Origin: Candidatus Marinacidobacterales bacterium
GTDB taxonomy: Bacteria; Acidobacteriota; Vicinamibacteria; Marinacidobacterales; DATDRI01
Direction of reading: 5' to 3'
DNA length: 64,000 nucleotides
Assembly (NCBI GenBank): GCA_965226495.1
Contig: OZ245365.1
Location: 5,376,001 to 5,440,000, forward strand
Shown: positions 1 to 64,000 of the stretch, piece by piece
How the letters are laid out: every line of letters begins with the position of its first letter
Position numbering within the stretch: the stretch's first letter is position 1
The notes under the pieces: model-generated
Told to the model about the DNA's origin: nothing
The model's database searches: none
Seen by the model: only the letters and a program-made list of their open reading frames with translations
Translations under genes and position numbers: made by a program

Positions 1-949
1 CTGCGAGGTCCATCAAGGTTGGCAATACGTCGATAAGGCTCACATTCGTCGCCGCAATGCGCCTCGGCTCAACTCCCAATGCCGGCGCGTGGAACATCAT
101 CACGACGCGATTGAGCTCTACGAAGAGTCTCCCCCAGTGTTCCAAGCCTCCGTGATCACGGAACTCTTCTCCATGGTCAGACAGGACGACGGTAACCGTC
201 TCTTTACCCAAGCCCAAGGTCTCATGGATCTTCCGAATGTGCGCGTCGACGTATCCTAACTCACTAAGATACCTCGCCCGACGATCCTCGAGCTTCCCCT
301 CTTGCTTTTCGTAATACGGCTCGCGCGCATGATAGGGGACGTGGACATCATTCAAATGAAGATACAGAAAGAACGCTTTCGAAGCTAAAATTTCCTCTTT
401 CCACGCTTCCACGCGTTCGAGGACGACGCCCGCCGAAGACTTTCTGATCTGTTCGAAACGATCGAAGCCGCGACTAAAACCGATCTCGTCACCGATGTTG
501 ACGTTGGTCGCGATTCCGAAGGTGCCATAGCCCATTGACTGAAATAGTTCCGGGAGCAGTGCGCGATCGGACGGCAAGCGGTTGAGCGGAATGATCTCCT
601 TTCCCCCTTGTTCCCGCCGCCTCGTCCGTACGTGGTGCATCATGAAACCCTCGACGACCCCATGCTGCGGAGGGTAGAGAGATGTGAAGAGCGACGAGGT
701 ACTGGGGGCTGTCCAGGATGACGTCGAAAAGGCGCGTTCGAAGACCACCGACTCGTTGGCCAACCCCGCCAAGAAGGGCGCCATCTCCTTTTCGTAGCCA
801 TAGAAGCCCAAATAGTCCGGGCGGAGGGTGTCGAGGAGAATCACCACCACGTTCGGTCGCTGCGGTGGCTCGCCCGGCGCGCAACTACATGTTGCAAGCA
901 TCGCGAACAGCAGCATCCGAACGATCCGGTTCGAGGCGTCTGGTTCCAT
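1..949 (-). CDS. Sulfatase-like hydrolase/transferase (alkaline phosphatase superfamily); runs off the left edge of the window
   Basis: Not in the ORF track. My translation from ATG 949 gives [23 protein letters not shown]...[22 protein letters not shown]...[17 protein letters not shown]...[13 protein letters not shown]...[10 protein letters not shown]...[10 protein letters not shown]. Confidence 0.9.
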
Positions 950-1028
950 GCGGTTAACCCTTTCGCCCGACATGCTAGCACCGGCCGGGAACTTTTCCGA
1001 GCGCCCGACCGTTAACAGTTCTAGCACT

Positions 1029-3479
1029 ATGAAACTAAGATACGTCTTGCGTAAACTCGCTATAACCCCTTTATTTACAGCCGTCTCGGTGCTGACGCTC
1101 GCACTCGGCATCGGCGCCAATACGGCCATTTTCAGTGTCGTCAACGGGGTCTTGCTGAAGCCCCTCCCCTTCGACGATCCGGAGGCCCTGGTCGGTGCCT
1201 GGCACACCGCACCCGGCCTCGGCTTCGATGAGGTCAATCAGTCACCCGCAACGTATTTCACCTATCGGGAAGAGAGCCGAACGTTTGAAGACATCGGCAT
1301 GTGGGACAACAGCCAGGTCTCGGTCACCGGGCTCGAGGAGCCCGAAGAGGTCGAAGCGGTGCGGGTAAGCGACGGTACCTTTCCCATCCTTCGCGTCCAC
1401 GCGGAGATAGGGCGAGTCTTCAGCCGGGAGGACGACTCCCCCGACGCACCGGAGACGGTCATCCTCGGCCATGGGTACTGGCAAGCGCGCTTCGGCGGAG
1501 ATCGGGACGTTCTCGGCAAGACGCTTCGAGTCGACGGAAAGCCCAGAGAAATCATCGGGGTCATGCCGGCCAACCTGCGGTTTCTGCGTTTCGACCCAGC
1601 GGTTTACTTGCCCTTCCAGTGGGACCGCGCCGAAGTCTTCATGGGGAACTTTAGTTACCAGGCGCTCGCACGCCTAAAACCCGGCGCCACCGTCGAGCAA
1701 GCGAATGCCGATGTGGATCGCATGATCCCGATGGCGGTGGAGAAGTTCCCGAAAGGGATCACACTCGCCAATCTACGCGAGGCCCGAGTCGGCCCGCTGA
1801 TCCGTCCCCTCAAAGAGGATGTGGTCGGAGACATCGGTAACGTGCTCTGGGTACTGCTGGGAACGGTGGGGGTGGTCCTTCTTGTCGCGTGTGCCAACGT
1901 CGCGAACCTCTTTCTCGTTCGGGCAGAAGGCCGGCAGCAAGAGCTGGCCGTTCGGACAGCCTTGGGGGCGGACCGGCGCCAACTCGCAAAAGAGTTGCTG
2001 CTCGAGAGCATCGCGCTAGGCATCCTGGGTGGACTGGCGGGATTGGTGTTCGCCTATGGCGGGATCCGACTCCTGGTCGCCATGGGCGCGGATAGCCTAC
2101 CGAGACTCGATGAGATCGCGATCGACCCCCTGGTTCTATTGTTTACCCTCGGGATCTCGCTCTTGGCGGGGTTGCTTCTCGGACTCCTCCCCGTCTTCAA
2201 GTTCCGCAGCCTCAACCTCGTGTCGGCCCTGAAAGAAGGAGGTCGCGGAGGAAGCGAAGGGAAGGAGCGTCACCGAGCGAGGAGCGTTTTGGTTGTCTCG
2301 CAGATTGCGCTTGCGTTGATTCTACTGATTGCTTCAGGTCTCATGATCCGAAGTTTTCAAGCCTTGAAGCGCGTGCACCCCGGATTCGAGCAACCGGAGG
2401 AGGTTTTGACACTCCGCCTCTTCATTCCCGAAGCCGAGGTCGAGGACAAAGTCAAAGTGGCACGGACTCACCAGCAGATCCTGGAACGAATCAAGGCCAT
2501 CCCTGGCGTCGACTCGGTGGGTCTTTCTTCCTCGATCACGATGGATGGTTGGGACAGCAACGACGCGGTTTACGTAGAGGGTTTCCTTCCCGCGTCGGAA
2601 GATCAGCTCCCGCCTATTCGTCGTTTCAAGTGGGTCTCCGAGAATTACTTCGAGACCATGGGGAATCCCGTGTTAGCAGGGCGCTCCATCACTTGGGCCG
2701 ACATCTACAGTTATGTACCGGTCGTCGTGGTAACGGAGAACTTCGCCCGCGAGTATTGGGAAGAGCCGGCGAAGGCGATCGGAAAGCGTATAAGGCAGAA
2801 CAAGGATAACCCCTGGCGAGAGATCATCGGCGTTGTTGGCAACGTGCACGACGACGGAGTCAGCGAAGAAGCGACGGCGGTGATCTACTGGCCAATGATC
2901 GTCAAAGACTTTTGGGACGAGGAGCTCGTCACGCGCCGAGCGATGGCCTACGCGATCCGAACCGATCGCACCGCGTCACCGAGCCTCCTCAAGGAGGTAC
3001 GGCAAGCGGTCTGGTCGGTGAACCCCAACCTTCCGCTCGCCAACGTCGCCACGCTCACTGAGATCCACCAGGAATCGATGGCCCGGACATCTTTTACGCT
3101 GATCCTGCTCGGCATCGCGGCCGGTCTCGCTCTTCTCCTAGGCGCGGTCGGGATCTACGGCGTCATCTCCTACGTGGTCTCACAACGCACGCAGGAGATC
3201 GGCGTTCGGATCGCGCTCGGCGCGAGCAACGTGGACGTGATCCGTTTGGTCCTTCGTCAAGGCCTACTTCTGACCGGAACCGGGTTGTTGCTGGGACTCG
3301 CCGTCTCGGTGGGTCTCACCCGACTCATGGCGGCGCTGCTCTTCGGCGTGAGCCCCGCGGACCCATTGACCTATAGTACGGTTTCCGCGGGCCTCGCGGG
3401 CGTCGCGCTTCTGGCCAGCTACTTGCCGGCGCGACGCGCCGCCGGCCTAGACCCAACCGAGGCCCTAAGATGGGAATGA
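1029..3479 (+). CDS. ADOP-type (MacB/FtsX duplicated) ABC permease
   Basis: [32 protein letters not shown] and [25 protein letters not shown] motifs. Start moved to ATG 1029 because the longer ORF overlaps the sulfatase. Confidence 0.92.
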
Positions 3480-3498
3480 CACGTGAGTAGTTAAGAGG

Positions 3499-5645
3499 TC
3501 AATCGACCCATCCCAGCACATTGCGGGCAACCGACCAACGAGGCTCCGTTTCCTCGGCGTCTTTCCCCAGGACCCAATAATCGAAGAGCTCCCGGAGGGT
3601 CCCATCTTTCGTTTTGAGCTCGATCCACGTATCGAGAAACGCTGCCATCTCCTGGTCACCTCCCGCCACCACGTAGACCAGGGGCAGCTTGAGCGGATCG
3701 GGCTGCGGCACCACCACAGAGTACTCCGGATACAGAAGGCTCCATGCCGACCCGCGCTCGGCCGTCATGACCCCGGCATCCACCTCATCGCCTAGCTCGT
3801 CGAAGAACTCGGAGATCGTATCGATCGTCCTCACCTTGGCGTCTGGTAAGAGTCTTCGAATCCTCACGGTGATCTCTTGAAACGGCATGGTCGCGATCGT
3901 AACCGCGCCTAGCTTCCTAGCGGACTGCCAATCGCGAAATTCCGCGCGACGATGATCTTTGACTATGAAAGCCAGGGTCTCATCCATATAAGCCTGAGAC
4001 AGCGTCATGAGACGCGCCCGTTTCGTTGTCACCGCGAATCCCGACATGATGACGTCCCACCGGCTTCCATCTAGCTCTTCGAACAACTTGGTCCGATCGA
4101 CCGGAACGAACTCGAGCTCGACACCGAGCTCTCCGGCCAACTGGTGAGCCATATCCACATCGAATCCGACGAGATCTCCCGCGCCGTTAAAGAAGGCATA
4201 GGGTAGGCTGTCCAAGAAGAATCCCACCCTCAAGAATCCTCTCTCTTCGATCAGTTCCAAACGACTGAGACGATCGGAGAGCGGGAGCGGTTCCGGCGGG
4301 GCGTCACGGTATACCCGCACCGACGCCGGGGTTCGGACGAGGTGCATCCCTGCAATGATCTGATCCTGGTCGTATTGCTGATGGAGCGAGTGGCTGAACA
4401 TGAAACGGGCCCCGCCTATGGTCACGATCGTCAAAGCCAGGCTGACACCCAGATAGCGGAAGACCCTTCGCACGTTGAACGTCAGCACTCCGAGAACGGC
4501 GCAAACTCCGACCCACGCTACGGTCACGGTGTGCATCGCAGCAACGAGAGTGCCGAACCGAGACTGGACGATGTCCGTCGTCACGTAGAGCTCGAACAAG
4601 TCCGCCGGTATCTCGAAGAGATCCAGAAGAAACGGGATGGCCGCGTGGGTGCTTCCGAATAGAGTCACGAGGCCGGTCAATGCCAGCTTCGGATACTCTG
4701 ATACTGCGACGACCGACTCGGAGAACCATCCCGCGAAAAGGACGAAACTCAGCGTCAACAGCTTGCCGATGTGAGGAAAGTTGAAAGAAGAAGAAACGAT
4801 GACGTCGGTGACGTCGTCCGACTCATGAGATACCAGCTTGTGCCGGTGCAGAAGCTCCTTACTTTTGTCCATGAGAATGGGCAAGACGACAAACAGACTG
4901 CCGGTCATGAACGCGGTAATGAGCGCATCCTTCGTTTGAACGATCACTTCGCCATGCTTGATGGGAGTCACAATAGAAATCAACCCCGGAAGTAACCAGA
5001 GCGTGATCAGCAGTGCCACCGCCACATAGATGATGAGATAGACCTGAATGCGTCCAAACTCGTGGACCGTCATCGTACCCGCGGCGTTAGAGGCGATGGC
5101 GAAGATGCCGAATGGTGTCAATTGGACGACGAGGTGGTTAGCTCGGGAAATCGTCCTCTGGATGGTGTGAAGTGTGTCGAGGAGTCCCTCCTGCTTTTCC
5201 ACGCCGATCAATGCCGCTCCTAGGAGCACGCTGAACAAGACCACCGCAGGAACGACGGCATTTGCCAAAGAATGAAACGGGTTGGCAGGAATATAGAGCT
5301 CGAGAAAATTAAAGGGCTCGCTACGCTCCAGCAAGCTCGCGCTGAAAAACGACGCAGTCTCCCAAAGGAGGGAAGGCTAGCGGCATGAGGAACACCATCG
5401 CCAGCCCCAATATCCAGCGCGACCAGCACCGCACCGACTCTTCGGACCATGAGGACAGCGTGCTTGTAGTCCAGACTTCCGATTCCCACGATCAAAGAAA
5501 CCGTGACATAGGGGAGCACCGTCATATGGAGAAGCTCTATGAATGCCTCGGCGGGATAGTGCATGAACACCATGGACTCGCCGAAGAAGACACCAAGGGT
5601 GATGCCAGAAGCGAGTCCAACGTAGATCTTGGTCGAGAAGCTCAT
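3499..5645 (-). CDS. Dicarboxylate/amino acid:cation symporter (DAACS) fused to a C-terminal family-3 solute-binding domain; two apparent frameshifts near 5415 and 5365
   Basis: ORFs 5220..5645 and 3499..5334 join into one membrane protein (...ALWILGLAMVFLMPLAFPPWETASFFSASLLERSEPF...). It has IPANPFHSLA, and the C-terminal domain has GFLRVG...PYAF...GDLVGFDVDMA. Confidence 0.85.
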
Positions 5646-5697
5646 GAGAAGCGTTCGCGCGCCGGGAGCTTACACCTCTTGGTGCACTCGCCGCCAC

Positions 5698-7707
5698 TTA
5701 CGGACACGCGTAAGGCTCCCTTGTCAACGCATCCCAGATCTCACCCAACGACGTGTTCACGCACCACGCGCGCTCATGGAGGGCGCTCCATACGCCGCCC
5801 GCCTTCGCCCGCGCCTTGATAGTCATTCGGGATCCGCGAAGCGTGATCTCTTCTGCGTTCTCAGCGAGACGAGCGCTTGCGGCCGCTTCCCCTCCCGATA
5901 CACGAGGATCGACCCCGTCAATCGTATAGAAGATCCGCCCCCTCGGATTGGGATTGTGTAGTCGCGTAGAAGGCGCCGACAGAAACCCCGGACGAGTGGT
6001 ATCGAATTCGGGTGGATCGAGACGCGGATAATAGCCTTCCTGGCGAAGCACCTTTATGAGGCGCTCGACGCTCCCGGTCATCATCGTTTCGACCCTCTCC
6101 ACCTCCGTGTAAAAAGTGTTCTCCCGAGTTCGCGTGGTCGCACCTAGCCCCTTACGTGCATCTCCCCAGCGAGCCGACTCCGCTACCACCGCATCCTCGA
6201 TGAAATCGCTGAGAGCCCGCCACCTCGCTATCGAATTCTCCTCGGTAAGGGCGCCACCATGGAAACAGTGCTTGAAGACTCGATCGGCGAAGATCGTCAT
6301 GAACTCGGGACTCTTCCGAAGCGCGTGCCAGATTCCTACCATAGCCTGGTCCTGACGATCCTCCGACGAGCGAAAAGGCTCCTGAAGGTTCCAGGCGGAG
6401 CCAGAGTCGCGGCGAGCCCCATCGGGGCGACGCATACTAACCCAGCTCACTTCCGCATCCCACACAAAGAATCGAAATGGAGAGGCCGGGTGATTGCGAT
6501 TGCCCCCGTACCAGTTGTTCCTGGGCCAGTCGCCGAAGCCGGCCATGAACGCTAGAACCATGTAGTCGGCGAACCATTCGATATCGAGATACTCTTGCAC
6601 CTCACCATAGTTGTCGGGGTCGCGAAGGTCCTTATCCTTGAGCGAGCCCCGAAGATAGTCCCACCGCCCGGGGTGACCTTGGAACGGCCCGCGGTGGTTG
6701 ACCGCAAACCAATCTTCCTTTGCCCCTCCAAAGGTGGCCGACGTAAACCAGGCGTCTGGCCGCTCGCAGGCGTTATAGAGCCCCCAGTAGAGGCCGTTGA
6801 TGTATAGATGAACGAAGGTTCCGTGCGGCCCCGAGCCGGACATTGCGATCTGTGAATCCCGAGCCCATTGGTCTCGGACATACGTGGTTCGGTTTGGCAA
6901 GAAATTCATGGCAAACGAACGGATCGTCCCTGATCGCAAGACGATTCGGTCCAAAGTGTCGGTCGCCGAGTCACCGTTGAAGACGGCGTTGTCCTGGAAG
7001 AATGTCGTTTTCAGCTTCGCCGGGCCAAACTCTTTCTTGAACTTGAGCTTCAAGGAACGCTTCACCCCGGCGGCCGCGTGGGACTCCAAGGCGCAATTCT
7101 CTTGGAAGCTCCGTCCCGGGTGGTTCGGGTAAATGAACTCCGCAGACGCTTTTCGCGTGCGCCCGTCGTCGCGACTGGCGAAGTAGATCCCATCTACTCC
7201 GAACATGGCCGTCCGGTCGACGGCCAAAGACAACGTCGGGATCGACTTCAGCCCTCGAATGAGCGTTGCCCTCTGACTCGGATCGTCGACGATGTCGGGA
7301 TCCATTTCATAATCGAGCTCGACCGTCGTGTCCCTCCCCGCCGGAAGCAAGGGGGTCGGATAGCCTGCGACCTGCTTCGGCTGCCGAATCACGTCGTCTA
7401 GAAAGATGTAGGTTTGAGTATCTACGTTGCTCGGAAGTTTGCCTTGGGCGTAGGCGATGGCTCGTAACACAGTCGTCTCGGAAATGTCGACCGAAACGGG
7501 GTTTCGACCGCCCCTTCCATGGTCGGGTCCGGGGAGACTGCCGTCTGTGGTGTAACGGAGGAGAGAGCCTTCCGTTTCGGATTGGATAACCACCGTGAAT
7601 CCCACGGAGTAAAACCCTCGCTTGTAGTTGAACCTTGTGTCGGCCACCTGCTCCATCGAGCTGGCGATCCCGGAGGCCAGGAAAAGCGATGCGGCGAGCC
7701 AGATCAT
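5698..7707 (-). CDS. Secreted CotH-family kinase with flanking FN3-associated (CHB_HEX_C-like) domains
   Basis: N-terminal signal peptide. Ig-like motifs RYTTDGSLP and FYTIDGVDP. CotH motifs FVHLYINGLYWGLYNACER, DWPRNN and FVWDAE. Confidence 0.88.
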   Translation of the reverse strand: MIWLAASLFLASGIASSMEQVADTRFNYKRGFYSVGFTVVIQSETEGSLLRYTTDGSLPGPDHGRGGRNPVSVDISETTVLRAIAYAQGKLPSNVDTQTYIFLDDVIRQPKQVAGYPTPLLPAGRDTTVELDYEMDPDIVDDPSQRATLIRGLKSIPTLSLAVDRTAMFGVDGIYFASRDDGRTRKASAEFIYPNHPGRSFQENCALESHAAAGVKRSLKLKFKKEFGPAKLKTTFFQDNAVFNGDSATDTLDRIVLRSGTIRSFAMNFLPNRTTYVRDQWARDSQIAMSGSGPHGTFVHLYINGLYWGLYNACERPDAWFTSATFGGAKEDWFAVNHRGPFQGHPGRWDYLRGSLKDKDLRDPDNYGEVQEYLDIEWFADYMVLAFMAGFGDWPRNNWYGGNRNHPASPFRFFVWDAEVSWVSMRRPDGARRDSGSAWNLQEPFRSSEDRQDQAMVGIWHALRKSPEFMTIFADRVFKHCFHGGALTEENSIARWRALSDFIEDAVVAESARWGDARKGLGATTRTRENTFYTEVERVETMMTGSVERLIKVLRQEGYYPRLDPPEFDTTRPGFLSAPSTRLHNPNPRGRIFYTIDGVDPRVSGGEAAASARLAENAEEITLRGSRMTIKARAKAGGVWSALHERAWCVNTSLGEIWDALTREPYACP

Positions 7708-7794
7708 CGGCCTGATTATAGGCTGACTCGTGCGGTTGAAGCGGCGGCTTGCCCGTTAGAAGCGGCTAGACTAACATCGCTCGACTCGAAGGCT

Positions 7795-9135
7795 ATGCTG
7801 CGGACAGAGGCTTCTCTCAAAGACCTAGGGCTATACCGCCTTATTCCCGCGAGCCTGACGATCTTGACCATCAGTTTGTCGGGCTGCAGCCCCCCTTCGC
7901 AGGACAGTATGTACTCGCTTATGGACGGCCTCCAGGAAGCCAGCAAGCATTTCGAGGGCGGTCGTTATCCAGATTTCGTCGGCGAACCGAGCGCCTCCGG
8001 CCCGGTGGAGATCGCCGGGAGAGAGATGGAGGCGTTAACACCCCCGTTTCCATCCACGACGAGTTTCGAGATCGTAGTGCCTCGCGCAGGCTTCCTCGAG
8101 TTCTCACCGGCTCTGATCATGGCGCAACGCGTTCGACGCGCCCGAGTCGAGTATCGAATCATTCTGGAGGGGCTGGAGGGGCCTGATGGCGACGAAACTA
8201 CCAGTGTCTACCGGGAGACATTTCGAGCCAACGAAGCCAATCAGTGGCACGATCGCCGGGTCGATTTATCGCCCTGGGAAGGCCAGACCATCGTCTTGAC
8301 GTTTTCGACGCAGACGATCCCCCCGCGCGAGAACGCCTTGTGGGCCGAGCGCATCCAGACTGCGTGGGGAGATCCGATCCTTGCCGAACGTCCATGGAAC
8401 TTGTTGGCGAATAGCATCGAACGGCTCCCCTCCGAATCCGTCAATTGGTTGGGAGAACAATTCGACGACTCCGGCCTCGGACCGGACGAGCAAGTCATGA
8501 CGGCGCGCTTCTTCATCAACCTCCTGGTGGGCGGTCTGTTGGCGCTGGCAATCCGTGAGCTCTACAGACGCTACTCTTCGACGGTTATCAACCGGGAGTC
8601 TTTTGCAGACATGCTCCCGCTCTTCACACTGAGCACGATTGTCGTCATCTCGGTCGTACAATATTCTCCCGCGCTTGCCTTAGGACTTATCGGCGCCTTG
8701 TCCATTGTTAGGTTTCGAACCTCGATCGCGAGTCCCGAAGAGCTCGTTTATCTCCTGGTGTGTGTTGGCCTCGGCGTAGCATTGGGAGGAAACCACATGC
8801 TGCTAGGAATCACGACAGTGAGTGTGATAGCGCCCTTCGTCATATGGTTGAGAGGGTCGGGTGAAGCTAGGACTCCTGACCGCTTGGTTCTCACCGTGAC
8901 CGGAGATGCGAGTCGTTTCTTCTCGAGCGACGGCCCGAGCGTCGTCGACATCGTTCAGCGCATGACTAAAGTCATGACCGTGGACAGGCTCGACTATCAG
9001 GCGAAAGAAGTGTTCTTTCGAGCGCAGATTGTGGTCGAGAACCGTGACCGCGCCATAGAGCTGCTGACAACGCTTCGGGGAAGGGTTCGCCAATGCGAAA
9101 TTTCGACGCACGATACGAGCACGTCTGGGCATTAA
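7795..9135 (+). CDS. DUF4956 membrane protein with an N-terminal lipoprotein-type beta-rich ectodomain
   Basis: Lipobox-like LTISLSGC. Ectodomain motif WHDRRVDLSPWEGQTIVLTFST...AWGDP. DUF4956 signature ALALGLIGALSIVRFRTSIASPEELVYL. Start is uncertain. Confidence 0.85.
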   Translation: MLRTEASLKDLGLYRLIPASLTILTISLSGCSPPSQDSMYSLMDGLQEASKHFEGGRYPDFVGEPSASGPVEIAGREMEALTPPFPSTTSFEIVVPRAGFLEFSPALIMAQRVRRARVEYRIILEGLEGPDGDETTSVYRETFRANEANQWHDRRVDLSPWEGQTIVLTFSTQTIPPRENALWAERIQTAWGDPILAERPWNLLANSIERLPSESVNWLGEQFDDSGLGPDEQVMTARFFINLLVGGLLALAIRELYRRYSSTVINRESFADMLPLFTLSTIVVISVVQYSPALALGLIGALSIVRFRTSIASPEELVYLLVCVGLGVALGGNHMLLGITTVSVIAPFVIWLRGSGEARTPDRLVLTVTGDASRFFSSDGPSVVDIVQRMTKVMTVDRLDYQAKEVFFRAQIVVENRDRAIELLTTLRGRVRQCEISTHDTSTSGH

Positions 9136-9169
9136 ATGGATCAGTGCGCGCTCAATCGTCGATCACGGC

Positions 9170-9356
9170 CGCGGGGCCCCACCGACATTACTGCATCACA
9201 GCTCGCGGGGACCCCACCCCCACGAGCTACAACTGGGCTGATGGCTCCGGCTCTCGATTCGCGTCTCGCTTCCCGCCTACGCTCTTCGAGCTTCGGCGAG
9301 GTCCCGCCGCAGCCTTGGCAAAGGCGGACGCTCGCGCTGCGCTCGGGCTGAGGGCT
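9170..9356. repeat. REP-like GC-rich palindromic intergenic element
   Basis: The reverse complement shares gccctcagcccg, gcgcagcgc and ggggtgggg(t/c)ccc with 48773-48987. It contains internal hairpins. Confidence 0.5.
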
Positions 9357-9386
9357 CTGCCGCCGACCGAAGCTGGGTGAGTCCGT

Positions 9387-11513
9387 ATGGACCTTGTTCG
9401 CTCCGTCTGCGTCCTGTTGATCTCTACGGGGTTCCTCGCCGCCGAACCTCCGCAGGCGCTCAATCAGGTCAAGGACACTCGCTTCAACTACAAACGCGGG
9501 TTCTATTCTTCAGGCATCACCGTGCTCATCTCCTCCAATACCGACGGAGCACGCATCCGCTACACACTCGACGGAAGTGCCCCGACGCCTACCCACGGAG
9601 GGGGAGACCGAAACCCCCTGACCGTGGACATAGACCGAACCACGACCTTGAGAGTTATCGCTTACAAGGAGGGAATGCTTTCCAGCAATGTAGACACTCA
9701 AACCTACCTCTTCCTAAAGGATGTCCTCGAGCAGCCGGCACGAGTTCCCGGCTACCCGAACCCCAAGCTGCCAAGCGGTATCCGTGAGATGGTGACGCTC
9801 GAATACGAAATGGACCCACGAGTCGTGCGCGATCGGCACGACCGGTTTGCCATGCGGCGCGGACTCGAATCCATCCCCACTCTCTCGATCGTCATGGACA
9901 AAGACGACCTGTTTCGACGGGTCACTCTACCTGGCAGCGACCGTACTGATGTTCTTGGAAGTGGGATCTATTGGGGAGGGAGCATGGAGGGAGGCCGTTT
10001 CGGAAGTCGGGAGGGGAGCACGCGGCCCGCATCCGTCGAGCTCTTGTACCCTCATCGACCTGCAAAGAACACCCAGGTAGATGCTGCCATCGAGGGACAC
10101 AGTTGGCGCCTCGTCAAACGGGCGTTCCGGCTCGTGTTCAAGAAGGAGTACGGTACGGGAAAATTCGAATCTTCCATCTTCCAAGACGCCCCACTGAATG
10201 GCGAGACCGCGGCCGGCGTTTACGATCGGATCGTGCTCCGTTCAGGGAAGAACCGTTCCTGGGCCACGAGCTGGTATCCCAACCGCACCGCCTATACGCG
10301 CGATCAATGGGCCAGGGATACTCAGATCGCGATGTCAGGGCTAGGCTCGCACGGCACGTTCGTGCATCTGTACCTCAACGGACTCTATTGGGGTGTCTAC
10401 AACGCGTGCGAAAGGCCCGACGCTTGGTTCTTGGCTGCACATCTGGGTGGATCGATGCAGGACTGGTTCGCGGTGAACGAAGATGGGCCTTTTCATGGAG
10501 ACCCGGCGCGGTGGAATTACCTGAGGCGCGAGCTCAAAGACAAGAATATGCGAGAACCTTCCCATTATGAAGAGCTCCAGAGGTACCTGGACATAGCAAA
10601 GTTCGCGGACTACATGATCCTCTGCTGGTACATGCACGATTGGGATTGGCCAGACTACAACTGGTTCGCGGGAAGCCGTATCAATCCCCCTTCTCCCATA
10701 ATGTTTTTCGTATGGGATGCTGAGCTCAGTTGGGAGACCGGCCCGGACGCGGCAGCTTGGGTGCATCCCCGTTTTCGAGCCGACCAAGATAGCGACGAAG
10801 CCAACATGGTAGGCATATGGCATTCGCTCAGAAAGAACAGTGACTTCATGATTCTATTTGCGGATCGCGTATATCGTCATTGTTTTAACGAGGGAGCTCT
10901 GACCCAGGTCAACGTCACGGAGCGTTGGCGGTTTCTCAATCGGTTCGTCGAGGACGCTCTTCTTGCTGAGTCGGCTCGTTGGGGTGACGCACGAGAAGAA
11001 GTGGGTGCGACGAGGCGAACTCGAGAGAATACGTTCTATCCAGAGGTGGAACGAGTCGCGGAGCGGATGCGTAGAAACGTCGAGAAGCTCATTGAGGCCT
11101 TACGTGAAGAGGGCTATTACCCTGCCCTCGATCCCCCGGAGCTAAAGGTTTCGACGGCCCTGACCGGTGGGAAGGTCGTTGAGTTGGGTAATCCCAATAG
11201 GCGCAACAGGCCTAACAGGCCCAACCGCGACAATGGAACCATCTATTACACGTTGACCGGCGAAGATCCTCGCTCTCCCGGCGGCGACCTTTCGCCGAAC
11301 GCCTTTCGCGGAGCTGCCGGGAAGAAAATTACGCTGGGGCTATCTGCGACTTTGAAGGCTCGTGTCAAGACCAACGGGCCCGAAGGCGAATGGAGTGCCC
11401 TTGCGGAAGCGATGCCCGGCTTCCTGGCTACGGTCAGAGCGAACCCGTCTTTTCTCTCGGGCCCTCCGCAGTTACATCGCTCGGCGATAGCGTCACATCC
11501 ATTGCGCCATTAG
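9387..11513 (+). CDS. Secreted CotH-family kinase with FN3-associated domains (paralogue of 5698..7707)
   Basis: Signal peptide. Shares DTRFNYKRGFYS, SNVDTQTY and RDQWARD blocks with the paralogue. CotH motifs GLYWGVYNACERPD, DWPDYN and FVWDAE. Confidence 0.88.
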   Translation: MDLVRSVCVLLISTGFLAAEPPQALNQVKDTRFNYKRGFYSSGITVLISSNTDGARIRYTLDGSAPTPTHGGGDRNPLTVDIDRTTTLRVIAYKEGMLSSNVDTQTYLFLKDVLEQPARVPGYPNPKLPSGIREMVTLEYEMDPRVVRDRHDRFAMRRGLESIPTLSIVMDKDDLFRRVTLPGSDRTDVLGSGIYWGGSMEGGRFGSREGSTRPASVELLYPHRPAKNTQVDAAIEGHSWRLVKRAFRLVFKKEYGTGKFESSIFQDAPLNGETAAGVYDRIVLRSGKNRSWATSWYPNRTAYTRDQWARDTQIAMSGLGSHGTFVHLYLNGLYWGVYNACERPDAWFLAAHLGGSMQDWFAVNEDGPFHGDPARWNYLRRELKDKNMREPSHYEELQRYLDIAKFADYMILCWYMHDWDWPDYNWFAGSRINPPSPIMFFVWDAELSWETGPDAAAWVHPRFRADQDSDEANMVGIWHSLRKNSDFMILFADRVYRHCFNEGALTQVNVTERWRFLNRFVEDALLAESARWGDAREEVGATRRTRENTFYPEVERVAERMRRNVEKLIEALREEGYYPALDPPELKVSTALTGGKVVELGNPNRRNRPNRPNRDNGTIYYTLTGEDPRSPGGDLSPNAFRGAAGKKITLGLSATLKARVKTNGPEGEWSALAEAMPGFLATVRANPSFLSGPPQLHRSAIASHPLRH

Positions 11514-11553
11514 TTTGGCTGGAGTATCATCTCGGCCACAGAAGGAAGACGAC

Positions 11554-12240
11554 GTGCTGGCGAACCTGACCGATTGGTATAACAACCTGAGCCCGGAAAC
11601 GAACATGGTCGTTCGTTGTACGATCAGTATGCTCCTCGGTGGCGTAATCGGCATCTACGTCCGGGAGCTCTACAAGCGTTGCAGTACCTCCCTTTCGAAT
11701 CGGGAGAGCTTCGCGAACATTTTTCCGGTACTCACTGCGGTCACCGTGGTGATCATTTTCGTGGTCAAGTCATCGCTAGCGCTGTCTCTGGGGCTGGTCG
11801 GAGCACTCTCCATCGTTCGGTTCCGAACCGCCATCAAGACCCCAGAGGAGCTCGTCTACTTGTTTTTCTGTATCGGAGTCGGCCTCGCTCTCGGAGCAGA
11901 ACATCGGCTACTAGCCTTCGTGGCGGTCTTCGTCGTTTCGGTCTTTATCTTGAGCCGCCGCTTTCTTACCAAGAGGGCCCGTCAGCACAATCTGCTTCTT
12001 ACCGTCACCGGTGATGCGGATCGCTTCTTCGAGAAGTCCGGAGGCAACGTGGTGGACATCCTCAAAGAAACCACAAAGAGCCTCACCATTCAGCGTTTCG
12101 ACCTCGAGGAGGGGCAGGTTCAATTCCGCGCTAACGTCTCTCTGCAGAGTCCGGATGAAACCACCGCCCTCATGTTCGCCCTCCAGACAAAACTTCCACA
12201 GCTGCAAGTTTCCTACGTGAATCTAGATTCGCTGCTCTAG
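11554..12240 (+). CDS. DUF4956 membrane protein (stand-alone)
   Basis: SLALSLGLVGALSIVRFRTAIKTPEELVYLFFCIGVGLALGA. N-terminal transmembrane helices and a soluble C-terminus. GTG 11554 follows AAGGAAG. Confidence 0.9.
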   Translation: MLANLTDWYNNLSPETNMVVRCTISMLLGGVIGIYVRELYKRCSTSLSNRESFANIFPVLTAVTVVIIFVVKSSLALSLGLVGALSIVRFRTAIKTPEELVYLFFCIGVGLALGAEHRLLAFVAVFVVSVFILSRRFLTKRARQHNLLLTVTGDADRFFEKSGGNVVDILKETTKSLTIQRFDLEEGQVQFRANVSLQSPDETTALMFALQTKLPQLQVSYVNLDSLL

Positions 12241-12250
12241 TGTTCTGCGC

Positions 12251-13465
12251 TTAGGGCTGGTCGAGGAGTGCCAGGAGTGTCCTGCGGCGGGACAGGAGGC
12301 GTTCTTGGAAAACGAGCATCCTTTTCGTCCGGTCGGTACGCGCGGCTAACTGCACTTCCTCAGGAAGCCCGCTGTCGATCTTCTCCACCGTCTCCCTGAC
12401 GTTTCGCAAGGTAGCGATTAGCTTCTCTTCCGTCAGAAGGCCTTCTAAGAGACTACGGAGGACGCGTTTGTATCAAGAATATAGCTGCTTGTCTTCACGA
12501 ATGACGAAATCGAGATCCATTTCGCAAGCGTAGAGCAAGGGGTCGCGAAGCACCAACCCTGCCCGAATCGGCATCTCTTGAACGTCATCGTAATCCCAAG
12601 CCACCAAATCGAGCCGTCCCCACTGAGCATCTTTAGCTCGCTCTTCGAAGAGGTAGAGCTCGTTGCGAGAGTCTCCGTTCTCGGACAGGCTGTTGAACGC
12701 CAGCCAGCGAAGGTAGCGGTCAAGGTTCATTTTGCGATCTAGCTCGTCCTCCAAGGCCTTGCCGTTCTCTTTCCTCGTCGCGCGCCGTATCGAGTGCACA
12801 AGGCTCAACGGATCGGACTGAGGGATTGAGTATTTGACGGAGTACTTCACTCTTGCTCTCCGACCGTTTGGCCGTATCACGGAGACTACGTTAGATGAGC
12901 TCCGGCGGATGGCGTCCTCGGGTCGCTCGACCAATAAGTAGAGTCCTTGCGGTTTTCCATTGATAAAGATGCTCACGTACTGAAAATAGCTTGGAAAAAG
13001 GCCCAGCTTCGCAAGAAGACGATAGCCGGTGACCATCTCGAAACGATGCGGATCGAAGAGCATGTTCAGCAGAAGGAATTTGCGGAGCTTGACCTCAGTG
13101 AATCTCTGCGTTTCGAACAGGGTGACTAGAAAGCTCTTGCGTTCCGACCACCTGGTCGTCGCCCCGCGAACGCGCAGCATCGCCGGCATGGCCGGCCCGC
13201 TGGCAAACGAGATATCCACTTGCGCCTGGAATCTGAGGCGTTTCCGGAAATCCAGGACGACGCTTTCCGGCATGCCCAGGTCGACTCTGAGACCTGGCCG
13301 ATCGATTCGCCGCTCGGTAAAAATGCGCCGGGCCTTCCCTTGCTCGGGCAGTGTGTCGAAGCCAGTTCCTTGTTCCGTATCGGGGAGGCTAAGCGCAACG
13401 AAGATCCCGATCGCCACCAGGACCAACGGGAGAAGGAGCCAAGGGAAGAGGGAGCGCAAACGCAT
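12251..13465 (-). CDS. Membrane-anchored CotH-family kinase with an in-frame TGA at 12473-12475
   Basis: N-terminal transmembrane anchor. Motifs LRVRGATT...RKSF, GKPQGLYLLVERP, NGD and VAWDYD. The frame stays open after the TGA (YKRVLRSLLEG...LLALLDQP*) to TAA at 12251. Confidence 0.78.
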
Positions 13466-13502
13466 CCGTTTCGTTGGGCCCTAAGACGGGGTGAAACCAG
13501 CG

Positions 13503-14969
13503 TTACTCAGTCGCCGAGGAGCCATCCAATAAGCCGAGTTGCAGACAGCCTTGCACGTATTTGGACGATTTCGTGACATAAGGCTCGATGGGATGCAGCA
13601 ATGCTCTCAGCGCTTCACTGTTGGCGGTCGGAATCTTGGCCTCCAGGATCACAAGCTCTGACCCCTTGGTGCCGAACGCCTTTCGTGGACGGTTCAACCC
13701 CCTCTGAGAGTAGCTGACGATATCCTCATCCAACGTGATGCGCGCCGGGCTTCCCGATGCGCGAAAATACTCGCGCCGATACCGTGTCATCAGGACCGCC
13801 TCTGGACGGGCCAGCAGCATTTCTGCTGCAGGCACTGGCAAAACCCTCTGCAGCTCGGCCAAGATTTCACGATAGGTCATATCTCCCAACGGCTGATGTG
13901 CACGGAGCTCAACACGTTCTTTGTGAATCATGGAGTCGACGCGCCTCTTGATTTCGAAAAAAAATCGCCCGCGGCGGTCATCGTCATCGTACCAGCGAAG
14001 CCTGACTTTCGCCCTTCGCGGCACACCATCCAAGTTCTCTTGACAGCCGCTCAGTCGAACGTCGTCGTAATAGATAGTGCTGACCACCGAACTAGGTCCG
14101 TTGTGTATGATACGCTGACAGTTAACCTCGAGTATCGAGCGCACTTTCGCTACATCGGCGTTAGGGAGGGCAAACTTCACTTCTCGACGCGACAGATCGA
14201 CTCCTGATGATTCTCGCGGCTCCTCGACCACTTCCAGTTTCGCCGACGACGCGGCGGTCACCTTACCGGCCCGCTCAGAAATCGCCTTCCCACCGCCCGC
14301 CTGAACGTCGTCGATAGCGACAGAGGATACCTTGAGTTGAGGGAGCACCCCTCGGAGCTCCTCCAAAACGTCAGTCGTTTCCTCAGTTGCTTCTAGAGTC
14401 AACATGGCGCGGAGCTCCACTCGGTCGCCATCCTGGTCGAGCCGCTGAAACGTAACTGGCTTGATCTTGCTCAAGCGCTCCAGACCGGACAAGCCATCAC
14501 TAGGGAAAAAGTGCTCCGCGTCGCCGGCAATTTTCAGGATCAGCGTCCTCTCATAGGCTGGATGATTCGCGACCTGGCGGAAGATGACGAACGTGGCCAC
14601 AATCACCGCGGCGACGAGGGCGAGAGTAAGCTGACCTGCACCTAGCGCCAAGCCCATCGAGACGCAGAACAACAGGTAAACAATCTCCTCCGGGCTCTTG
14701 ATAGGTCCCCGGAACCGGACAATCGTGAGTGCTCCAATTAGACCCAGCGAAAGAGCAAGCGATGCCTGAACGACCGCGATGACGACGATGGTCGTCATCG
14801 TGAAGAGCGGAAACATTCTTGCGAACTCCTCCCGGTCGGACGCAGTGGTTCCGAAGTGTTTGTAGAGCGCTCCAATGAAAAGCGCCAAGAGCCCTCCCAA
14901 GGTAAGGTTGAGTCCAAAAAACAAGAGGGCTCGAACGTCTTCTGGAGCCAAACCTAGGGAAATGTTCAT
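13503..14969 (-). CDS. DUF4956-VTC (polyphosphate polymerase/CYTH-like) fusion protein
   Basis: N-terminal half has SLALSLGLIGALTIVRFRGPIKSPEE. C-terminal half has VTC motifs RREVKF, STIYYDD, KVRLRWY, FEIKRR, YRREYF, RITLD, ILEAK and SKY. Confidence 0.9.
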   Translation of the reverse strand: MNISLGLAPEDVRALLFFGLNLTLGGLLALFIGALYKHFGTTASDREEFARMFPLFTMTTIVVIAVVQASLALSLGLIGALTIVRFRGPIKSPEEIVYLLFCVSMGLALGAGQLTLALVAAVIVATFVIFRQVANHPAYERTLILKIAGDAEHFFPSDGLSGLERLSKIKPVTFQRLDQDGDRVELRAMLTLEATEETTDVLEELRGVLPQLKVSSVAIDDVQAGGGKAISERAGKVTAASSAKLEVVEEPRESSGVDLSRREVKFALPNADVAKVRSILEVNCQRIIHNGPSSVVSTIYYDDVRLSGCQENLDGVPRRAKVRLRWYDDDDRRGRFFFEIKRRVDSMIHKERVELRAHQPLGDMTYREILAELQRVLPVPAAEMLLARPEAVLMTRYRREYFRASGSPARITLDEDIVSYSQRGLNRPRKAFGTKGSELVILEAKIPTANSEALRALLHPIEPYVTKSSKYVQGCLQLGLLDGSSATE

Positions 14970-15002
14970 TGGGTGCTCATTTCCATTCGAGAGCGGCTCG
15001 AA

Positions 15003-15674
15003 TCAACTCGCCACCCGTACTCCGGAGCGAAGCGTCACGATCCCGGTGGCTGCTAGCCACAACGCCCATAGGTGAAAGATGGGCAAGTAGAAATGCAGGT
15101 CATCGGGGAAACCCATGGTCACCGCCATTGCACCGACCCCAATGACCGCTGGAATGACGCCGAGCCACACCGGCAGTATTTTCCACTTCAATAGACCGGC
15201 TGCCGTGACCAGCAACCCAAAGCCCGAGAAGACACGCCCAAATCGAACGAGACAGGTGATGTATTCCGTGTCGGTTCGCAGCGAGTCGATGTAGCTGCGA
15301 ATCTCCGCCCCCGACTTTCCGACCATCTCGAGAGCGCCCCAAGCACCGAAATGATAGTAGAACGCCGCACCTGCCGCACCCACCATCAGCCCCGCCACCG
15401 TGACCGCCACGCCGGGCCAAATCAAAATCCGCGCTTCCGCGTCGGTGAGTAACGCCCCTAAAGCAACCAACGCCATAACGGATACAACAATACCGAAGAA
15501 ATGAATCCGGTACATCCATATCCAGAACCTTAGGTTCTCAGCGACCGCGGAGAAATCTCCGACTTGGAAGAACGTCCCGATGCGGGTTGGGAGGAAAATC
15601 CATCCGAGCCACAGAAGCAAACCAGCGGCTAGGAATGCTGACCCTGTTACCTGCGTGCTGAAGTCGCGTTTCAT
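15003..15674 (-). CDS. Hypothetical multi-pass membrane protein
   Basis: About 6 hydrophobic segments. No family recognised with confidence. Confidence 0.7.
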   Translation of the reverse strand: MKRDFSTQVTGSAFLAAGLLLWLGWIFLPTRIGTFFQVGDFSAVAENLRFWIWMYRIHFFGIVVSVMALVALGALLTDAEARILIWPGVAVTVAGLMVGAAGAAFYYHFGAWGALEMVGKSGAEIRSYIDSLRTDTEYITCLVRFGRVFSGFGLLVTAAGLLKWKILPVWLGVIPAVIGVGAMAVTMGFPDDLHFYLPIFHLWALWLAATGIVTLRSGVRVAS

Positions 15675-15838
15675 CAAGATCTCGTTCTCCCAGAAGCGGC
15701 GGTTACCGAGATTGTCGTAGTACCACCACGTAGCTTCCTTCGAGGGCCGATGCGCGATCGGAGGGAAACCTCACGGCGCGCACCGAGCGTGAAGGCCACA
15801 ACCGAAGGGCAACCACAGCGGAAGGGCCTCGAGAAAAA

Positions 15839-16243
15839 TCACTTCGCTTCACTGATCTCGAGTAGGTGCCCGTCGGGGTCTCGGAAGAAACATCGCACTT
15901 CGGCGCCCCAGTCGTGCGGCGGCGTCAAGAACTCGGCTCCGCGTGATTTCAAGATTTCGTGAGCTTCCCGGCAATCCGGTACGCGTATCGTCATGGCGTG
16001 GCTCACACTCGCGAGGTCGCTTGAGGGCTCGAACGTCACCCCCGGCTTGTCCTCACTCGGCGCTCCTCCCGTCACCAGAAGGAGCCAGCTTCCCTGAAAT
16101 TGCAGGACGCACGACGTCCCTCCGTACTCCCGGTAAACGGTGGCACCCAGGACGTCACGATAGAAAACCTTCGCCCGCTCAAAGTCACCTACCACCAAAA
16201 TGTGGGTGAGCTCCATTCCCTCTTTCGGAAAGCGACCATCCAT
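15839..16243 (-). CDS. VOC (glyoxalase/bleomycin resistance) family protein
   Basis: LTHILVVGDFERAKVFYRDVLG and FFRDPDGHLLEI. Confidence 0.9.
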   Translation of the reverse strand: MDGRFPKEGMELTHILVVGDFERAKVFYRDVLGATVYREYGGTSCVLQFQGSWLLLVTGGAPSEDKPGVTFEPSSDLASVSHAMTIRVPDCREAHEILKSRGAEFLTPPHDWGAEVRCFFRDPDGHLLEISEAK

Positions 16244-16362
16244 CCCAATATCCTTTTCTAACACGAAGCTCTTGTTCCTTTATTCCCTCGTCCCCCGAGG
16301 GGGGACTGCGGGCGTCAATCTTGCTATCAATCCATGAGGTCAGACGCCGGGTGAGGGGGCCT

Positions 16363-16986
16363 CTAATCTTCAGAAGTGTACGTGAAGTCCTTGGCAAATC
16401 CACAGCGACCGCTCACCTCCCACTGGAGCGGAGCATCGTTCATCCGAAAGATCTCGGCCACGATCTCTTGTCCCGGTTCATCGGCTCCCGGAATCCCACA
16501 GAAGACCGGCGTGTCGACGACAGCCGGCTTGGCGGTCCGCGCCTTCACGAAATCCCCCACATCCATCCGCTCACTTCCGGACGTGTGGTCCAGCGCGATA
16601 CGAGCCGATCGCACCGCGTAGACATCGTCTATTGCGTGTGCAAAATTACGGAGCGTCCCGCCGCCACTTCGACCCAGGAAGATGTCGGTCAGAGCTTCTT
16701 TGTGCTCGGTGCCGGCCCCTTCGTCTATGTAGAGAACGACACGCCATGGCGGCCACTTCGTACCCGCCGGCGAAGGCTCATCTCTGCGATAGGTGCCAGC
16801 CATCACGACTGAAAGCCCGGAGAGGTCCAGCGTGTCAGAGCGCCCGTCACTGATGCACCAAGAAAGGGCGAAGTCGCAGGTGTCATACGACGCGCGCCGG
16901 AGGTTCCGATGGGCTCGGCACGGGCACACCGCCTCGCAATTGCATACTTCATAGTAAGTCCCCGAAAGATGCCACGGCTTTCCCAT
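16363..16986 (-). CDS. DUF1326 family putative metal-binding protein
   Basis: WHLSGTYYEVCNCEAVCPC motif. Adjacent to a DUF2182 gene. Confidence 0.85.
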   Translation of the reverse strand: MGKPWHLSGTYYEVCNCEAVCPCRAHRNLRRASYDTCDFALSWCISDGRSDTLDLSGLSVVMAGTYRRDEPSPAGTKWPPWRVVLYIDEGAGTEHKEALTDIFLGRSGGGTLRNFAHAIDDVYAVRSARIALDHTSGSERMDVGDFVKARTAKPAVVDTPVFCGIPGADEPGQEIVAEIFRMNDAPLQWEVSGRCGFAKDFTYTSED

Positions 16987-17007
16987 GTCACACGCTCCGC
17001 TGCATTA

Positions 17008-17757
17008 TCATTTCATATCCAGGCCGGAGTAAAGTGCCGGAAACCAGGCCACCGCAACCGCCAAGGCTAAACAACCCCAGCCGACCGCGCGAGGAAACGC
17101 CTCGTTGGTCGTCCACGTCTTTTCGATCGCGATCACCACGCTCAGAATCAACATTGCGCCAATGTTCATGACGCCGAACACAAACATGAGAACCATTAGC
17201 GCCCAGCAACACCCCAAACAGTAGGCTCCGTGGTGTGCGCCGACGCGAAAGTGGCGGAGCGTCCCACGCCACGACGCATATTCCAGAAGCAGAGAAAACG
17301 GAGCGCGGCACTTTGCAAGGCACCTGTACTTGATCGAGCTCGGCTGGTAGACGCCGCAAGTGGCGAAGGTCGTCGCGGCGACTAACTTGGCGACTGCGAC
17401 GTTATTGAGCACAACGAGCTCAACCAGTGACCAAGCCAACATGAAGGCCACCCCTCCGCTCGCCCCCCAGACGACGAGATAGCCGGTCGCGAAAGACGTC
17501 AGACCGAACCATTTTTGCGAATGAATCATCTTCGTGTACCTGGAAGCGAGCGGGGCCACGGACGGTAACATCATCGCCGCCATCATCAACGACCACATGG
17601 CAATGAAAGAAGGAAGAGACGTGCCCATGGCTCCAGGCATCTCCTCCATCGAGCGTGCTTGGCGCACGGTAACGGCCCACGCGGTGGCCGCCACTGTGAA
17701 TACCACCCCCGATGTGGGTGTCAGCCAGCTTCGGTCTGCAGGTCCGTTGTTCCCCAT
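17008..17757 (-). CDS. DUF2182 putative metal-binding integral membrane protein
   Basis: WSLMMAAMMLPS, KYRCLAKCRAP and GAYCLGCCWALM. Start moved to ATG 17757. Confidence 0.88.
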   Translation of the reverse strand: MGNNGPADRSWLTPTSGVVFTVAATAWAVTVRQARSMEEMPGAMGTSLPSFIAMWSLMMAAMMLPSVAPLASRYTKMIHSQKWFGLTSFATGYLVVWGASGGVAFMLAWSLVELVVLNNVAVAKLVAATTFATCGVYQPSSIKYRCLAKCRAPFSLLLEYASWRGTLRHFRVGAHHGAYCLGCCWALMVLMFVFGVMNIGAMLILSVVIAIEKTWTTNEAFPRAVGWGCLALAVAVAWFPALYSGLDMK

Positions 17758-18144
17758 CACTCGAACGCCTAGGGAACGGATGTCGAAGTGACCGTTGTCA
17801 TCCGCCACTCGCCATCCACTTTCTCGAAAGTCGAGGTGAAGGGCGAAATGAATTGGCGGTGACGGCCGCCGCCCGTTTCGTGATGCGGTCCGGCGAGCTC
17901 CTTGGCTCTTCTGCCGGCGGACACCCAATTGAGAGGACGAACATGGCGATTGTGGTGTCTTCGATCAACATGACGGTTACCCGGGCCGGAAGCCTTATCG
18001 TAGCCCACCGGCCGGGTGTCTGAAAACGTCGGTCCCCCACTGCGCCGTTTTTGGTCTAGAATAGAGCCCCCGTGGCAAGATGAACAGCCTGCGGTGGCTG
18101 TCAGTGCGTCGCCAAACGCCGCGTCCTAGGAGTCATTAGAGACA

Positions 18145-20013
18145 TTGAGCTCGACCAAAACCAAGAAAGAAGTCATCCGCGACGAGGCCCTGGAGCTCGA
18201 CCATCTCTATCAGACGGCCCCGGTAGGGCTTTGTCTGCTGGACCGGAACCTCCGCTACCTCCGGATCAACGAGTTGCTGGCCGAGATCCACGGCAAACCG
18301 GTCTCCGAGCACATCGGCCGATCCGTCCAAGAGGTCCTTCCGGCGCTGGCGCAAACCATCGTGCCGATGCACCAGAGGGTTCTCGAGACCGGGCAGCCCC
18401 TGCTCAATATCGATGTCCATGGGACGACTCCGGCGGAACCGGATGTGGAGAAGGACTGGCTGGCAAACCATTACCCGCTTTTGTCCGAGGACGGAAGTGT
18501 CGTTGGAATCAGCGTGGTGGTGCAAGACATAACCGAGCGGAAACGCGCCGAGCAGAGAGTGCGAGACAGCGAGGAGCTCCTCCGCGTCATGGCGGACGCG
18601 TTGCCGGCGCTCGTCGCCTACGTCGACTCCGAGCAGCGCTACCGATTCACAAACGCCGCCTACGAGGACTGGTTCGGCGTCTCCCGCAAGGAGTCTCGAG
18701 GACGTTTCATTAAGGACGTCCTCGGACAGAGCATGTACGAGAAGGTGCAGCCCCACGTGGAAACCGCGCTATCGGGCCAGAATGCAACCTTCGAAGTGGA
18801 GGTCCCTCACCCCGGCGGAGATCCCGGTGTCCTCGAGGCCACTCTCGTGCCGGACGCCCCGGATGGCGGCCGAGTGCACGGTTTCTACGTCTTGGCTCAC
18901 AACATCACGGCCCGTAAACGCACGGAAGTCGCACTCGCCAAAAGCGAGGAGCGACTGCGCCAACTCCTCGAGTCGACCAACGTCATTCCGTGGGAGGCAG
19001 AATGCAAGACTTGGCAGTTCACCTACGTGGGACCCCAAGCCGTCAGGATCCTCGGGTACCCGACCGACCGATGGTATGAACCCGACTTTTGGGCCGAGCA
19101 TATCCACCCCGAAGATCGGCGGAGTGCCCTCGAGTTCTGCGAAACTTCTTCGCAACTGTCCAGGGAGTACGAGTTCGAATATCGCATGATCTCATCGACG
19201 GGTTCGGTCGTTTGGCTCCACGACCTGGTAAGCGTGGAAAGCGAAAATGGCATTCCGGTAACACTCCGCGGCTTCATGGTCGACATCACCGAGCGCAAAC
19301 AGGCCGAAGAAGCGCTTCGCGAGAGCACCGCCGCACTTCGGCATAGCCACGCGCAGATCCAGCACCTCGCTGGCAAACTGATTGCCGCCCAAGAGGAGGA
19401 ACGGAAGCGCGTCGCTCGCGAGCTCCATGACGATGTAAATCAAAAACTGGCCGCCCTCGCCATCACCCTTAGTAAAATGAAAAAGGGCCTCGACCCATCA
19501 GATGGCGTTCACGATCAGGTGACGGAGCTTCAGAGACGAACCACCGAGTTGACCGACGACGTGCGACGACTATCTCACCGGCTCCATCCGGCGACCATGG
19601 AGCACGTTGGTTTGGTGGCGGCTTTGAAGTCTTATTGCGCGCAATTCAGCAGTAATGCAGGAATCCCGATTCAGATGAATCTTCCGGATGATTTGCAGCC
19701 GGTGTCTCCGGATGTCGCTCTATGTCTGTATCGGGTGACGCAAGAGTCACTTCAAAATATCAGCAAACACTCTGGAGCTCGGGAAGCGTGCGTTACGCTC
19801 ACGGAAGCGGATGGCGATCTCCGTTTACGCGTCTCCGACACGGGGGTCGGCTTCGACGTGCAGGGTGAAACGGCCAGAAAGGGCCTAGGGTTAGTCAGTA
19901 TGGAAGAGCGGGTGCGTCTAGTGGGAGGTACCTTGCTCTTGACGTCTCGCCCAGGAACGGGGACCGAGCTCGAGGCGAAAGTGCCAGCGCTCCCGGCGGA
20001 GGAGCTCGCGTGA
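18145..20013 (+). CDS. Cytoplasmic multi-PAS sensor histidine kinase (HisKA_3/NarX-like)
   Basis: Three PAS/PAC repeats ending DITERK, NITARK and DITERK. H-box EERKRVARELHDDVNQ. HATPase motifs DTGVGF and GLGLVSMEERV. Confidence 0.93.
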   Translation: MSSTKTKKEVIRDEALELDHLYQTAPVGLCLLDRNLRYLRINELLAEIHGKPVSEHIGRSVQEVLPALAQTIVPMHQRVLETGQPLLNIDVHGTTPAEPDVEKDWLANHYPLLSEDGSVVGISVVVQDITERKRAEQRVRDSEELLRVMADALPALVAYVDSEQRYRFTNAAYEDWFGVSRKESRGRFIKDVLGQSMYEKVQPHVETALSGQNATFEVEVPHPGGDPGVLEATLVPDAPDGGRVHGFYVLAHNITARKRTEVALAKSEERLRQLLESTNVIPWEAECKTWQFTYVGPQAVRILGYPTDRWYEPDFWAEHIHPEDRRSALEFCETSSQLSREYEFEYRMISSTGSVVWLHDLVSVESENGIPVTLRGFMVDITERKQAEEALRESTAALRHSHAQIQHLAGKLIAAQEEERKRVARELHDDVNQKLAALAITLSKMKKGLDPSDGVHDQVTELQRRTTELTDDVRRLSHRLHPATMEHVGLVAALKSYCAQFSSNAGIPIQMNLPDDLQPVSPDVALCLYRVTQESLQNISKHSGAREACVTLTEADGDLRLRVSDTGVGFDVQGETARKGLGLVSMEERVRLVGGTLLLTSRPGTGTELEAKVPALPAEELA

Positions 20014-20711
20014 CGCGCCCTCGAGTGCTACTGGCGGATGACCACGCTATCGTCACCGAGGGCCTGAAGAGAGCATCCTGGACCCGGAGTTCGAGCTCGT
20101 AGGAACGGTGGAAGACGGCCGCGCCATGCTGCTCGCCGCCGAAGAGCTTCAACCGGACGTTATTGTCGCCGACATCACGATGCCCTCCTTGAACGGGCTC
20201 GATGCCGTTCGGCAGCTGAAAAAGAAGAACGCCAGAGCAAAAGTCGTCTTCTTGACCATGCATTCGGACGCCGACCTCGCGACGGAAGCGTTTCGGGCCG
20301 GAGCGTCTGGCTACCTTCTCAAGCAGTCGGCGTTCGTTTGCCATGCATTCGGACGCCGACCTCGTGCTGAAGGGTCGGGTTTATTTGACCGGTGAGGAGC
20401 TCATCACCGCCATCCACACCGTGCTGAAGGGTCGGGTTTATTTGACCCCGCTCATTCAGCAGGAGGTATTGGAAGCCTTCATGAAGGCCGGGGGCGAGCC
20501 CGAAAGGGCCTCGGTGGAGTTGACGGCACGCCAGCGAGAAGTCCTCCAGCTGGTCGCCGAAGGCCACACGATGAAGGAGATCGCTTCCGCCCTGAGCGTG
20601 TCGACGCGTACCGTGGAGTCGCACAAGTACGATCTAATGGAAAAACTGGGTCTCCAAACAACCGCGGAGCTGATCCAGTATGCCATCAAACGTGGGATCG
20701 TTTCCCTGTAA
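20010..20711 (+). pseudogene. NarL/LuxR-family response regulator, disrupted in this sequence by a 2-bp insertion near 20070 and an insertion of about 58 bp at 20333-20390
   Basis: GTG overlaps the kinase stop. VLLADDHAIVTEGL, DITMPSLNG and the HTH LTARQREVLQLVAEGHTMKEIA lie in different frames. Confidence 0.8.
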
Positions 20712-20741
20712 CCTCTTCTAAACCCGAACTTCCGCCGTTTC

Positions 20742-20780
20742 TCCGTAAAAATTCGTGGCGGAAATCCGTAGTTTTACGGG
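20742..20780 (+). promoter_or_regulatory. Tandem palindromic operator (TCCGTA-N4-TACGGA type), copy 1
   Basis: tccgtaaaaattcgtg at 20742 and tccgtagttttacggg at 20765. Confidence 0.65.
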
Positions 20781-21007
20781 TAGATTCGGCCCCCGCCGCC
20801 AGGGCAAACTTACAGCTCGCAGGGGGGGATATCAGAGCAGTGCAGCCCTCATGACTTTCCCATTGACGACCCGGCCCCGAGGGGCAGGCCGCCCCCCTGC
20901 ATCCTTTCTTTTTCTTAGAGATACTTCCCCTAACTCTACTAGGTTTGATTCACCGCCTTGTTGGGTGTACTTTTGTCACCCCTGAAAGCGATGCGGAAGG
21001 AGAGATT

Positions 21008-21532
21008 ATGAAAGGTTTGCGAACAGCACTTTGTCTCATCGTGATTCTGGTCGCAGCGACCGGATTCGCCCAAAAGATCACGACCGATTGGGACCACGGC
21101 GCGGATTTCACGAAGTTCAAGACCTACGCCTATGCGAAGGGAACCCCGGTCGAGGATCCGCTCATGGACCAGCGGGTGGTCGAAGCGATTGAAGCCGCCC
21201 TCGAAAAAGAGGGGATCAAGAAAGTCGACTCGAACCCCGACATGTATGTGACGTACCATGCGTCCGCCAAAGAGAACAAGCAGTACGTAACAGATAACTT
21301 TGGATACGGCTATGGTGCCCGTTGGGGCGGGGGCATGGGCACATCCACGACGCGCGCTTATACCTACGAGAAGGGCACGATCGTCATCGACCTCTGGGGC
21401 GCAGACGGGAAACAGCTGCTTTTCCGAGGTTCCGGAACGGATACTATCAGCGACAAACCGGACAAGAACATCAAGAAAATCCACAAGGTCGTCGAGAAAA
21501 TTTTCGCCAAGTACCCACCGAAGTCGAGCTAA
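21008..21532 (+). CDS. DUF4136 family secreted protein
   Basis: Signal peptide. DWDHGADFTKFKTYAY, Gly/Tyr-rich loop, YEKGTIVIDLW and C-terminal KYPP. Confidence 0.85.
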   Translation: MKGLRTALCLIVILVAATGFAQKITTDWDHGADFTKFKTYAYAKGTPVEDPLMDQRVVEAIEAALEKEGIKKVDSNPDMYVTYHASAKENKQYVTDNFGYGYGARWGGGMGTSTTRAYTYEKGTIVIDLWGADGKQLLFRGSGTDTISDKPDKNIKKIHKVVEKIFAKYPPKSS

Positions 21533-21558
21533 CCGCGCTTCTTGATGGCCCGGTACGG

Positions 21559-21604
21559 CCCGAGATAGGGGCGCCCAACTAGGCGCCCCTATCTCGGGAT
21601 TTTA
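21559..21604 (+). terminator. Intrinsic terminator
   Basis: 17-bp perfect stem cccgagataggggcgcc/ggcgcccctatctcggg followed by atttt. Confidence 0.8.
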
Positions 21605-21616
21605 CGCGCCTTTTTC

Positions 21617-21654
21617 TCCGCAATTTTTCCTCGAAAAATCCGTATTTCTCCGGA
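21617..21654 (+). promoter_or_regulatory. Tandem palindromic operator, copy 2
   Basis: tccgcaatttttcctc at 21617 and tccgtatttctccgga at 21639. Confidence 0.6.
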
Positions 21655-21807
21655 TGACGCGATACCCCCACGAATTGATAGCCTCTCCCGGTACGCGAGG
21701 GGTGGAAGCGCTTAAAGACTTACCCTCGTTCCCCTCCTGTTCAGAGGCGGGCAACGCTCCCGAGGGCGGGCGGTGCCCGCCCCCCCCGCGTCTTTGCCGA
21801 GGATACT

Positions 21808-22212
21808 GTGGAGCGCCTGCAAGTTCTGATCGCCGACGACAATGACATTTTGCTCGACGAAGTGCGTGCCATGCTCGAGCCCCAGTTCGATGTCGTCGCG
21901 CAGGTCGGAGATGGCGAGGCCCTGCTGGAGGCCGCGAGACGCCTCACACCGGACGTTCTCGTGGTGGACATTTCGATGCCCAACGTGAGCGGAATCGAGG
22001 CGGCGCGAAGGCTGCGGCAGGATGGCAGCGGCGCCAGAATTATCTTTCTGACGGCTCACCAGGATCCGGCACTCGTCGAGATCGCTTTCGAGGCCGGTGG
22101 CATAGGCTACGTCCTCAAAACATCTGCCGGTGAAGATCTGTTGCCCGCCATCGATGAGGCTCTCCGTGGACGCCGGTACGTTTCTCCGCTCCTCCGCGTC
22201 GAAACGACTTGA
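21808..22212 (+). CDS. Stand-alone receiver-domain response regulator (NarL-like REC, no HTH)
   Basis: VLIADDN, VDISMP, FLTAH and GYVLK. Ends at the linker YVSP. Confidence 0.88.
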   Translation: MERLQVLIADDNDILLDEVRAMLEPQFDVVAQVGDGEALLEAARRLTPDVLVVDISMPNVSGIEAARRLRQDGSGARIIFLTAHQDPALVEIAFEAGGIGYVLKTSAGEDLLPAIDEALRGRRYVSPLLRVETT

Positions 22213-22229
22213 GCTCTCTTCGGAGGGTC

Positions 22230-22268
22230 ACCGGAATTTTTCCGTTAGAATATCCGTAGTTTTACGGA
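22230..22268 (+). promoter_or_regulatory. Tandem palindromic operator, copy 3
   Basis: accggaatttttccgt at 22230 and the perfect palindrome tccgtagttttacgga at 22253. Confidence 0.65.
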
Positions 22269-22507
22269 TAGCCGGGGGCCTCGTCCTTGGGTAACATACT
22301 TGCTTGAGCTTCGTTCAAGGAAAGTTGCGGACCGCTAGCGCGATCCAGCATAGATCAAATCGAAAGGTGGAAAGCTCAATGATTCGCTCGGGTGTTGAAG
22401 AGATCTTCGAGAAATACCCGCCAACGGCAGCAAAGTAACCAACCGTATTGCTGGCGAACAAGAAAAGCCCCCGCACAACAACTAGGCTAACAAGGAGGAT
22501 TGCTCGA

Positions 22508-23137
22508 ATGCTTCGAAATCTGTTCATCACACTGCCTGTACTATTTGCGCTCGGTTCTTCATCGGCTTGGGCACAGCCAAAGGTGGAGATCGCACCGTTC
22601 ATCGGATATCGATTCGCGGGCGGCGTGACACTGGAGGCCATCAACACCGATTTGAATCTCGATAGCAATGTGAGTTGGGGTCTCACCGTCGACGTCAACG
22701 TGACCGAAACCGTGGCGGTAGAGTTTCTCTACAGCCATCAGAAGTCCCTGCTCAAAGCCAAAGGTGGAATTTTCGGCCCGAGCACGGCTTTGGACGACGT
22801 CAACACCGATTACTACCACGGTGGTGTGCTATTCCATTTCAACGAGTACGACGAGCCAGTCCGTCCCTTTGTGGCGTTCTCACTCGGCGCCACTAACTTC
22901 AATCCCGATGTCGAGGGCCTGGATAGCACGACCAAGTTCTCCTTCGGATTCGGCGCCGGCGTGAAGTTCATGGCTAGTGACCACTTTGGGGCGCGCGTCG
23001 AGTTCCGAGGCTACTCCACGAACACCGATCTCACGCAAACCGGCTGGGTTTGCGGTTACATCACGTGCGGTCTGGTGACCGGCTCCCAGTATATCTTTCA
23101 GGGAGATCTGACAGGCGGAGTGATCATCGCCTTCTAA
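22508..23137 (+). CDS. Outer-membrane beta-barrel protein (OmpA/OmpW-like, probably 8-stranded)
   Basis: AAGGAGG Shine-Dalgarno, signal peptide, alternating beta pattern and C-terminal Phe (GGVIIAF). Confidence 0.85.
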   Translation: MLRNLFITLPVLFALGSSSAWAQPKVEIAPFIGYRFAGGVTLEAINTDLNLDSNVSWGLTVDVNVTETVAVEFLYSHQKSLLKAKGGIFGPSTALDDVNTDYYHGGVLFHFNEYDEPVRPFVAFSLGATNFNPDVEGLDSTTKFSFGFGAGVKFMASDHFGARVEFRGYSTNTDLTQTGWVCGYITCGLVTGSQYIFQGDLTGGVIIAF

Positions 23138-23155
23138 AAGCTCTTCTTCCTTCAT

Positions 23156-23188
23156 CCCTCTCCCTCTGGGAGAGGGTAGGGTGAGGGC
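23156..23188. repeat. Short REP-like element
   Basis: ccctctccctctgggagagggtagggtgagggc, containing the hairpin ccctctccc/gggagaggg. Confidence 0.5.
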
Positions 23189-23206
23189 AAAGCAAGCACA
23201 CGCAAG

Positions 23207-23240
23207 AAAAGGGCGGCCGATCGTCGGCCGCCCTTTTTTT
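23207..23240. terminator. Bidirectional intrinsic terminator
   Basis: aaaagggcggccga-tcg-tcggccgccctttt between convergent genes. Confidence 0.85.
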
Positions 23241-23257
23241 GTCATCAGAATCAGCTC

Positions 23258-24640
23258 TCAGAAAGACACCTGAAGCCTTCCTTGGAAAACCCACACCGGA
23301 TCCGCGGACTTGAGCTTGGCCCGGATCACGTTGAAGGCCAACCGGGTGGAGTAGGTGGGATACCAGTTCAAGGCGGCGGTTAGATCGTTGAGCTCACCTC
23401 CGGAGATGACCTTGTCGGTCATATCGACACGAGAGAAACGAAATGCGACCTCGAAAGCGCCGCGCCCACCCGAGCCGTCGCGCAACTCGTGCTTGGGATG
23501 AGGTCGCCCGAACCTACCCTCACCCGCGAGGTAGGGGCGTTTTTCGCCAGTGAGGAAATAGCTCCCCATGACGTAAAAGGCATAAAAGAAGAGATCCCCC
23601 TGGTCTTCGGTCTCGACGGAGGCCGGCACGAACTCGCCCTGAAACGACAAGCGGCCTCTTTGCACGGCATTTTCCACGACGGCAATGTTCACATGGTTGG
23701 CCGGAAACTCACCCGTATCCACAAAGTTTGGAGCTAAGTTGGACTCGGGCTGATAGGAGAACTCGATCGTCGGGTCGACGTTTCGCCGCCATAAATCGAT
23801 TCCAAGGTGTACCAGCGTCTTCCCACCTTTGGGATGGAAGGCGCCGGCGAAACGACCCGACGTACCGGCGTTGTCCGTATTCTTAAGATCTTCGCTTTCC
23901 GGCTGGAGGATTCCAATCGCCCATCGCACCTTTTTTCGTGGCGCGTCACCATAGAACAGCACGCCGGTGTTGCGGGCGGGGAGGAAGGCGCTGGTGAGGC
24001 TTCTCTCCATGAACGTCGTATTGTCGGCGGCGGTGTATCCTTCCAATCCGAGAGGTGCTCGAAAACGACCCCCGATGATCTGAAGAGTCGGGATCGGCAG
24101 CTCTCGGAGTCCAAAGTAGGCATCTTGAAGATTGGGCGGGTTGGAAGCGGTAAAGTCCCAGCGGAAACGGAAGTGGAAGTGCTTTCCGAACGTCCCCTCC
24201 GCGTCGAGGCGAGCGCGACGCCACTCGACTCCGTCTTCGATGGGAACGCCGAGAGCCTCCTCTGCGGACTCGGTGTTGGCGTATCCAGCGGTGTCATTTT
24301 GGATGTCAAAACCGAACTTCATCCTTAGATTGTTCCAGGTGGAATCTAGGTAAAGACCGTCGGCCCAGTAAAGAAAATCGTGCCATGCGGGCTTTTTCTT
24401 TTCGTCCTCGCCATCATCCTCGCTCTCCCCTGGCTCGTCGGAGTCTTCTTGCCCCTTCTCTTCCTTCTCGGACTGGTCGCGCGCCGACGCTTCCTGACCC
24501 TCCTGGTTCTGCCAAGGATTCTGGCTAGGCGATGCAGTGACCGGCAGAATCAGCGCTAGAACCAGGGCCACGATCGGCCTCGTGAAAGGCAGCAGAACTG
24601 TGGGCGGGCTACTCGCTTTAGACGTCGGCGCATCGTACAT
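23258..24640 (-). CDS. OprO/OprP-family phosphate/polyphosphate-selective porin
   Basis: WRRARL, TTFMERS, YFLTGEKRPY, ALNWYP and C-terminal RLQVSF. Confidence 0.85.
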   Translation of the reverse strand: MYDAPTSKASSPPTVLLPFTRPIVALVLALILPVTASPSQNPWQNQEGQEASARDQSEKEEKGQEDSDEPGESEDDGEDEKKKPAWHDFLYWADGLYLDSTWNNLRMKFGFDIQNDTAGYANTESAEEALGVPIEDGVEWRRARLDAEGTFGKHFHFRFRWDFTASNPPNLQDAYFGLRELPIPTLQIIGGRFRAPLGLEGYTAADNTTFMERSLTSAFLPARNTGVLFYGDAPRKKVRWAIGILQPESEDLKNTDNAGTSGRFAGAFHPKGGKTLVHLGIDLWRRNVDPTIEFSYQPESNLAPNFVDTGEFPANHVNIAVVENAVQRGRLSFQGEFVPASVETEDQGDLFFYAFYVMGSYFLTGEKRPYLAGEGRFGRPHPKHELRDGSGGRGAFEVAFRFSRVDMTDKVISGGELNDLTAALNWYPTYSTRLAFNVIRAKLKSADPVWVFQGRLQVSF

Positions 24641-24749
24641 ATAGATCTCGAGACATCCGGGGCAGTGAATCCGGCACTAATTCAGGCTCCACTGACAACA
24701 CCACTAGCCGGCCTGGTAAGCCGGAGAGGTAATATAGCAAAAGAACAAC

Positions 24750-25412
24750 ATGAGATCTCGCGGCAGTACCGCTCGGGTATCGAATGTCGAGCCCTTCGGC
24801 CTAGAAGTACGAAACCTACCTAAGCCGGTATCGGGCAAGGACCTATTCGGGAACGAGCACCCTGTAGAGATGGAGGTCGGAGCCGGGAAGGGAGCCTTCC
24901 TCACCGAGGAAGCAAAGAATCGGCCCGCCGTGAACTTCATCGGCATCGAGCGTGCCACACGATACTGGCGCCTCGCCAGCGATCAAGTCCGTCGTCACGG
25001 CCGCTCGAACGTGCGGTTGATTCTCGTCGACGCCTACTACTTTCTCGACGCGTTCGTCCCCGACGACTTTTTGAGTGCCATCTACGTCCACTTTCCCGAC
25101 CCCTGGCCGAAGAAGCGTCATCAAAAGCGCCGTTTGATCCAACCGAAGTTCCTGCAAGCGGTGGCACGGGTTCTGACGCCCGGAGGCAGATTCCAAGCGG
25201 TGACCGATCACAAAGACTATTTCGATCACATGGTGGGCGCGGTCGGTTCTTCTTCCCTCCTGCAGAGCGAGTACCGGCCACCCTCAACCGCGGCAGCGGG
25301 GGAGCTGGTTGGCTCTAACTTCGAGAAAAAGTATCGCCTGGAGGGAAGAACTTCTTACGCGCTCGCGGCGGTGAGGGTAAACCAGCTCTCACGAATTCGG
25401 AAGCCAGGCTAG
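24750..25412 (+). CDS. trmB: tRNA (guanine-N7)-methyltransferase
   Basis: EVGAGKG, NFIGIE, FPDPWPKKRHQKRR and TDH. Confidence 0.93.
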   Translation: MRSRGSTARVSNVEPFGLEVRNLPKPVSGKDLFGNEHPVEMEVGAGKGAFLTEEAKNRPAVNFIGIERATRYWRLASDQVRRHGRSNVRLILVDAYYFLDAFVPDDFLSAIYVHFPDPWPKKRHQKRRLIQPKFLQAVARVLTPGGRFQAVTDHKDYFDHMVGAVGSSSLLQSEYRPPSTAAAGELVGSNFEKKYRLEGRTSYALAAVRVNQLSRIRKPG

Positions 25413-25469
25413 GACCGTTCCAACTCGATTGGCAACGGCCCGTCGCAGATCTCCGAGGTTGGACCGACC

Positions 25470-26420
25470 CTAGGCAGCCGCTTTCGACGAGATGCGACCC
25501 GTTTCCAAGATGTGCTTCGGAACCGATTTGAGATCCCAAATCAAGCCCAGCTTGGACAACACAACAAGTCCGTAGTAGGTCAGATCGACCTCGTACCAGT
25601 AGAATCCCTGGCGGGTTGCGGTTGGAAAATGGTGATGGTTGTTGTGCCAACCTTCTCCCATGGTCAGTAAGGCCAATATCAAATTGTTCTTGCTGGTATC
25701 GGTGGTCTCGTATCTCTGCCGTCCAAAAACGTGAGACAGAGAATTGATGGTGTAGGTGGCGTGCGCGAGTACAACCGTCGAGATAAAGAAACCCCAGACA
25801 AGCATCTGCATGCCATTGGTTCCGAGTTGAGGACTAACCTTGGCCAGGAGGGCGCCCAAGAAAAAAGTCGCCGTTCCAAGCAAGATGGGAACCAATACAT
25901 CGAACCGATCCAGAAACCTTAACTCTGGAAATTTCGCTAGGTCGGGGACCAAACGTATTTTGGTCGTGTCATTGCCGCGCGCGAAGACCCAACCGATGTG
26001 GCTATACCAGAAACCGTGCTTCGTCGGAGAGTGAACATCCTCGTCCTGATCGGAAAATAGGTGGTGTGTACGGTGGTGGGACGCCCACCACATGGGTCCC
26101 TTCTGAGTCGCGGAGCTGCCAAGTAAAGCGAACGCGAATTGGAACCAGCGAGACGTCTTGTAGGTCCGATGAGACAAGTAGCGGTGGTAGAAGCCAGTGA
26201 CGGCGAACATTCGCAGCCAGAACAACGCGAGGGCAACGCCTACAGCGACCGGGCTCCAGCCGACCCAGATGACGCCGAATACCATCAGATGAACGCCGAT
26301 GAAAGGCAGGGTCTTCCGCCATTGAATGCGCCTCCCCTCAGCCGGAAATTCACGAACACTCGAACGCTCTTTGTCTACGCTCGCTTCTTGCATTCCGAAC
26401 GTTACTCCTCTCCCCGCCAT
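25470..26420 (-). CDS. Acyl-CoA (delta-9) desaturase
   Basis: His boxes HRYLSH, HRTHH and GEGWHNNHH. Confidence 0.93.
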   Translation of the reverse strand: MAGRGVTFGMQEASVDKERSSVREFPAEGRRIQWRKTLPFIGVHLMVFGVIWVGWSPVAVGVALALFWLRMFAVTGFYHRYLSHRTYKTSRWFQFAFALLGSSATQKGPMWWASHHRTHHLFSDQDEDVHSPTKHGFWYSHIGWVFARGNDTTKIRLVPDLAKFPELRFLDRFDVLVPILLGTATFFLGALLAKVSPQLGTNGMQMLVWGFFISTVVLAHATYTINSLSHVFGRQRYETTDTSKNNLILALLTMGEGWHNNHHHFPTATRQGFYWYEVDLTYYGLVVLSKLGLIWDLKSVPKHILETGRISSKAAA

Positions 26421-26503
26421 AAAGCTCCACCACTGGAGCTCGCCCTCACTGGAAGGGTCCCCGGCGCGTTCCTACACGTAATGGGACTCCCTGGGATCGA
26501 ACA

Positions 26504-27106
26504 CTAGGCTAGTTTCGCAGATTTGTCGACAAAACTCGTGAGCCACGGACTCCGCTCACGACCGGGTATTAGTTTAACACGAAGTTCTTGGGGACGCCTA
26601 GTGTCGCGCAAACCTTTAGTCAAGAGTACTTTAGCGCATCGAGGCCGGAAAAAACGCCTCAGAAAACCCAACTGACCGATGTGAAAGGAGTCGTGCTCAA
26701 TTAGAAACGTAATGGCCGCCAAGGTCGTATTGCCCGCCTCGATGGGAAAGGGGCGCTCCAACTCCTTCTCCAAGTCCGCATCGCCAAGAGTCACCAGATG
26801 GGAGGAAAGTCTCTCCGATATGACTTTCCATGCCGAACCTATTTCGTCCACAGTGGGAAATTCTTGTATGTCGTCGATTCCGCGCGCCCCCTCGAGCGCC
26901 TTGAACGGGCTGCTGCTTTCATGACCCACGGTGTTCCCGAGATAGTGCCGCGCTTCGACCAAATGGCAGGCGATGAAGGCGATGTGGTTGGTGCTCTCGT
27001 TGGGCCGAGAGGTTGCAACGCTGTCGTCCACACCGTCGAGAGCATTTAGAAAGAGTCGCGTGTTCAGATCGAGCGTTCTTACCAGCGGTACCAAAGCATT
27101 GTTCAC
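26504..27106 (-). CDS. DinB-family protein; the true stop is probably at 26620, after a 1-bp frameshift
   Basis: NHIAFIACH and HDSFHIGQL. Removing one base at about 26646 gives RRFFGLDALKYS*. GTGA overlap with the upstream gene. Confidence 0.8.
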   Translation of the reverse strand: MNNALVPLVRTLDLNTRLFLNALDGVDDSVATSRPNESTNHIAFIACHLVEARHYLGNTVGHESSSPFKALEGARGIDDIQEFPTVDEIGSAWKVISERLSSHLVTLGDADLEKELERPFPIEAGNTTLAAITFLIEHDSFHIGQLGFLRRFFRPRCAKVLLTKGLRDTRRPQELRVKLIPGRERSPWLTSFVDKSAKLA

Positions 27107-28113
27107 GCCTTCCTCCCGTGCCCCTCCGACAACCCTGACAACTCCTGTAGGGCGCGAGCCACATAGACCCGCGCCATTTTCTTGCGGTAGTCGTGTGTCA
27201 GATCGGTATTGTCGAGCGGGCGGGCCGGTCGGTAAGCCGCAGCCGCAGCCTCCTGAATGAGCTCAGCCGACAGCTTCTTGCCGACGAGCATCTGCTCGGC
27301 CTTGGTGGCCGCGACGGGCGCCGACTCCACAGCCGTCAGGACGATGCGGGCTTTCTCCACCGTCCCGTCGGAGGCGGTCTTGAGTGCGGCCGCCACTCCC
27401 ACAATAGGGAAATCAATGCTTCCCCGACGTCTCAATTTCAAGTAGGTGGCGCGGGTTCCATCGACCGGGGGAACATGTATTTGGGTCAGAACTTCGTCCG
27501 GCCGTTTCGCTATGTAATCGATACCGTCCTGTTTGTACAGGTTCTCTACCGGGATCCGGCGCTCACCTTCCGGCCCCACCAAAGTCACCTCGGCCTCGAG
27601 AGCAATGAAGACCGGAGCGGTATCCGAAGAGGCGATGGCCCAGCATCGCTTGCTGCCGGGTGCCACCCAGCAAATGTCTCCGTCTTTCTTCATGCAGAAA
27701 TGGATGGCTTCGCGCCACTCGAAGTTCTGGTTGTAATAGTTGCAACGGGTGTCGATACAAAGATTGCCACCGACGGTGCCCATGTTTCGCAGGATCGGCG
27801 AGCTGACCAGGCCGGCAGAACGAGCCACTGCCGGGTACGCCGAAAGAAGCATGTCCGATTCGGAGAGCTCCGTGAGCGTCAATAGCCCCCCGATCTCGAT
27901 TCCCTTTTTGGGGCTTCCCTCTAGTTCGCGCAGCCCTTCGACTCCTCGAAGGCCGACCAAGACCCTCGGTTCGAACTGTCGTCGCTTCATGTTGGGGTAC
28001 AGATCGGTGCCGCCGGCAACCGGCATCGCTTCCGGACCGTGGTCTTTAAGCATACGCGCCGCTTCCCGCGCCTCGCTGGGAGCGAGGTATCGAAACGGCG
28101 GAAGTCGCATCAT
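27103..28113 (-). CDS. FAD/[4Fe-4S] subunit, 4-hydroxybenzoyl-CoA reductase beta (HcrB)-like
   Basis: AGGTDL, and GGNLCIDTRCNYYNQ...CMKKDGDICWV...KRC as a Cys insertion. Start at MMRLPPF overlaps the upstream stop. Confidence 0.88.
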   Translation of the reverse strand: MMRLPPFRYLAPSEAREAARMLKDHGPEAMPVAGGTDLYPNMKRRQFEPRVLVGLRGVEGLRELEGSPKKGIEIGGLLTLTELSESDMLLSAYPAVARSAGLVSSPILRNMGTVGGNLCIDTRCNYYNQNFEWREAIHFCMKKDGDICWVAPGSKRCWAIASSDTAPVFIALEAEVTLVGPEGERRIPVENLYKQDGIDYIAKRPDEVLTQIHVPPVDGTRATYLKLRRRGSIDFPIVGVAAALKTASDGTVEKARIVLTAVESAPVAATKAEQMLVGKKLSAELIQEAAAAAYRPARPLDNTDLTHDYRKKMARVYVARALQELSGLSEGHGRKA

Positions 28114-30542
28114 CCCGGCTGTTCCTCCCCCGTGTTGGATGTCGGCAAAGGCGGCACCTCGAGAGGTTCGGGAAAACCAAAAGGTGGAACTTCTGGTGAG
28201 CGGTAACGCCCATCCATGGCCAAGAGGATTTTGGCAGGTGTTACCGGTACCTCGTCGACTCGAACCCCTACCGCATCGTAGACGGCGTTGACGAGCGCGG
28301 GGATGACCGGGAGTAGTGGGCCTTGCCCGCACTCTTTGGCACCGTACGGCCCTTGCGGGTCGAGGGTTTCTACGAGAATGGACTCCACCGGCGGCATTTC
28401 CAAGAAGGTCGGGCTCTTGTACTCGAGCAGCGAGGGGAACTTGTGAACCCCCAACCGGAAGATCTGCTCCTCCATCAAGGCCTCGCCGAGGCCCATGTAA
28501 ACACTCCCTTCGATCTGCCCGATAGCGAGAAGTGGATTGATGGCCTTTCCGACGTCGTGCGCGATCCATATTTTGTCGATGGTGACCCAACCGGTCTCCT
28601 CATCTACTTGGAGCTCGACGACACAGGCGGAATAGCTGTAGGTCGGACTCGGACCGACCCCCGCCCCTTTGTAGCGCGCCGGGGAACGTGGTGGTTTGTA
28701 GCTTCCCGTCGAGCCCAAGGTCCCATGCTCGGCCTCGGTCAGCACCACCGCCTCAGCGAAGGTCACTCCTTTCTCCGGATCCTCGGCGTCGAAGACGCGA
28801 CGGTGAGCCATCCGAAGCCTTTCGGGCGGAACATCGAGCTTCTTAGACACCATGTCGAGTATGAGTGGTTTGAGCCGTCGGGCCGCTTGGATCGCGGCAT
28901 TGCCGGTCATTAGGGTGACGCGGCTGGAGTAGCTCCCGAGATCCACCGGGGTCAGGTCGGTATCCGCCGTCACTACGCGAACGTCCGAGACCTCGACCCC
29001 GAGCTCTTCAGCAACCACATAGGCCAGCACCGAGTCCGATCCCTGGCCAATATCGGTAGAGCCACAAAAAGCGGTGACGCCTCCCCCGCGGTCTAACTGT
29101 AGCTGAACTCCACTGTGCGGGAGGTTGTTCCAGTAAATAGGGAGTCCCGCGCCGCTGATGTAACTTGAGGCGGCAATCCCAACTCCCCTTCCCTTGCCGA
29201 GCTTTCCGTGCTTTGCGGTAAAGCCGGAGCGCTCGTCAACGCGATCCAGACATTCCTTCAAACCGACGGTGCTTAGACGAAGCTGATTCGCGGTTATCGA
29301 GAAAGGCTCCACGAGATGCCGGCGGCGGAGCTCTAGTGGATTGATGCCGAGATCCACCGCGATCTTGTCCAAGTGACATTCCAGTGCGAATCGTGGTTGC
29401 GGCGTGCCGTGTCCGCGCTTGGGCCCGCAGGGGGGCTTGTTGGTAAAGACCCGCACGCCTTCGAATTTGTAAGACCCCACCCGGTAGGTCACCGTCTGTA
29501 GCGCTCCCGTGTAGTAGAGACTCGCCACGCCATAGCTTCCGTATGCACCTCCATCCAAAAAAGAACGGAAGTGCATCGCAGTAATTTCTCCATCACGCTT
29601 CACGCCGGTCTTGATCCACATCTTCACCGGATGCCGTCCGCGGTGGCAATAAAACACTTCTTCACGCGTGAGCGTGACTTTGACCGGGCGGCGCGTCTTC
29701 ATTGAGAGCTTTCCGACCACGATCTCGTGATTGAACGGATCGCTCTTGCCCCCGAAGCCGCCCCCGTTCGGACACGCGATCACACGAACGTGCGAGGCCG
29801 GCATTTCCAACACCTTCGCCATGGCACGATGCACGTAGTGTGGCGTTTGGGTCGACGACCACAGGGTCAGTTTGTTGTCGGGACCGTACGCAGCGACCGC
29901 TGAATGCTGCTCCATGGGGAGATGCGTGTTTCCCTCAAAGAAGAATGTGTCTTCACGAACATGGTCGGCCTCCCGAAATCCCTCCTCGACATCACCGAAC
30001 TCGAGCGCTACCGCCTTGTGGATGTTGCCTTTTGCTCCATAGTCATGGATGCGCTCTTTTTCTTCTCCTAGCGCTTCCTCGATCGACATGATCGGTCGGA
30101 GGACTTCGTACTGCACATCGATGAGTCCCAATGCTTTCTCCGCGGTTTCCTCGTCGATGGCGGCGACCGCGGCTACCGGATCTCCCACGAACCGGACTTT
30201 GTCGAGGCACAAGGCATGCTCGTCCTGCGACACGGGCAGGATCCCGAAAGGAATAGGAAGGTCGGAACCGACTAGCGTTGCGACAACGCCGGAAAGCTGT
30301 TCCGCCTTACTCGTGTCGACACTTAAAATGCGCGCGTGCGGATGAGGACTCCTCCTGAGCTTGCAGTAGAGCATTCGCGGAAACGCCAGATCGTCGGCGA
30401 ACACGGTCTCCCCGCTGACCTTCGCCATGGCATCGACCTTAGGAAGGGGCTTCCCGATAATGCTGAGCTGTTCTTCAACTGAACGGACCTCTGGCCTAGA
30501 CGCTTTTTTATGCTTGGGCTTGACGCCGACCTTAGTGGGCAC
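28110..30542 (-). CDS. Xanthine-oxidase-family molybdopterin subunit, HcrA-like
   Basis: RSPHPHARI, GGGFGGK, RGHG, DIGQGS, SSR and GPYGAKECGQG. Confidence 0.9.
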   Translation of the reverse strand: MPTKVGVKPKHKKASRPEVRSVEEQLSIIGKPLPKVDAMAKVSGETVFADDLAFPRMLYCKLRRSPHPHARILSVDTSKAEQLSGVVATLVGSDLPIPFGILPVSQDEHALCLDKVRFVGDPVAAVAAIDEETAEKALGLIDVQYEVLRPIMSIEEALGEEKERIHDYGAKGNIHKAVALEFGDVEEGFREADHVREDTFFFEGNTHLPMEQHSAVAAYGPDNKLTLWSSTQTPHYVHRAMAKVLEMPASHVRVIACPNGGGFGGKSDPFNHEIVVGKLSMKTRRPVKVTLTREEVFYCHRGRHPVKMWIKTGVKRDGEITAMHFRSFLDGGAYGSYGVASLYYTGALQTVTYRVGSYKFEGVRVFTNKPPCGPKRGHGTPQPRFALECHLDKIAVDLGINPLELRRRHLVEPFSITANQLRLSTVGLKECLDRVDERSGFTAKHGKLGKGRGVGIAASSYISGAGLPIYWNNLPHSGVQLQLDRGGGVTAFCGSTDIGQGSDSVLAYVVAEELGVEVSDVRVVTADTDLTPVDLGSYSSRVTLMTGNAAIQAARRLKPLILDMVSKKLDVPPERLRMAHRRVFDAEDPEKGVTFAEAVVLTEAEHGTLGSTGSYKPPRSPARYKGAGVGPSPTYSYSACVVELQVDEETGWVTIDKIWIAHDVGKAINPLLAIGQIEGSVYMGLGEALMEEQIFRLGVHKFPSLLEYKSPTFLEMPPVESILVETLDPQGPYGAKECGQGPLLPVIPALVNAVYDAVGVRVDEVPVTPAKILLAMDGRYRSPEVPPFGFPEPLEVPPLPTSNTGEEQPG

Positions 30543-30555
30543 GATTTTCCTTACC

Positions 30556-31032
30556 CTACTTGTTGAGACGACTGGCGGCGAGCTCTACCGCCTGAAGGAT
30601 CTGGATGTAGCCCGTGCACCGACAGAGATTCCCGGCCAGTGCTTGTTGAATGTCGGGACGGGTCGGGCTGGGGTTGCGATCCAACAGAGACTTCGCCGCC
30701 AGGAGGATTCCGGGAGTACAGTAACCGCATTGGGCTGCGCCGACTTCGGCGAAAGCAATTTGGAGTGGGTGGTGCGTGCCATGCTCGGTCATGCCTTCAA
30801 CGGTCACGACCTCACGACCCTCGAGCTCGATCGGCAGTGCCAAGCAGGACAGGACGGGTGCCCCGTCTACGAGCACCGTACATGTGCCGCATTCACCCAG
30901 TTCGCATCCGTGTTTTGTCCCGGTGAGCCGCAGCTCTTCTCGCAAAACCTCGAGGAGGGTTTTGTGGACGGGGGCCGCCACCTCCACCGGCTCGCCGTTG
31001 ACACGCAGATGGAGTAACACCTTCTCTGACAT
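30556..31032 (-). CDS. (2Fe-2S) subunit, HcrC/CoxS-like
   Basis: GCELGECGTCTV, QCGYCTPG and NLCRCTGY. Confidence 0.93.
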   Translation of the reverse strand: MSEKVLLHLRVNGEPVEVAAPVHKTLLEVLREELRLTGTKHGCELGECGTCTVLVDGAPVLSCLALPIELEGREVVTVEGMTEHGTHHPLQIAFAEVGAAQCGYCTPGILLAAKSLLDRNPSPTRPDIQQALAGNLCRCTGYIQILQAVELAASRLNK

Positions 31033-31124
31033 CGAGTTACTGTACCACCTAACCGAACGAGCTCGCCACGTGAGCGGAACCACGGACGACGACAGTCTTC
31101 ACCCGGGAAGTCGGGAGCTTTCCT

Positions 31125-32489
31125 TTACGTGTAGCGGGCGTCCCGATGCTCGGGCAGGAAGAAGCTTGGAAGGAGCTCATCGACTCTCAGAAGTGCCTCG
31201 CGGGTGAGCACGATTCGATCTCCTTCCCAATCAAGGTAGCCCTTCTGTCTCAGATCTTCGAAGGCAGGCTGAAACTCGTTCTTGACGTCTCGTTGAAACT
31301 TCTCCTGGAAATATCCAATGTCTAGGCTTCCCAGTTTCATCTGCAGAATAAGCTCTCGTATCAGCCGTTCGGTCTCACTGATCGGCAACGCTCTCTTGAG
31401 AGGTAAATTTCCTCCTCCCACTGCCGTAACGTAATCCTCGAGCCGGTCCAGGTTCTGAAAATGAACCCCTGCTACATAGGAAAAAGACGAGACACCGAGC
31501 CCCACCATGTCCGCGCCGTGCCATAAGCTATCGCGGTAGGCGAATCTACTCGGGTTCGGACCTTTCGTAACCGTGTACCCACTCGAGACCCGGTAGCCGG
31601 CTCTCTCCAGCTCGGCAAAAGCCTTTCCAACCCAGGCCCGTTTCTGCTTCCAACCGGCCACCGGAATCGGTTGCCCCTCGGCTCGGATTTCTTGAGAGTA
31701 AACGGTATTGTAGGGAAGCTCCATCTGGTAGATGGTCACACTGTCGGGAGAAAGATCGATGGTCTTGCGGATGCAAGACTCCCAGTTCTTCTCCGTCTCC
31801 CCAACCATCCCCGCGATGAGGTCGATGTTGACGTTGGGGAAATCAGCTTTCTCAATCCACTCGTAAGCTCGATAGATCTCATCGCTTTCATGGGCCCGGC
31901 CGTTCTCTCGCAAAATAGCATCGTCGAAGTTCTCGGCGCCTAGGCTCATACGAGTCACACCGTTTTCCTTCAGAGCCTCGACCTTGCTGCGGTTCAAGGT
32001 CCCCGGCTCGCATTCGAAAGTAACCTCTTCAGCGCCGTCCCACTCCACCGACCCACGGAGCTTTTCGACGAGGGAAGAAAGCTGCCGACTACTCAAGAAG
32101 GAAGGGGTCCCGCCGCCGAAGTAGACGAATTGCAGCGAGCGTTGGGAGAACGCGCGGTAGCGACTGTACAGAGCCGCCTCTGCGGCCATCGCGTTCACGT
32201 AGTTTTCTACATCGTGGCTATTCTTCTCGGTGTAGACGCGGAAGTAGCAGAACTTACATCGTTTACGGCAAAAGGGAATATGCAGGTAGAGGCCGAGAGG
32301 AACGGTAGGAAGAGGAATCCGGCCTAGAGCGCCCTCCACAGCCGGGAGATGCTCTTGGGACCAGAGGGAGAAGGGGGGGTAGTTAGCAACGAAATAGCTT
32401 CCGACTTCAGTCTGATTTTCATCGGAACCAGAATCCTTGTGAGACCCTGAGAGAGAGCCCTCAGGGGCGCGCGAGTTCGAAAAAGCCAT
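31125..32489 (-). CDS. HemN-like radical SAM protein
   Basis: LYLHIPFCRKRCKFCYF, YFGGGTPS and NIDLIAG. Confidence 0.88.
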   Translation of the reverse strand: MAFSNSRAPEGSLSGSHKDSGSDENQTEVGSYFVANYPPFSLWSQEHLPAVEGALGRIPLPTVPLGLYLHIPFCRKRCKFCYFRVYTEKNSHDVENYVNAMAAEAALYSRYRAFSQRSLQFVYFGGGTPSFLSSRQLSSLVEKLRGSVEWDGAEEVTFECEPGTLNRSKVEALKENGVTRMSLGAENFDDAILRENGRAHESDEIYRAYEWIEKADFPNVNIDLIAGMVGETEKNWESCIRKTIDLSPDSVTIYQMELPYNTVYSQEIRAEGQPIPVAGWKQKRAWVGKAFAELERAGYRVSSGYTVTKGPNPSRFAYRDSLWHGADMVGLGVSSFSYVAGVHFQNLDRLEDYVTAVGGGNLPLKRALPISETERLIRELILQMKLGSLDIGYFQEKFQRDVKNEFQPAFEDLRQKGYLDWEGDRIVLTREALLRVDELLPSFFLPEHRDARYT

Positions 32490-32635
32490 GTTGGTCCTGT
32501 GCTCCGTGCAGCAAGGAGATCTTCTGCCGCCCTGAAGTGAGTCTAGTTCATTCTAGCATGGTCGCCATTGGCCCATTTGACACCGACCGACCTCCAGGAA
32601 TAGATGGTGCGGAGCAAACGTCTACGAGAACGAAG

Positions 32636-33838
32636 ATGCCATCCATCGAGGGTTCCGGTCTTCCGCTGGTTTTCAAGACCGTGGGAGCGTCGGCTCCTGA
32701 GGCGAGCGAGACCCGGCCGCCAGGCAACACCGTCACCATTAGGACCGAAGTGCGCTCGCTCGAGGGCATGCAAAAAGAGGCCGTGGTGACCTGCGAACCA
32801 GAGGGCACCTCCTGGCGGCTCGTCTCCGATGAAGGCCCCTATCTCAACGGGAAAGACATGGCACCCTTCCCGCTCGCGTTCTTCACCGCCGGGATGCAGT
32901 TCTCGTTTTTGAGCGAGTTCCTCCAGGGGGCACGTGCGCAGGACATCGCTCTCGATGAAGCTTCGCTCGCCCAAGACAACTTCTATTCGATGGAAGGCTC
33001 TTTCTTGCGAGGGGACGCCACCGGAGGCGCCAAGCCCGCGGTGCTGCGCTTGAGAGTCAAGTCCAACGCGCCGGCTTCGAAGATCGCGGAGCTTTCGCGG
33101 ATGGCGGAGGCCAGCTCACCGGCCCAGAGCCTCATGCGGAATTTGATGCAAAACACATTCTCTCTAAGGCTGAACGGCCGGCCGCACGCCATCCATGACC
33201 TCGCGTCGTCGCCTTCTCCGAACGAACAGGACCCGGTGACTCACTTCGAGGGCGTCGTGCCCGCTTCGGAGAGCTTTCTTCCCGATATCATCAAGCGGGT
33301 GAAGACAGCCGAGAAGCGAACCGAAGTCGAAGGTGGTGCCGGCAGCAGCCTGCAAGCCGAGCAGAAGCGGACTCTCCATGTCCACGGCGACGCACGATGG
33401 CTCGGTGGCATGTTGATGGAGAGCGTCGTTCACCTCTATGAGCCCATCGGTAGTAGTTTCGCCTTCATCTGTGACGAGACCCAGCGCCAGGGAGGCAAGG
33501 CAAGCGCTCCTCCGCCCCTCGCCTACCTCAGCGCCGGAATCGGCTTTTGCTACATGACACAACTCGGGCGATTCGCGCATATCAAGAAACACACTCTCGA
33601 GGCTTATCGTATCGTTCAAAAGAGCGCTTTTCAGTTCAGTGGAGACCCGCAGGACGGAAGCCGAGCTGCGGCCATGGCTCCCGTAGACACCCAGGTGTTC
33701 CTCGATGCTCGATTCGCGGCAGACGATGACGGCCCTGAACTCGTCAGCATGGGGCAGCAGACTTGTTTTCTTCATGCCGCCATGCGGGGAGAACATCCGA
33801 GCAGAATCTCGGTCGAGCTGAACGGCAAGGAACTCTAG
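32636..33838 (+). CDS. Tandem OsmC/Ohr-like domain protein
   Basis: Two repeats: SDEG...APFPLAFFTAG and CDE...APPPLAYLSAGIGFC...TCFLHA. Alternative starts back to 32537. Confidence 0.75.
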   Translation: MPSIEGSGLPLVFKTVGASAPEASETRPPGNTVTIRTEVRSLEGMQKEAVVTCEPEGTSWRLVSDEGPYLNGKDMAPFPLAFFTAGMQFSFLSEFLQGARAQDIALDEASLAQDNFYSMEGSFLRGDATGGAKPAVLRLRVKSNAPASKIAELSRMAEASSPAQSLMRNLMQNTFSLRLNGRPHAIHDLASSPSPNEQDPVTHFEGVVPASESFLPDIIKRVKTAEKRTEVEGGAGSSLQAEQKRTLHVHGDARWLGGMLMESVVHLYEPIGSSFAFICDETQRQGGKASAPPPLAYLSAGIGFCYMTQLGRFAHIKKHTLEAYRIVQKSAFQFSGDPQDGSRAAAMAPVDTQVFLDARFAADDDGPELVSMGQQTCFLHAAMRGEHPSRISVELNGKEL

Positions 33839-33992
33839 CCAAGCATTTTCGATCCGTTCAGCGGCTAAGCCTGAGTTTTCCCTTCGTCATTTCCCAAGCT
33901 AGGCCCATCGCCACATGGCACCGTCACAAATTCCCGAAATATTGACTGCGCCTTGCTCGAAAAGATGAGAGGATCTCCCTCTTAACCTGCTA

Positions 33993-35465
33993 GTGAGGGA
34001 TAGGATGAGAATTGCTGCGCTGCCTCAACACGTTCGCTTACGTTCGAGACGCTTGCCACTGCTTTGCATCACGGCTCTTTTGACCCTTCAAGCGAACCGG
34101 ATCGTGGAAGCGGTTGTCGGTCCGGCTGAAATCTCGGAGGCTCACGCCTCTTTTCTTGCAGAAAGATTCGCACCGAAATTGATTTTTCATCCAAACGAGC
34201 AATTCTTCCCCAGCAGCCCCCTCTTTTCGCTCGAGGATACGACCGGACAAGATGGGCAGTCTCTAGAAGCGGGAGACCTGTTGGAAATCCTGGGCACGCC
34301 GGAGCAACGACGTGAGCAGTACCTTGCGTTGAACCTGCGGGAAAAAGCGCGCTTGGCGACTGTGTATTACCGTGTGAATCGGCTCCCCACTGCCATCGTG
34401 ATCGAGTACTGGTTCTACTACATCTGGAACGATTACTCTGCGCGCCCGGGACTTGTACCGTTCTGGTTCAATGGCTCCCACCCGAATGATCTAGAACACC
34501 TACATATTGTCTTGGAACCCGATCCGGAGGTGCCCGCGAGCTCCGATGCTTTCCAGGCGACCAGTGTTCGCTTGGCAACCATCTACGTCAGCGCTCACGA
34601 CGGTGTGGCGCCCGCCAACCGGTACTATTCCAATGGCGAGACCCACGACGGCGAGACGCATCTAATAGTAGAACTGGGCTCACATGCGGCGGGCACCGAC
34701 GCAAACCGCGATGGAGTGTTCACACCCGGCGACGACGGTGAATCCGGTTACAAGATCCTTTGGGGAATTCGCGACCGAGGATTCACTTGGAGCCGGTATA
34801 ACCCGGCTTATATGGACAGCCGAGCCAACGGGGATGCCGTTTCGTTCTGCCCGAACGAATCGTCTAGGCGGACGGTCTGCCCGTCCAACTCATTGTCCTA
34901 TCAGCTGGTCCCGGTCGCGCAACTCTATCGACAATTCGACGAGCTGGCTCTATCTCGTGAGCAGTACCAGCACGCGTTCGAGACCAAGGTGCATCCGCTC
35001 AAGAGATTCTTTGGAAGATCGAATGGCGATTATGAAAAACTCGTTATTCCACCCGCTTCTGCTCCCGAGCGGGAAAGTTCCATCGACAATTTCTCCTCGA
35101 CGGAAAGAGGGGTCATGTTTGGACTAACTACGGTGGGATTTGATCCGGGCGTCTTTTTCGGCGGGAGGTATTCGTTTCTGCACGGATCGAAGTTTATTCC
35201 AGACTTGTTGCTTCAAGCCGACCCAGTGCTGACCTTCGGTGGGCAAGGACTTTTTTCTACCGCGGCGCTGGCGTCCTACCCGATCAGCGCCATGTCGAAG
35301 GTACTGATCGGCGTTGGTTTCATATCCGATTTTGAGGAAAGCCAGTGGGATTTGATTGCCGGTCTCGAGTTTAGGCCAGGCGGCTTTCGCTTGTCGGTAA
35401 CGGGCAGAACTCTCGGTAAGGTTACCGAGTCGGCCCTCGACCTACGGCTCTTTTACTTCTTTTGA
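33993..35465 (+). CDS. Hypothetical exported protein with a Vps62/NPP1-like N-domain and a putative C-terminal beta-barrel
   Basis: Signal-like N-terminus. FAPKLIFHPNEQFFP and IEYWFYY...HPNDLEH motifs. C-terminal LRLFYFF. Confidence 0.6.
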   Translation: MRDRMRIAALPQHVRLRSRRLPLLCITALLTLQANRIVEAVVGPAEISEAHASFLAERFAPKLIFHPNEQFFPSSPLFSLEDTTGQDGQSLEAGDLLEILGTPEQRREQYLALNLREKARLATVYYRVNRLPTAIVIEYWFYYIWNDYSARPGLVPFWFNGSHPNDLEHLHIVLEPDPEVPASSDAFQATSVRLATIYVSAHDGVAPANRYYSNGETHDGETHLIVELGSHAAGTDANRDGVFTPGDDGESGYKILWGIRDRGFTWSRYNPAYMDSRANGDAVSFCPNESSRRTVCPSNSLSYQLVPVAQLYRQFDELALSREQYQHAFETKVHPLKRFFGRSNGDYEKLVIPPASAPERESSIDNFSSTERGVMFGLTTVGFDPGVFFGGRYSFLHGSKFIPDLLLQADPVLTFGGQGLFSTAALASYPISAMSKVLIGVGFISDFEESQWDLIAGLEFRPGGFRLSVTGRTLGKVTESALDLRLFYFF

Positions 35466-35468
35466 TGG

Positions 35469-36767
35469 CTATGATTGAGCTTGCAACAACAAGCGCTTCA
35501 CTTCGCCGACTAGGAAGATCGACCCGGTAACAACGACCTCTCCTTTTTCTCCCGCCCTGCGTCGAGCGCTGGCGAGTGCTTGTTCCGGAGAATCGATTGC
35601 CTCGCAAGAAAAACCCCGACCGGCGACTCCATTCGCCACCGTCTTCGGATCTTGGGCTCTCGGATTCGGAGGTCGGGTCACGATCACGTGCTGCATATGA
35701 GGCAGGAGGGCATCGAGCATCGCGGACGATTTCTTATCCTTCATGACGCCGTAGACCAATACTCGCTCGGGATGGGGATGGTTTTCGAGATAGAGAGCCA
35801 ACGCGGTGGCCGCCAAAGGATTGTGCGCGGCATCGATGATGAGAGGGGGGGAACCTTCGATTCTCTCTAGGCGTCCTTCCCAAACGGTGGAAGCGACTCC
35901 TGCGGCCACCGATTCCTTGGTCGTCTCGAACCCCAGTTGGCTGGCGAGCTCCGCGAGCCTAACAGCGAGGACAAGATTATCGACTTGATGCGCACCGGCC
36001 AGCGGCAAGAACATTTCAGGGTAGACAGCCCGTGATGTTTCCAATCGGACCCACTGTCCGCCTTCGACTTCTTTGGTTCGTGAACGCACTTCTCTTTGGA
36101 CCTCGAACAAGGGAGAACCTTGTCGCGCGGCCTCGGAACGGATAACGGCAAGCGACTCTTCATCCACGACCGTCGTTACCACCGGCCGGGCTGGCTTGAT
36201 AGTCGCCGCCTTCTCGGCGGCGATGGCGGTGAGAGATGCGCCTAAAAAGCGTTCGTGATCGAAACCAATATTGGTCACCGCGGTGAGGTCGGCGGGGACG
36301 ATGTTGGTGGCATCCCAGCGCCCTCCCATTCCCACCTCGAGCACGCCGATCTCGACCCCCTTTCGACGAAAGAACTCGAAGGCGCACGCCGTCGTCAGCT
36401 CGAAAAAGGTTGGCTCAGTGAGGAGCTTCTCCTCCTCTCTTAACTGCACGGTCACGCGTCTCACTTCTTGGACGACGTCCGTGAGCTCATCGGCAGTGAT
36501 GGCGTCACCATTCGCCACCATCCGCTCCTCCATGCGAACCAGGTGCGGTGAGGTATAGCGCGCAGTACGATGCCCGGAGGCACGTAGAATGGATTCGACG
36601 AGTGCGACGGTAGATCCCTTACCGTTGGTCCCAGCAACCAGAATCGAACGCCACGACCTCTCGGGATGTCCTAGGGCCTCGACGAGACGGCCGATGTTCT
36701 CCAGCCCGAACTTGATACCTAAATGCTCGTGCCCGCTTAGATAGGCTACCGCCTCCGCGTAGTTCAT
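35469..36767 (-). CDS. folC: Folylpolyglutamate synthase/dihydrofolate synthase
   Basis: VAGTNGKGS, YTSPHL, EVGMGGRWDATN and DAAHNP. Confidence 0.95.
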   Translation of the reverse strand: MNYAEAVAYLSGHEHLGIKFGLENIGRLVEALGHPERSWRSILVAGTNGKGSTVALVESILRASGHRTARYTSPHLVRMEERMVANGDAITADELTDVVQEVRRVTVQLREEEKLLTEPTFFELTTACAFEFFRRKGVEIGVLEVGMGGRWDATNIVPADLTAVTNIGFDHERFLGASLTAIAAEKAATIKPARPVVTTVVDEESLAVIRSEAARQGSPLFEVQREVRSRTKEVEGGQWVRLETSRAVYPEMFLPLAGAHQVDNLVLAVRLAELASQLGFETTKESVAAGVASTVWEGRLERIEGSPPLIIDAAHNPLAATALALYLENHPHPERVLVYGVMKDKKSSAMLDALLPHMQHVIVTRPPNPRAQDPKTVANGVAGRGFSCEAIDSPEQALASARRRAGEKGEVVVTGSIFLVGEVKRLLLQAQS

Positions 36768-36791
36768 TCAGGGGAGCCCCGTTTAGACCGT

Positions 36792-37679
36792 CTAGAGAAG
36801 ATAGGGATCCGATGGGGAGGCAGACTCACTTGGAACGGAATCAGTGAAGAATTGCAGAATCTTGCCCAAAGACTCCTTCATCTGTTTACGCTCGATGATG
36901 AGATCCAGCATACCGTGCTCCATCAAGTGCTCCGACTGCTGGGAGCCGGGAGGTACCGGCTGACGAATTGTCTGCTCGATGACTCGTGGACCGGCAAAGC
37001 CGATGAGCGCCTTGGGCTCGGCAATGTTCAAGTCACCGAGCATCGCGAAGCTTGCTGTGACTCCCCCGGTCGTGGGGTCGGTAAGTATGGAGAAGTAGGG
37101 AATCGCCGCCTCGTCGAGGCGGGCAAGAGCGGCGCTTATCTTCGCCATCTGCATCAACGAAAGAGCGCCTTCCTGCATCCGCGCTCCTCCCGAGCGAGAA
37201 ATGATGATGACCGCGGTGCGTTCTTCGGTAGCCCTCTCAATCGCTCTCGTGATTTTCTCTCCGACCACGACGCCCATGCTTCCACCGATAAAACCATACT
37301 CCATCGCCGCGACGATGACGGCTATGCCGTTGATGGTACCCTTGACCGTAATGATCGCGTCATCGAGTCCGGTCTGTTCCTTCCCCGTTTTCAGACGATC
37401 CTGGTAGCGCTTGGTGTCTTTGAAACGAAGAGGGTTGGTGGAACGTATTCCGGTATCAAATTCTTCGTATGCCCCACCGTCCAAGAGTATCGCCAGTCGT
37501 TCCCTAGCCGACAGGCCGAAATGGTAGTTGCACTTGGGGCACACATTGGAGTTACGGACAATCTCCTTTTTATAAAGGATTTCCGAGCATCCATTGCACT
37601 TATTCCACAAGCCCTCCGGCATCCGGCTCTTTTTTTCCGCCGGCGCTAGGGGCGTCTTTTCTTTCTTGAACCAGCTCAT
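36792..37679 (-). CDS. accD: Acetyl-CoA carboxylase carboxyltransferase beta subunit
   Basis: Zn ribbon, GGSMG, SGGARMQEG and PTTGGVTASFA. Confidence 0.96.
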   Translation of the reverse strand: MSWFKKEKTPLAPAEKKSRMPEGLWNKCNGCSEILYKKEIVRNSNVCPKCNYHFGLSARERLAILLDGGAYEEFDTGIRSTNPLRFKDTKRYQDRLKTGKEQTGLDDAIITVKGTINGIAVIVAAMEYGFIGGSMGVVVGEKITRAIERATEERTAVIIISRSGGARMQEGALSLMQMAKISAALARLDEAAIPYFSILTDPTTGGVTASFAMLGDLNIAEPKALIGFAGPRVIEQTIRQPVPPGSQQSEHLMEHGMLDLIIERKQMKESLGKILQFFTDSVPSESASPSDPYLL

Positions 37680-37719
37680 GATAGAAGGTGGCGGATCCTA
37701 GCAAGTCCCATTGTCGTCG

Positions 37720-38781
37720 TCAAACCGGCAGAGACTCCTCGGGATAGATGCCGCGTAACTTGTGACGCAGCAAGATCCATAGGAAGAAAGGGCCTCCCGT
37801 CAGGGCGGTCACCACGCCGACCGGAATCTCGGTGGGCGCCAGGATGGTGCGCGCTACCGTGTCACAAACCACCACGATCGCGCCGCCGGCAAACACCGCG
37901 CTCGGCATCAATACGCGGTGGTCCGGTCCCAGGATCATGCGCAGCAAGTGAGGGACCATAAGTCCGACGAAAAGAATCGGTCCGGACAAAGAGATCGCGG
38001 AGCCGGTCGCCACCGAAGCCGCGGCAAACGCCACTTTCCGCGACTTGTCCACGGGAACCCCCAAGCTCCGCGCCGTCTCGTCTCCCAAGGCCATGACGTT
38101 CAGTTGGCGCGACAACACGATCAGAACGACCAGGCCGGCTATCACCAGCGGAGCGACGACTGCCAGCCTACGCAGCTCGACCAAATCCAGCCCTCCCATG
38201 ACCCATCGAACCATTTGATAAGACTGCGTGAAGTCTGCGGTGTACTGAATCAAAAGGATGAGCGAAGAAAAGAAAAAATGAAGTGTCACACCGGCCAGGA
38301 GCATCGTGCTCGGAGCCAGGTAGCCGCGAGTCTTGGCCAACAGATAAACCAACGTCGCGGACGCCGCTGATCCCAGAAGCGCCGCCATCGTCTGAGCAGA
38401 AAGAGGACCCACCGCGCCGTCCAAACCGAGGCGGATAGTGAGTGCGGTCGCAACCGCCGCACCGCCCGAAATCCCAAGGGTGAACGGTGAGGCCAATGGA
38501 TTTCGAAGCAAGGACTGAAACGTGAGTCCCGAAGCGGAGAGCGCCGCTCCCACCAGGGCAGCCAGTAGCGTCCTGGGGAGTCGCACCGAAAACAAAATTG
38601 TGGCGTCTGGATTGAGATGGGCCGGGATCGAAAAATCGAAAGCTCGAGAAAGATCGATTTGGGTTGACCCAATGAGTGGAGCCCCAACGAGTACGAGTAG
38701 GAGGAGGACCGCCGATGCCCCGACCGTCGAGGCGAATCGCTTTGCGGTAAGCAGCTTGAGCTCGGATCCGTTTTTACTCAC
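37720..38781 (-). CDS. FecCD/BtuC-family ABC permease
   Basis: RLPR, LLRNPLASPFTLGISGGA and EIPVGVVTALTGGPFF. Start moved to GTG 38781. Confidence 0.92.
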   Translation of the reverse strand: MSKNGSELKLLTAKRFASTVGASAVLLLLVLVGAPLIGSTQIDLSRAFDFSIPAHLNPDATILFSVRLPRTLLAALVGAALSASGLTFQSLLRNPLASPFTLGISGGAAVATALTIRLGLDGAVGPLSAQTMAALLGSAASATLVYLLAKTRGYLAPSTMLLAGVTLHFFFSSLILLIQYTADFTQSYQMVRWVMGGLDLVELRRLAVVAPLVIAGLVVLIVLSRQLNVMALGDETARSLGVPVDKSRKVAFAAASVATGSAISLSGPILFVGLMVPHLLRMILGPDHRVLMPSAVFAGGAIVVVCDTVARTILAPTEIPVGVVTALTGGPFFLWILLRHKLRGIYPEESLPV

Positions 38782-39556
38782 TGCGTCTCTCGGGAAGAAT
38801 GAAAGGAACCGAAGAAGCCGACCCCGCTTCGACTCGTATTGGGGTTTCGTACACCGACTCCATGAGCTCCCGATCGAGTAGTTCACGGGGCGCCCCACTT
38901 GCCACCGCGCGACCCTCTTTGAGGATGAGCATCCGAGGACAGTAAAGTGAGGCCAAGTTGATATGGTGCGTCACGCCTACGACCGTCTTCGACTGCTCCA
39001 CGACAAGCCGCTCCAATATCTCCCACATACGCACCTCGTGTTTGAGATCGAGTGCCGCGGTGGGCTCATCCAAGAGAAGTATGCGCGCGTCTTGGGCGAT
39101 GGCTCGCGCGATCAAGACTCGCTGTTTTTCGCCCCCGGAAAGGCTGTGAAACGGCCGCGAGCCGAACTCAGAAGTCTCGGTGAGCTCGAGAGCCCTAGTC
39201 ACCATCGCGAGATCCTTCTCGGTCTCGAATCGAAACGCATTTTGATGAGGATAGCGGCCCATGAGCACGATCTCGCCCACCGTAAAAGGCAAGCCCACTG
39301 TGGTTTGCTGCGGCACGTAGCTCACCATGCTGGCCAACTCTTGGCGAGAGTAGGAACCTAGGGGTCGACCCTCTAATGCGATCTCGCCGTTCTTAGGCCT
39401 GAGAAGACCTGCGAGCAGCTTGAGAAGGGTCGATTTACCGGACCCGTTGGGACCCAGGATCGCCAACAGATCTCCATCCCGAAGCTCAACATCCAGCTCC
39501 GAGATAACATCCCGCCCCACCGCGTAGGAAAAGCCAAGCTTGGAAGCACGGATCAT
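38774..39556 (-). CDS. Iron/cobalamin ABC ATP-binding protein
   Basis: GPNGSGKST, LSGGEKQR and LLLDEPT. Confidence 0.93.
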   Translation of the reverse strand: MIRASKLGFSYAVGRDVISELDVELRDGDLLAILGPNGSGKSTLLKLLAGLLRPKNGEIALEGRPLGSYSRQELASMVSYVPQQTTVGLPFTVGEIVLMGRYPHQNAFRFETEKDLAMVTRALELTETSEFGSRPFHSLSGGEKQRVLIARAIAQDARILLLDEPTAALDLKHEVRMWEILERLVVEQSKTVVGVTHHINLASLYCPRMLILKEGRAVASGAPRELLDRELMESVYETPIRVEAGSASSVPFILPERRSE

Positions 39557-39598
39557 GAAGGCTCGGCTAGCATTAACTCGACCAAGTATCGATCTCGT

Positions 39599-40516
39599 TC
39601 ACTGAGACACGTCACGCGGTACCTTGGCCTCCGGATGAAGAACCTCAACAAAACGGCGAAGCGTTTCGGTCATGCGTGGACCAGGTATAGTGGCAACGGG
39701 GTCCGGTATGCCTACGACCCGGCCCGAGCGTACTGCGTCGAGTGTGGGCAGCTTGGCCCAGATTCCGACGGTGTCCTCGCCCTCGGCGCTAAACGTGAGG
39801 TCCAAGATCACTTCCGGATCGAGAGAAACGACCTCTTCTCTGGAGATGCGTGGATAGCGGGAGATCGTGCCGGTAATCACGTTCTCTCCTCCGGCGAGGA
39901 CGAGCAATTCATTGAGGAATGTGTCCGGGCTGGCGGCGGTGAGATCTTGGAGGCTCCCCGCGGCTCGAAGGACTACGATAAGCGTCCTCGCCCTCGCGAG
40001 ACCGCGAGTGTTCTGCTCCACGGCCGTGAGCTGGCCGCGTATCCCTGCCGCTAGCAAGTCCGCCTGACCTCTTCTCCCACTTACTTCGCCAAGCTGAGTA
40101 ATCGAATCCAGAACGTCGGCAACTGTCTCGTTCGGAAGTTGTAGCACCGGGAGTCTCAGGGTTCGAAGCTTTGCGGCTACCGTTTCGAGACTCGATGGCA
40201 ACACCACGAGATCCGCCCGTAACGCGACGATCTGCTCATAGCCGAGATTGAAAGGACCGCCGATGCGCGGTTTTGCTCTCGCCTCGTCTGGATAGAGACA
40301 GTAGTCGGACACCGCGACCACCTTATCGCCGGCACCAATCTCGAACAGGATTTCTGTGAAATTCGGCGTCGTAGATACGATGCGCTGGACGAGGGTTTCT
40401 TGGTGAGCCCCCACAAGGGATCGATGGGCGGTGATTCCCGGCGAGGGTGGGGGGGAGGTCCAGGCGATGAGCCAGGGGGCCAGCACAAAAAGCGCGGCGC
40501 GCGCGACGAACTGCAT
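39599..40516 (-). CDS. BtuF-like helical-backbone substrate-binding protein
   Basis: RIVSTTPNFTEILFEIGAG, VSDYCLYP and PGPR. Confidence 0.9.
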   Translation of the reverse strand: MQFVARAALFVLAPWLIAWTSPPPSPGITAHRSLVGAHQETLVQRIVSTTPNFTEILFEIGAGDKVVAVSDYCLYPDEARAKPRIGGPFNLGYEQIVALRADLVVLPSSLETVAAKLRTLRLPVLQLPNETVADVLDSITQLGEVSGRRGQADLLAAGIRGQLTAVEQNTRGLARARTLIVVLRAAGSLQDLTAASPDTFLNELLVLAGGENVITGTISRYPRISREEVVSLDPEVILDLTFSAEGEDTVGIWAKLPTLDAVRSGRVVGIPDPVATIPGPRMTETLRRFVEVLHPEAKVPRDVSQ

Positions 40517-40528
40517 CCGTTGTCGTGC

Positions 40529-40774
40529 TTATATTTGCGGCTCTTGGTCCGAGCCTTCTTCTTCGTGGTGTTCGAGCTCGTTCTCGATGCCGAGCATCGT
40601 ACAGACCGCGTCGTACATCTGGAGGGCCGTCTTGCGTTTTTCCTGAAGCCCCGCAAGGCGCTCTCTCACTTGCTCGAGCTCGCTCTCTATCTTCTCGTCG
40701 ATCTCCTCGAGTTGACGCTGCGCCACCTCGAGGGTTTGGCGGTAAGTGCGTTCTTCTTCGTCGGTAAGCGGCAT
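40529..40774 (-). CDS. Small acidic coiled-coil hypothetical protein
   Basis: Heptad-rich 81-aa ORF co-oriented with its neighbours. Confidence 0.75.
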   Translation of the reverse strand: MPLTDEEERTYRQTLEVAQRQLEEIDEKIESELEQVRERLAGLQEKRKTALQMYDAVCTMLGIENELEHHEEEGSDQEPQI

Positions 40775-40849
40775 CTATACTACACTCAACTCCTTTCCAC
40801 GCGACACAAGTTGATTGCTGTATCGGCCCCTATCTCTGATTGCGTCGGA

Positions 40850-42223
40850 CTAGAAAAACCCCGCTACGCAAGCCGCTAGTTCGGCGCTTCCCACCGCCGG
40901 CCGTCGACGCAAATAGGCATCCAGGTCCCTCAACATCTCGGAACAGTCTTGATAACGATCGTCCGGCTCTTTCTTGAGCGCTCGGGCTGTCACTGCTTCC
41001 AACTCGATAGGAATCGCGGGGTTGAACGAGGATGGTGTCAAGAATTTGGCTGCCCTAACTCTTTCCAAAATGCTCATCTCCGAAGTCCCCATGAACAGGC
41101 TGCGTCCGGTCAGCATTTCGAAGAAGACAGCGCCCAAAGAGAAAATGTCTGACCGCTTGTCCATAGCTCGCCCCCATGCCTGCTCAGGCGACATGTAGAG
41201 AAGCTTGCCTCTAAGTGAGCCACTGTCGGTGGAGGGAGCTTTGATGGCCGCCTTGGCAATGCCAAAATCTACTAGCTTGACCTCCCCTTCCTTAGATATC
41301 AGGACGTTGGGAGGACTGACGTCTCGATGCACGATTTGAAGCGGCCTCCCCGATGAGTCGCAATGCCGGTGAGCGTACTCAAGGGCGGCGGCGACCTTCG
41401 CGATGATGAGTGCGGACAGATCCACGTCCAAAATCATTTCCTTTTCCTGGATCCTAGCCAGAATCGCCCGCAAGTCCCTTCCATCAACGTATTCCATCGC
41501 AATGTAATAGGTGTCCTCGATCTTACCTAGATCGAAAATCTGAACAATGTTCGGGTGAGAAAGGCCGGCCACCATCTTGGCCTCATTGATGAACATCTCC
41601 ACGAAATCCTTGTTGTCGGATAGGTGAGGGAGAATACGCTTGACGGCGAGCATCTTCTCGAAACCTTCCACTCCCCGGCGCGTGGCTCTAAAAACTTCTG
41701 CCATACCTCCCGTTGCAACTCGATCCGAGAGCAAGTACTGGCCGTACGCACCATCATCCTGTTTAGTTTCCGAGCTAACCAGCGTGTCCATGTTGTCGCC
41801 CAACTTGGAATCCTGGAGTAGCGTTGAATACGCGAGATCTACAAGGGAGTAGTGCTCCTTCGGGAGCTCAGTCGAAGGCTCAGGCCGGCCGGATGTGCCG
41901 AACGATTCTATAGAATTTGGATTCACTGAGACGGTATCGGGACTCATGAACGGCGCGGGTCGCGAGTGATCCGGAATCGGCGAAACGGCCTGCGACTTGG
42001 AATCGATCTTCGCAGCGGCCCCTCCCGGCGGGCTGGGACTCTCGGATTCGCCATCCTGAAGCTCATCGATGATCTCACCAAAAAGATCGCTCGAGGTCAG
42101 GAGGTCTCCTTCTTGTGCCTTTGGGGCGCGTCGTCGGACCTTCTCCGAGAGCCTGCCGGTGCCCCGTTCGAACTCGCGCGGGGCATTCGGGGACAAGGGA
42201 TTTTTGTCTTTGTCCTTCGCCAT
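40850..42223 (-). CDS. Hanks-type Ser/Thr protein kinase (cytoplasmic, low-complexity N-terminus)
   Basis: GGMAEVF, AVKR, HRDVSP, DFGIAK and YMSPEQ. Confidence 0.94.
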   Translation of the reverse strand: MAKDKDKNPLSPNAPREFERGTGRLSEKVRRRAPKAQEGDLLTSSDLFGEIIDELQDGESESPSPPGGAAAKIDSKSQAVSPIPDHSRPAPFMSPDTVSVNPNSIESFGTSGRPEPSTELPKEHYSLVDLAYSTLLQDSKLGDNMDTLVSSETKQDDGAYGQYLLSDRVATGGMAEVFRATRRGVEGFEKMLAVKRILPHLSDNKDFVEMFINEAKMVAGLSHPNIVQIFDLGKIEDTYYIAMEYVDGRDLRAILARIQEKEMILDVDLSALIIAKVAAALEYAHRHCDSSGRPLQIVHRDVSPPNVLISKEGEVKLVDFGIAKAAIKAPSTDSGSLRGKLLYMSPEQAWGRAMDKRSDIFSLGAVFFEMLTGRSLFMGTSEMSILERVRAAKFLTPSSFNPAIPIELEAVTARALKKEPDDRYQDCSEMLRDLDAYLRRRPAVGSAELAACVAGFF

Positions 42224-42469
42224 GGATGCCCCGATTCCCGCTCTCCTGGATTGAGTCAGTATACGGGACGGGGATGCTCACCGTCAAAGCCCTGCATTAA
42301 ATAGACTTGTTGTCCGCGCCGGCGGTTGGCGAGGCGTCGGTGCCAGACGCCGGGTGCGAGCAAGAGAGCCTACCTGAGGCGGAAGAACTCCGGCCTCGGT
42401 CAGCGCCGCTAGTTTGGAGAGAAGCCTTCGGAGCTAATACCGTTCCAGCTCGATTCGTTTAGAACGTGA

Positions 42470-43201
42470 CTAGGTCAGTTGGACCAGCACTAGTGGACCG
42501 CCATCGGTACCTGATCGACGTCCTCGGAAGCGACGCCGATCTGCGCCTGCTTCCTCTCCTTGAGCTCTTGGATTAGGGCTCTTGTTTTTGCCGGATCCGA
42601 CAGGTTGTCCTCGATGGCCTTCAGCACCTCGATGTCGTTGCGCCTGCTTCCTCTCCTTGAGCTCTTGGATTAGGGCTCTTGTTTTTGCCGGATCCGACAG
42701 GTTGTCCTCGATGGCCTTCAGCACCTCGATGTCGTTGCTGCCCTGATTCTTGAGAGCTTGTAACATCTTGTTGAAGTAGCCCGGAAGGTCCTCGAGAAAG
42801 TCGCGGTCGCGGAAACGAATGTCGAAGTTGACATCGCCTGCGCTGACGCGGTCGAGGCTCAGTTTCACCCGATACAACGGTCCTGCAATCTGGTTGCTCA
42901 AATATACGCCGATGATCCCCACCAGAATCATCCCGAAGAGCAGGATGAAACCGATGGCGACTGAGAACAACACCGGAGCGCTCAAGAGCGGCACCATTCC
43001 GCTGCGCGGAACCAAGTGATAGAACTGCAGAATGTGTCCCTCGTAGAAATAGTAGAGGATGATCGAGAAGAAGAGGGAGTTGGCAGCCCAGATGGCCAAA
43101 AGGAGCCCGATCAAACGGAACTGGAACGCTTTGTCTACAATGAGTCGGCGTCGTCGATTCCCTCGCCCTCCCTTAGGGCTCGGCTCGGCTTGACTGGTCA
43201 T
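42470..43201 (-). CDS. Two-TM/HAMP-like membrane protein; C-terminus frameshifted by a 97-bp tandem duplication (stop would otherwise be at 42490)
   Basis: RRRLIVDKAFQFR and SNQIAGPLYR...IRFRDRD. Without the duplication it ends QAQIGVASEDVDQVPMAVH*. Confidence 0.75.
   Translation of the reverse strand: MTSQAEPSPKGGRGNRRRRLIVDKAFQFRLIGLLLAIWAANSLFFSIILYYFYEGHILQFYHLVPRSGMVPLLSAPVLFSVAIGFILLFGMILVGIIGVYLSNQIAGPLYRVKLSLDRVSAGDVNFDIRFRDRDFLEDLPGYFNKMLQALKNQGSNDIEVLKAIEDNLSDPAKTRALIQELKERKQAQRHRGAEGHRGQPVGSGKNKSPNPRAQGEEAGADRRRFRGRRSGTDGGPLVLVQLT
42542..42738. repeat. Exact 97-bp direct tandem duplication
   Basis: 42542-42638 equals 42639-42735, with TGC microhomology at the junction. Confidence 0.95.
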
Positions 43202-43445
43202 AGGAACCTCCACGTATGCCTGCAATCGTGTTGGACTGCGGGCGAACAAAACGACCACCCGCGAGCAGCTTAATTGCGGTTCCGCAAGCTCGGATTAAGA
43301 AATACTAGAATCTGTAAATGAGAGAGATAACACAATTAGTGTATCACGGGTGGTGGGGAGCGGCAAGAGGCCTAGGGACGGACGGACACGGCCAAGCTTC
43401 GACGGTCGCCACCAATTAAGCCTTTACCTGTAGCGGCTTAGAGGC

Positions 43446-44084
43446 TCAGCCCAACGAGCGTCCGGGCATATAAAAGCGGGTCCCGCCGCCGAGGGACTCC
43501 ATCTCGTGGATCAAATCGTCGAGCCCCGTACTGGGATGGGAGAAGTCTACATCGGCGGCGTTGACGACCAAAAGGGGGGTCGCTGAGTAGTGGAAGAAAA
43601 AATAATCGTAAGCCTTCACTAACTCACGGAGGTAGGTCTCGCCTGGGCCGGCGTCGGCTCGGCGGGTTTTCGACTTCAGCCGCTTGATGAGAACCTCGGC
43701 CGGTGCCTGAAGGTAAATCACCAACTCGGGTGGTGGAACTTCCCCCTCCAACACGCGGTAGATTTTTTCGTAGAGCATCAGCTCCGTGTCATCGAGATTG
43801 AGATACGCGAAGACCTTGTCCTTAGCAAAGATGAAGTCGCAAGCGGTCACCTGACGAAAGAGCTCGCGTTGAGCCAATTCGGAGAGTTGGCGGTAGCGGC
43901 TAAGGAGGAAGAACATCTGAGTTTGGAAAGCCGCTCCCGGTTTCTCGTGATAGAAATCGCGCAGAAAAGGGTTCTCGGAGGACTCCAGAACGACGGAGGC
44001 TTCCAGGTGAGCCGCCAGGCGTTCGACGAGGGCAGTCTTCCCAACCCCCGGAGGCCCCTCTACCGAAATGTAGCGTAGGTTCAT
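43446..44084 (-). CDS. Deoxynucleoside kinase
   Basis: EGPPGVGKT, NPFLRDFY and AFQTQMFFLLSRY. Follows folK, a common arrangement. Confidence 0.92.
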   Translation of the reverse strand: MNLRYISVEGPPGVGKTALVERLAAHLEASVVLESSENPFLRDFYHEKPGAAFQTQMFFLLSRYRQLSELAQRELFRQVTACDFIFAKDKVFAYLNLDDTELMLYEKIYRVLEGEVPPPELVIYLQAPAEVLIKRLKSKTRRADAGPGETYLRELVKAYDYFFFHYSATPLLVVNAADVDFSHPSTGLDDLIHEMESLGGGTRFYMPGRSLG

Positions 44085-44608
44085 CGCAAGCTCACCGTAC
44101 GAAGAATCGGGGGTGGAGCAACCCGCACCACGGATGCCGTGTCGAGAGACTGACGGAGCAGCTCCTTGGCGGACAGGCCCAAGGTGGGGTGAACCCAATC
44201 CGGAGCGATCTCCGCAAGGGGAACCAGGACGAATCTCCTGAGGTGCAGTCGCGGGTGTGGTAGGGTGAGCTCGGGAGTCGCGACCGCTTCCTCCCCCACC
44301 ATCAGGAGGTCTAGGTCGATCGGACGCGGATCGTGATGGCCGCTACGGGTCCTTTGCCGACCTTGACGCGTTTCGATCTCTTGACAGATGGAAAGCAAGT
44401 CCCGTGGTTCAAATGGGCTAGTCACTCTGGCAACCGCATTCGTGAACCAGGGCTGGGACAGAGCCTCCACGGGCTCGGTGTGGTAAAGGCTCGAGACCTT
44501 GTCTACCGCGATCGACCTCTCCCCCAGCTGCTGCAATGCCAAAGAGACTTGCGCAGCAGGGTCGTCGAGGTTCGAGCCCAGACCTATGAATCCTTCCTGG
44601 GAGGACAC
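44081..44608 (-). CDS. folK: 2-amino-4-hydroxy-6-hydroxymethyldihydropteridine diphosphokinase
   Basis: IGLGSNL, PRPIDLDLL and LPHPRLHLRRFVLVPL. Confidence 0.95.
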   Translation of the reverse strand: MSSQEGFIGLGSNLDDPAAQVSLALQQLGERSIAVDKVSSLYHTEPVEALSQPWFTNAVARVTSPFEPRDLLSICQEIETRQGRQRTRSGHHDPRPIDLDLLMVGEEAVATPELTLPHPRLHLRRFVLVPLAEIAPDWVHPTLGLSAKELLRQSLDTASVVRVAPPPILRTVSLR

Positions 44609-44842
44609 GCGAGATTATAGGCATGGCGGCGGCGGGGATCAATGCGAGCCGATCTTTTGACAGCAATAGGAGCGGCCAACTAACATTCCACTGGCTCTGG
44701 CTAGGGCCGTCTGGCGCGTGGGATAGTGGTAACTCCGCCTGGTGACGGCTCGGGTTACGTGGTGTAATGACGGCCTTCAAGCTCGGTACCTTCGATACTG
44801 AGGCCGAACACGGACCACTACGTTCCATCGAGGTGCACTGCC

Positions 44843-46636
44843 ATGAAATTCGAAACTCTGAACGAGCTCTTCTTTGTAGCTATGGAGACTCACCGGAAGC
44901 CCGACGTGATTCGATACAAGTCGGAGGGCGTTTGGCGCTCGGTGTCCTGGACCGAAATGCTGGAACGGGTTCGCGACTTGGCCCTAGGATTTCATGAGCT
45001 CGGCGTGAAACAAGGCGACCGAGTCGTGCTCCTCTCGGAAAACCGACTCGAGTGGTTCCTCATCGACAAAGCACTTCACGTCCTCGGAGCGGCCAGCGTC
45101 CCTATCTACTCGAGCCTCCCCGCCCCGCAAGTGTCTTACATCGTGCGCGACTCCGAGTCGAAGGTCGTGATCACCTCTTCACCCCAGCAGCAAGCGAAAG
45201 TGGCCGAGACCCGCGGCGAGTTGACCGACGTGGAACACGTGATTCGCATCGACCCTCCGGGTGACAGCGAGCTGGATAGCTTGGCGCTTGACGAGGTCTT
45301 CCTCCGGGGAGCGGAGAAGGCAGCCAAAGAGCCCGAGCTCCATCGTCGGTTGGCCGCGAAGGTAACCCCGCAAGACCTGGCCAGCATCATCTACACATCT
45401 GGTACGACGGGCGACCCAAAGGGCGTCATGCTGACGCACGACAACTTCGTTTCAAATGTAAAGGCATCCTTGGAGGTCTTGCCCATTACCAAGGACGATG
45501 TGGCACTATCCGCTCTTCCCTATAGTCACGTCTTCGAAAGAATGGTCGCCCACTATCTCTATCCGTGCGCGGGTACCACCATCGCGATAGCCGAAAGCGT
45601 CGACAAGGTCGTGGATAACTTGGCGGAGATCCGACCCACCGTGATGACCTTCGTCCCTCGCTTTTACGAAAAGATGTACGCCCGTGTGCTGGAGGCGGTG
45701 TCCCAGGGGAGTCCTCTGAAACGAAAGATTTTCTGGTGGGCGGTCTCGGTGGGTCGGGAGCATGGCCGCTACCGCTTGAGAGGCAATAGGCCGCCCTTTC
45801 TCTTGGATCTCAAGTACAAGATCGCAACCGCCTTGGCTTTCAAAAAACTACAGCAGCGGGTTGGGGGTCGTTTAAGGTTCTTCATTTCCGGCGGCGCGCC
45901 ACTGTCCAAGGAGATCGCAGAATTCTTCTGGGCAGCGGGCATCACGATTCTGGAAGGGTACGGCCTTAGCGAGACGTCCCCCGTCATTGCCGTGAACCGG
46001 CCCGGTGCCATCCGATTCGGCACTGTCGGTCCAATCGCCCCGGGGGTTGAGGTCAAGATCGCCGAGGATCAAGAGATCCTGGCCCGCGGGCCCAACATCA
46101 TGAAGGGCTATTACAAGAACGAGGCGGCTACACGGGAAGCCATCGACCCCGACGGCTGGTTTCACACCGGAGACGTTGGCCACCTAGATGCGGATGGTTT
46201 TCTCGTTATCACCGACCGCAAGAAAGATCTCATCGTCACTGCGGGAGGGAAAAAGATCGCGCCACAGCCGATCGAGAACCTGCTGAAGACCAACCCTTAC
46301 GTCGAAGAGATCGTGCTCATCGGCAACGCCCGCCGCTTCACGGCCGCTCTCGTCGTGCCTGATTTCGAACATCTCCATAAATGGACACTCGAACAAGGAA
46401 TCAAATCCTTCAATAAACAGGAACTGGTGCGTAACCAAAATTTGATCGACTTCATTCAAAAGCAGATCGATGAAATGAGCTCGCACTTGGCGCAGTTCGA
46501 AAGGATCAAGAAGGTCTGTTTGCTCCCCAAGGCGTTCACTCTCGAAAGCGGAGAGCTTACCCCCACTCTCAAGGTCAAGAGAAAAGTCGTGGAGAGTCGC
46601 TACAAGAGCCAGATCGATCAACTATACTCATCATGA
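44843..46636 (+). CDS. Long-chain fatty acid-CoA ligase
   Basis: YTSGTTGDPKGVMLTH, EGYGLSE and GWFHTGD. Confidence 0.93.
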   Translation: MKFETLNELFFVAMETHRKPDVIRYKSEGVWRSVSWTEMLERVRDLALGFHELGVKQGDRVVLLSENRLEWFLIDKALHVLGAASVPIYSSLPAPQVSYIVRDSESKVVITSSPQQQAKVAETRGELTDVEHVIRIDPPGDSELDSLALDEVFLRGAEKAAKEPELHRRLAAKVTPQDLASIIYTSGTTGDPKGVMLTHDNFVSNVKASLEVLPITKDDVALSALPYSHVFERMVAHYLYPCAGTTIAIAESVDKVVDNLAEIRPTVMTFVPRFYEKMYARVLEAVSQGSPLKRKIFWWAVSVGREHGRYRLRGNRPPFLLDLKYKIATALAFKKLQQRVGGRLRFFISGGAPLSKEIAEFFWAAGITILEGYGLSETSPVIAVNRPGAIRFGTVGPIAPGVEVKIAEDQEILARGPNIMKGYYKNEAATREAIDPDGWFHTGDVGHLDADGFLVITDRKKDLIVTAGGKKIAPQPIENLLKTNPYVEEIVLIGNARRFTAALVVPDFEHLHKWTLEQGIKSFNKQELVRNQNLIDFIQKQIDEMSSHLAQFERIKKVCLLPKAFTLESGELTPTLKVKRKVVESRYKSQIDQLYSS

Positions 46637-48075
46637 AGCGAGAGTACGAAACGGTCATCGGACTGGAGATCCACGCCCAGCTACAGACCGCGACGAAGCT
46701 TTTTTGCGGCTGCCTCACCAACTTCGGAGATCCTCCCAACACTCACGTATGCCCGGTCTGCCTGGGTCTTCCTGGTGCGCTGCCAGTATTGAACCGCAAG
46801 GCCGTGGACCTGGCGCTCCGGATGGTGCTCGCGGTGGGTTGTCGGGTCAACGAGAAGTCCGTCTTCGCAAGGAAAAATTACTTCTATCCTGACCTACCAA
46901 AGGGCTACCAAATTTCTCAATACGACCTACCCTTGGCGGTCGACGGAAAGCTCAACATCAAGGCCGGTGATCAAGAAAAGACGATCCGAATAACCCGAAT
47001 CCACCTGGAGGAAGACGCGGGAAAACTCCTGCACGAAGGTTTCGAAGATGCCGCGAACCAGAGTGGCGTCGACTACAACCGGAGTGGGGTGCCACTCATC
47101 GAGATCGTGAGCGAGCCCGATATTAGGAGCTCGGAGGAGGCGGTCGCCTATGCACAAAACATCAAAACGATCCTCGAGTATACCGAGGTCTCCGACGCCA
47201 ACATGGAAGAAGGCAATTTGCGTTGTGATGTAAACGTCTCGGTGCGACCGGTCGGCGAGCAACAACTCGGAACCAAAGTTGAGATCAAGAACCTCAATTC
47301 GTTTCGCTTCGTGGCGCGGGCAGTCGAATACGAGCTCGAACGTCAAGTGGAAACACTCGAGGCGGGCGATACCGTGATTCAAGAAACTAGACTCTACGAT
47401 ACCGTCAGCGGCCAAACCCAGCCCATGCGAACGAAGGAACAGGCCCACGATTACCGCTACTTCCCCGAGCCCGATCTGCCTCCTCTACGAGTCGGAAGCG
47501 CCTGGGTAGAACGTGCGCGCACCAATCTACCGGAGCTGCCAGAACCCAAGAAGACCCGATTCATCGAGCAATACGGGATTCCAGCCTATGATGCGGGCGT
47601 TCTTACCACATCTCGAGCGGTGGCAGATTACTTCGAGGCCGCTGCTGCCACGGCGAGGAACGCCAAGGCGGCGAGTAACTGGGTCATGTCGGAATCACTT
47701 CGCAAGATGAACGAGACCGGAGTGGGACTCGACGTCTCGCCGGTGGAACCGGAAGCCCTCGGCGAAATGATAAGACTCATCGACGATGGGACGATTAGCG
47801 GCAAGATCGGCAAGGAGCTCTTCGAAAAGATGTACTCAACCGGGGAGCAGCCCCGCGCGCTCATCGAAAAGGAAGGGTTGACTCAAATCACCGATCACTC
47901 CGCCATCGCAGAGGTAGCCCGTACTGTGCTTGCCGAGAACGTAAAACAGGTCGAGCAGTATCGTGGGGGGAAAACGAAAGTCCTCGGATGGCTGGTGGGA
48001 CAAGTAATGAAGGCCACGCGGGGCAAAGCCAATCCCAATCTCGTGGGCGAGGTTCTCAAAGACCTGTTAAAGTAA
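46633..48075 (+). CDS. gatB: Asp-tRNA(Asn)/Glu-tRNA(Gln) amidotransferase subunit B
   Basis: IGLEIHAQL, RKNYFYPDLPKGYQISQ and DYRYFPEPDL. Confidence 0.97.
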   Translation: MKREYETVIGLEIHAQLQTATKLFCGCLTNFGDPPNTHVCPVCLGLPGALPVLNRKAVDLALRMVLAVGCRVNEKSVFARKNYFYPDLPKGYQISQYDLPLAVDGKLNIKAGDQEKTIRITRIHLEEDAGKLLHEGFEDAANQSGVDYNRSGVPLIEIVSEPDIRSSEEAVAYAQNIKTILEYTEVSDANMEEGNLRCDVNVSVRPVGEQQLGTKVEIKNLNSFRFVARAVEYELERQVETLEAGDTVIQETRLYDTVSGQTQPMRTKEQAHDYRYFPEPDLPPLRVGSAWVERARTNLPELPEPKKTRFIEQYGIPAYDAGVLTTSRAVADYFEAAAATARNAKAASNWVMSESLRKMNETGVGLDVSPVEPEALGEMIRLIDDGTISGKIGKELFEKMYSTGEQPRALIEKEGLTQITDHSAIAEVARTVLAENVKQVEQYRGGKTKVLGWLVGQVMKATRGKANPNLVGEVLKDLLK

Positions 48076-48103
48076 ACTCGGCGCGGGAGCGACGGGAGCG
48101 GCA

Positions 48104-48760
48104 ATGATCCAGACGTACCACGTCTATAAGCAATACAACCGCGAGTCCGCTGCCCTCAGCGACATCACTCTCAAAGTCGACAAGGGCGAGTTCGCTTTCC
48201 TGACCGGCCCCAGCGGTGCAGGCAAGACCACCTTCCTGAAGCTCATCTTCCGAGAAGAGTCACCTACCCAAGGCCAGATTCTCGTGAACGGCCGCAACGT
48301 ATCGGCCATCCCTGAATCCAAGATTCCGTTCTTGCGCCGGAGCATTGGTGTGGTGTTCCAGGACTTCAAGCTGCTAAAAAGGAAAACGGTATTCGAGAAC
48401 GTCGCCTTCGTTTTGAGGGTCATGGGAGTTCCCAAAACCGAAAGAAAGCGGCGCGCCTTCAAAATCCTCAAACAGGTTGGGCTTCATCACAAGATGCACG
48501 CTTTCCCCCTACAACTCTCCGGGGGCGAGCAGCAACGGGTTGCGGTCGCGCGCGCTCTCATCAACGAGCCCGTCCTATTGCTCGCCGACGAGCCCACCGG
48601 CAACCTCGACCCCGAGCTCGCTTACGAGATCATGCAGCTCTTCAGGGAGATCAACAATCGAGGAACGACGGTGCTCGTCGCCACACACGACCGAGAGCTG
48701 ATTACCCGCTTGGGTAAACGAGTCATTCTGCTAGAAGACGGCAGGGTAATGGAGAGCTAA
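48104..48760 (+). CDS. ftsE: Cell division ATP-binding protein FtsE
   Basis: [29 protein letters not shown] and [11 protein letters not shown]. Confidence 0.93.
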
Positions 48761-48772
48761 CCTCGTCCGCGA

Positions 48773-48987
48773 AGCCCTCAGCCCGTGCGGAGCTTCAGCC
48801 GACGCGCAGCGCAGAGCGCGTGGCGGCCCGGCGACCTGGGGTGGGGCCCAACGCGCGCACTAACGGGCCGGAGGCCCGCCGGCCAGGAGGAATTGAGATC
48901 GAGTTGCGGCGCAAGGGAACCTGGCCGTGGTTTTAGGCGCGAGCGAAGAGCGAGCGCCAGGCGTTGGGGGTGGGGCCCCAACGCCAC
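48773..48987. repeat. REP-like intergenic element
   Basis: Two ggggtggggccc(c)aacgc motifs, at about 48838 and 48967. The second forms the hairpin gcgttgggg/ccccaacgc. Related to 9170-9356. Confidence 0.55.
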
Positions 48988-49607
48988 TAATCTAAAAGAT
49001 AAGCCCTGACGCGGGCGACGACCAAATCCAGTGCCACTTGGTTCTCCGCACCCTCCGGAATTATGAGATCCGCGTACCGTTTGGAGGGTTCAACGAATTC
49101 CAGGTGCATCGGGCGGACCGACTCCAGATATTGCTGCGTAACCGTCTCCAAGTCTCGGCCCCGATCCAAGATGTCACGGCGCAGTCTGCGAAGCAGTCTG
49201 ACATCGGCGTCCGTGTCGATATAGAGCTTGATGTCCAGCAGCCGTCTTAGACGTTCCTCGTCCAAAACCAGGATGCCTTCTAGGACCATGATGTGCTTGG
49301 GCTGCACCAGCCCGCCGGTTTCCTTCCTCGCGTGGGCTACGTAGTCATAAGTCAGCTTGGGCACCGGCCTGCCGTTCTTCAACTCTCCGACGTGGTGAAA
49401 AAGCAGGTCGTTGTCGAAGGCCCGTGGATGGTCGTAGTTGATCTTGGTTCGCTCCTCGAGGGATAGCTCCCGGTGGTCGTGATAGTAGGCATCCTGGGAG
49501 ATGAGCACCGTGTTCTCCGAACCGACCGCCTCGATCATTGCCGCGGCGAAGCTGGTCTTGCCGGAGCCGGTTCCACCGGCGATACCGATCAGAACTGACT
49601 TGGCCAT
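48987..49607 (-). CDS. udk: Uridine kinase
   Basis: IGIAGGTGSGKT, NYDHP and FVEPSKRYADLIIP. Confidence 0.95.
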   Translation of the reverse strand: MAKSVLIGIAGGTGSGKTSFAAAMIEAVGSENTVLISQDAYYHDHRELSLEERTKINYDHPRAFDNDLLFHHVGELKNGRPVPKLTYDYVAHARKETGGLVQPKHIMVLEGILVLDEERLRRLLDIKLYIDTDADVRLLRRLRRDILDRGRDLETVTQQYLESVRPMHLEFVEPSKRYADLIIPEGAENQVALDLVVARVRAYLLD

Positions 49608-49690
49608 GACGCTATGAGTCTGCGGTCAAACCAAGGCGGGGTCAAATCGTAAATGGGGAGAGGCGGCCTGGAGTATAATGGACACGCCCG

Positions 49691-50599
49691 ATGCATCTCC
49701 TGCACGCGATCGGCTATTGTTTCGAAGAGGCCTTCGCCGAATTGTGGCGGAACCGTCTGGTCAATCTGGTCTCGATCGGCACGATTGCCGTTTCCCTCGT
49801 CATTCTCGGCATCTTCGCCGGCTTATCCACCAACCTCAACGTCCTTCTGGAGGGTTGGTCCAATCGGGTGCAGGTCACCGCCTATTTGAGGGACGACGTC
49901 CCCGGCGCCGACCGAGAAGAGCTGGAATCCCTTCTCGCGTCTCTAGACGAGGTAGAGTCCTTCGAGTTTGTCTCCAAGGAACAAGCCGTCGAGAGATTCC
50001 GTTCTTATTTCCCCGAGCTCGAGGGTCTCCCCGGCATGCTGGAGTCCAACCCGTTGCCGGCGTCCTTCGAGGTACAGATCGCGGATGGGCATCGTGCTCC
50101 CGAGGATGTGCACCGATTCGCCGATGCACTTAAGGACAGGGCCGGTGTCGAAGGCGTGGACTATGATCTGCTGTGGATCGAACGCTTGACCGCCATTATC
50201 GACCTCATTCGAGTCGTCGGCGTCTTCATCGGCGGGGCGATGGTGGTCGCGGCGATCTTCACCATTTTCAACGTCGTGAAGCTCACCGTCTACGGCCGAC
50301 AGGACGAGATCGGCATCATGCGCCTGGTGGGCGCGACTCACACGTACATTCGGGGACCGTTCTTGGTCGAGGGAATGCTGCAGGGAGGTCTAGGGGGTTC
50401 GTTAGCTCTCGGCCTTCTCTACCTGGCACAGCAATTCTTACTCCGAGAAGTGCTTTCTTCTTCACGTTTGGTGCTCGACGTCAGTTGGCTCACCTTCTTG
50501 TCGCCTCAGGCCTTGGGGATGATCGTTTTAGGAGGGATGATGGTGGGGCTTTTGGGGAGTACGCTGTCCGTTCGCCGGTTCTTGAAGAGCTCCGTTTAG
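49691..50599 (+). CDS. ftsX: Cell division permease FtsX
   Basis: NPLPASF and EIGIMRLVGAT...IRGPFLVEG. TATAAT at 49674-49679. Confidence 0.93.
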   Translation: MHLLHAIGYCFEEAFAELWRNRLVNLVSIGTIAVSLVILGIFAGLSTNLNVLLEGWSNRVQVTAYLRDDVPGADREELESLLASLDEVESFEFVSKEQAVERFRSYFPELEGLPGMLESNPLPASFEVQIADGHRAPEDVHRFADALKDRAGVEGVDYDLLWIERLTAIIDLIRVVGVFIGGAMVVAAIFTIFNVVKLTVYGRQDEIGIMRLVGATHTYIRGPFLVEGMLQGGLGGSLALGLLYLAQQFLLREVLSSSRLVLDVSWLTFLSPQALGMIVLGGMMVGLLGSTLSVRRFLKSSV

Positions 50600-50715
50600 T
50601 TCCTGCTGGCCGCCAAATTTGGATGTTGCTTTGACCGGAAGTGCCCAGGCGGTCCTTGAGCCGTTCAGGGCACCCAAACTATGTGGTTGCCGTAAGCGGA
50701 AGTGGTCAGGGGCCG

Positions 50716-50948
50716 GTGCTCGACGCCGGTTGGCTTACTTTCTTGTCGCCCCAGGCCTGGGCGATGATCGTCTTGGGGGGGATGATGGTGGGACTCTTGG
50801 GGAGCACCTTGTCCGTTCGCCGGTTTTTGCGGAGCTCGGTGTGAGTCCATGTGGCCGCCGCAAGAGGGTGGGTGGTCAAGGCCCGCTAAAATGCGTGGTT
50901 GCCTTTAACCGGACGTGACCAGGCGGTCCTTAGAGGCCGTTCAGGCGA
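50716..50948 (+). pseudogene. Diverged duplicate of the ftsX 3' end and downstream sequence
   Basis: 50716-50844 encodes VLDAGWLTFLSPQAWAMIVLGGMMVGLLGSTLSVRRFLRSSV*, against ftsX VLDVSWLTFLSPQALGMIVLGGMMVGLLGSTLSVRRFLKSSV*. The downstream ccaggcggtcctt..gccgttcagg is also repeated. Confidence 0.85.
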
Positions 50949-50950
50949 CT

Positions 50951-51712
50951 CTAGAAACGGTAAGTCTTCCCCTGCTGGATGAGTTGAATGCGCCGCGGGT
51001 CTATCGCCCGGAGCTGACGTGCGATCCGACTACGGTGAGACGGCTTCACGTGAGTAATCAAGACGCGGATCCGGCGCTTAAACTTGCGCAAGTCCTCCTT
51101 CAGAAGCTCCGGTGTCATGTGACCGCTCATTTCTGCCCTCTCCCTATCCTCGTTGGGAAATGAGGCTTCCGTGATGATCGCCTTGAGGTTCTTCTTCGTA
51201 TTCGCTACTTCCCAAAGCCGGTCGGTAGGGCCGGTGTCGCTCGTATAGATGATGGAGCTCTTGGCATCTTCGATGAGAAAACCCACCGTAGGAGTGATGT
51301 GATTGACAGCGAGCGGGGTAAAGGTGAGCTTGTCGACTTTGAAAGCCTTATCTTCCTCGATCTCTTGAAATCGAATGGTCGGTGTATGGTTGTCAGGGAG
51401 CCGGCTGAAGTCGGGCCAGAGCACATCGTTGAACATGTGCTTCTTCAGGCTGTCCACGACCGGAGCGGTGCCGTAGACCACAGCCGGCTGCTCGATCTTC
51501 CCGTACACGTTATCGGCAAAGAAAGCCAAAGCGCAATTATGATCGAGGTGCGAGTGGCTAATAATGATATGCCTTACCGCGACCTGCTCCTCGAGCGTCA
51601 GGGTCTGGGTCAGGGCGCCAGCATCGATGGCGATGCTGTCATTCAGCAGGAAGCAGGACAAGTGACGTCCCTTAACGCTTCCACCGAAACAACCTAAGAC
51701 CCTGAGCTTCAT
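50951..51712 (-). CDS. Class II 3',5'-cyclic-nucleotide phosphodiesterase (MBL fold)
   Basis: LGCFGG, IDAG, HSHLDH, HMFNDVLWPDF, EASFPN and GHMTP. Confidence 0.88.
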   Translation of the reverse strand: MKLRVLGCFGGSVKGRHLSCFLLNDSIAIDAGALTQTLTLEEQVAVRHIIISHSHLDHNCALAFFADNVYGKIEQPAVVYGTAPVVDSLKKHMFNDVLWPDFSRLPDNHTPTIRFQEIEEDKAFKVDKLTFTPLAVNHITPTVGFLIEDAKSSIIYTSDTGPTDRLWEVANTKKNLKAIITEASFPNEDRERAEMSGHMTPELLKEDLRKFKRRIRVLITHVKPSHRSRIARQLRAIDPRRIQLIQQGKTYRF

Positions 51713-52129
51713 CCCCCCCCACGTGGCATTACGCTAGTACCGTTCCAACTTGTTCTGAATGGCACCCTCGTCGACAGTTTGGCGGCTGGCCGAGCCTAGA
51801 GGCGACCTGGCGTTTCGGGCGACTAGTTGAAACGGCACTAGACGACGCGAAACCAGCTTACCCTGAACAGCGGATAAGGCACGCCGAACACAATGCACTT
51901 GGTCTCCCGATGTACTTACTAACTTCGAAGGGTGGATGATCTGAATGACTATAGCTTTGACCGTTATAGCTTGTCAAGATGGGCGTCTGGCTAGACCCAT
52001 AGCAGCAACTCCGTTTGGTGACGGCCCACAAGCGGCACCATTACATACTGACGCCGAGACGCGGAGCAATGACGCCAAACAGTCTCTAGGTGTTTGACCC
52101 TTCCTCTCACCACTAACTAGGATGATGTC

Positions 52130-52663
52130 ATGACCCAAACCCCGGAGGCAGTGCTGCGGGAGAGCTTCGGGCGGCGGGAGTTTCTCCGCCAGGGAGGGGG
52201 AGGCCTCATGCTGGCGCTCGGGGGAGTGCTTCCCGGATGCAGTAGAACTGGCGGAAGTCAAGGTGGCGGGGACACCTTTTCCAACTCCGAACGTCTTACC
52301 CTGGGTGCGATCTGCGAGCGCCTGCTGCCAGGCGGCGGACGGGCGCCGAGCGCCGGGGCGGTCGATGTCGCCGTAAAAATCGAGGACCTCGTGTCCGGGC
52401 TGGGTCCTCGGGCTGCTACCGACTTCAAGCGCCTGTTGTCACTTTTCGAATGGAGCCCCATTCTCTTCGAAGCAAGGCTCGGCCGATTCTCTACTCTCCC
52501 ACCCGAGACCCAGACCGAAATCATCCGCGGATGGGCCACGAGCCGGCTGGGGTTTCGCCGAACTGGCTTCGTCGCGATCAAACGCGTGGCTATGAGCGTC
52601 TATTACGTGCAGGAGGCAAGCTGGCCGGCCATCGGGTTCCCAGGACCCTGGTTGCAGTCATGA
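52130..52663 (+). CDS. Gluconate 2-dehydrogenase subunit-3-like Tat protein
   Basis: Tat motif GRREFL, possible lipobox LPGC, and C-terminal WPAIGFPGP. Confidence 0.8.
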   Translation: MTQTPEAVLRESFGRREFLRQGGGGLMLALGGVLPGCSRTGGSQGGGDTFSNSERLTLGAICERLLPGGGRAPSAGAVDVAVKIEDLVSGLGPRAATDFKRLLSLFEWSPILFEARLGRFSTLPPETQTEIIRGWATSRLGFRRTGFVAIKRVAMSVYYVQEASWPAIGFPGPWLQS

Positions 52664-54211
52664 GCATCCATCCGAACGTCGTGGACACTTCCGAGGTTCG
52701 AGGCCTGCTCCGCGTCGAGGCGGAGGCGGTGGTCGTGGGATCTGGAGCCGGGGGTGCGGTCTCCGCCAAGGAGCTCGCCGAGGGTGGCGTGGCGGTCGCT
52801 CTTCTCGAAGAGGGTGCCTATCACCAGGCCGAAGACTTCAACCAGCGCGAAGCGGACATGTACCGCCGCCTCTATCGAGATCAAGGTGCCCAATCAACCC
52901 GGGATCTTTCCATCAACATCCTGCAAGGCCGATCGGTCGGCGGAAGCACGGTGATCAATAACTGTATTTGCTTCCGGACTCCGGAGCGAGTCCTGGCCAG
53001 ATGGCGTGACGAGTTCGGGCTGGTCGATCTGAGCTCCGACTCGCTCCGTCCTTACTTCGAGCGAGTCGAACGGACTTTGGGAGTGGTCCCCATCGTCTCC
53101 GCCGAAATCAACGAGAACAACCGTGTCCTGTTGGACGGTTGCGAACGGCTCGGATACCACGCCGCTACGTTTTCTCACAATCGGAGAGACTGTGTCGGTT
53201 GCGGGTACTGCATGCTCGGTTGTCCGTACGACAGGCATTACAGCGTAGACATGAACTACGTACCTCAGGCGCTAGACGCCGGTTGCCGGCTATACACGCG
53301 CTCCCGGGCGGAGGAGATCCTCATCGAAGGAGGCAAGTTAGTTGGTGTGGCCGGATCGGTGCTCGATCCGGTCTCGGGCCAGGTCCAGGCGCGAATAGCA
53401 GTCCGTGCGCCGATAGTCGTCATAGCTGCAGGGGCCATTCACACGCCTGCCCTTCTTCTAACCAATCGAGTCGGCAACCGCTCGGGCCAAGTTGGACAGA
53501 GCCTCGACGCTCCACCCCCTGGTCGCTTCCTTCGAGAAGTTCGACCGCGTGATCGACGGTTTCGTTGGCATCCCGCAATCCGCCTACTGTGACGAGTTCG
53601 AACAATTGGAGGACGGCTCGGACGGTTTCATCATTGAGGGAATCTTCGCCATGCCCGCCTTATTCGCCAGCGTCTCTCCTTCGTTCGGCCGAGAGCACTT
53701 CGACATCATGAGCAGCTACCGACATCTCGCCGGGATGTACGCCATGATCAAAGACCGGGGCCGGGGCACGGTCGGAATCGGCAACGAAGGGCGACCCATC
53801 ATCGACTACGATTTAGGAGAACACGAAAAAAAAGTGATCCGCAGAGGAATCAAGGAAACAGCTCGGATCTTCTTCGCCGCCGGCGCCCGATCCGTCACGA
53901 CCCTACGCTCCGTCCCTCAAACGCTTCGCGGTCCAGACGACCTCGAAAGCGTCGACGACCTGTCCTTGCACCCCAACGAGATGGCTCTCTTCTCCGCCCA
54001 CCCTCAGGGTTCTTGCCGTATGCATGCCGACGGTGAGCAAGGCCCGATCGACAGCTATGGCGAATCGCATGACGTCCCCAATCTCTTTGTAGCCGACGCT
54101 AGCACCTTTCCAACTTCTGTGGGTATCAATCCCCAGATCACGATAATGACCCTGGCAACCCGACAGGCGAACGAGATCCGGCGACGGCTGGGTCGAGCAC
54201 CGTTGGCATGA
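52660..54211 (+). CDS. GMC-family oxidoreductase, with a 1-bp frameshift at about 53506
   Basis: VVGSGAGG, GRSVGGSTVIN and CVGCGYCMLGCP. The other frame carries SAHPQGSCRM and DASTFPTSVGINPQITI. The join reads VGQSLTLHP. Confidence 0.88.
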
Positions 54212-55425
54212 GCGGGATCGCGCTCTACGTCTTGGGAGGTATCAACCTTGGGATCGGCATCTACTCGTTGCTCTCCACTCTCAGCTACTACCGCTACGCG
54301 AAACGATCGCGGCGACAGAATTCGGAGGGCACCTATTGTCCCTCAGTGGCTCTCCTCGTCCCATGCTGCGGAGATGAGGAAGGTCTGGAAGAGAACCTCC
54401 GTGCTTTGATTCGCCAAGACTATGGGGAATTCAAGGTGATCTTCATCGTCGAGGACGTCTCCGATCCGGCGGTGCCTATCATCGAGCTTGTGCTCAGCTC
54501 CGAGAATCGATCGGGGGAGCTCGTTGTGGCCGGTCCCGCAGAGCGGCGCGGTCAGAAGATTCACAATCTCATAGCTGGCTTGGGACGGGCTGGAGACGCG
54601 GAGGTCTTCGCCTTTGCAGACTCGGACGGGCGACCCGACGGGTGTTGGCTCGCCCATTTGGTCTCGCCGCTCCGGGAACCGAAGGTAGGGGTCGCCTCGA
54701 GCTATCGTTTCTACCTCCCTGAACCGGGGTGCCTAGCTTCGGTGTTGCGCTCAACTTGGAATGCAGGGGTGTTGACACTCCTCGGCGATCACGATCGCAA
54801 CTTCGCTTGGGGGGGATCGATGGCGATCCGAAGGAAGATTTTTGAGAAGGCCAAGGTGGAAGATGCTTGGCGAGGAGCCCTTTCCGATGATTACGCTTTG
54901 ACGCACGCCGTGCGACGGGCTGGCTACTATGTGAAGTTCGTGCCTCGCGCTATCGTGGCCTCTCGCGGCCGCGTGAGGATGAGAGAGCTCCTTCGCTGGT
55001 GTGCCCGCCAGATGGCGATTACTCGGGTGTACTGGCCGAATCTCTGGCGCATTGGTGGAGGAAGCCAGGTGGCGTTCGTCGTCTTCCTTATTGGCGGAGG
55101 CATGGCCGCCGCCGCCGGGAGCGTCGAGGTTAGTGTCTTGTTGAGTGCGGTGCTCTTCCTCAGCTGGTTGAGCGGAGGGATTCGTGCCCGCGCAGTCCGG
55201 CTCTTGCTACCAGAATGGAGTTCCCAGCTCCGTCGATACGAGTGGGCCTATGTGCTGCTAGCACCGGTCGCAAGTTTCATCACCGTGTCCGGTTTTCTGA
55301 GCTCGGCTCTGTCGAAGCGCATCGAATGGCGCGGGAAAGTGTATGAAATGCTGTCGCCTAGCGACACGCTCGTTCTGGGCTCGGCCACGCCAAGCGTGGA
55401 GGCAAAGGTGCACAGGATAAGATAA
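54208..55425 (+). CDS. GT2/GT21 (ceramide glucosyltransferase/HpnI-like) glycosyltransferase
   Basis: N-terminal TM, QKIHNL, FADSD, AWGGSMAI, SDDY and RWCARQ. Confidence 0.85.
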   Translation: MSGIALYVLGGINLGIGIYSLLSTLSYYRYAKRSRRQNSEGTYCPSVALLVPCCGDEEGLEENLRALIRQDYGEFKVIFIVEDVSDPAVPIIELVLSSENRSGELVVAGPAERRGQKIHNLIAGLGRAGDAEVFAFADSDGRPDGCWLAHLVSPLREPKVGVASSYRFYLPEPGCLASVLRSTWNAGVLTLLGDHDRNFAWGGSMAIRRKIFEKAKVEDAWRGALSDDYALTHAVRRAGYYVKFVPRAIVASRGRVRMRELLRWCARQMAITRVYWPNLWRIGGGSQVAFVVFLIGGGMAAAAGSVEVSVLLSAVLFLSWLSGGIRARAVRLLLPEWSSQLRRYEWAYVLLAPVASFITVSGFLSSALSKRIEWRGKVYEMLSPSDTLVLGSATPSVEAKVHRIR

Positions 55426-55515
55426 GATCGCGTTCGCAGAAAGCGCGGGCCCGCAGGAAAGCTCCGGGAGTACCACGCGGCAAGGCACCAGGTGCTTTAT
55501 GCAAGAGGTCCTGTC

Positions 55516-56388
55516 ATGAAGCTCGAGAAGATTCTCGTTCCAACAGACTTTTCCGAGACCGCCGACCATGCCTTCAAACAGGCGGTTGCGTTGGCGGTCG
55601 CCCACCAGGCGAAGCTCCACGTCTTTCATAGCATTCTTCTCCACAGTGAAGACCCCGGTCATCTTCAAACCGTCCTGAAGGGTTACGCCGAGCACGTCGA
55701 AAAAGAGGCCCTCGACCTCCTTCAGAAGGCGTCCGGAGAGTTGGAAGGCAAAGGCTTACAAGCGGAGTTCTCCACGTCGCGCGCGGTATCGCCCTACGAA
55801 GCCATCGCCGAAAAAGTGGACGAGTTCGCGCCCGACCTGATCGTAATGGGAACCCACGGCAGGAGCGGAGTTGGAAAACTGCTCTTGGGTAGCGTGGCCG
55901 AAAAAGTATTGCGACATGCCCCATGCAATGTGTTGACGCTCAGGAAGGACGCCGCCATCGCTGGAGAATCGGATGGTCTGCAGCGGGTCTTGATACCGAT
56001 CGATTTTACAGACTTTTCGCGGCGAGCGTTAGAAACGGATCGCACTCTCGTCTCTGACAAAGGCTCTCTTACCGTGGTCCACGTGGTGGCGAGTCCCATC
56101 CATCCCTCTTTCTATGCGGGGGGAATCACCGAGTTCTTCCAGCTCGATCCGGAGTTGCCCAGTCGAATCAAGTCAAATTTGGAAGAGTGGTTGGGGGATC
56201 AACCCGGTGAGATCATCGTCACCGAGGGCGATGCGTCTACTGAGATTTTGAAGACTGCCGAGACGAGTCGTGCGGAGATCATCGTCATGGGAACGCGCGG
56301 ACTGAGCGGTTTAGATCACATACTCATGGGAAGCGTTACCGAACGGGTCGTCCAGACCTCCAAGGTTCCGGTTCTCACCACGAAGTAA
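55516..56388 (+). CDS. Tandem universal stress protein
   Basis: ILVPTDFS...MGTHGRSG...GSVAEKV, present twice. Confidence 0.93.
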   Translation: MKLEKILVPTDFSETADHAFKQAVALAVAHQAKLHVFHSILLHSEDPGHLQTVLKGYAEHVEKEALDLLQKASGELEGKGLQAEFSTSRAVSPYEAIAEKVDEFAPDLIVMGTHGRSGVGKLLLGSVAEKVLRHAPCNVLTLRKDAAIAGESDGLQRVLIPIDFTDFSRRALETDRTLVSDKGSLTVVHVVASPIHPSFYAGGITEFFQLDPELPSRIKSNLEEWLGDQPGEIIVTEGDASTEILKTAETSRAEIIVMGTRGLSGLDHILMGSVTERVVQTSKVPVLTTK

Positions 56389-56519
56389 AACGAGCCGGAG
56401 GCTCCTCGGCCAGCGAGCCTTCAGCTGCCGCGGAGCCGCGAAGTCGGCGTAGCGGCTGGCGGCCGAACGAGGAGTGAGGACGCTACTAACTGCAGCCGGA
56501 AAAAAGTGGGGGACAAAAG

Positions 56520-57356
56520 TTGAACCAAGAAATTCTAAAAATTGGGCACAGCCCGGACCCTGATGACGCCTTCATGTTCTGTGCTCTGGCGCGCCGCGCC
56601 GTACGTATTCGGGACTACGCTATAGAGCACGTGATGGAAGACATTGAAACCTTGAACCAGAGGGCTCTCAACGGAGAGCTGGAAGTGACGGCCATCTCCG
56701 CACACGCCTACATATCTCTGGCGGACCGCTACTGGGTTCTCTCGACCGGAGCAAGTATGGGCGAGGGCTACGGGCCGGTCCTGGTTTCCAAGAAATCGAT
56801 TTCTGCACAAGAGCTCACCGGAAAACGAGTGGCCATTCCTGGAGAGAAAACCACCGCCGCGCTTCTTACGCGGATCTATCTGGGCGAATTCATACCTGTT
56901 GTTCGACCCTTCGACAAGATCTTCGAGACCATCGAATCTGGTGAGGCGGACGCCGGTGTTTTGATCCATGAGGGACAACTTACCTACGCCGCTATGGGCT
57001 ACGAAAAAGTACAAGACTTTGGAGAGAGATGGAACGAGGAGACCGGACTCCCGCTTCCGTTAGGCCTGGATGTGGTGCGGGCCGACTTGGGAAAAGAACT
57101 GGCGACAGAGATCAACGACGCCCTGCGTGCGAGCATCGAGTGGGCGTATGACAACGAGGAAGAAGCTCTCGATTACGCCCTTCAATTCGGACGAGGTTTG
57201 GAGCGAGAAATGGGACGGCGATTCGTCAAGATGTACGTGAGCGATCTCACTCGAGACATGGGAGAACGGGGCCGGCAAGCCCTAGCGACGCTTTTTCAGC
57301 GGGGGGTAGAGGCGGGAGCGATCACGGAAGCCCCGCAGTTGACGATGATTTCCTAG
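56520..57356 (+). CDS. mqnD: 1,4-dihydroxy-6-naphthoate synthase (futalosine pathway)
   Basis: GHSPDPDDAFMF, DIETLN, LIHEGQLTY and LPLPLG. Confidence 0.9.
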   Translation: MNQEILKIGHSPDPDDAFMFCALARRAVRIRDYAIEHVMEDIETLNQRALNGELEVTAISAHAYISLADRYWVLSTGASMGEGYGPVLVSKKSISAQELTGKRVAIPGEKTTAALLTRIYLGEFIPVVRPFDKIFETIESGEADAGVLIHEGQLTYAAMGYEKVQDFGERWNEETGLPLPLGLDVVRADLGKELATEINDALRASIEWAYDNEEEALDYALQFGRGLEREMGRRFVKMYVSDLTRDMGERGRQALATLFQRGVEAGAITEAPQLTMIS

Positions 57357-57384
57357 CGTCCTGCATCAGCAAACTCTTGACGCG

Positions 57385-58161
57385 TCAGCCGCGCGGCGGC
57401 CGGTTCAGTTGGTAGATGATCCGCAACCCCTCCAGGGTGAGTCGCGGATTCACAATGTCGATCTCTTTGACCCATTCCGAGACGACTTCCGCCATCCCGC
57501 CGGTGGCGATGACCTTCGGCTTTCCGCCGAGTTCCTTCTTCAGTCGACTCACCAGCTCTCTTATCAACCCTACATAGCCGAACACCAGCCCCGACTGCAT
57601 CGCGGCGACGGTGTTGCTCCCTATGACGCTACTGGGGGGGACCAATTCGACTTTCGGAAGCTTGGCCGTCCTTCGCACCAATGCGTCGGCAGATATCCCG
57701 AGACCCGGCGCGATGGCACCTCCCAAATACTCTCCCTTTTCCGAAACAGCATCGAAAGTGGTCGCGGTGCCCATATCGAGTACCACCGCCGGGCCACCAT
57801 AGAGCTTGTGCACAGCGGCTGTATTCGCAACACGGTCGCCGCCCGCCTCCGCCGGGTTATCGATGCGAATCTCGACCCCGGTCGCGACTCCTGGTCCGAT
57901 AACCAACGCCCGCTGCCCCAGATAGCGCTCTGCCAAATCCTGAAAAATCGACGTCATGGGTGGAACGACGCTGCTCATGATGACACCGCTTACGTCTTCG
58001 AAATCCAAGTCGGCGCTCGCCAAGAGGGATTTGAGTAGCACCGCGTACTCGTCGGTGAGGTAGTCGAGATGGGTGGTGACTCGCCAATCGGCTTCCCAAT
58101 GACTGTCGCGATAGACGCCAATGCCGGTTTTGGTATTGCCGATATCGAAGACCACCAGCAT
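57385..58161 (-). CDS. coaX: Type III pantothenate kinase
   Basis: DIGNT, SSVVP, GGDR, DMGTATTFD and GGAIAPG. Confidence 0.95.
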   Translation of the reverse strand: MLVVFDIGNTKTGIGVYRDSHWEADWRVTTHLDYLTDEYAVLLKSLLASADLDFEDVSGVIMSSVVPPMTSIFQDLAERYLGQRALVIGPGVATGVEIRIDNPAEAGGDRVANTAAVHKLYGGPAVVLDMGTATTFDAVSEKGEYLGGAIAPGLGISADALVRRTAKLPKVELVPPSSVIGSNTVAAMQSGLVFGYVGLIRELVSRLKKELGGKPKVIATGGMAEVVSEWVKEIDIVNPRLTLEGLRIIYQLNRPPRG

Positions 58162-58336
58162 CGCGCCTTCTCCTGAGGATGAATTTGGTAGAGCATTCTA
58201 ACCCGGACCGGCCGCGAGCACCACCGGAGCTCGAATGGATGGCTCGCGGCTGACTTGCTATTGACTCGCCATTGACTCGATGGATACGCGAAGATAACCT
58301 GCCCGCGAATTCTTTGGAACTCGTGGAGGAAGAGCC

Positions 58337-59731
58337 GTGATAGAAGCCGACCGCTACGCGGAGCAGGAGAAAGGCCTCGAGCGCAAACTGAACGCGTGGC
58401 AACTCGCGATGATCGCGATGGGCGGGGCGATCGGAGTAGGTCTCTTCTTGGGAAGCGGGGCGACCATCGGATTGGCCGGCCCCGGCGTCATTTTGTCCTA
58501 CCTGATCGCAGCCATTCCCGCCGCGATCATGGGATTGGCACTCGCTGAGATGGCGAGTGTCTATCCGGTCGCAGGCTCCTTCGGCGTCTATGCAGACCGA
58601 TACTTGCACCCGTGGGCCGGTTTTGCACTTCGATTGAGCTACTGGTTCGCCCAGACACTCGCCATCGGTGCGTTGGTAACCGCCGGGGGTATCTACTTCG
58701 GCTATTGGTTTCCCTCCGTCCCAACCTGGATTTGGATTCTCACCGCGTCGCTGCTGCTGATCTCCGTCAATGCCGCGAGCGTTCGGTTGTTTGGCGCGAT
58801 CGAATCTCTTCTCTCCATGATCAAGGTTGGAGCCATTTTTGCCTTCATCCTGCTCGGGGGCGCGCTTATTTTCGGCCTCGGATCCCCTGGGCTGGGGTTC
58901 TCTAACCTCACGAGCCACGGTGGCTTCCTCCCCCACGGCTGGTCCGGTGTGTGGCTAGCTTTGACCCTAGTTACGACCAGCTATATCGGAGTCGAGGTGA
59001 TCGCGGTGACGGCGGGCGAGGCGAAGAATCCTGAGGCGTCTGTACCCAAGGCATTACTCGGCATGGTCATCGGGTTGGTCCTTTTGTATGGGGCGGCGAT
59101 CTTGGTCGTGGTAACGGTGACTCCTTGGCCAATCATTTCGGAGACCGGTGGAACTTTGAGCGGCAGTCCCTTCGTGAAAGTGTTTCACGAGATAGGGATT
59201 CCCTACGCGGGCGGGATCATGAACTTCGTAGTTCTCACCGCGGCACTTACGAGCGCCAACACCAACGTCTATCTATGCACCCGCATGTTGTTCTCGCTCT
59301 CCCGTGCCGGTTATGTACCTAAAACGATCGGCGTGGTCGACGATCGCGGAGTGCCACGCAAAGCGCTTCTCGTCTCGGCCACCGGAATGGCGATCGCCGT
59401 GATTCTCGCACTGCGCGGTCAGGCCGCGTTCCTACCTTTGTTCGGAACAGCGGTAGCCACTATGTTCTCCATCTGGATCGTCATTTTCGTGTGTCACATT
59501 CGCTTCCGCCGTGAACTGGATCCGAAAACTTTGGCTGGTTTGCGCCTAAAGATGCCGGCTCACCCGTTTCCCTCTGTCCTCGCCATCCTGTTTTTTGCCG
59601 CGCTGCTCGCGACGACTCCATTCATTCCCGGCCTCGAGTGGACGGTCCCTTTCTTTCTCGTTTGGCTCGGGATTCTAGCAGTGCTCTATCGAGCGATGCG
59701 CGGTGGAGCATCTTCGGCCAGTATAGAATAG
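58337..59731 (+). CDS. APC-superfamily amino acid permease
   Basis: MIAMGGAIGVGLFLGSG, GVEVIAVTAGEAKNP and SPFV. Confidence 0.93.
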   Translation: MIEADRYAEQEKGLERKLNAWQLAMIAMGGAIGVGLFLGSGATIGLAGPGVILSYLIAAIPAAIMGLALAEMASVYPVAGSFGVYADRYLHPWAGFALRLSYWFAQTLAIGALVTAGGIYFGYWFPSVPTWIWILTASLLLISVNAASVRLFGAIESLLSMIKVGAIFAFILLGGALIFGLGSPGLGFSNLTSHGGFLPHGWSGVWLALTLVTTSYIGVEVIAVTAGEAKNPEASVPKALLGMVIGLVLLYGAAILVVVTVTPWPIISETGGTLSGSPFVKVFHEIGIPYAGGIMNFVVLTAALTSANTNVYLCTRMLFSLSRAGYVPKTIGVVDDRGVPRKALLVSATGMAIAVILALRGQAAFLPLFGTAVATMFSIWIVIFVCHIRFRRELDPKTLAGLRLKMPAHPFPSVLAILFFAALLATTPFIPGLEWTVPFFLVWLGILAVLYRAMRGGASSASIE

Positions 59732-59734
59732 GCC

Positions 59735-60712
59735 ATGGAATACTTCCCTCTCGGCCGGACCGGACTCAAGATCTCACGGCTCGGTCTAGGCTGCGGTAGC
59801 TTCGGTGGTCTCGGCTCGGATCCCAGGTTTTTCGGCATGGGGCAAAGCGAGGCCGAGGCGTTCGCGCTGATGGATAGTGCCGACGAAATGGGAATCAATT
59901 TCTTCGACACTGCCGACTCTTATGGCGGCGGTCGAAGTGAGTCGATCATCGGGAGATGGTTCAAGACGAAGTCGTCAGAAGTACGGCAGCAGATTCTGGT
60001 GAGCTCCAAAGTCTTCAACCCCATTGGCGACGGTCCCAACGATCGCGGCCTTTCCCGTCGGCACATCTTGCGTCAGGTGGACTCGAGCCTCAAGCGCCTC
60101 GGCGTCGAACGGTTGGACTTGTATCTAGCGCACGAGGTGGACGCTGAGACTCCGCTGGAAGAAACGCTGCGCGCCTTCGATGACGTCATTCGCCAAGGAA
60201 AGGCCCACTACATAGGTGCGAGCAACTGGGAGGCGTGGCGCCTGGCGCGAGCTCTTTGGGTCAGTGACAAGCTCGGCATAGCTAGCTTCTCTTGGATCCA
60301 AAACTCTTACAATCTGCTGGAACAAGAACTAGAGTACGAGATGCTGCCACTGTGCCATGACCAAGGACTGGGCTTCACCCCCTATAGCTCCCTCGGCGGT
60401 GGATGGCTCACCGGAAAATATGAAGCGGGCAAGAACTACCCCGCCGGCTCACGAATGACGATGCGTCCAGAACCCTATCAACACTTGATACAGGAGAAGA
60501 CCTTTCGAGGTGTCGGTGCCTTTCGCAAGGCGGCAACGTCTCGCGGTATCGACATGGCCACTCTGGCCTTCGCATGGGTTCTGAGTCACCCACAAACGAA
60601 CGCCGTCATCATCGGCCCCCGAAGGCCGGAGCATTTCGAGCTTGCTGAGAAGGCGCTCCGCATCCCCCTTACAGCGATCGAGCGCGCCGAACTAGCGGCA
60701 CTATTCAGGTAG
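59735..60712 (+). CDS. Aldo/keto reductase
   Basis: LGRTGLKIS, FFDTADSY, LDLYLAH and IGASN. Confidence 0.93.
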   Translation: MEYFPLGRTGLKISRLGLGCGSFGGLGSDPRFFGMGQSEAEAFALMDSADEMGINFFDTADSYGGGRSESIIGRWFKTKSSEVRQQILVSSKVFNPIGDGPNDRGLSRRHILRQVDSSLKRLGVERLDLYLAHEVDAETPLEETLRAFDDVIRQGKAHYIGASNWEAWRLARALWVSDKLGIASFSWIQNSYNLLEQELEYEMLPLCHDQGLGFTPYSSLGGGWLTGKYEAGKNYPAGSRMTMRPEPYQHLIQEKTFRGVGAFRKAATSRGIDMATLAFAWVLSHPQTNAVIIGPRRPEHFELAEKALRIPLTAIERAELAALFR

Positions 60713-60722
60713 GTGAAGATTA

Positions 60723-61709
60723 ATGGATGTCATCGCGTTGAACCACGCCGAAGTCGAGAGGCTGTTGCCTATGGGGGAGTGTATCGAAGCGATGGAAAGC
60801 GCCTTGGCCGCGCTCGCCCGAGGTGAGGTCTACAACCCTCTCCGTTCGGTCGTCCGCGCTCCGGACGCCAAGGGCCTGATGGGTTTGATGCCCGCCTACC
60901 GGGGCGGCGACGAGGCTGCGTACGGTCTCAAAGCAGTTTGTGTCTACCCGGGAAACGCCGAGCGAGGGCTCGACCTGCATCAAGGTGCCGTCTTGCTCTT
61001 CAGCGCGGAGACCGGCGAGCTCCAGGCGGTCCTCAACGCGTCTGCAGTGACGGCCATTCGCACCGCCGCGGTCTCCGCGGTGGCGACAAAGTTACTAGCA
61101 CGCGAGGATGCACGTGAGCTCGCATTGGTCGGGGCAGGCATTCAAGCCAGGTCTCATCTCGAAGCCATGGCTGAGGTGCGAAACTTCCAAAGAGTACGGG
61201 TCGCCAGCCGCCGACCGGAAAGAGCACGCGAGTTCGCCGACTCGGTGCGAGGAAGTTTCCCCTTCACCATCGAGCCAGTATCCAGCAACGAACAAGCGGT
61301 TCGCGATGCGGATGTGATCACCACCGTGACCAGTGCACGGGAGCCGGTTATCAAAAGAGCCTGGATAGCACCGGGTACCCATATCAACGCCGTCGGATCG
61401 AGCACGCCGGAGTCCCGCGAGCTGGATACGGCGACGATCGCCGACTCGGCTCTTTTCGTTGATCGCCGCGAGTCCACCCTCAATGAAGCAGGGGAATATC
61501 GCTTGGCGGAAAAAGAAGGAGCGATCGGCCCCGATCACATCAGGGCAGAGCTCGGCGAGCTTCTAATCGGCGAGAAGACCGGCCGCTCGACGCCGGAAGA
61601 GATCACCCTCTTCCGTTCACTCGGGCTGGCCATTGAAGACTTAGTCGCCGCGCAGCACGCCTATCGTCGCGCCATAGAGACCGGAGCCGGCACGCGGATT
61701 CCTTTCTGA
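60723..61709 (+). CDS. Ornithine cyclodeaminase/mu-crystallin (imine reductase) family protein
   Basis: LMPA, TAIRTAAVSAVA, GAGIQA, GTHINAVG and FRSLGLAIED. Confidence 0.92.
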   Translation: MDVIALNHAEVERLLPMGECIEAMESALAALARGEVYNPLRSVVRAPDAKGLMGLMPAYRGGDEAAYGLKAVCVYPGNAERGLDLHQGAVLLFSAETGELQAVLNASAVTAIRTAAVSAVATKLLAREDARELALVGAGIQARSHLEAMAEVRNFQRVRVASRRPERAREFADSVRGSFPFTIEPVSSNEQAVRDADVITTVTSAREPVIKRAWIAPGTHINAVGSSTPESRELDTATIADSALFVDRRESTLNEAGEYRLAEKEGAIGPDHIRAELGELLIGEKTGRSTPEEITLFRSLGLAIEDLVAAQHAYRRAIETGAGTRIPF

Positions 61710-61724
61710 CGAGTCTCGCCCGAC

Positions 61725-62672
61725 ATGATTCCAATCGAAGAAATTCGTCGGGCCCGCGAAATCATCGCCGTCGATTCCATCCGCACTCCGCTCGTTCGGT
61801 TGAACGTCCTGGATTCCCCTGCCGAGATCTATTTGAAGCTCGAAAATCTTCAGCCCATCGGCTCGTTCAAGATCCGCGGCGCCTCTTACGCTGTGCGCCA
61901 AGCCTCCGCGGACGAAGTATCCCGTGGCGTCATTACCGCTAGCGCCGGCAATATGGCCCAAGGAGTCGCATCGGTGGCCCGCGCGCTCGGAGTTTCTTGC
62001 ACGGTCATCGTTCCGGAGAACGCCCCGGAGACCAAGCTTGCCGCCATCGAACGCCTCGACGGGAAGTACATCAAAGTTCCGTTCGACCGATGGTGGCAGA
62101 CCCTGCAGGAGTCTTCTTATCCAGGAGTGGAAGGCCTCTTCGTGCATCCAGTTGAAGACGAGCGCGTGATGGCGGGTAACGGAACGATTGGTCTAGAGAT
62201 ACTGGAAGACGTGCCGGATCCAGACGTCGTTTTGATCCCATGGGGAGGAGGCGGTCTGTGCACCGGCATCGCGAGCGCGATGCGTTCCTTGGCACCGACG
62301 GTGAAGGTCTTCGGCGTAGAACCGGAGACAGCTTCTCCGCTCAAAGCATCGTTCGCTAAGGGCTCGATCCAAACCGTCAATTTTACTCGTTCCTTCGTCG
62401 ATGGCGCGGGAGGAAAAACGTTGCTTCCAAAGATGTGGCCCCTGGCCCAAGAGCTTCTCGAGGGATCCCTCACCGCGTCTCTCGATGAAATCGCTTCTGC
62501 AATCCGGATATTGGCAGAGCGGAATCGGGTAATCGCGGAAGGCGCGGGTGCCTTGGCGGTAGCGGCTGCGCTCTCTGGCCGTGCCGGCACCGGGAGGATC
62601 GTGTGCGTCGTCTCGGGCGGTAATATCGATTTTACGGTTCTCGTCAGAATATTGCGGGGGGAGACACCGTAA
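61725..62672 (+). CDS. PLP-dependent threonine/serine dehydratase-racemase family protein
   Basis: KLENLQPIGSFKIRGA, ASAGN, GGGGL and SGGN. Confidence 0.92.
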   Translation: MIPIEEIRRAREIIAVDSIRTPLVRLNVLDSPAEIYLKLENLQPIGSFKIRGASYAVRQASADEVSRGVITASAGNMAQGVASVARALGVSCTVIVPENAPETKLAAIERLDGKYIKVPFDRWWQTLQESSYPGVEGLFVHPVEDERVMAGNGTIGLEILEDVPDPDVVLIPWGGGGLCTGIASAMRSLAPTVKVFGVEPETASPLKASFAKGSIQTVNFTRSFVDGAGGKTLLPKMWPLAQELLEGSLTASLDEIASAIRILAERNRVIAEGAGALAVAAALSGRAGTGRIVCVVSGGNIDFTVLVRILRGETP

Positions 62673-62737
62673 TTACATCTATCTCGGCATGCTCGGGGTA
62701 GCCACCCCACCGCTGTACGGCCTAACCTCGGAACAAG

Positions 62738-63067
62738 TCAGCGAAGTAAGCGAGCCTCCGCAGTAACCGAATCGTCGGACTCGTCATCCTCGCAGTCTAC
62801 TTCTGCCCAACCTTGCCGAACTTTGCTACCCCCACAGTAGCTCTTGCCTTGCCCCATCGGATTGTTGAGGTAGGCCAGAATGTTCGCACACGTTTCGTCT
62901 TCCGCAGGCTGGACCTTGCAAACACCCGAGTAGGCCGGGTTTTTGAAACAGCAGGTCTCTTTTGATTCCGGAGATGCGTCCTGTTCAGCCAACGAGGTGG
63001 ACCCGGTGAACGTGAAAGCCAGCATCGCCGCCAATCCCGCGGCGACCGCGATACGTTCGATGACCAT
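62738..63067 (-). CDS. Small secreted Cys-rich hypothetical protein
   Basis: Signal peptide from ATG 63067. Six Cys in the mature part and an acidic tail. Confidence 0.7.
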   Translation of the reverse strand: MVIERIAVAAGLAAMLAFTFTGSTSLAEQDASPESKETCCFKNPAYSGVCKVQPAEDETCANILAYLNNPMGQGKSYCGGSKVRQGWAEVDCEDDESDDSVTAEARLLR

Positions 63068-63225
63068 CTTCGCCTCCCTGAAGAAACCCCGCAAGAAGTT
63101 TACTCCTCCGGGTTCTCCCTTTCCAGCTCTCTGCCGATCAGGGGCAGTTTGCCCCAACGCGGCGGGGTCGCCTATGATGGCTGAGAGCACGTCCAAGACG
63201 TCAGGGAGGTGCGAGGAGGTGCGGG

Positions 63226-63519
63226 ATGGGAGCCGAAAACCTCAAGATCATTTGTCCCTGCTGCGATGCAAAGCTCACCGTGCATCCAAGAACCGGTGCG
63301 ATCTTGGCGCACGAAAAGCCTCCGGAAGGACCGGCGAAGAGCTTCGAACAAGCGTTTTCCGACGAAAAGAAACGCCGCGAGGACGCGGCGGACCGGTTCG
63401 CTCAATCGGTGAAGGAACACGAGAACCGGGACGAGATCCTCGAAAAGAAGTTCAGGGAAGCCTTCAAGAAGGCTGAAAAAGACGACAAGCCGCCTCCACG
63501 ACCTTTTGACTTCGACTGA
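63226..63519 (+). CDS. Small hypothetical protein with an N-terminal CPCC motif
   Basis: GGAGG Shine-Dalgarno, ICPCCDAKL, a charged helix and terminal RPFDFD. Confidence 0.8.
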   Translation: MGAENLKIICPCCDAKLTVHPRTGAILAHEKPPEGPAKSFEQAFSDEKKRREDAADRFAQSVKEHENRDEILEKKFREAFKKAEKDDKPPPRPFDFD

Positions 63520-63578
63520 CACGTCGGCCTGCCTCTCCGAAGTTCCGGGTGTTCCAGCGAACGAAGGCAGGCGAGCGA

Positions 63579-64000
63579 CTAAATCAAAGCCCTCACGAAG
63601 GAGTGGAGGATCCCCCCGTTCTTGTAGTAGTCCACCTCGACCGCGGAATCCAGTCGAGCTCGGACTCTGAAGTTAAGCTCGGCCCCGTCGGACCGGTGGG
63701 CCTTCACCTGGAGCTCTTGACGAGGACGGATGTCGGCACCTAGACCCTCGACATCGAACACTTCATGCCCGTTCAGACCGATCGACTCAGCACCCTCTCC
63801 GTTCATGAATTCGAGGGGCAGCACTCCCATCCCTACTAGATTGCTACGGTGGATGCGCTCGTAACTTTGGGCGATCACCGCCTTGACGCCTAGAAGCAGG
63901 GTGCCTTTGGCGGCCCAATCACGCGACGATCCGGAGCCGTATTCTTTCCCGGCGATGACGAGCAACGGAATTCCTTCATCCTGGTAGCGCATCGCGGCTT
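63579..64000 (-). CDS. acnA: Aconitate hydratase A, C-terminal part (runs off the right edge)
   Basis: [31 protein letters not shown] and YYKNGGIL. Confidence 0.95.

What the first reader, a model, noticed from the sequence alone, without database searches (positions are those of the whole stretch)
5698..14969. VTC-DUF4956-CotH cluster: candidate polyphosphate synthesis/export machine feeding extracytoplasmic kinases
Seen: six contiguous genes draw on only three families. Three CotH kinases all have a signal peptide or TM anchor, three DUF4956 membrane proteins are present, and one VTC domain is fused to a DUF4956. Established: the yeast VTC complex couples a CYTH-fold polyP polymerase (Vtc4) to a heteromeric TM channel that translocates polyP. 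CotH proteins are atypical kinases related to the Fam20C secretory kinases. The periplasm is generally considered to lack ATP. Inference: the DUF4956 paralogues form a channel, the cytoplasmic VTC domain makes polyP or another phosphoryl donor, and the exported CotH enzymes use it to phosphorylate surface proteins or glycans. I recall these three families as neighbours in other bacteria but know of no functional characterisation.
Basis: partly seen in the sequence, partly recalled or inferred. Interest (0 to 1): 0.9.

Follow-up and report, generated by a model that had tools for sequence, protein, structure and literature searches.

The report
Polyphosphate enzyme, membrane proteins, exported kinases
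Six neighbouring genes in a marine acidobacterium pair a yeast-type polyphosphate-making enzyme, fused to a membrane protein, with kinase-like enzymes that sit outside the cytoplasm; the gene set is widespread but untested, and it may show how bacteria bring phosphoryl-transfer chemistry to the ATP-free side of the membrane.

Summary
Window 5698-14969 carries three CotH genes, three DUF4956 genes and one VTC domain fused C-terminally to a DUF4956. These are the genome's only VTC and DUF4956 copies.

Corrections: CotH3 is cut short by an in-frame TGA where two orthologues have Arg. The long DUF4956 most likely starts at 7795, with a lipobox and a CBM51-like periplasmic domain. CotH1 has no orthologue in the two sister loci.

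The linkage is real. 30 of 31 VTC hits in 41 relatives lie within 400 bp of a DUF4956, and 22 of 31 within 5 kb of a CotH. A 121-genome phylum sample and 80 metagenome loci agree.

The VTC domain keeps all nine Vtc4 triphosphate/Mn residues. The DUF4956 topology puts VTC inside. All three CotH keep both catalytic aspartates and have hydrophobic N-termini.

The triad is already in print as untested accessory genes of Gram-positive pel loci. This scan has noted it before on other DNA (229 notes).

The polyphosphate-export-to-kinase model is plausible but unproven. DUF4956 shows no detected match to the yeast channel family, and the Streptococcus VTC deletion had no reported phenotype.

The parts
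5698..7707 (-). CotH1 (669 aa). Short hydrophobic N-terminus, CHB_HEX_C_1/Fn3_assoc domain at residues 30-100, CotH kinase-like domain at 216-541. An extra paralogue of CotH2 that the two sister loci lack.
   Evidence: Pfam. N-terminus. Catalytic Asp positions (GDW... and WDAE) are conserved in alignments A4 and A8 and map to B. cereus CotH D224 and D247. Its best matches in L023 and L024 are the CotH2 orthologues at 52-55% identity.
7795..9135 (+). Long DUF4956 paralogue (446 aa from Met at 7795; the open frame begins at 7519). N-terminal hydrophobic helix ending in lipobox-like LSGC, CBM51-like beta-sandwich (residues about 37-200), five TM helices (about 230-354), ACT-like C-terminal domain (about 362-440).
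   Evidence: Pfam DUF4956. AF2 model with mean pLDDT 74, beta-sandwich at 80-93. VIA-align: 7js4 CBM51 Z 13.1, rmsd 2.7 A over 133 residues; 2vmi Z 12.6; ACT domains Z 9.2-9.8 for residues 359-446. The N-terminal domain is conserved in 18 of the 20 other rows of alignment A6; the two exceptions, L075 and L080, are stop-to-stop frames with unrelated N-termini.
9387..11513 (+). CotH2 (708 aa). Signal-peptide-like N-terminus, CHB_HEX_C_1/Fn3_assoc domain, CotH domain at residues 321-557.
   Evidence: Pfam. N-terminal hydrophobic stretch. Orthologues are present in L023 and L024. Catalytic Asp are conserved.
11515..12240 (+). Short DUF4956 paralogue (241 aa). Five TM helices plus an ACT-like domain. 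A core of about 50 residues (TM2 to TM4) is almost invariant across relatives.
   Evidence: Pfam E 1.3e-15. Alignment A7 of 14 sequences has 61 invariant columns, including K85, R102, R104, K108, E111 and E112. Loop charge pattern.
12473..13465 (-). CotH3 (330 aa as it stands). N-terminal TM anchor and CotH domain. Truncated by an in-frame TGA at 12473-12475.
   Evidence: Pfam E 8.8e-29. phmmer against B. cereus CotH 5jd9 gives E 1.3e-8. TGA seen. Orthologues of 418 and 402 aa have Arg at that position.
12251..12472 (-). Tail of the ancestral CotH3 frame after the TGA (73 codons plus stop). It still aligns with the C-termini of the intact orthologues.
   Evidence: Translation. Orthologue alignment. 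The Pfam match runs through the stop.
13503..14969 (-). DUF4956-VTC fusion (488 aa). Five TM helices (9-134), ACT-like domain (139-218), disordered linker (226-244), VTC triphosphate-tunnel domain (245-480).
   Evidence: Pfam. AF2 model with mean pLDDT 81 and VTC domain above 90. In Foldseek every row down to rank 12 is a Vtc2/3/4 structure, E 1.8e-12 to 1.5e-10. Profile against PDB finds Vtc4 at E 5.7e-15. Residues K265, R323, R325, K341, Y397, R399, E443, S469 and K470 align with Vtc4 K200, R264, R266, K281, Y359, R361, E426, S457 and K458.

Best explanation
This is a membrane-bound module for moving phosphoryl chemistry across the inner membrane.

Shown by computation:
- The VTC domain is tethered to the cytoplasmic end of a five-helix DUF4956 protein.
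- Two further DUF4956 paralogues are encoded alongside. One carries a periplasmic carbohydrate-binding-like domain.
- The neighbouring CotH enzymes have intact catalytic aspartates and N-terminal export or anchor signals.

Inferred:
- The VTC domain polymerises phosphate from ATP as yeast Vtc4 does.
- The DUF4956 proteins form the path by which the polymer, or its phosphoryl groups, reach the periplasm.
- The CotH enzymes use it there, most likely to phosphorylate an envelope glycan or glycoprotein. That guess rests on the CBM51-like and CHB_HEX_C domains and on the link to Pel polysaccharide loci in Gram-positives.

My odds for each step:
- VTC and DUF4956 act as one unit: about 0.9.
- VTC makes polyphosphate: about 0.6.
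- DUF4956 exports it: about 0.4.
- CotH uses it as donor: about 0.25.
For: Linkage
- The fusion itself joins DUF4956 and VTC. 18 of 31 homologue clusters carry both domains. One cluster also adds the periplasmic domain, and three drop the ACT-like part.
- Relatives (41 genomes): 30 of 31 VTC hits lie within 400 bp of a DUF4956, and 22 of 31 within 5 kb of a CotH.
- Phylum sample (121 genomes): 13 of 14 VTC genomes have DUF4956 and 12 of 14 have CotH. 12 of 15 VTC hits lie within 3 kb of a DUF4956 and 10 of 15 within 5 kb of a CotH.
- Metagenome loci (80): of 39 loci with at least 1 kb on both sides, 38 have DUF4956 within 1.5 kb. Of 12 with at least 4 kb on both sides, 9 have CotH within 8 kb. 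A sample of 10 hits was confirmed 10 of 10 by Pfam.
- Of the 14 control genomes, VTC and DUF4956 ring in the same 3. CotH rings in those 3 plus B. subtilis.

Enzyme
- The profile of 64 VTC proteins hits Vtc4, Vtc2 and Vtc3 and no other TTM family at E <= 0.1. The only other row is a penicillin-binding protein at E 0.042.
- The nine critical Vtc4 residues all have conserved equivalents here. That includes K458, the one lost in inactive Vtc2/3.
- The fold is nearest to the Vtc structures.

Topology
- The model has five helices. K+R counts are 8-11 in loops 1-2, 3-4 and after TM5, against 0-1 in loops 2-3 and 4-5.
- The long paralogue's lipobox and beta-sandwich domain fit an N-out arrangement.

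CotH
- The two Asp whose mutation inactivates B. subtilis CotH (D228Q, D251A) are conserved in all three.

Context
- The genome has PPK1 and PPK2 elsewhere, so VTC is not needed for ordinary polyphosphate.
- No PelG was found in the genome.
Against: - No biochemical data exist for any bacterial VTC domain in the library I could search.
- Bacterial VTC domains have an invariant Glu (E263) where Vtc4 has Thr198, and basic residues R319/K321 where Vtc4 has Ala. As I recall, that Glu belongs to the ExExK motif of hydrolytic tunnel enzymes, so a hydrolase activity is not excluded.
- DUF4956 shows no match to the VTC1/DUF202 channel family. It has only weak sub-threshold matches to MgtC, which is not known as a channel.
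- In S. intermedius the VTC deletion had no reported aggregation or Pel phenotype, while the DUF4956-like and CotH deletions did, with opposite effects on Pel level.
- DUF4956 occurs without VTC or CotH in 8 of 16 genomes of one related family and in 4 of 121 phylum genomes. A fifth phylum genome, G122, has DUF4956 beside CotH without VTC.
- 5 of 17 CotH genomes in the phylum sample lack VTC.
- CotH3 is truncated in this genome.
- No outer-membrane component is encoded in the cluster.
Confidence: 0.4

Rival explanations
1. Polyphosphate is the end product. VTC plus DUF4956 deposit it in the periplasm or on the surface as a phosphate or cation store or as a polyanionic coat. The CotH proteins bind, anchor, trim or attach it rather than using it as a general phosphoryl donor.
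For: This reading shares the linkage, residue and topology evidence of the main one. In 2 CotH-less loci of the 5 metagenome loci whose neighbours I put through Pfam, VTC-DUF4956 sits beside EF-hand calcium-binding proteins instead of CotH (L079, L103). An HlyD-type adaptor lies about 2.5 kb from the pair in 1 of those 5 loci (L076), in line with earlier notes of this scan on HlyD/TolC variants.
Against: Both catalytic Asp of CotH are conserved in all three copies and in relatives, which argues for catalysis rather than mere binding. The tight CotH/VTC co-occurrence (19 of 20 CotH genomes in the relatives sample have VTC) fits a dependence of CotH on the module. No outer-membrane duct is present in this window.
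Confidence: 0.2
2. This is a regulatory or homeostatic module, not an exporter. DUF4956 acts like MgtC, a five-helix protein with an ACT-like tail that modulates other membrane proteins and phosphate signalling. The VTC domain acts as a triphosphate/ATP hydrolase or sensor. The CotH genes are co-regulated targets.
For: Weak MgtC matches: E 0.002 for the fusion and 5 of 14 short DUF4956 at best E 0.012. The same likeness is stated for SIR_1592 in the mBio paper. ACT-like domains are present in both models. Lone DUF4956 genes sit beside phytase-like and calcineurin-like/PhoD-like phosphoesterases in 4 of 4 loci examined, which is a phosphate-scavenging context without VTC. E263 resembles hydrolytic tunnel enzymes (the motif is recalled). 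The VTC deletion has no reported phenotype in S. intermedius.
Against: The profile and the fold are closer to Vtc4 than to any hydrolytic tunnel enzyme: Vtc4 E 5.7e-15 with no other TTM family at E <= 0.1, and YgiF four orders weaker in Foldseek. The Lys that separates active Vtc4 from inactive Vtc2/3 is invariant. All MgtC matches are below Pfam's cut-off. Three fusion clusters lack the ACT-like domain altogether.
Confidence: 0.2
3. The adjacency reflects only shared regulation or co-inheritance of envelope genes. The CotH enzymes use ATP or another donor and do not depend on VTC or DUF4956.
For: 60 of 93 CotH hits in the relatives sample are more than 8 kb from any VTC or on another contig. 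B. subtilis has CotH without VTC or DUF4956. 5 of 17 CotH genomes in the phylum sample lack VTC.
Against: The three families are patchily distributed yet travel together across at least ten families of the phylum sample: 12 genomes have all three and 98 of 121 have none. Gene order varies while the content is kept. In S. intermedius the DUF4956-like and CotH deletions affect the same trait.
Confidence: 0.1

Closest known systems
cotH / polyphosphate-polymerase-domain / DUF4956 accessory genes of Gram-positive pel loci (Whitfield et al., bioRxiv 10.1101/768473; S. intermedius SIR_1592-1594, mBio 2025, PMC12345266)
   Same: The same three families are adjacent, with a secreted CotH and a multi-TM DUF4956/MgtC-like protein carrying an ACT-like tail (passages read).
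   Different: There are no pel genes within the ORFs scanned from 828 to 30542, and no PelG match in the whole genome, which is 94.8% complete. No DUF4832 was seen. Here the host is Gram-negative, VTC is fused to a DUF4956, and there are three DUF4956 and three CotH copies, one DUF4956 carrying a CBM51-like periplasmic domain. The mBio authors wrote that they did not find the triad outside pel loci. This locus and those show the triad in genomes other than theirs; pel genes were looked for only in this window and genome.
Eukaryotic VTC complex (yeast Vtc4/Vtc3/Vtc1; PDB 3g3q, 7ytj, 8i6v)
   Same: The catalytic tunnel domain has the same Pfam family and fold and the same nine triphosphate/Mn residues. 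It is tethered to a membrane domain on the cytoplasmic side.
   Different: No SPX domain is present. The membrane part is a five-helix DUF4956, not the three-helix VTC1/DUF202 type. An extra Glu and two extra basic residues line the bacterial tunnel. The far side of the membrane is the periplasm rather than a vacuole. Coupled translocation is shown for yeast only.
Bacillus CotH spore-coat kinase (PDB 5jd9/5jda)
   Same: Same Pfam family and conserved catalytic Asp pair.
   Different: Bacillus CotH works with ATP (the kinase assays quoted use it). That it acts in the mother-cell cytoplasm is recalled. The proteins here have export signals and glycan-associated domains, and one is truncated.
MgtC family
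   Same: A TM bundle followed by an ACT-like cytoplasmic domain. The five-helix count and ACT fold of MgtC are recalled; the mBio paper says the same of SIR_1592.
   Different: Only sub-threshold sequence matches were found. MgtC is a regulator of other membrane proteins and is not known to transport anything.
VTC/DUF4956 cassettes with an HlyD adaptor and TolC duct, noted earlier in this scan on other genomes
   Same: The same VTC-DUF4956 pair next to CotH proteins.
   Different: No adaptor or duct lies in this cluster. I saw an HlyD-type gene near the pair in 1 of the 5 metagenome loci whose neighbours I scanned (L076).

Membership tests
VTC domain / Vtc4-type polyphosphate polymerase (PF09359) | Pfam VTC match above the gathering score | tested here: met
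   85.7 bits against a cut-off of 23, profile positions 2-233 of 235.
VTC domain / Vtc4-type polyphosphate polymerase (PF09359) | Triphosphate-tunnel fold, closest to Vtc structures | tested here: met
   The AF2 VTC domain has pLDDT above 90. In Foldseek every row down to rank 12 is a Vtc2/3/4 structure, then YgiF at 3.3e-8.
VTC domain / Vtc4-type polyphosphate polymerase (PF09359) | Residues K200, R264, R266, K281, Y359, R361, E426, S457, K458 of Vtc4 | tested here: met
   All nine align with K265, R323, R325, K341, Y397, R399, E443, S469 and K470. Eight are invariant and Y397 is nearly invariant in 64 homologues. The residue list comes from a passage of bioRxiv 10.1101/2023.01.27.525886.
VTC domain / Vtc4-type polyphosphate polymerase (PF09359) | ATP-dependent polyphosphate synthesis | not testable with these tools
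   Needs an enzyme assay.
Eukaryotic VTC complex | SPX regulatory domain and VTC1/DUF202-type three-helix channel subunits | tested here: not met
   No SPX or DUF202 match in any of the six proteins or in 14 short DUF4956 proteins at E <= 0.1.
CotH kinase family (PF08757) | Pfam CotH match above the gathering score | tested here: met
   72.7, 53.7 and 101.5 bits against a cut-off of 23.8.
CotH kinase family (PF08757) | Catalytic Asp pair (B. subtilis D228 and D251) | tested here: met
   Conserved in all three copies and in orthologues. They align with B. cereus D224 and D247. Mutant data come from passages of bioRxiv 10.1101/469122.
CotH kinase family (PF08757) | Complete kinase domain | tested here: not met
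   Met for CotH1 and CotH2. CotH3 lacks about 73 C-terminal residues because of an in-frame TGA.
CotH kinase family (PF08757) | Ser/Thr kinase activity with ATP | not testable with these tools
   Needs an assay. The donor preference is the open question.
DUF4956 (PF16316) | Pfam match above the gathering score | tested here: met
   36.7, 58.0 and 43.9 bits against a cut-off of 30.6.
MgtC family (PF02308) | Pfam MgtC match above the gathering score | tested here: inconclusive
   18.9 bits against a cut-off of 31.4 for the fusion. 5 of 14 short DUF4956 match, best E 0.012. The ACT-like tail and five helices agree.
pel-locus accessory set (cotH, polyP polymerase, DUF4956, DUF4832) | Contiguous with a pelDEADAFG operon | tested here: not met
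   No Pel family in the flanking ORFs from 828 to 30542. No PelG match in the genome.

The most novel reading that the evidence does not exclude
Bacteria have a counterpart of the eukaryotic VTC machine, built on an unrelated five-helix membrane protein. Polyphosphate is made at the inner face and threaded outward through a DUF4956 oligomer. There it serves as the phosphoryl or energy donor for exported kinase-fold enzymes such as CotH, and in some lineages for other phosphotransferases. In effect it would be a substitute for ATP outside the cytoplasm, used here to phosphorylate envelope glycans.
Probability: 0.2. Interest if true: 0.9.

Novelty: new variant of a known kind. Interest (0 to 1): 0.6.

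Why it matters
How bacteria drive phosphoryl transfer outside the cytoplasm, where ATP is not expected, is an open question. A polyphosphate polymerase physically fused to a membrane protein, next to exported kinase-fold enzymes, gives a concrete and testable route.

This locus adds three things:
- A natural fusion that fixes which side of the membrane the polymerase is on.
- A carbohydrate-binding-like domain on the periplasmic side, which points to a glycan target.
- A clear case of the cassette in a genome with no detectable pel locus.

If the model is wrong, the cassette is still one of the more widespread gene sets with no tested function. One search found 2663 VTC cluster representatives at E <= 0.001.

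Tried and rejected
- Single-sequence phmmer of the fusion and of CotH1 against PDB found nothing. Profiles were needed.
- The first profile (A1, close fusions only) gave only a marginal Vtc4 hit, E 0.058.
- Complex prediction on the membrane plus ACT parts of the three DUF4956 paralogues returned 'no answer' (score 0.02 against a mark of 0.32, controls not run). This says nothing either way about oligomerisation.
- The promoter and terminator scan was at chance level: 5 found against 3.8 expected, and 9 against 10.0.
- The Atlas feature search of the periplasmic domain gave only sub-0.9 leads, NPCBM/GH98 CBM at 0.86. The fold search later agreed.
- The PNAS CotH paper could not be read because it is not held. 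What I say of Nguyen et al. 2016 comes from passages of another paper.
- The metagenome scan with the 64-sequence alignment was rejected as too diverse. A 10-sequence alignment was used instead, so the 80 loci are biased to VTC domains 40-97% identical to this one.
- The 224-aa membrane ORF at 15003-15677 was considered as a seventh member. I rejected it because it is conserved only in the two closest relatives examined (L025, L023) and reduced to a 28-residue match in L024.
- The phosphate-selective porin at 23258-24640 was considered as an outer-membrane partner. It is syntenic in L023 but gave no match in L024, and it lies 8 kb away, so no link can be claimed.
- I considered TGA read as selenocysteine or as a sense codon in CotH3. 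I rejected this because orthologues have Arg there.

Full report
**What is there**

Between 5698 and 14969 the window holds six genes from three main Pfam families:
- CotH1, 5698-7707(-), 669 aa.
- A long DUF4956 protein, ORF 7519-9135(+).
- CotH2, 9387-11513(+), 708 aa.
- A short DUF4956 protein, 11515-12240(+), 241 aa.
- CotH3, 12473-13465(-), 330 aa.
- A 488-aa fusion, 13503-14969(-), with DUF4956 at residues 31-138 and VTC at 261-477.

All matches exceed Pfam's gathering scores. CotH1 and CotH2 also carry an N-terminal CHB_HEX_C_1/Fn3_assoc domain.

In the whole 6.34-Mb genome the VTC hit is unique. All three DUF4956 hits lie here, as do three of seven CotH hits. Titles of two close relatives read 'Candidatus Marinacidobacterales bacterium'. 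A 54%-identical homologue is named Vicinamibacteria. The host is therefore an acidobacterium. The flanking genes are unrelated to Pel: MacB/FtsX, an SDF-SBP fusion, DUF1326, a copper chaperone, a PAS histidine kinase, and porins.

**Corrections to the observation**

CotH3 stops at an in-frame TGA, after which the frame continues for 73 codons. Orthologues in two sister genomes are intact (418 and 402 aa) and have Arg at that position. The gene is therefore truncated here, or the base is an assembly error.

The long DUF4956 most likely starts at 7795. That start gives a hydrophobic N-terminus ending in LSGC and an 87-bp spacer to the divergent CotH1. Orthologues are 454-471 aa.

CotH1 has no orthologue in the sister loci. 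Its best matches there are the CotH2 orthologues at 52-55% identity. The conserved core is therefore five genes.

**Linkage across genomes**

Relatives sample, 41 genomes of the same order:
- VTC occurs in 19, CotH in 20 (the same 19 plus G006) and DUF4956 in 29.
- From the hit tables, 30 of 31 VTC hits lie within 400 bp of a DUF4956 hit. 22 of 31 lie within 5 kb of a CotH hit.
- Most of the nine misses are on short contigs. G003 and one G022 copy are not.

Phylum sample, 121 genomes of at least 90% completeness:
- VTC is in 14, DUF4956 in 18, CotH in 17. Twelve genomes have all three and 98 have none.
- 12 of 15 VTC hits lie within 3 kb of a DUF4956 and 10 of 15 within 5 kb of a CotH. I read these off the place tables.

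Metagenome sample, 80 loci chosen by VTC similarity:
- I scanned them with home-made iterated HMMs. 73 held a DUF4956 and 52 a CotH.
- Of 39 loci with at least 1 kb on both sides, 38 had DUF4956 within 1.5 kb.
- Of 12 loci with at least 4 kb on both sides, 11 had DUF4956 within 5 kb and 9 had CotH within 8 kb.
- Ten sampled hits were all confirmed by Pfam.

Kin are not independent and the metagenome loci are biased to relatives of this VTC. Even so, the distribution is patchy across many families while the content is kept.

Counter-examples:
- 60 of 93 CotH hits are not near a VTC.
- 5 CotH genomes and 5 DUF4956 genomes in the phylum sample lack VTC.
- 8 of 16 genomes of one related family have a lone DUF4956.

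**The VTC domain**

A search of 1.84 billion cluster representatives found 2663 relatives at E <= 0.001. Most of the 150 listed are standalone proteins of about 225-260 aa.

A 64-sequence alignment has 20 invariant columns. Its profile hits Vtc4 (3g3q) at E 5.7e-15. It hits no triphosphate-tunnel family other than Vtc4, Vtc2 and Vtc3 at E <= 0.1; the only other row is a penicillin-binding protein at E 0.042.

A passage of the Vtc4 cryo-EM preprint (bioRxiv 10.1101/2023.01.27.525886) lists K200, R264, R266, K281, R361, K458, S457 and Y359 as critical and E426 as the Mn ligand. It says K458 is the only one changed in inactive Vtc2/3. By the alignment these correspond to K265, R323, R325, K341, R399, K470, S469, Y397 and E443, all conserved.

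There are differences. An invariant Glu (E263) stands where Vtc4 has Thr198, and R319/K321 stand where Vtc4 has Ala.

The AF2 model has a confident VTC domain (pLDDT above 90). Its best Foldseek matches are all Vtc structures, ahead of YgiF and other tunnel enzymes.

**The DUF4956 proteins**

Both models show five TM helices followed by a beta-alpha-beta-beta-alpha-beta domain. That domain matches ACT domains at Z 9.2-9.8.

Basic residues cluster in loops 1-2 and 3-4 and after TM5 (8-11 K+R). Loops 2-3 and 4-5 have 0-1. This gives an N-out, C-in topology, so the fused VTC is cytoplasmic.

The long paralogue's N-terminal domain is a beta-sandwich most like CBM51 carbohydrate-binding modules (7js4 Z 13.1, rmsd 2.7 A over 133 residues). 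It is conserved in homologues.

Natural variants support one physical unit:
- 18 of 31 homologue clusters fuse DUF4956 to VTC.
- One 706-aa protein adds the periplasmic domain as well.
- Three clusters join the TM bundle to VTC without the ACT-like part.

The short paralogue has an almost invariant stretch of about 50 residues from TM2 to TM4, with conserved K85, R102, R104, K108, E111 and E112.

Sequence likeness to MgtC is weak and below threshold. No likeness to the yeast VTC1 channel family was found.

**The CotH proteins**

CotH3 aligns with B. cereus CotH (5jd9) at E 1.3e-8. A profile of the long type aligns at E 5.5e-12.

The aspartates that correspond to B. subtilis D228 and D251 are conserved in all three copies and in their relatives. 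Mutating either one inactivates the B. subtilis enzyme (passages).

The N-termini are hydrophobic. CotH3 has a positively charged start followed by a long apolar helix, which reads as a signal anchor. CotH2 is signal-peptide-like. CotH1 is shorter and weaker. I could not run a signal-peptide predictor.

**Context**

The genome has PPK1 and PPK2 elsewhere, so ordinary polyphosphate metabolism does not need VTC. No PelG match exists in the genome.

Lone DUF4956 genes in a related family sit in a conserved set: Omp85-like protein, DUF4956, phytase-like protein and calcineurin-like/PhoD-like phosphoesterase. 4 of 4 loci have the last two and 3 of 4 have the Omp85-like gene. So DUF4956 keeps a phosphate-related, envelope context even without VTC.

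I put neighbours in 5 of the 80 metagenome loci through Pfam:
- In 2 loci without CotH, EF-hand proteins follow the VTC-DUF4956 pair. One of them carries a PPDK_N nucleotide-binding domain.
- In 1 locus, an HlyD-type adaptor lies nearby.

**What is known**

The three families were described as accessory genes next to Gram-positive pel operons (passages of bioRxiv 10.1101/768473).

In S. intermedius, deleting the DUF4956-like SIR_1592 or the CotH SIR_1594 cut aggregation by more than half in one medium and shifted Pel levels in opposite directions. The passages I read mention no phenotype for the VTC deletion SIR_1593 (PMC12345266). Those authors also wrote that they did not find the triad outside pel loci. 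The present locus is such a case.

C. perfringens NELoc-2 has VTC, 'tubulin-like' membrane genes and CotH (PMC2879425).

My searches for DUF4956, for VTC-domain accessions, and for CotH with polyphosphate found no biochemical study of a bacterial VTC domain and no paper proposing polyphosphate as CotH donor. This covers only the held library, and supplements were closed.

This scan has noted the cassette before on other DNA: 229 notes in at least 214 genomes. Those notes are leads and do not count as evidence.

**Verdict**

The mechanism is partly supported.

Well supported by computation:
- VTC and DUF4956 form one membrane unit.
- VTC is cytoplasmic with an intact Vtc4-type site.
- The catalytically intact CotH enzymes lie outside.

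Inferred only:
- Polymer synthesis.
- Passage through DUF4956.
- Use by CotH.

The carbohydrate-binding-like domains and the Pel link make an envelope glycan the most likely target. The rivals remain open: polyphosphate as end product, an MgtC-like regulatory module, or mere co-regulation.

Noticed in passing
L105-L108 (G009, G013, G025, G035), around locus positions 2300-9400: Lone DUF4956 genes in genomes with no VTC or CotH hit sit in a conserved set: a large Omp85-like protein, DUF4956, a phytase-like/SdiA-regulated protein and a calcineurin-like/PhoD-like phosphoesterase. 4 of 4 loci have the last two and 3 of 4 have the Omp85-like gene.
   Followed up: partly
L103:10819-13724 and L079:4333-5103: In two metagenome loci without CotH, EF-hand/dockerin-like calcium-binding proteins follow the VTC-DUF4956 pair. 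One is a 737-aa protein with a PPDK_N (pyruvate phosphate dikinase nucleotide-binding) domain, possibly a different phosphotransferase partner.
   Followed up: no
L076:5397-6680 (HlyD); L076, L077, L085, L055 (CotH genes): An HlyD-type adaptor lies about 2.5 kb from a VTC-DUF4956 pair in L076. In other lineages the cassette's CotH proteins are fused to ankyrin repeats or a lamin-tail domain.
   Followed up: partly
own genome G000:C1:6270867-6271271 (outside the window): A second CotH hit in this genome also has one in-frame TGA inside the match. That makes two of seven CotH hits.
   Followed up: no
window 23258-24640 (-): A phosphate-selective porin O/P family gene lies 8 kb from the cluster. 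It is syntenic in the closest relative L023 but gave no match in L024.
   Followed up: partly
window 3499-5334 (-): A 611-aa ORF joins a partial sodium:dicarboxylate symporter domain (profile positions 115-382) to a family-3 solute-binding domain. This is an unusual pairing.
   Followed up: no
window 15003-15677 (-): A 224-aa multi-pass membrane ORF with no Pfam match lies 33 bp upstream of the fusion gene on the same strand. It is conserved in L025 (98%) and L023 (90%) but reduced to a 28-residue match in L024.
   Followed up: yes
proteins P0011 and P0016-P0018: Natural architectural variants of the fusion. P0011 (706 aa) joins the periplasmic domain, DUF4956 and VTC in one chain. P0016-P0018 (about 400 aa) link the TM bundle to VTC without the ACT-like domain.
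   Followed up: partly
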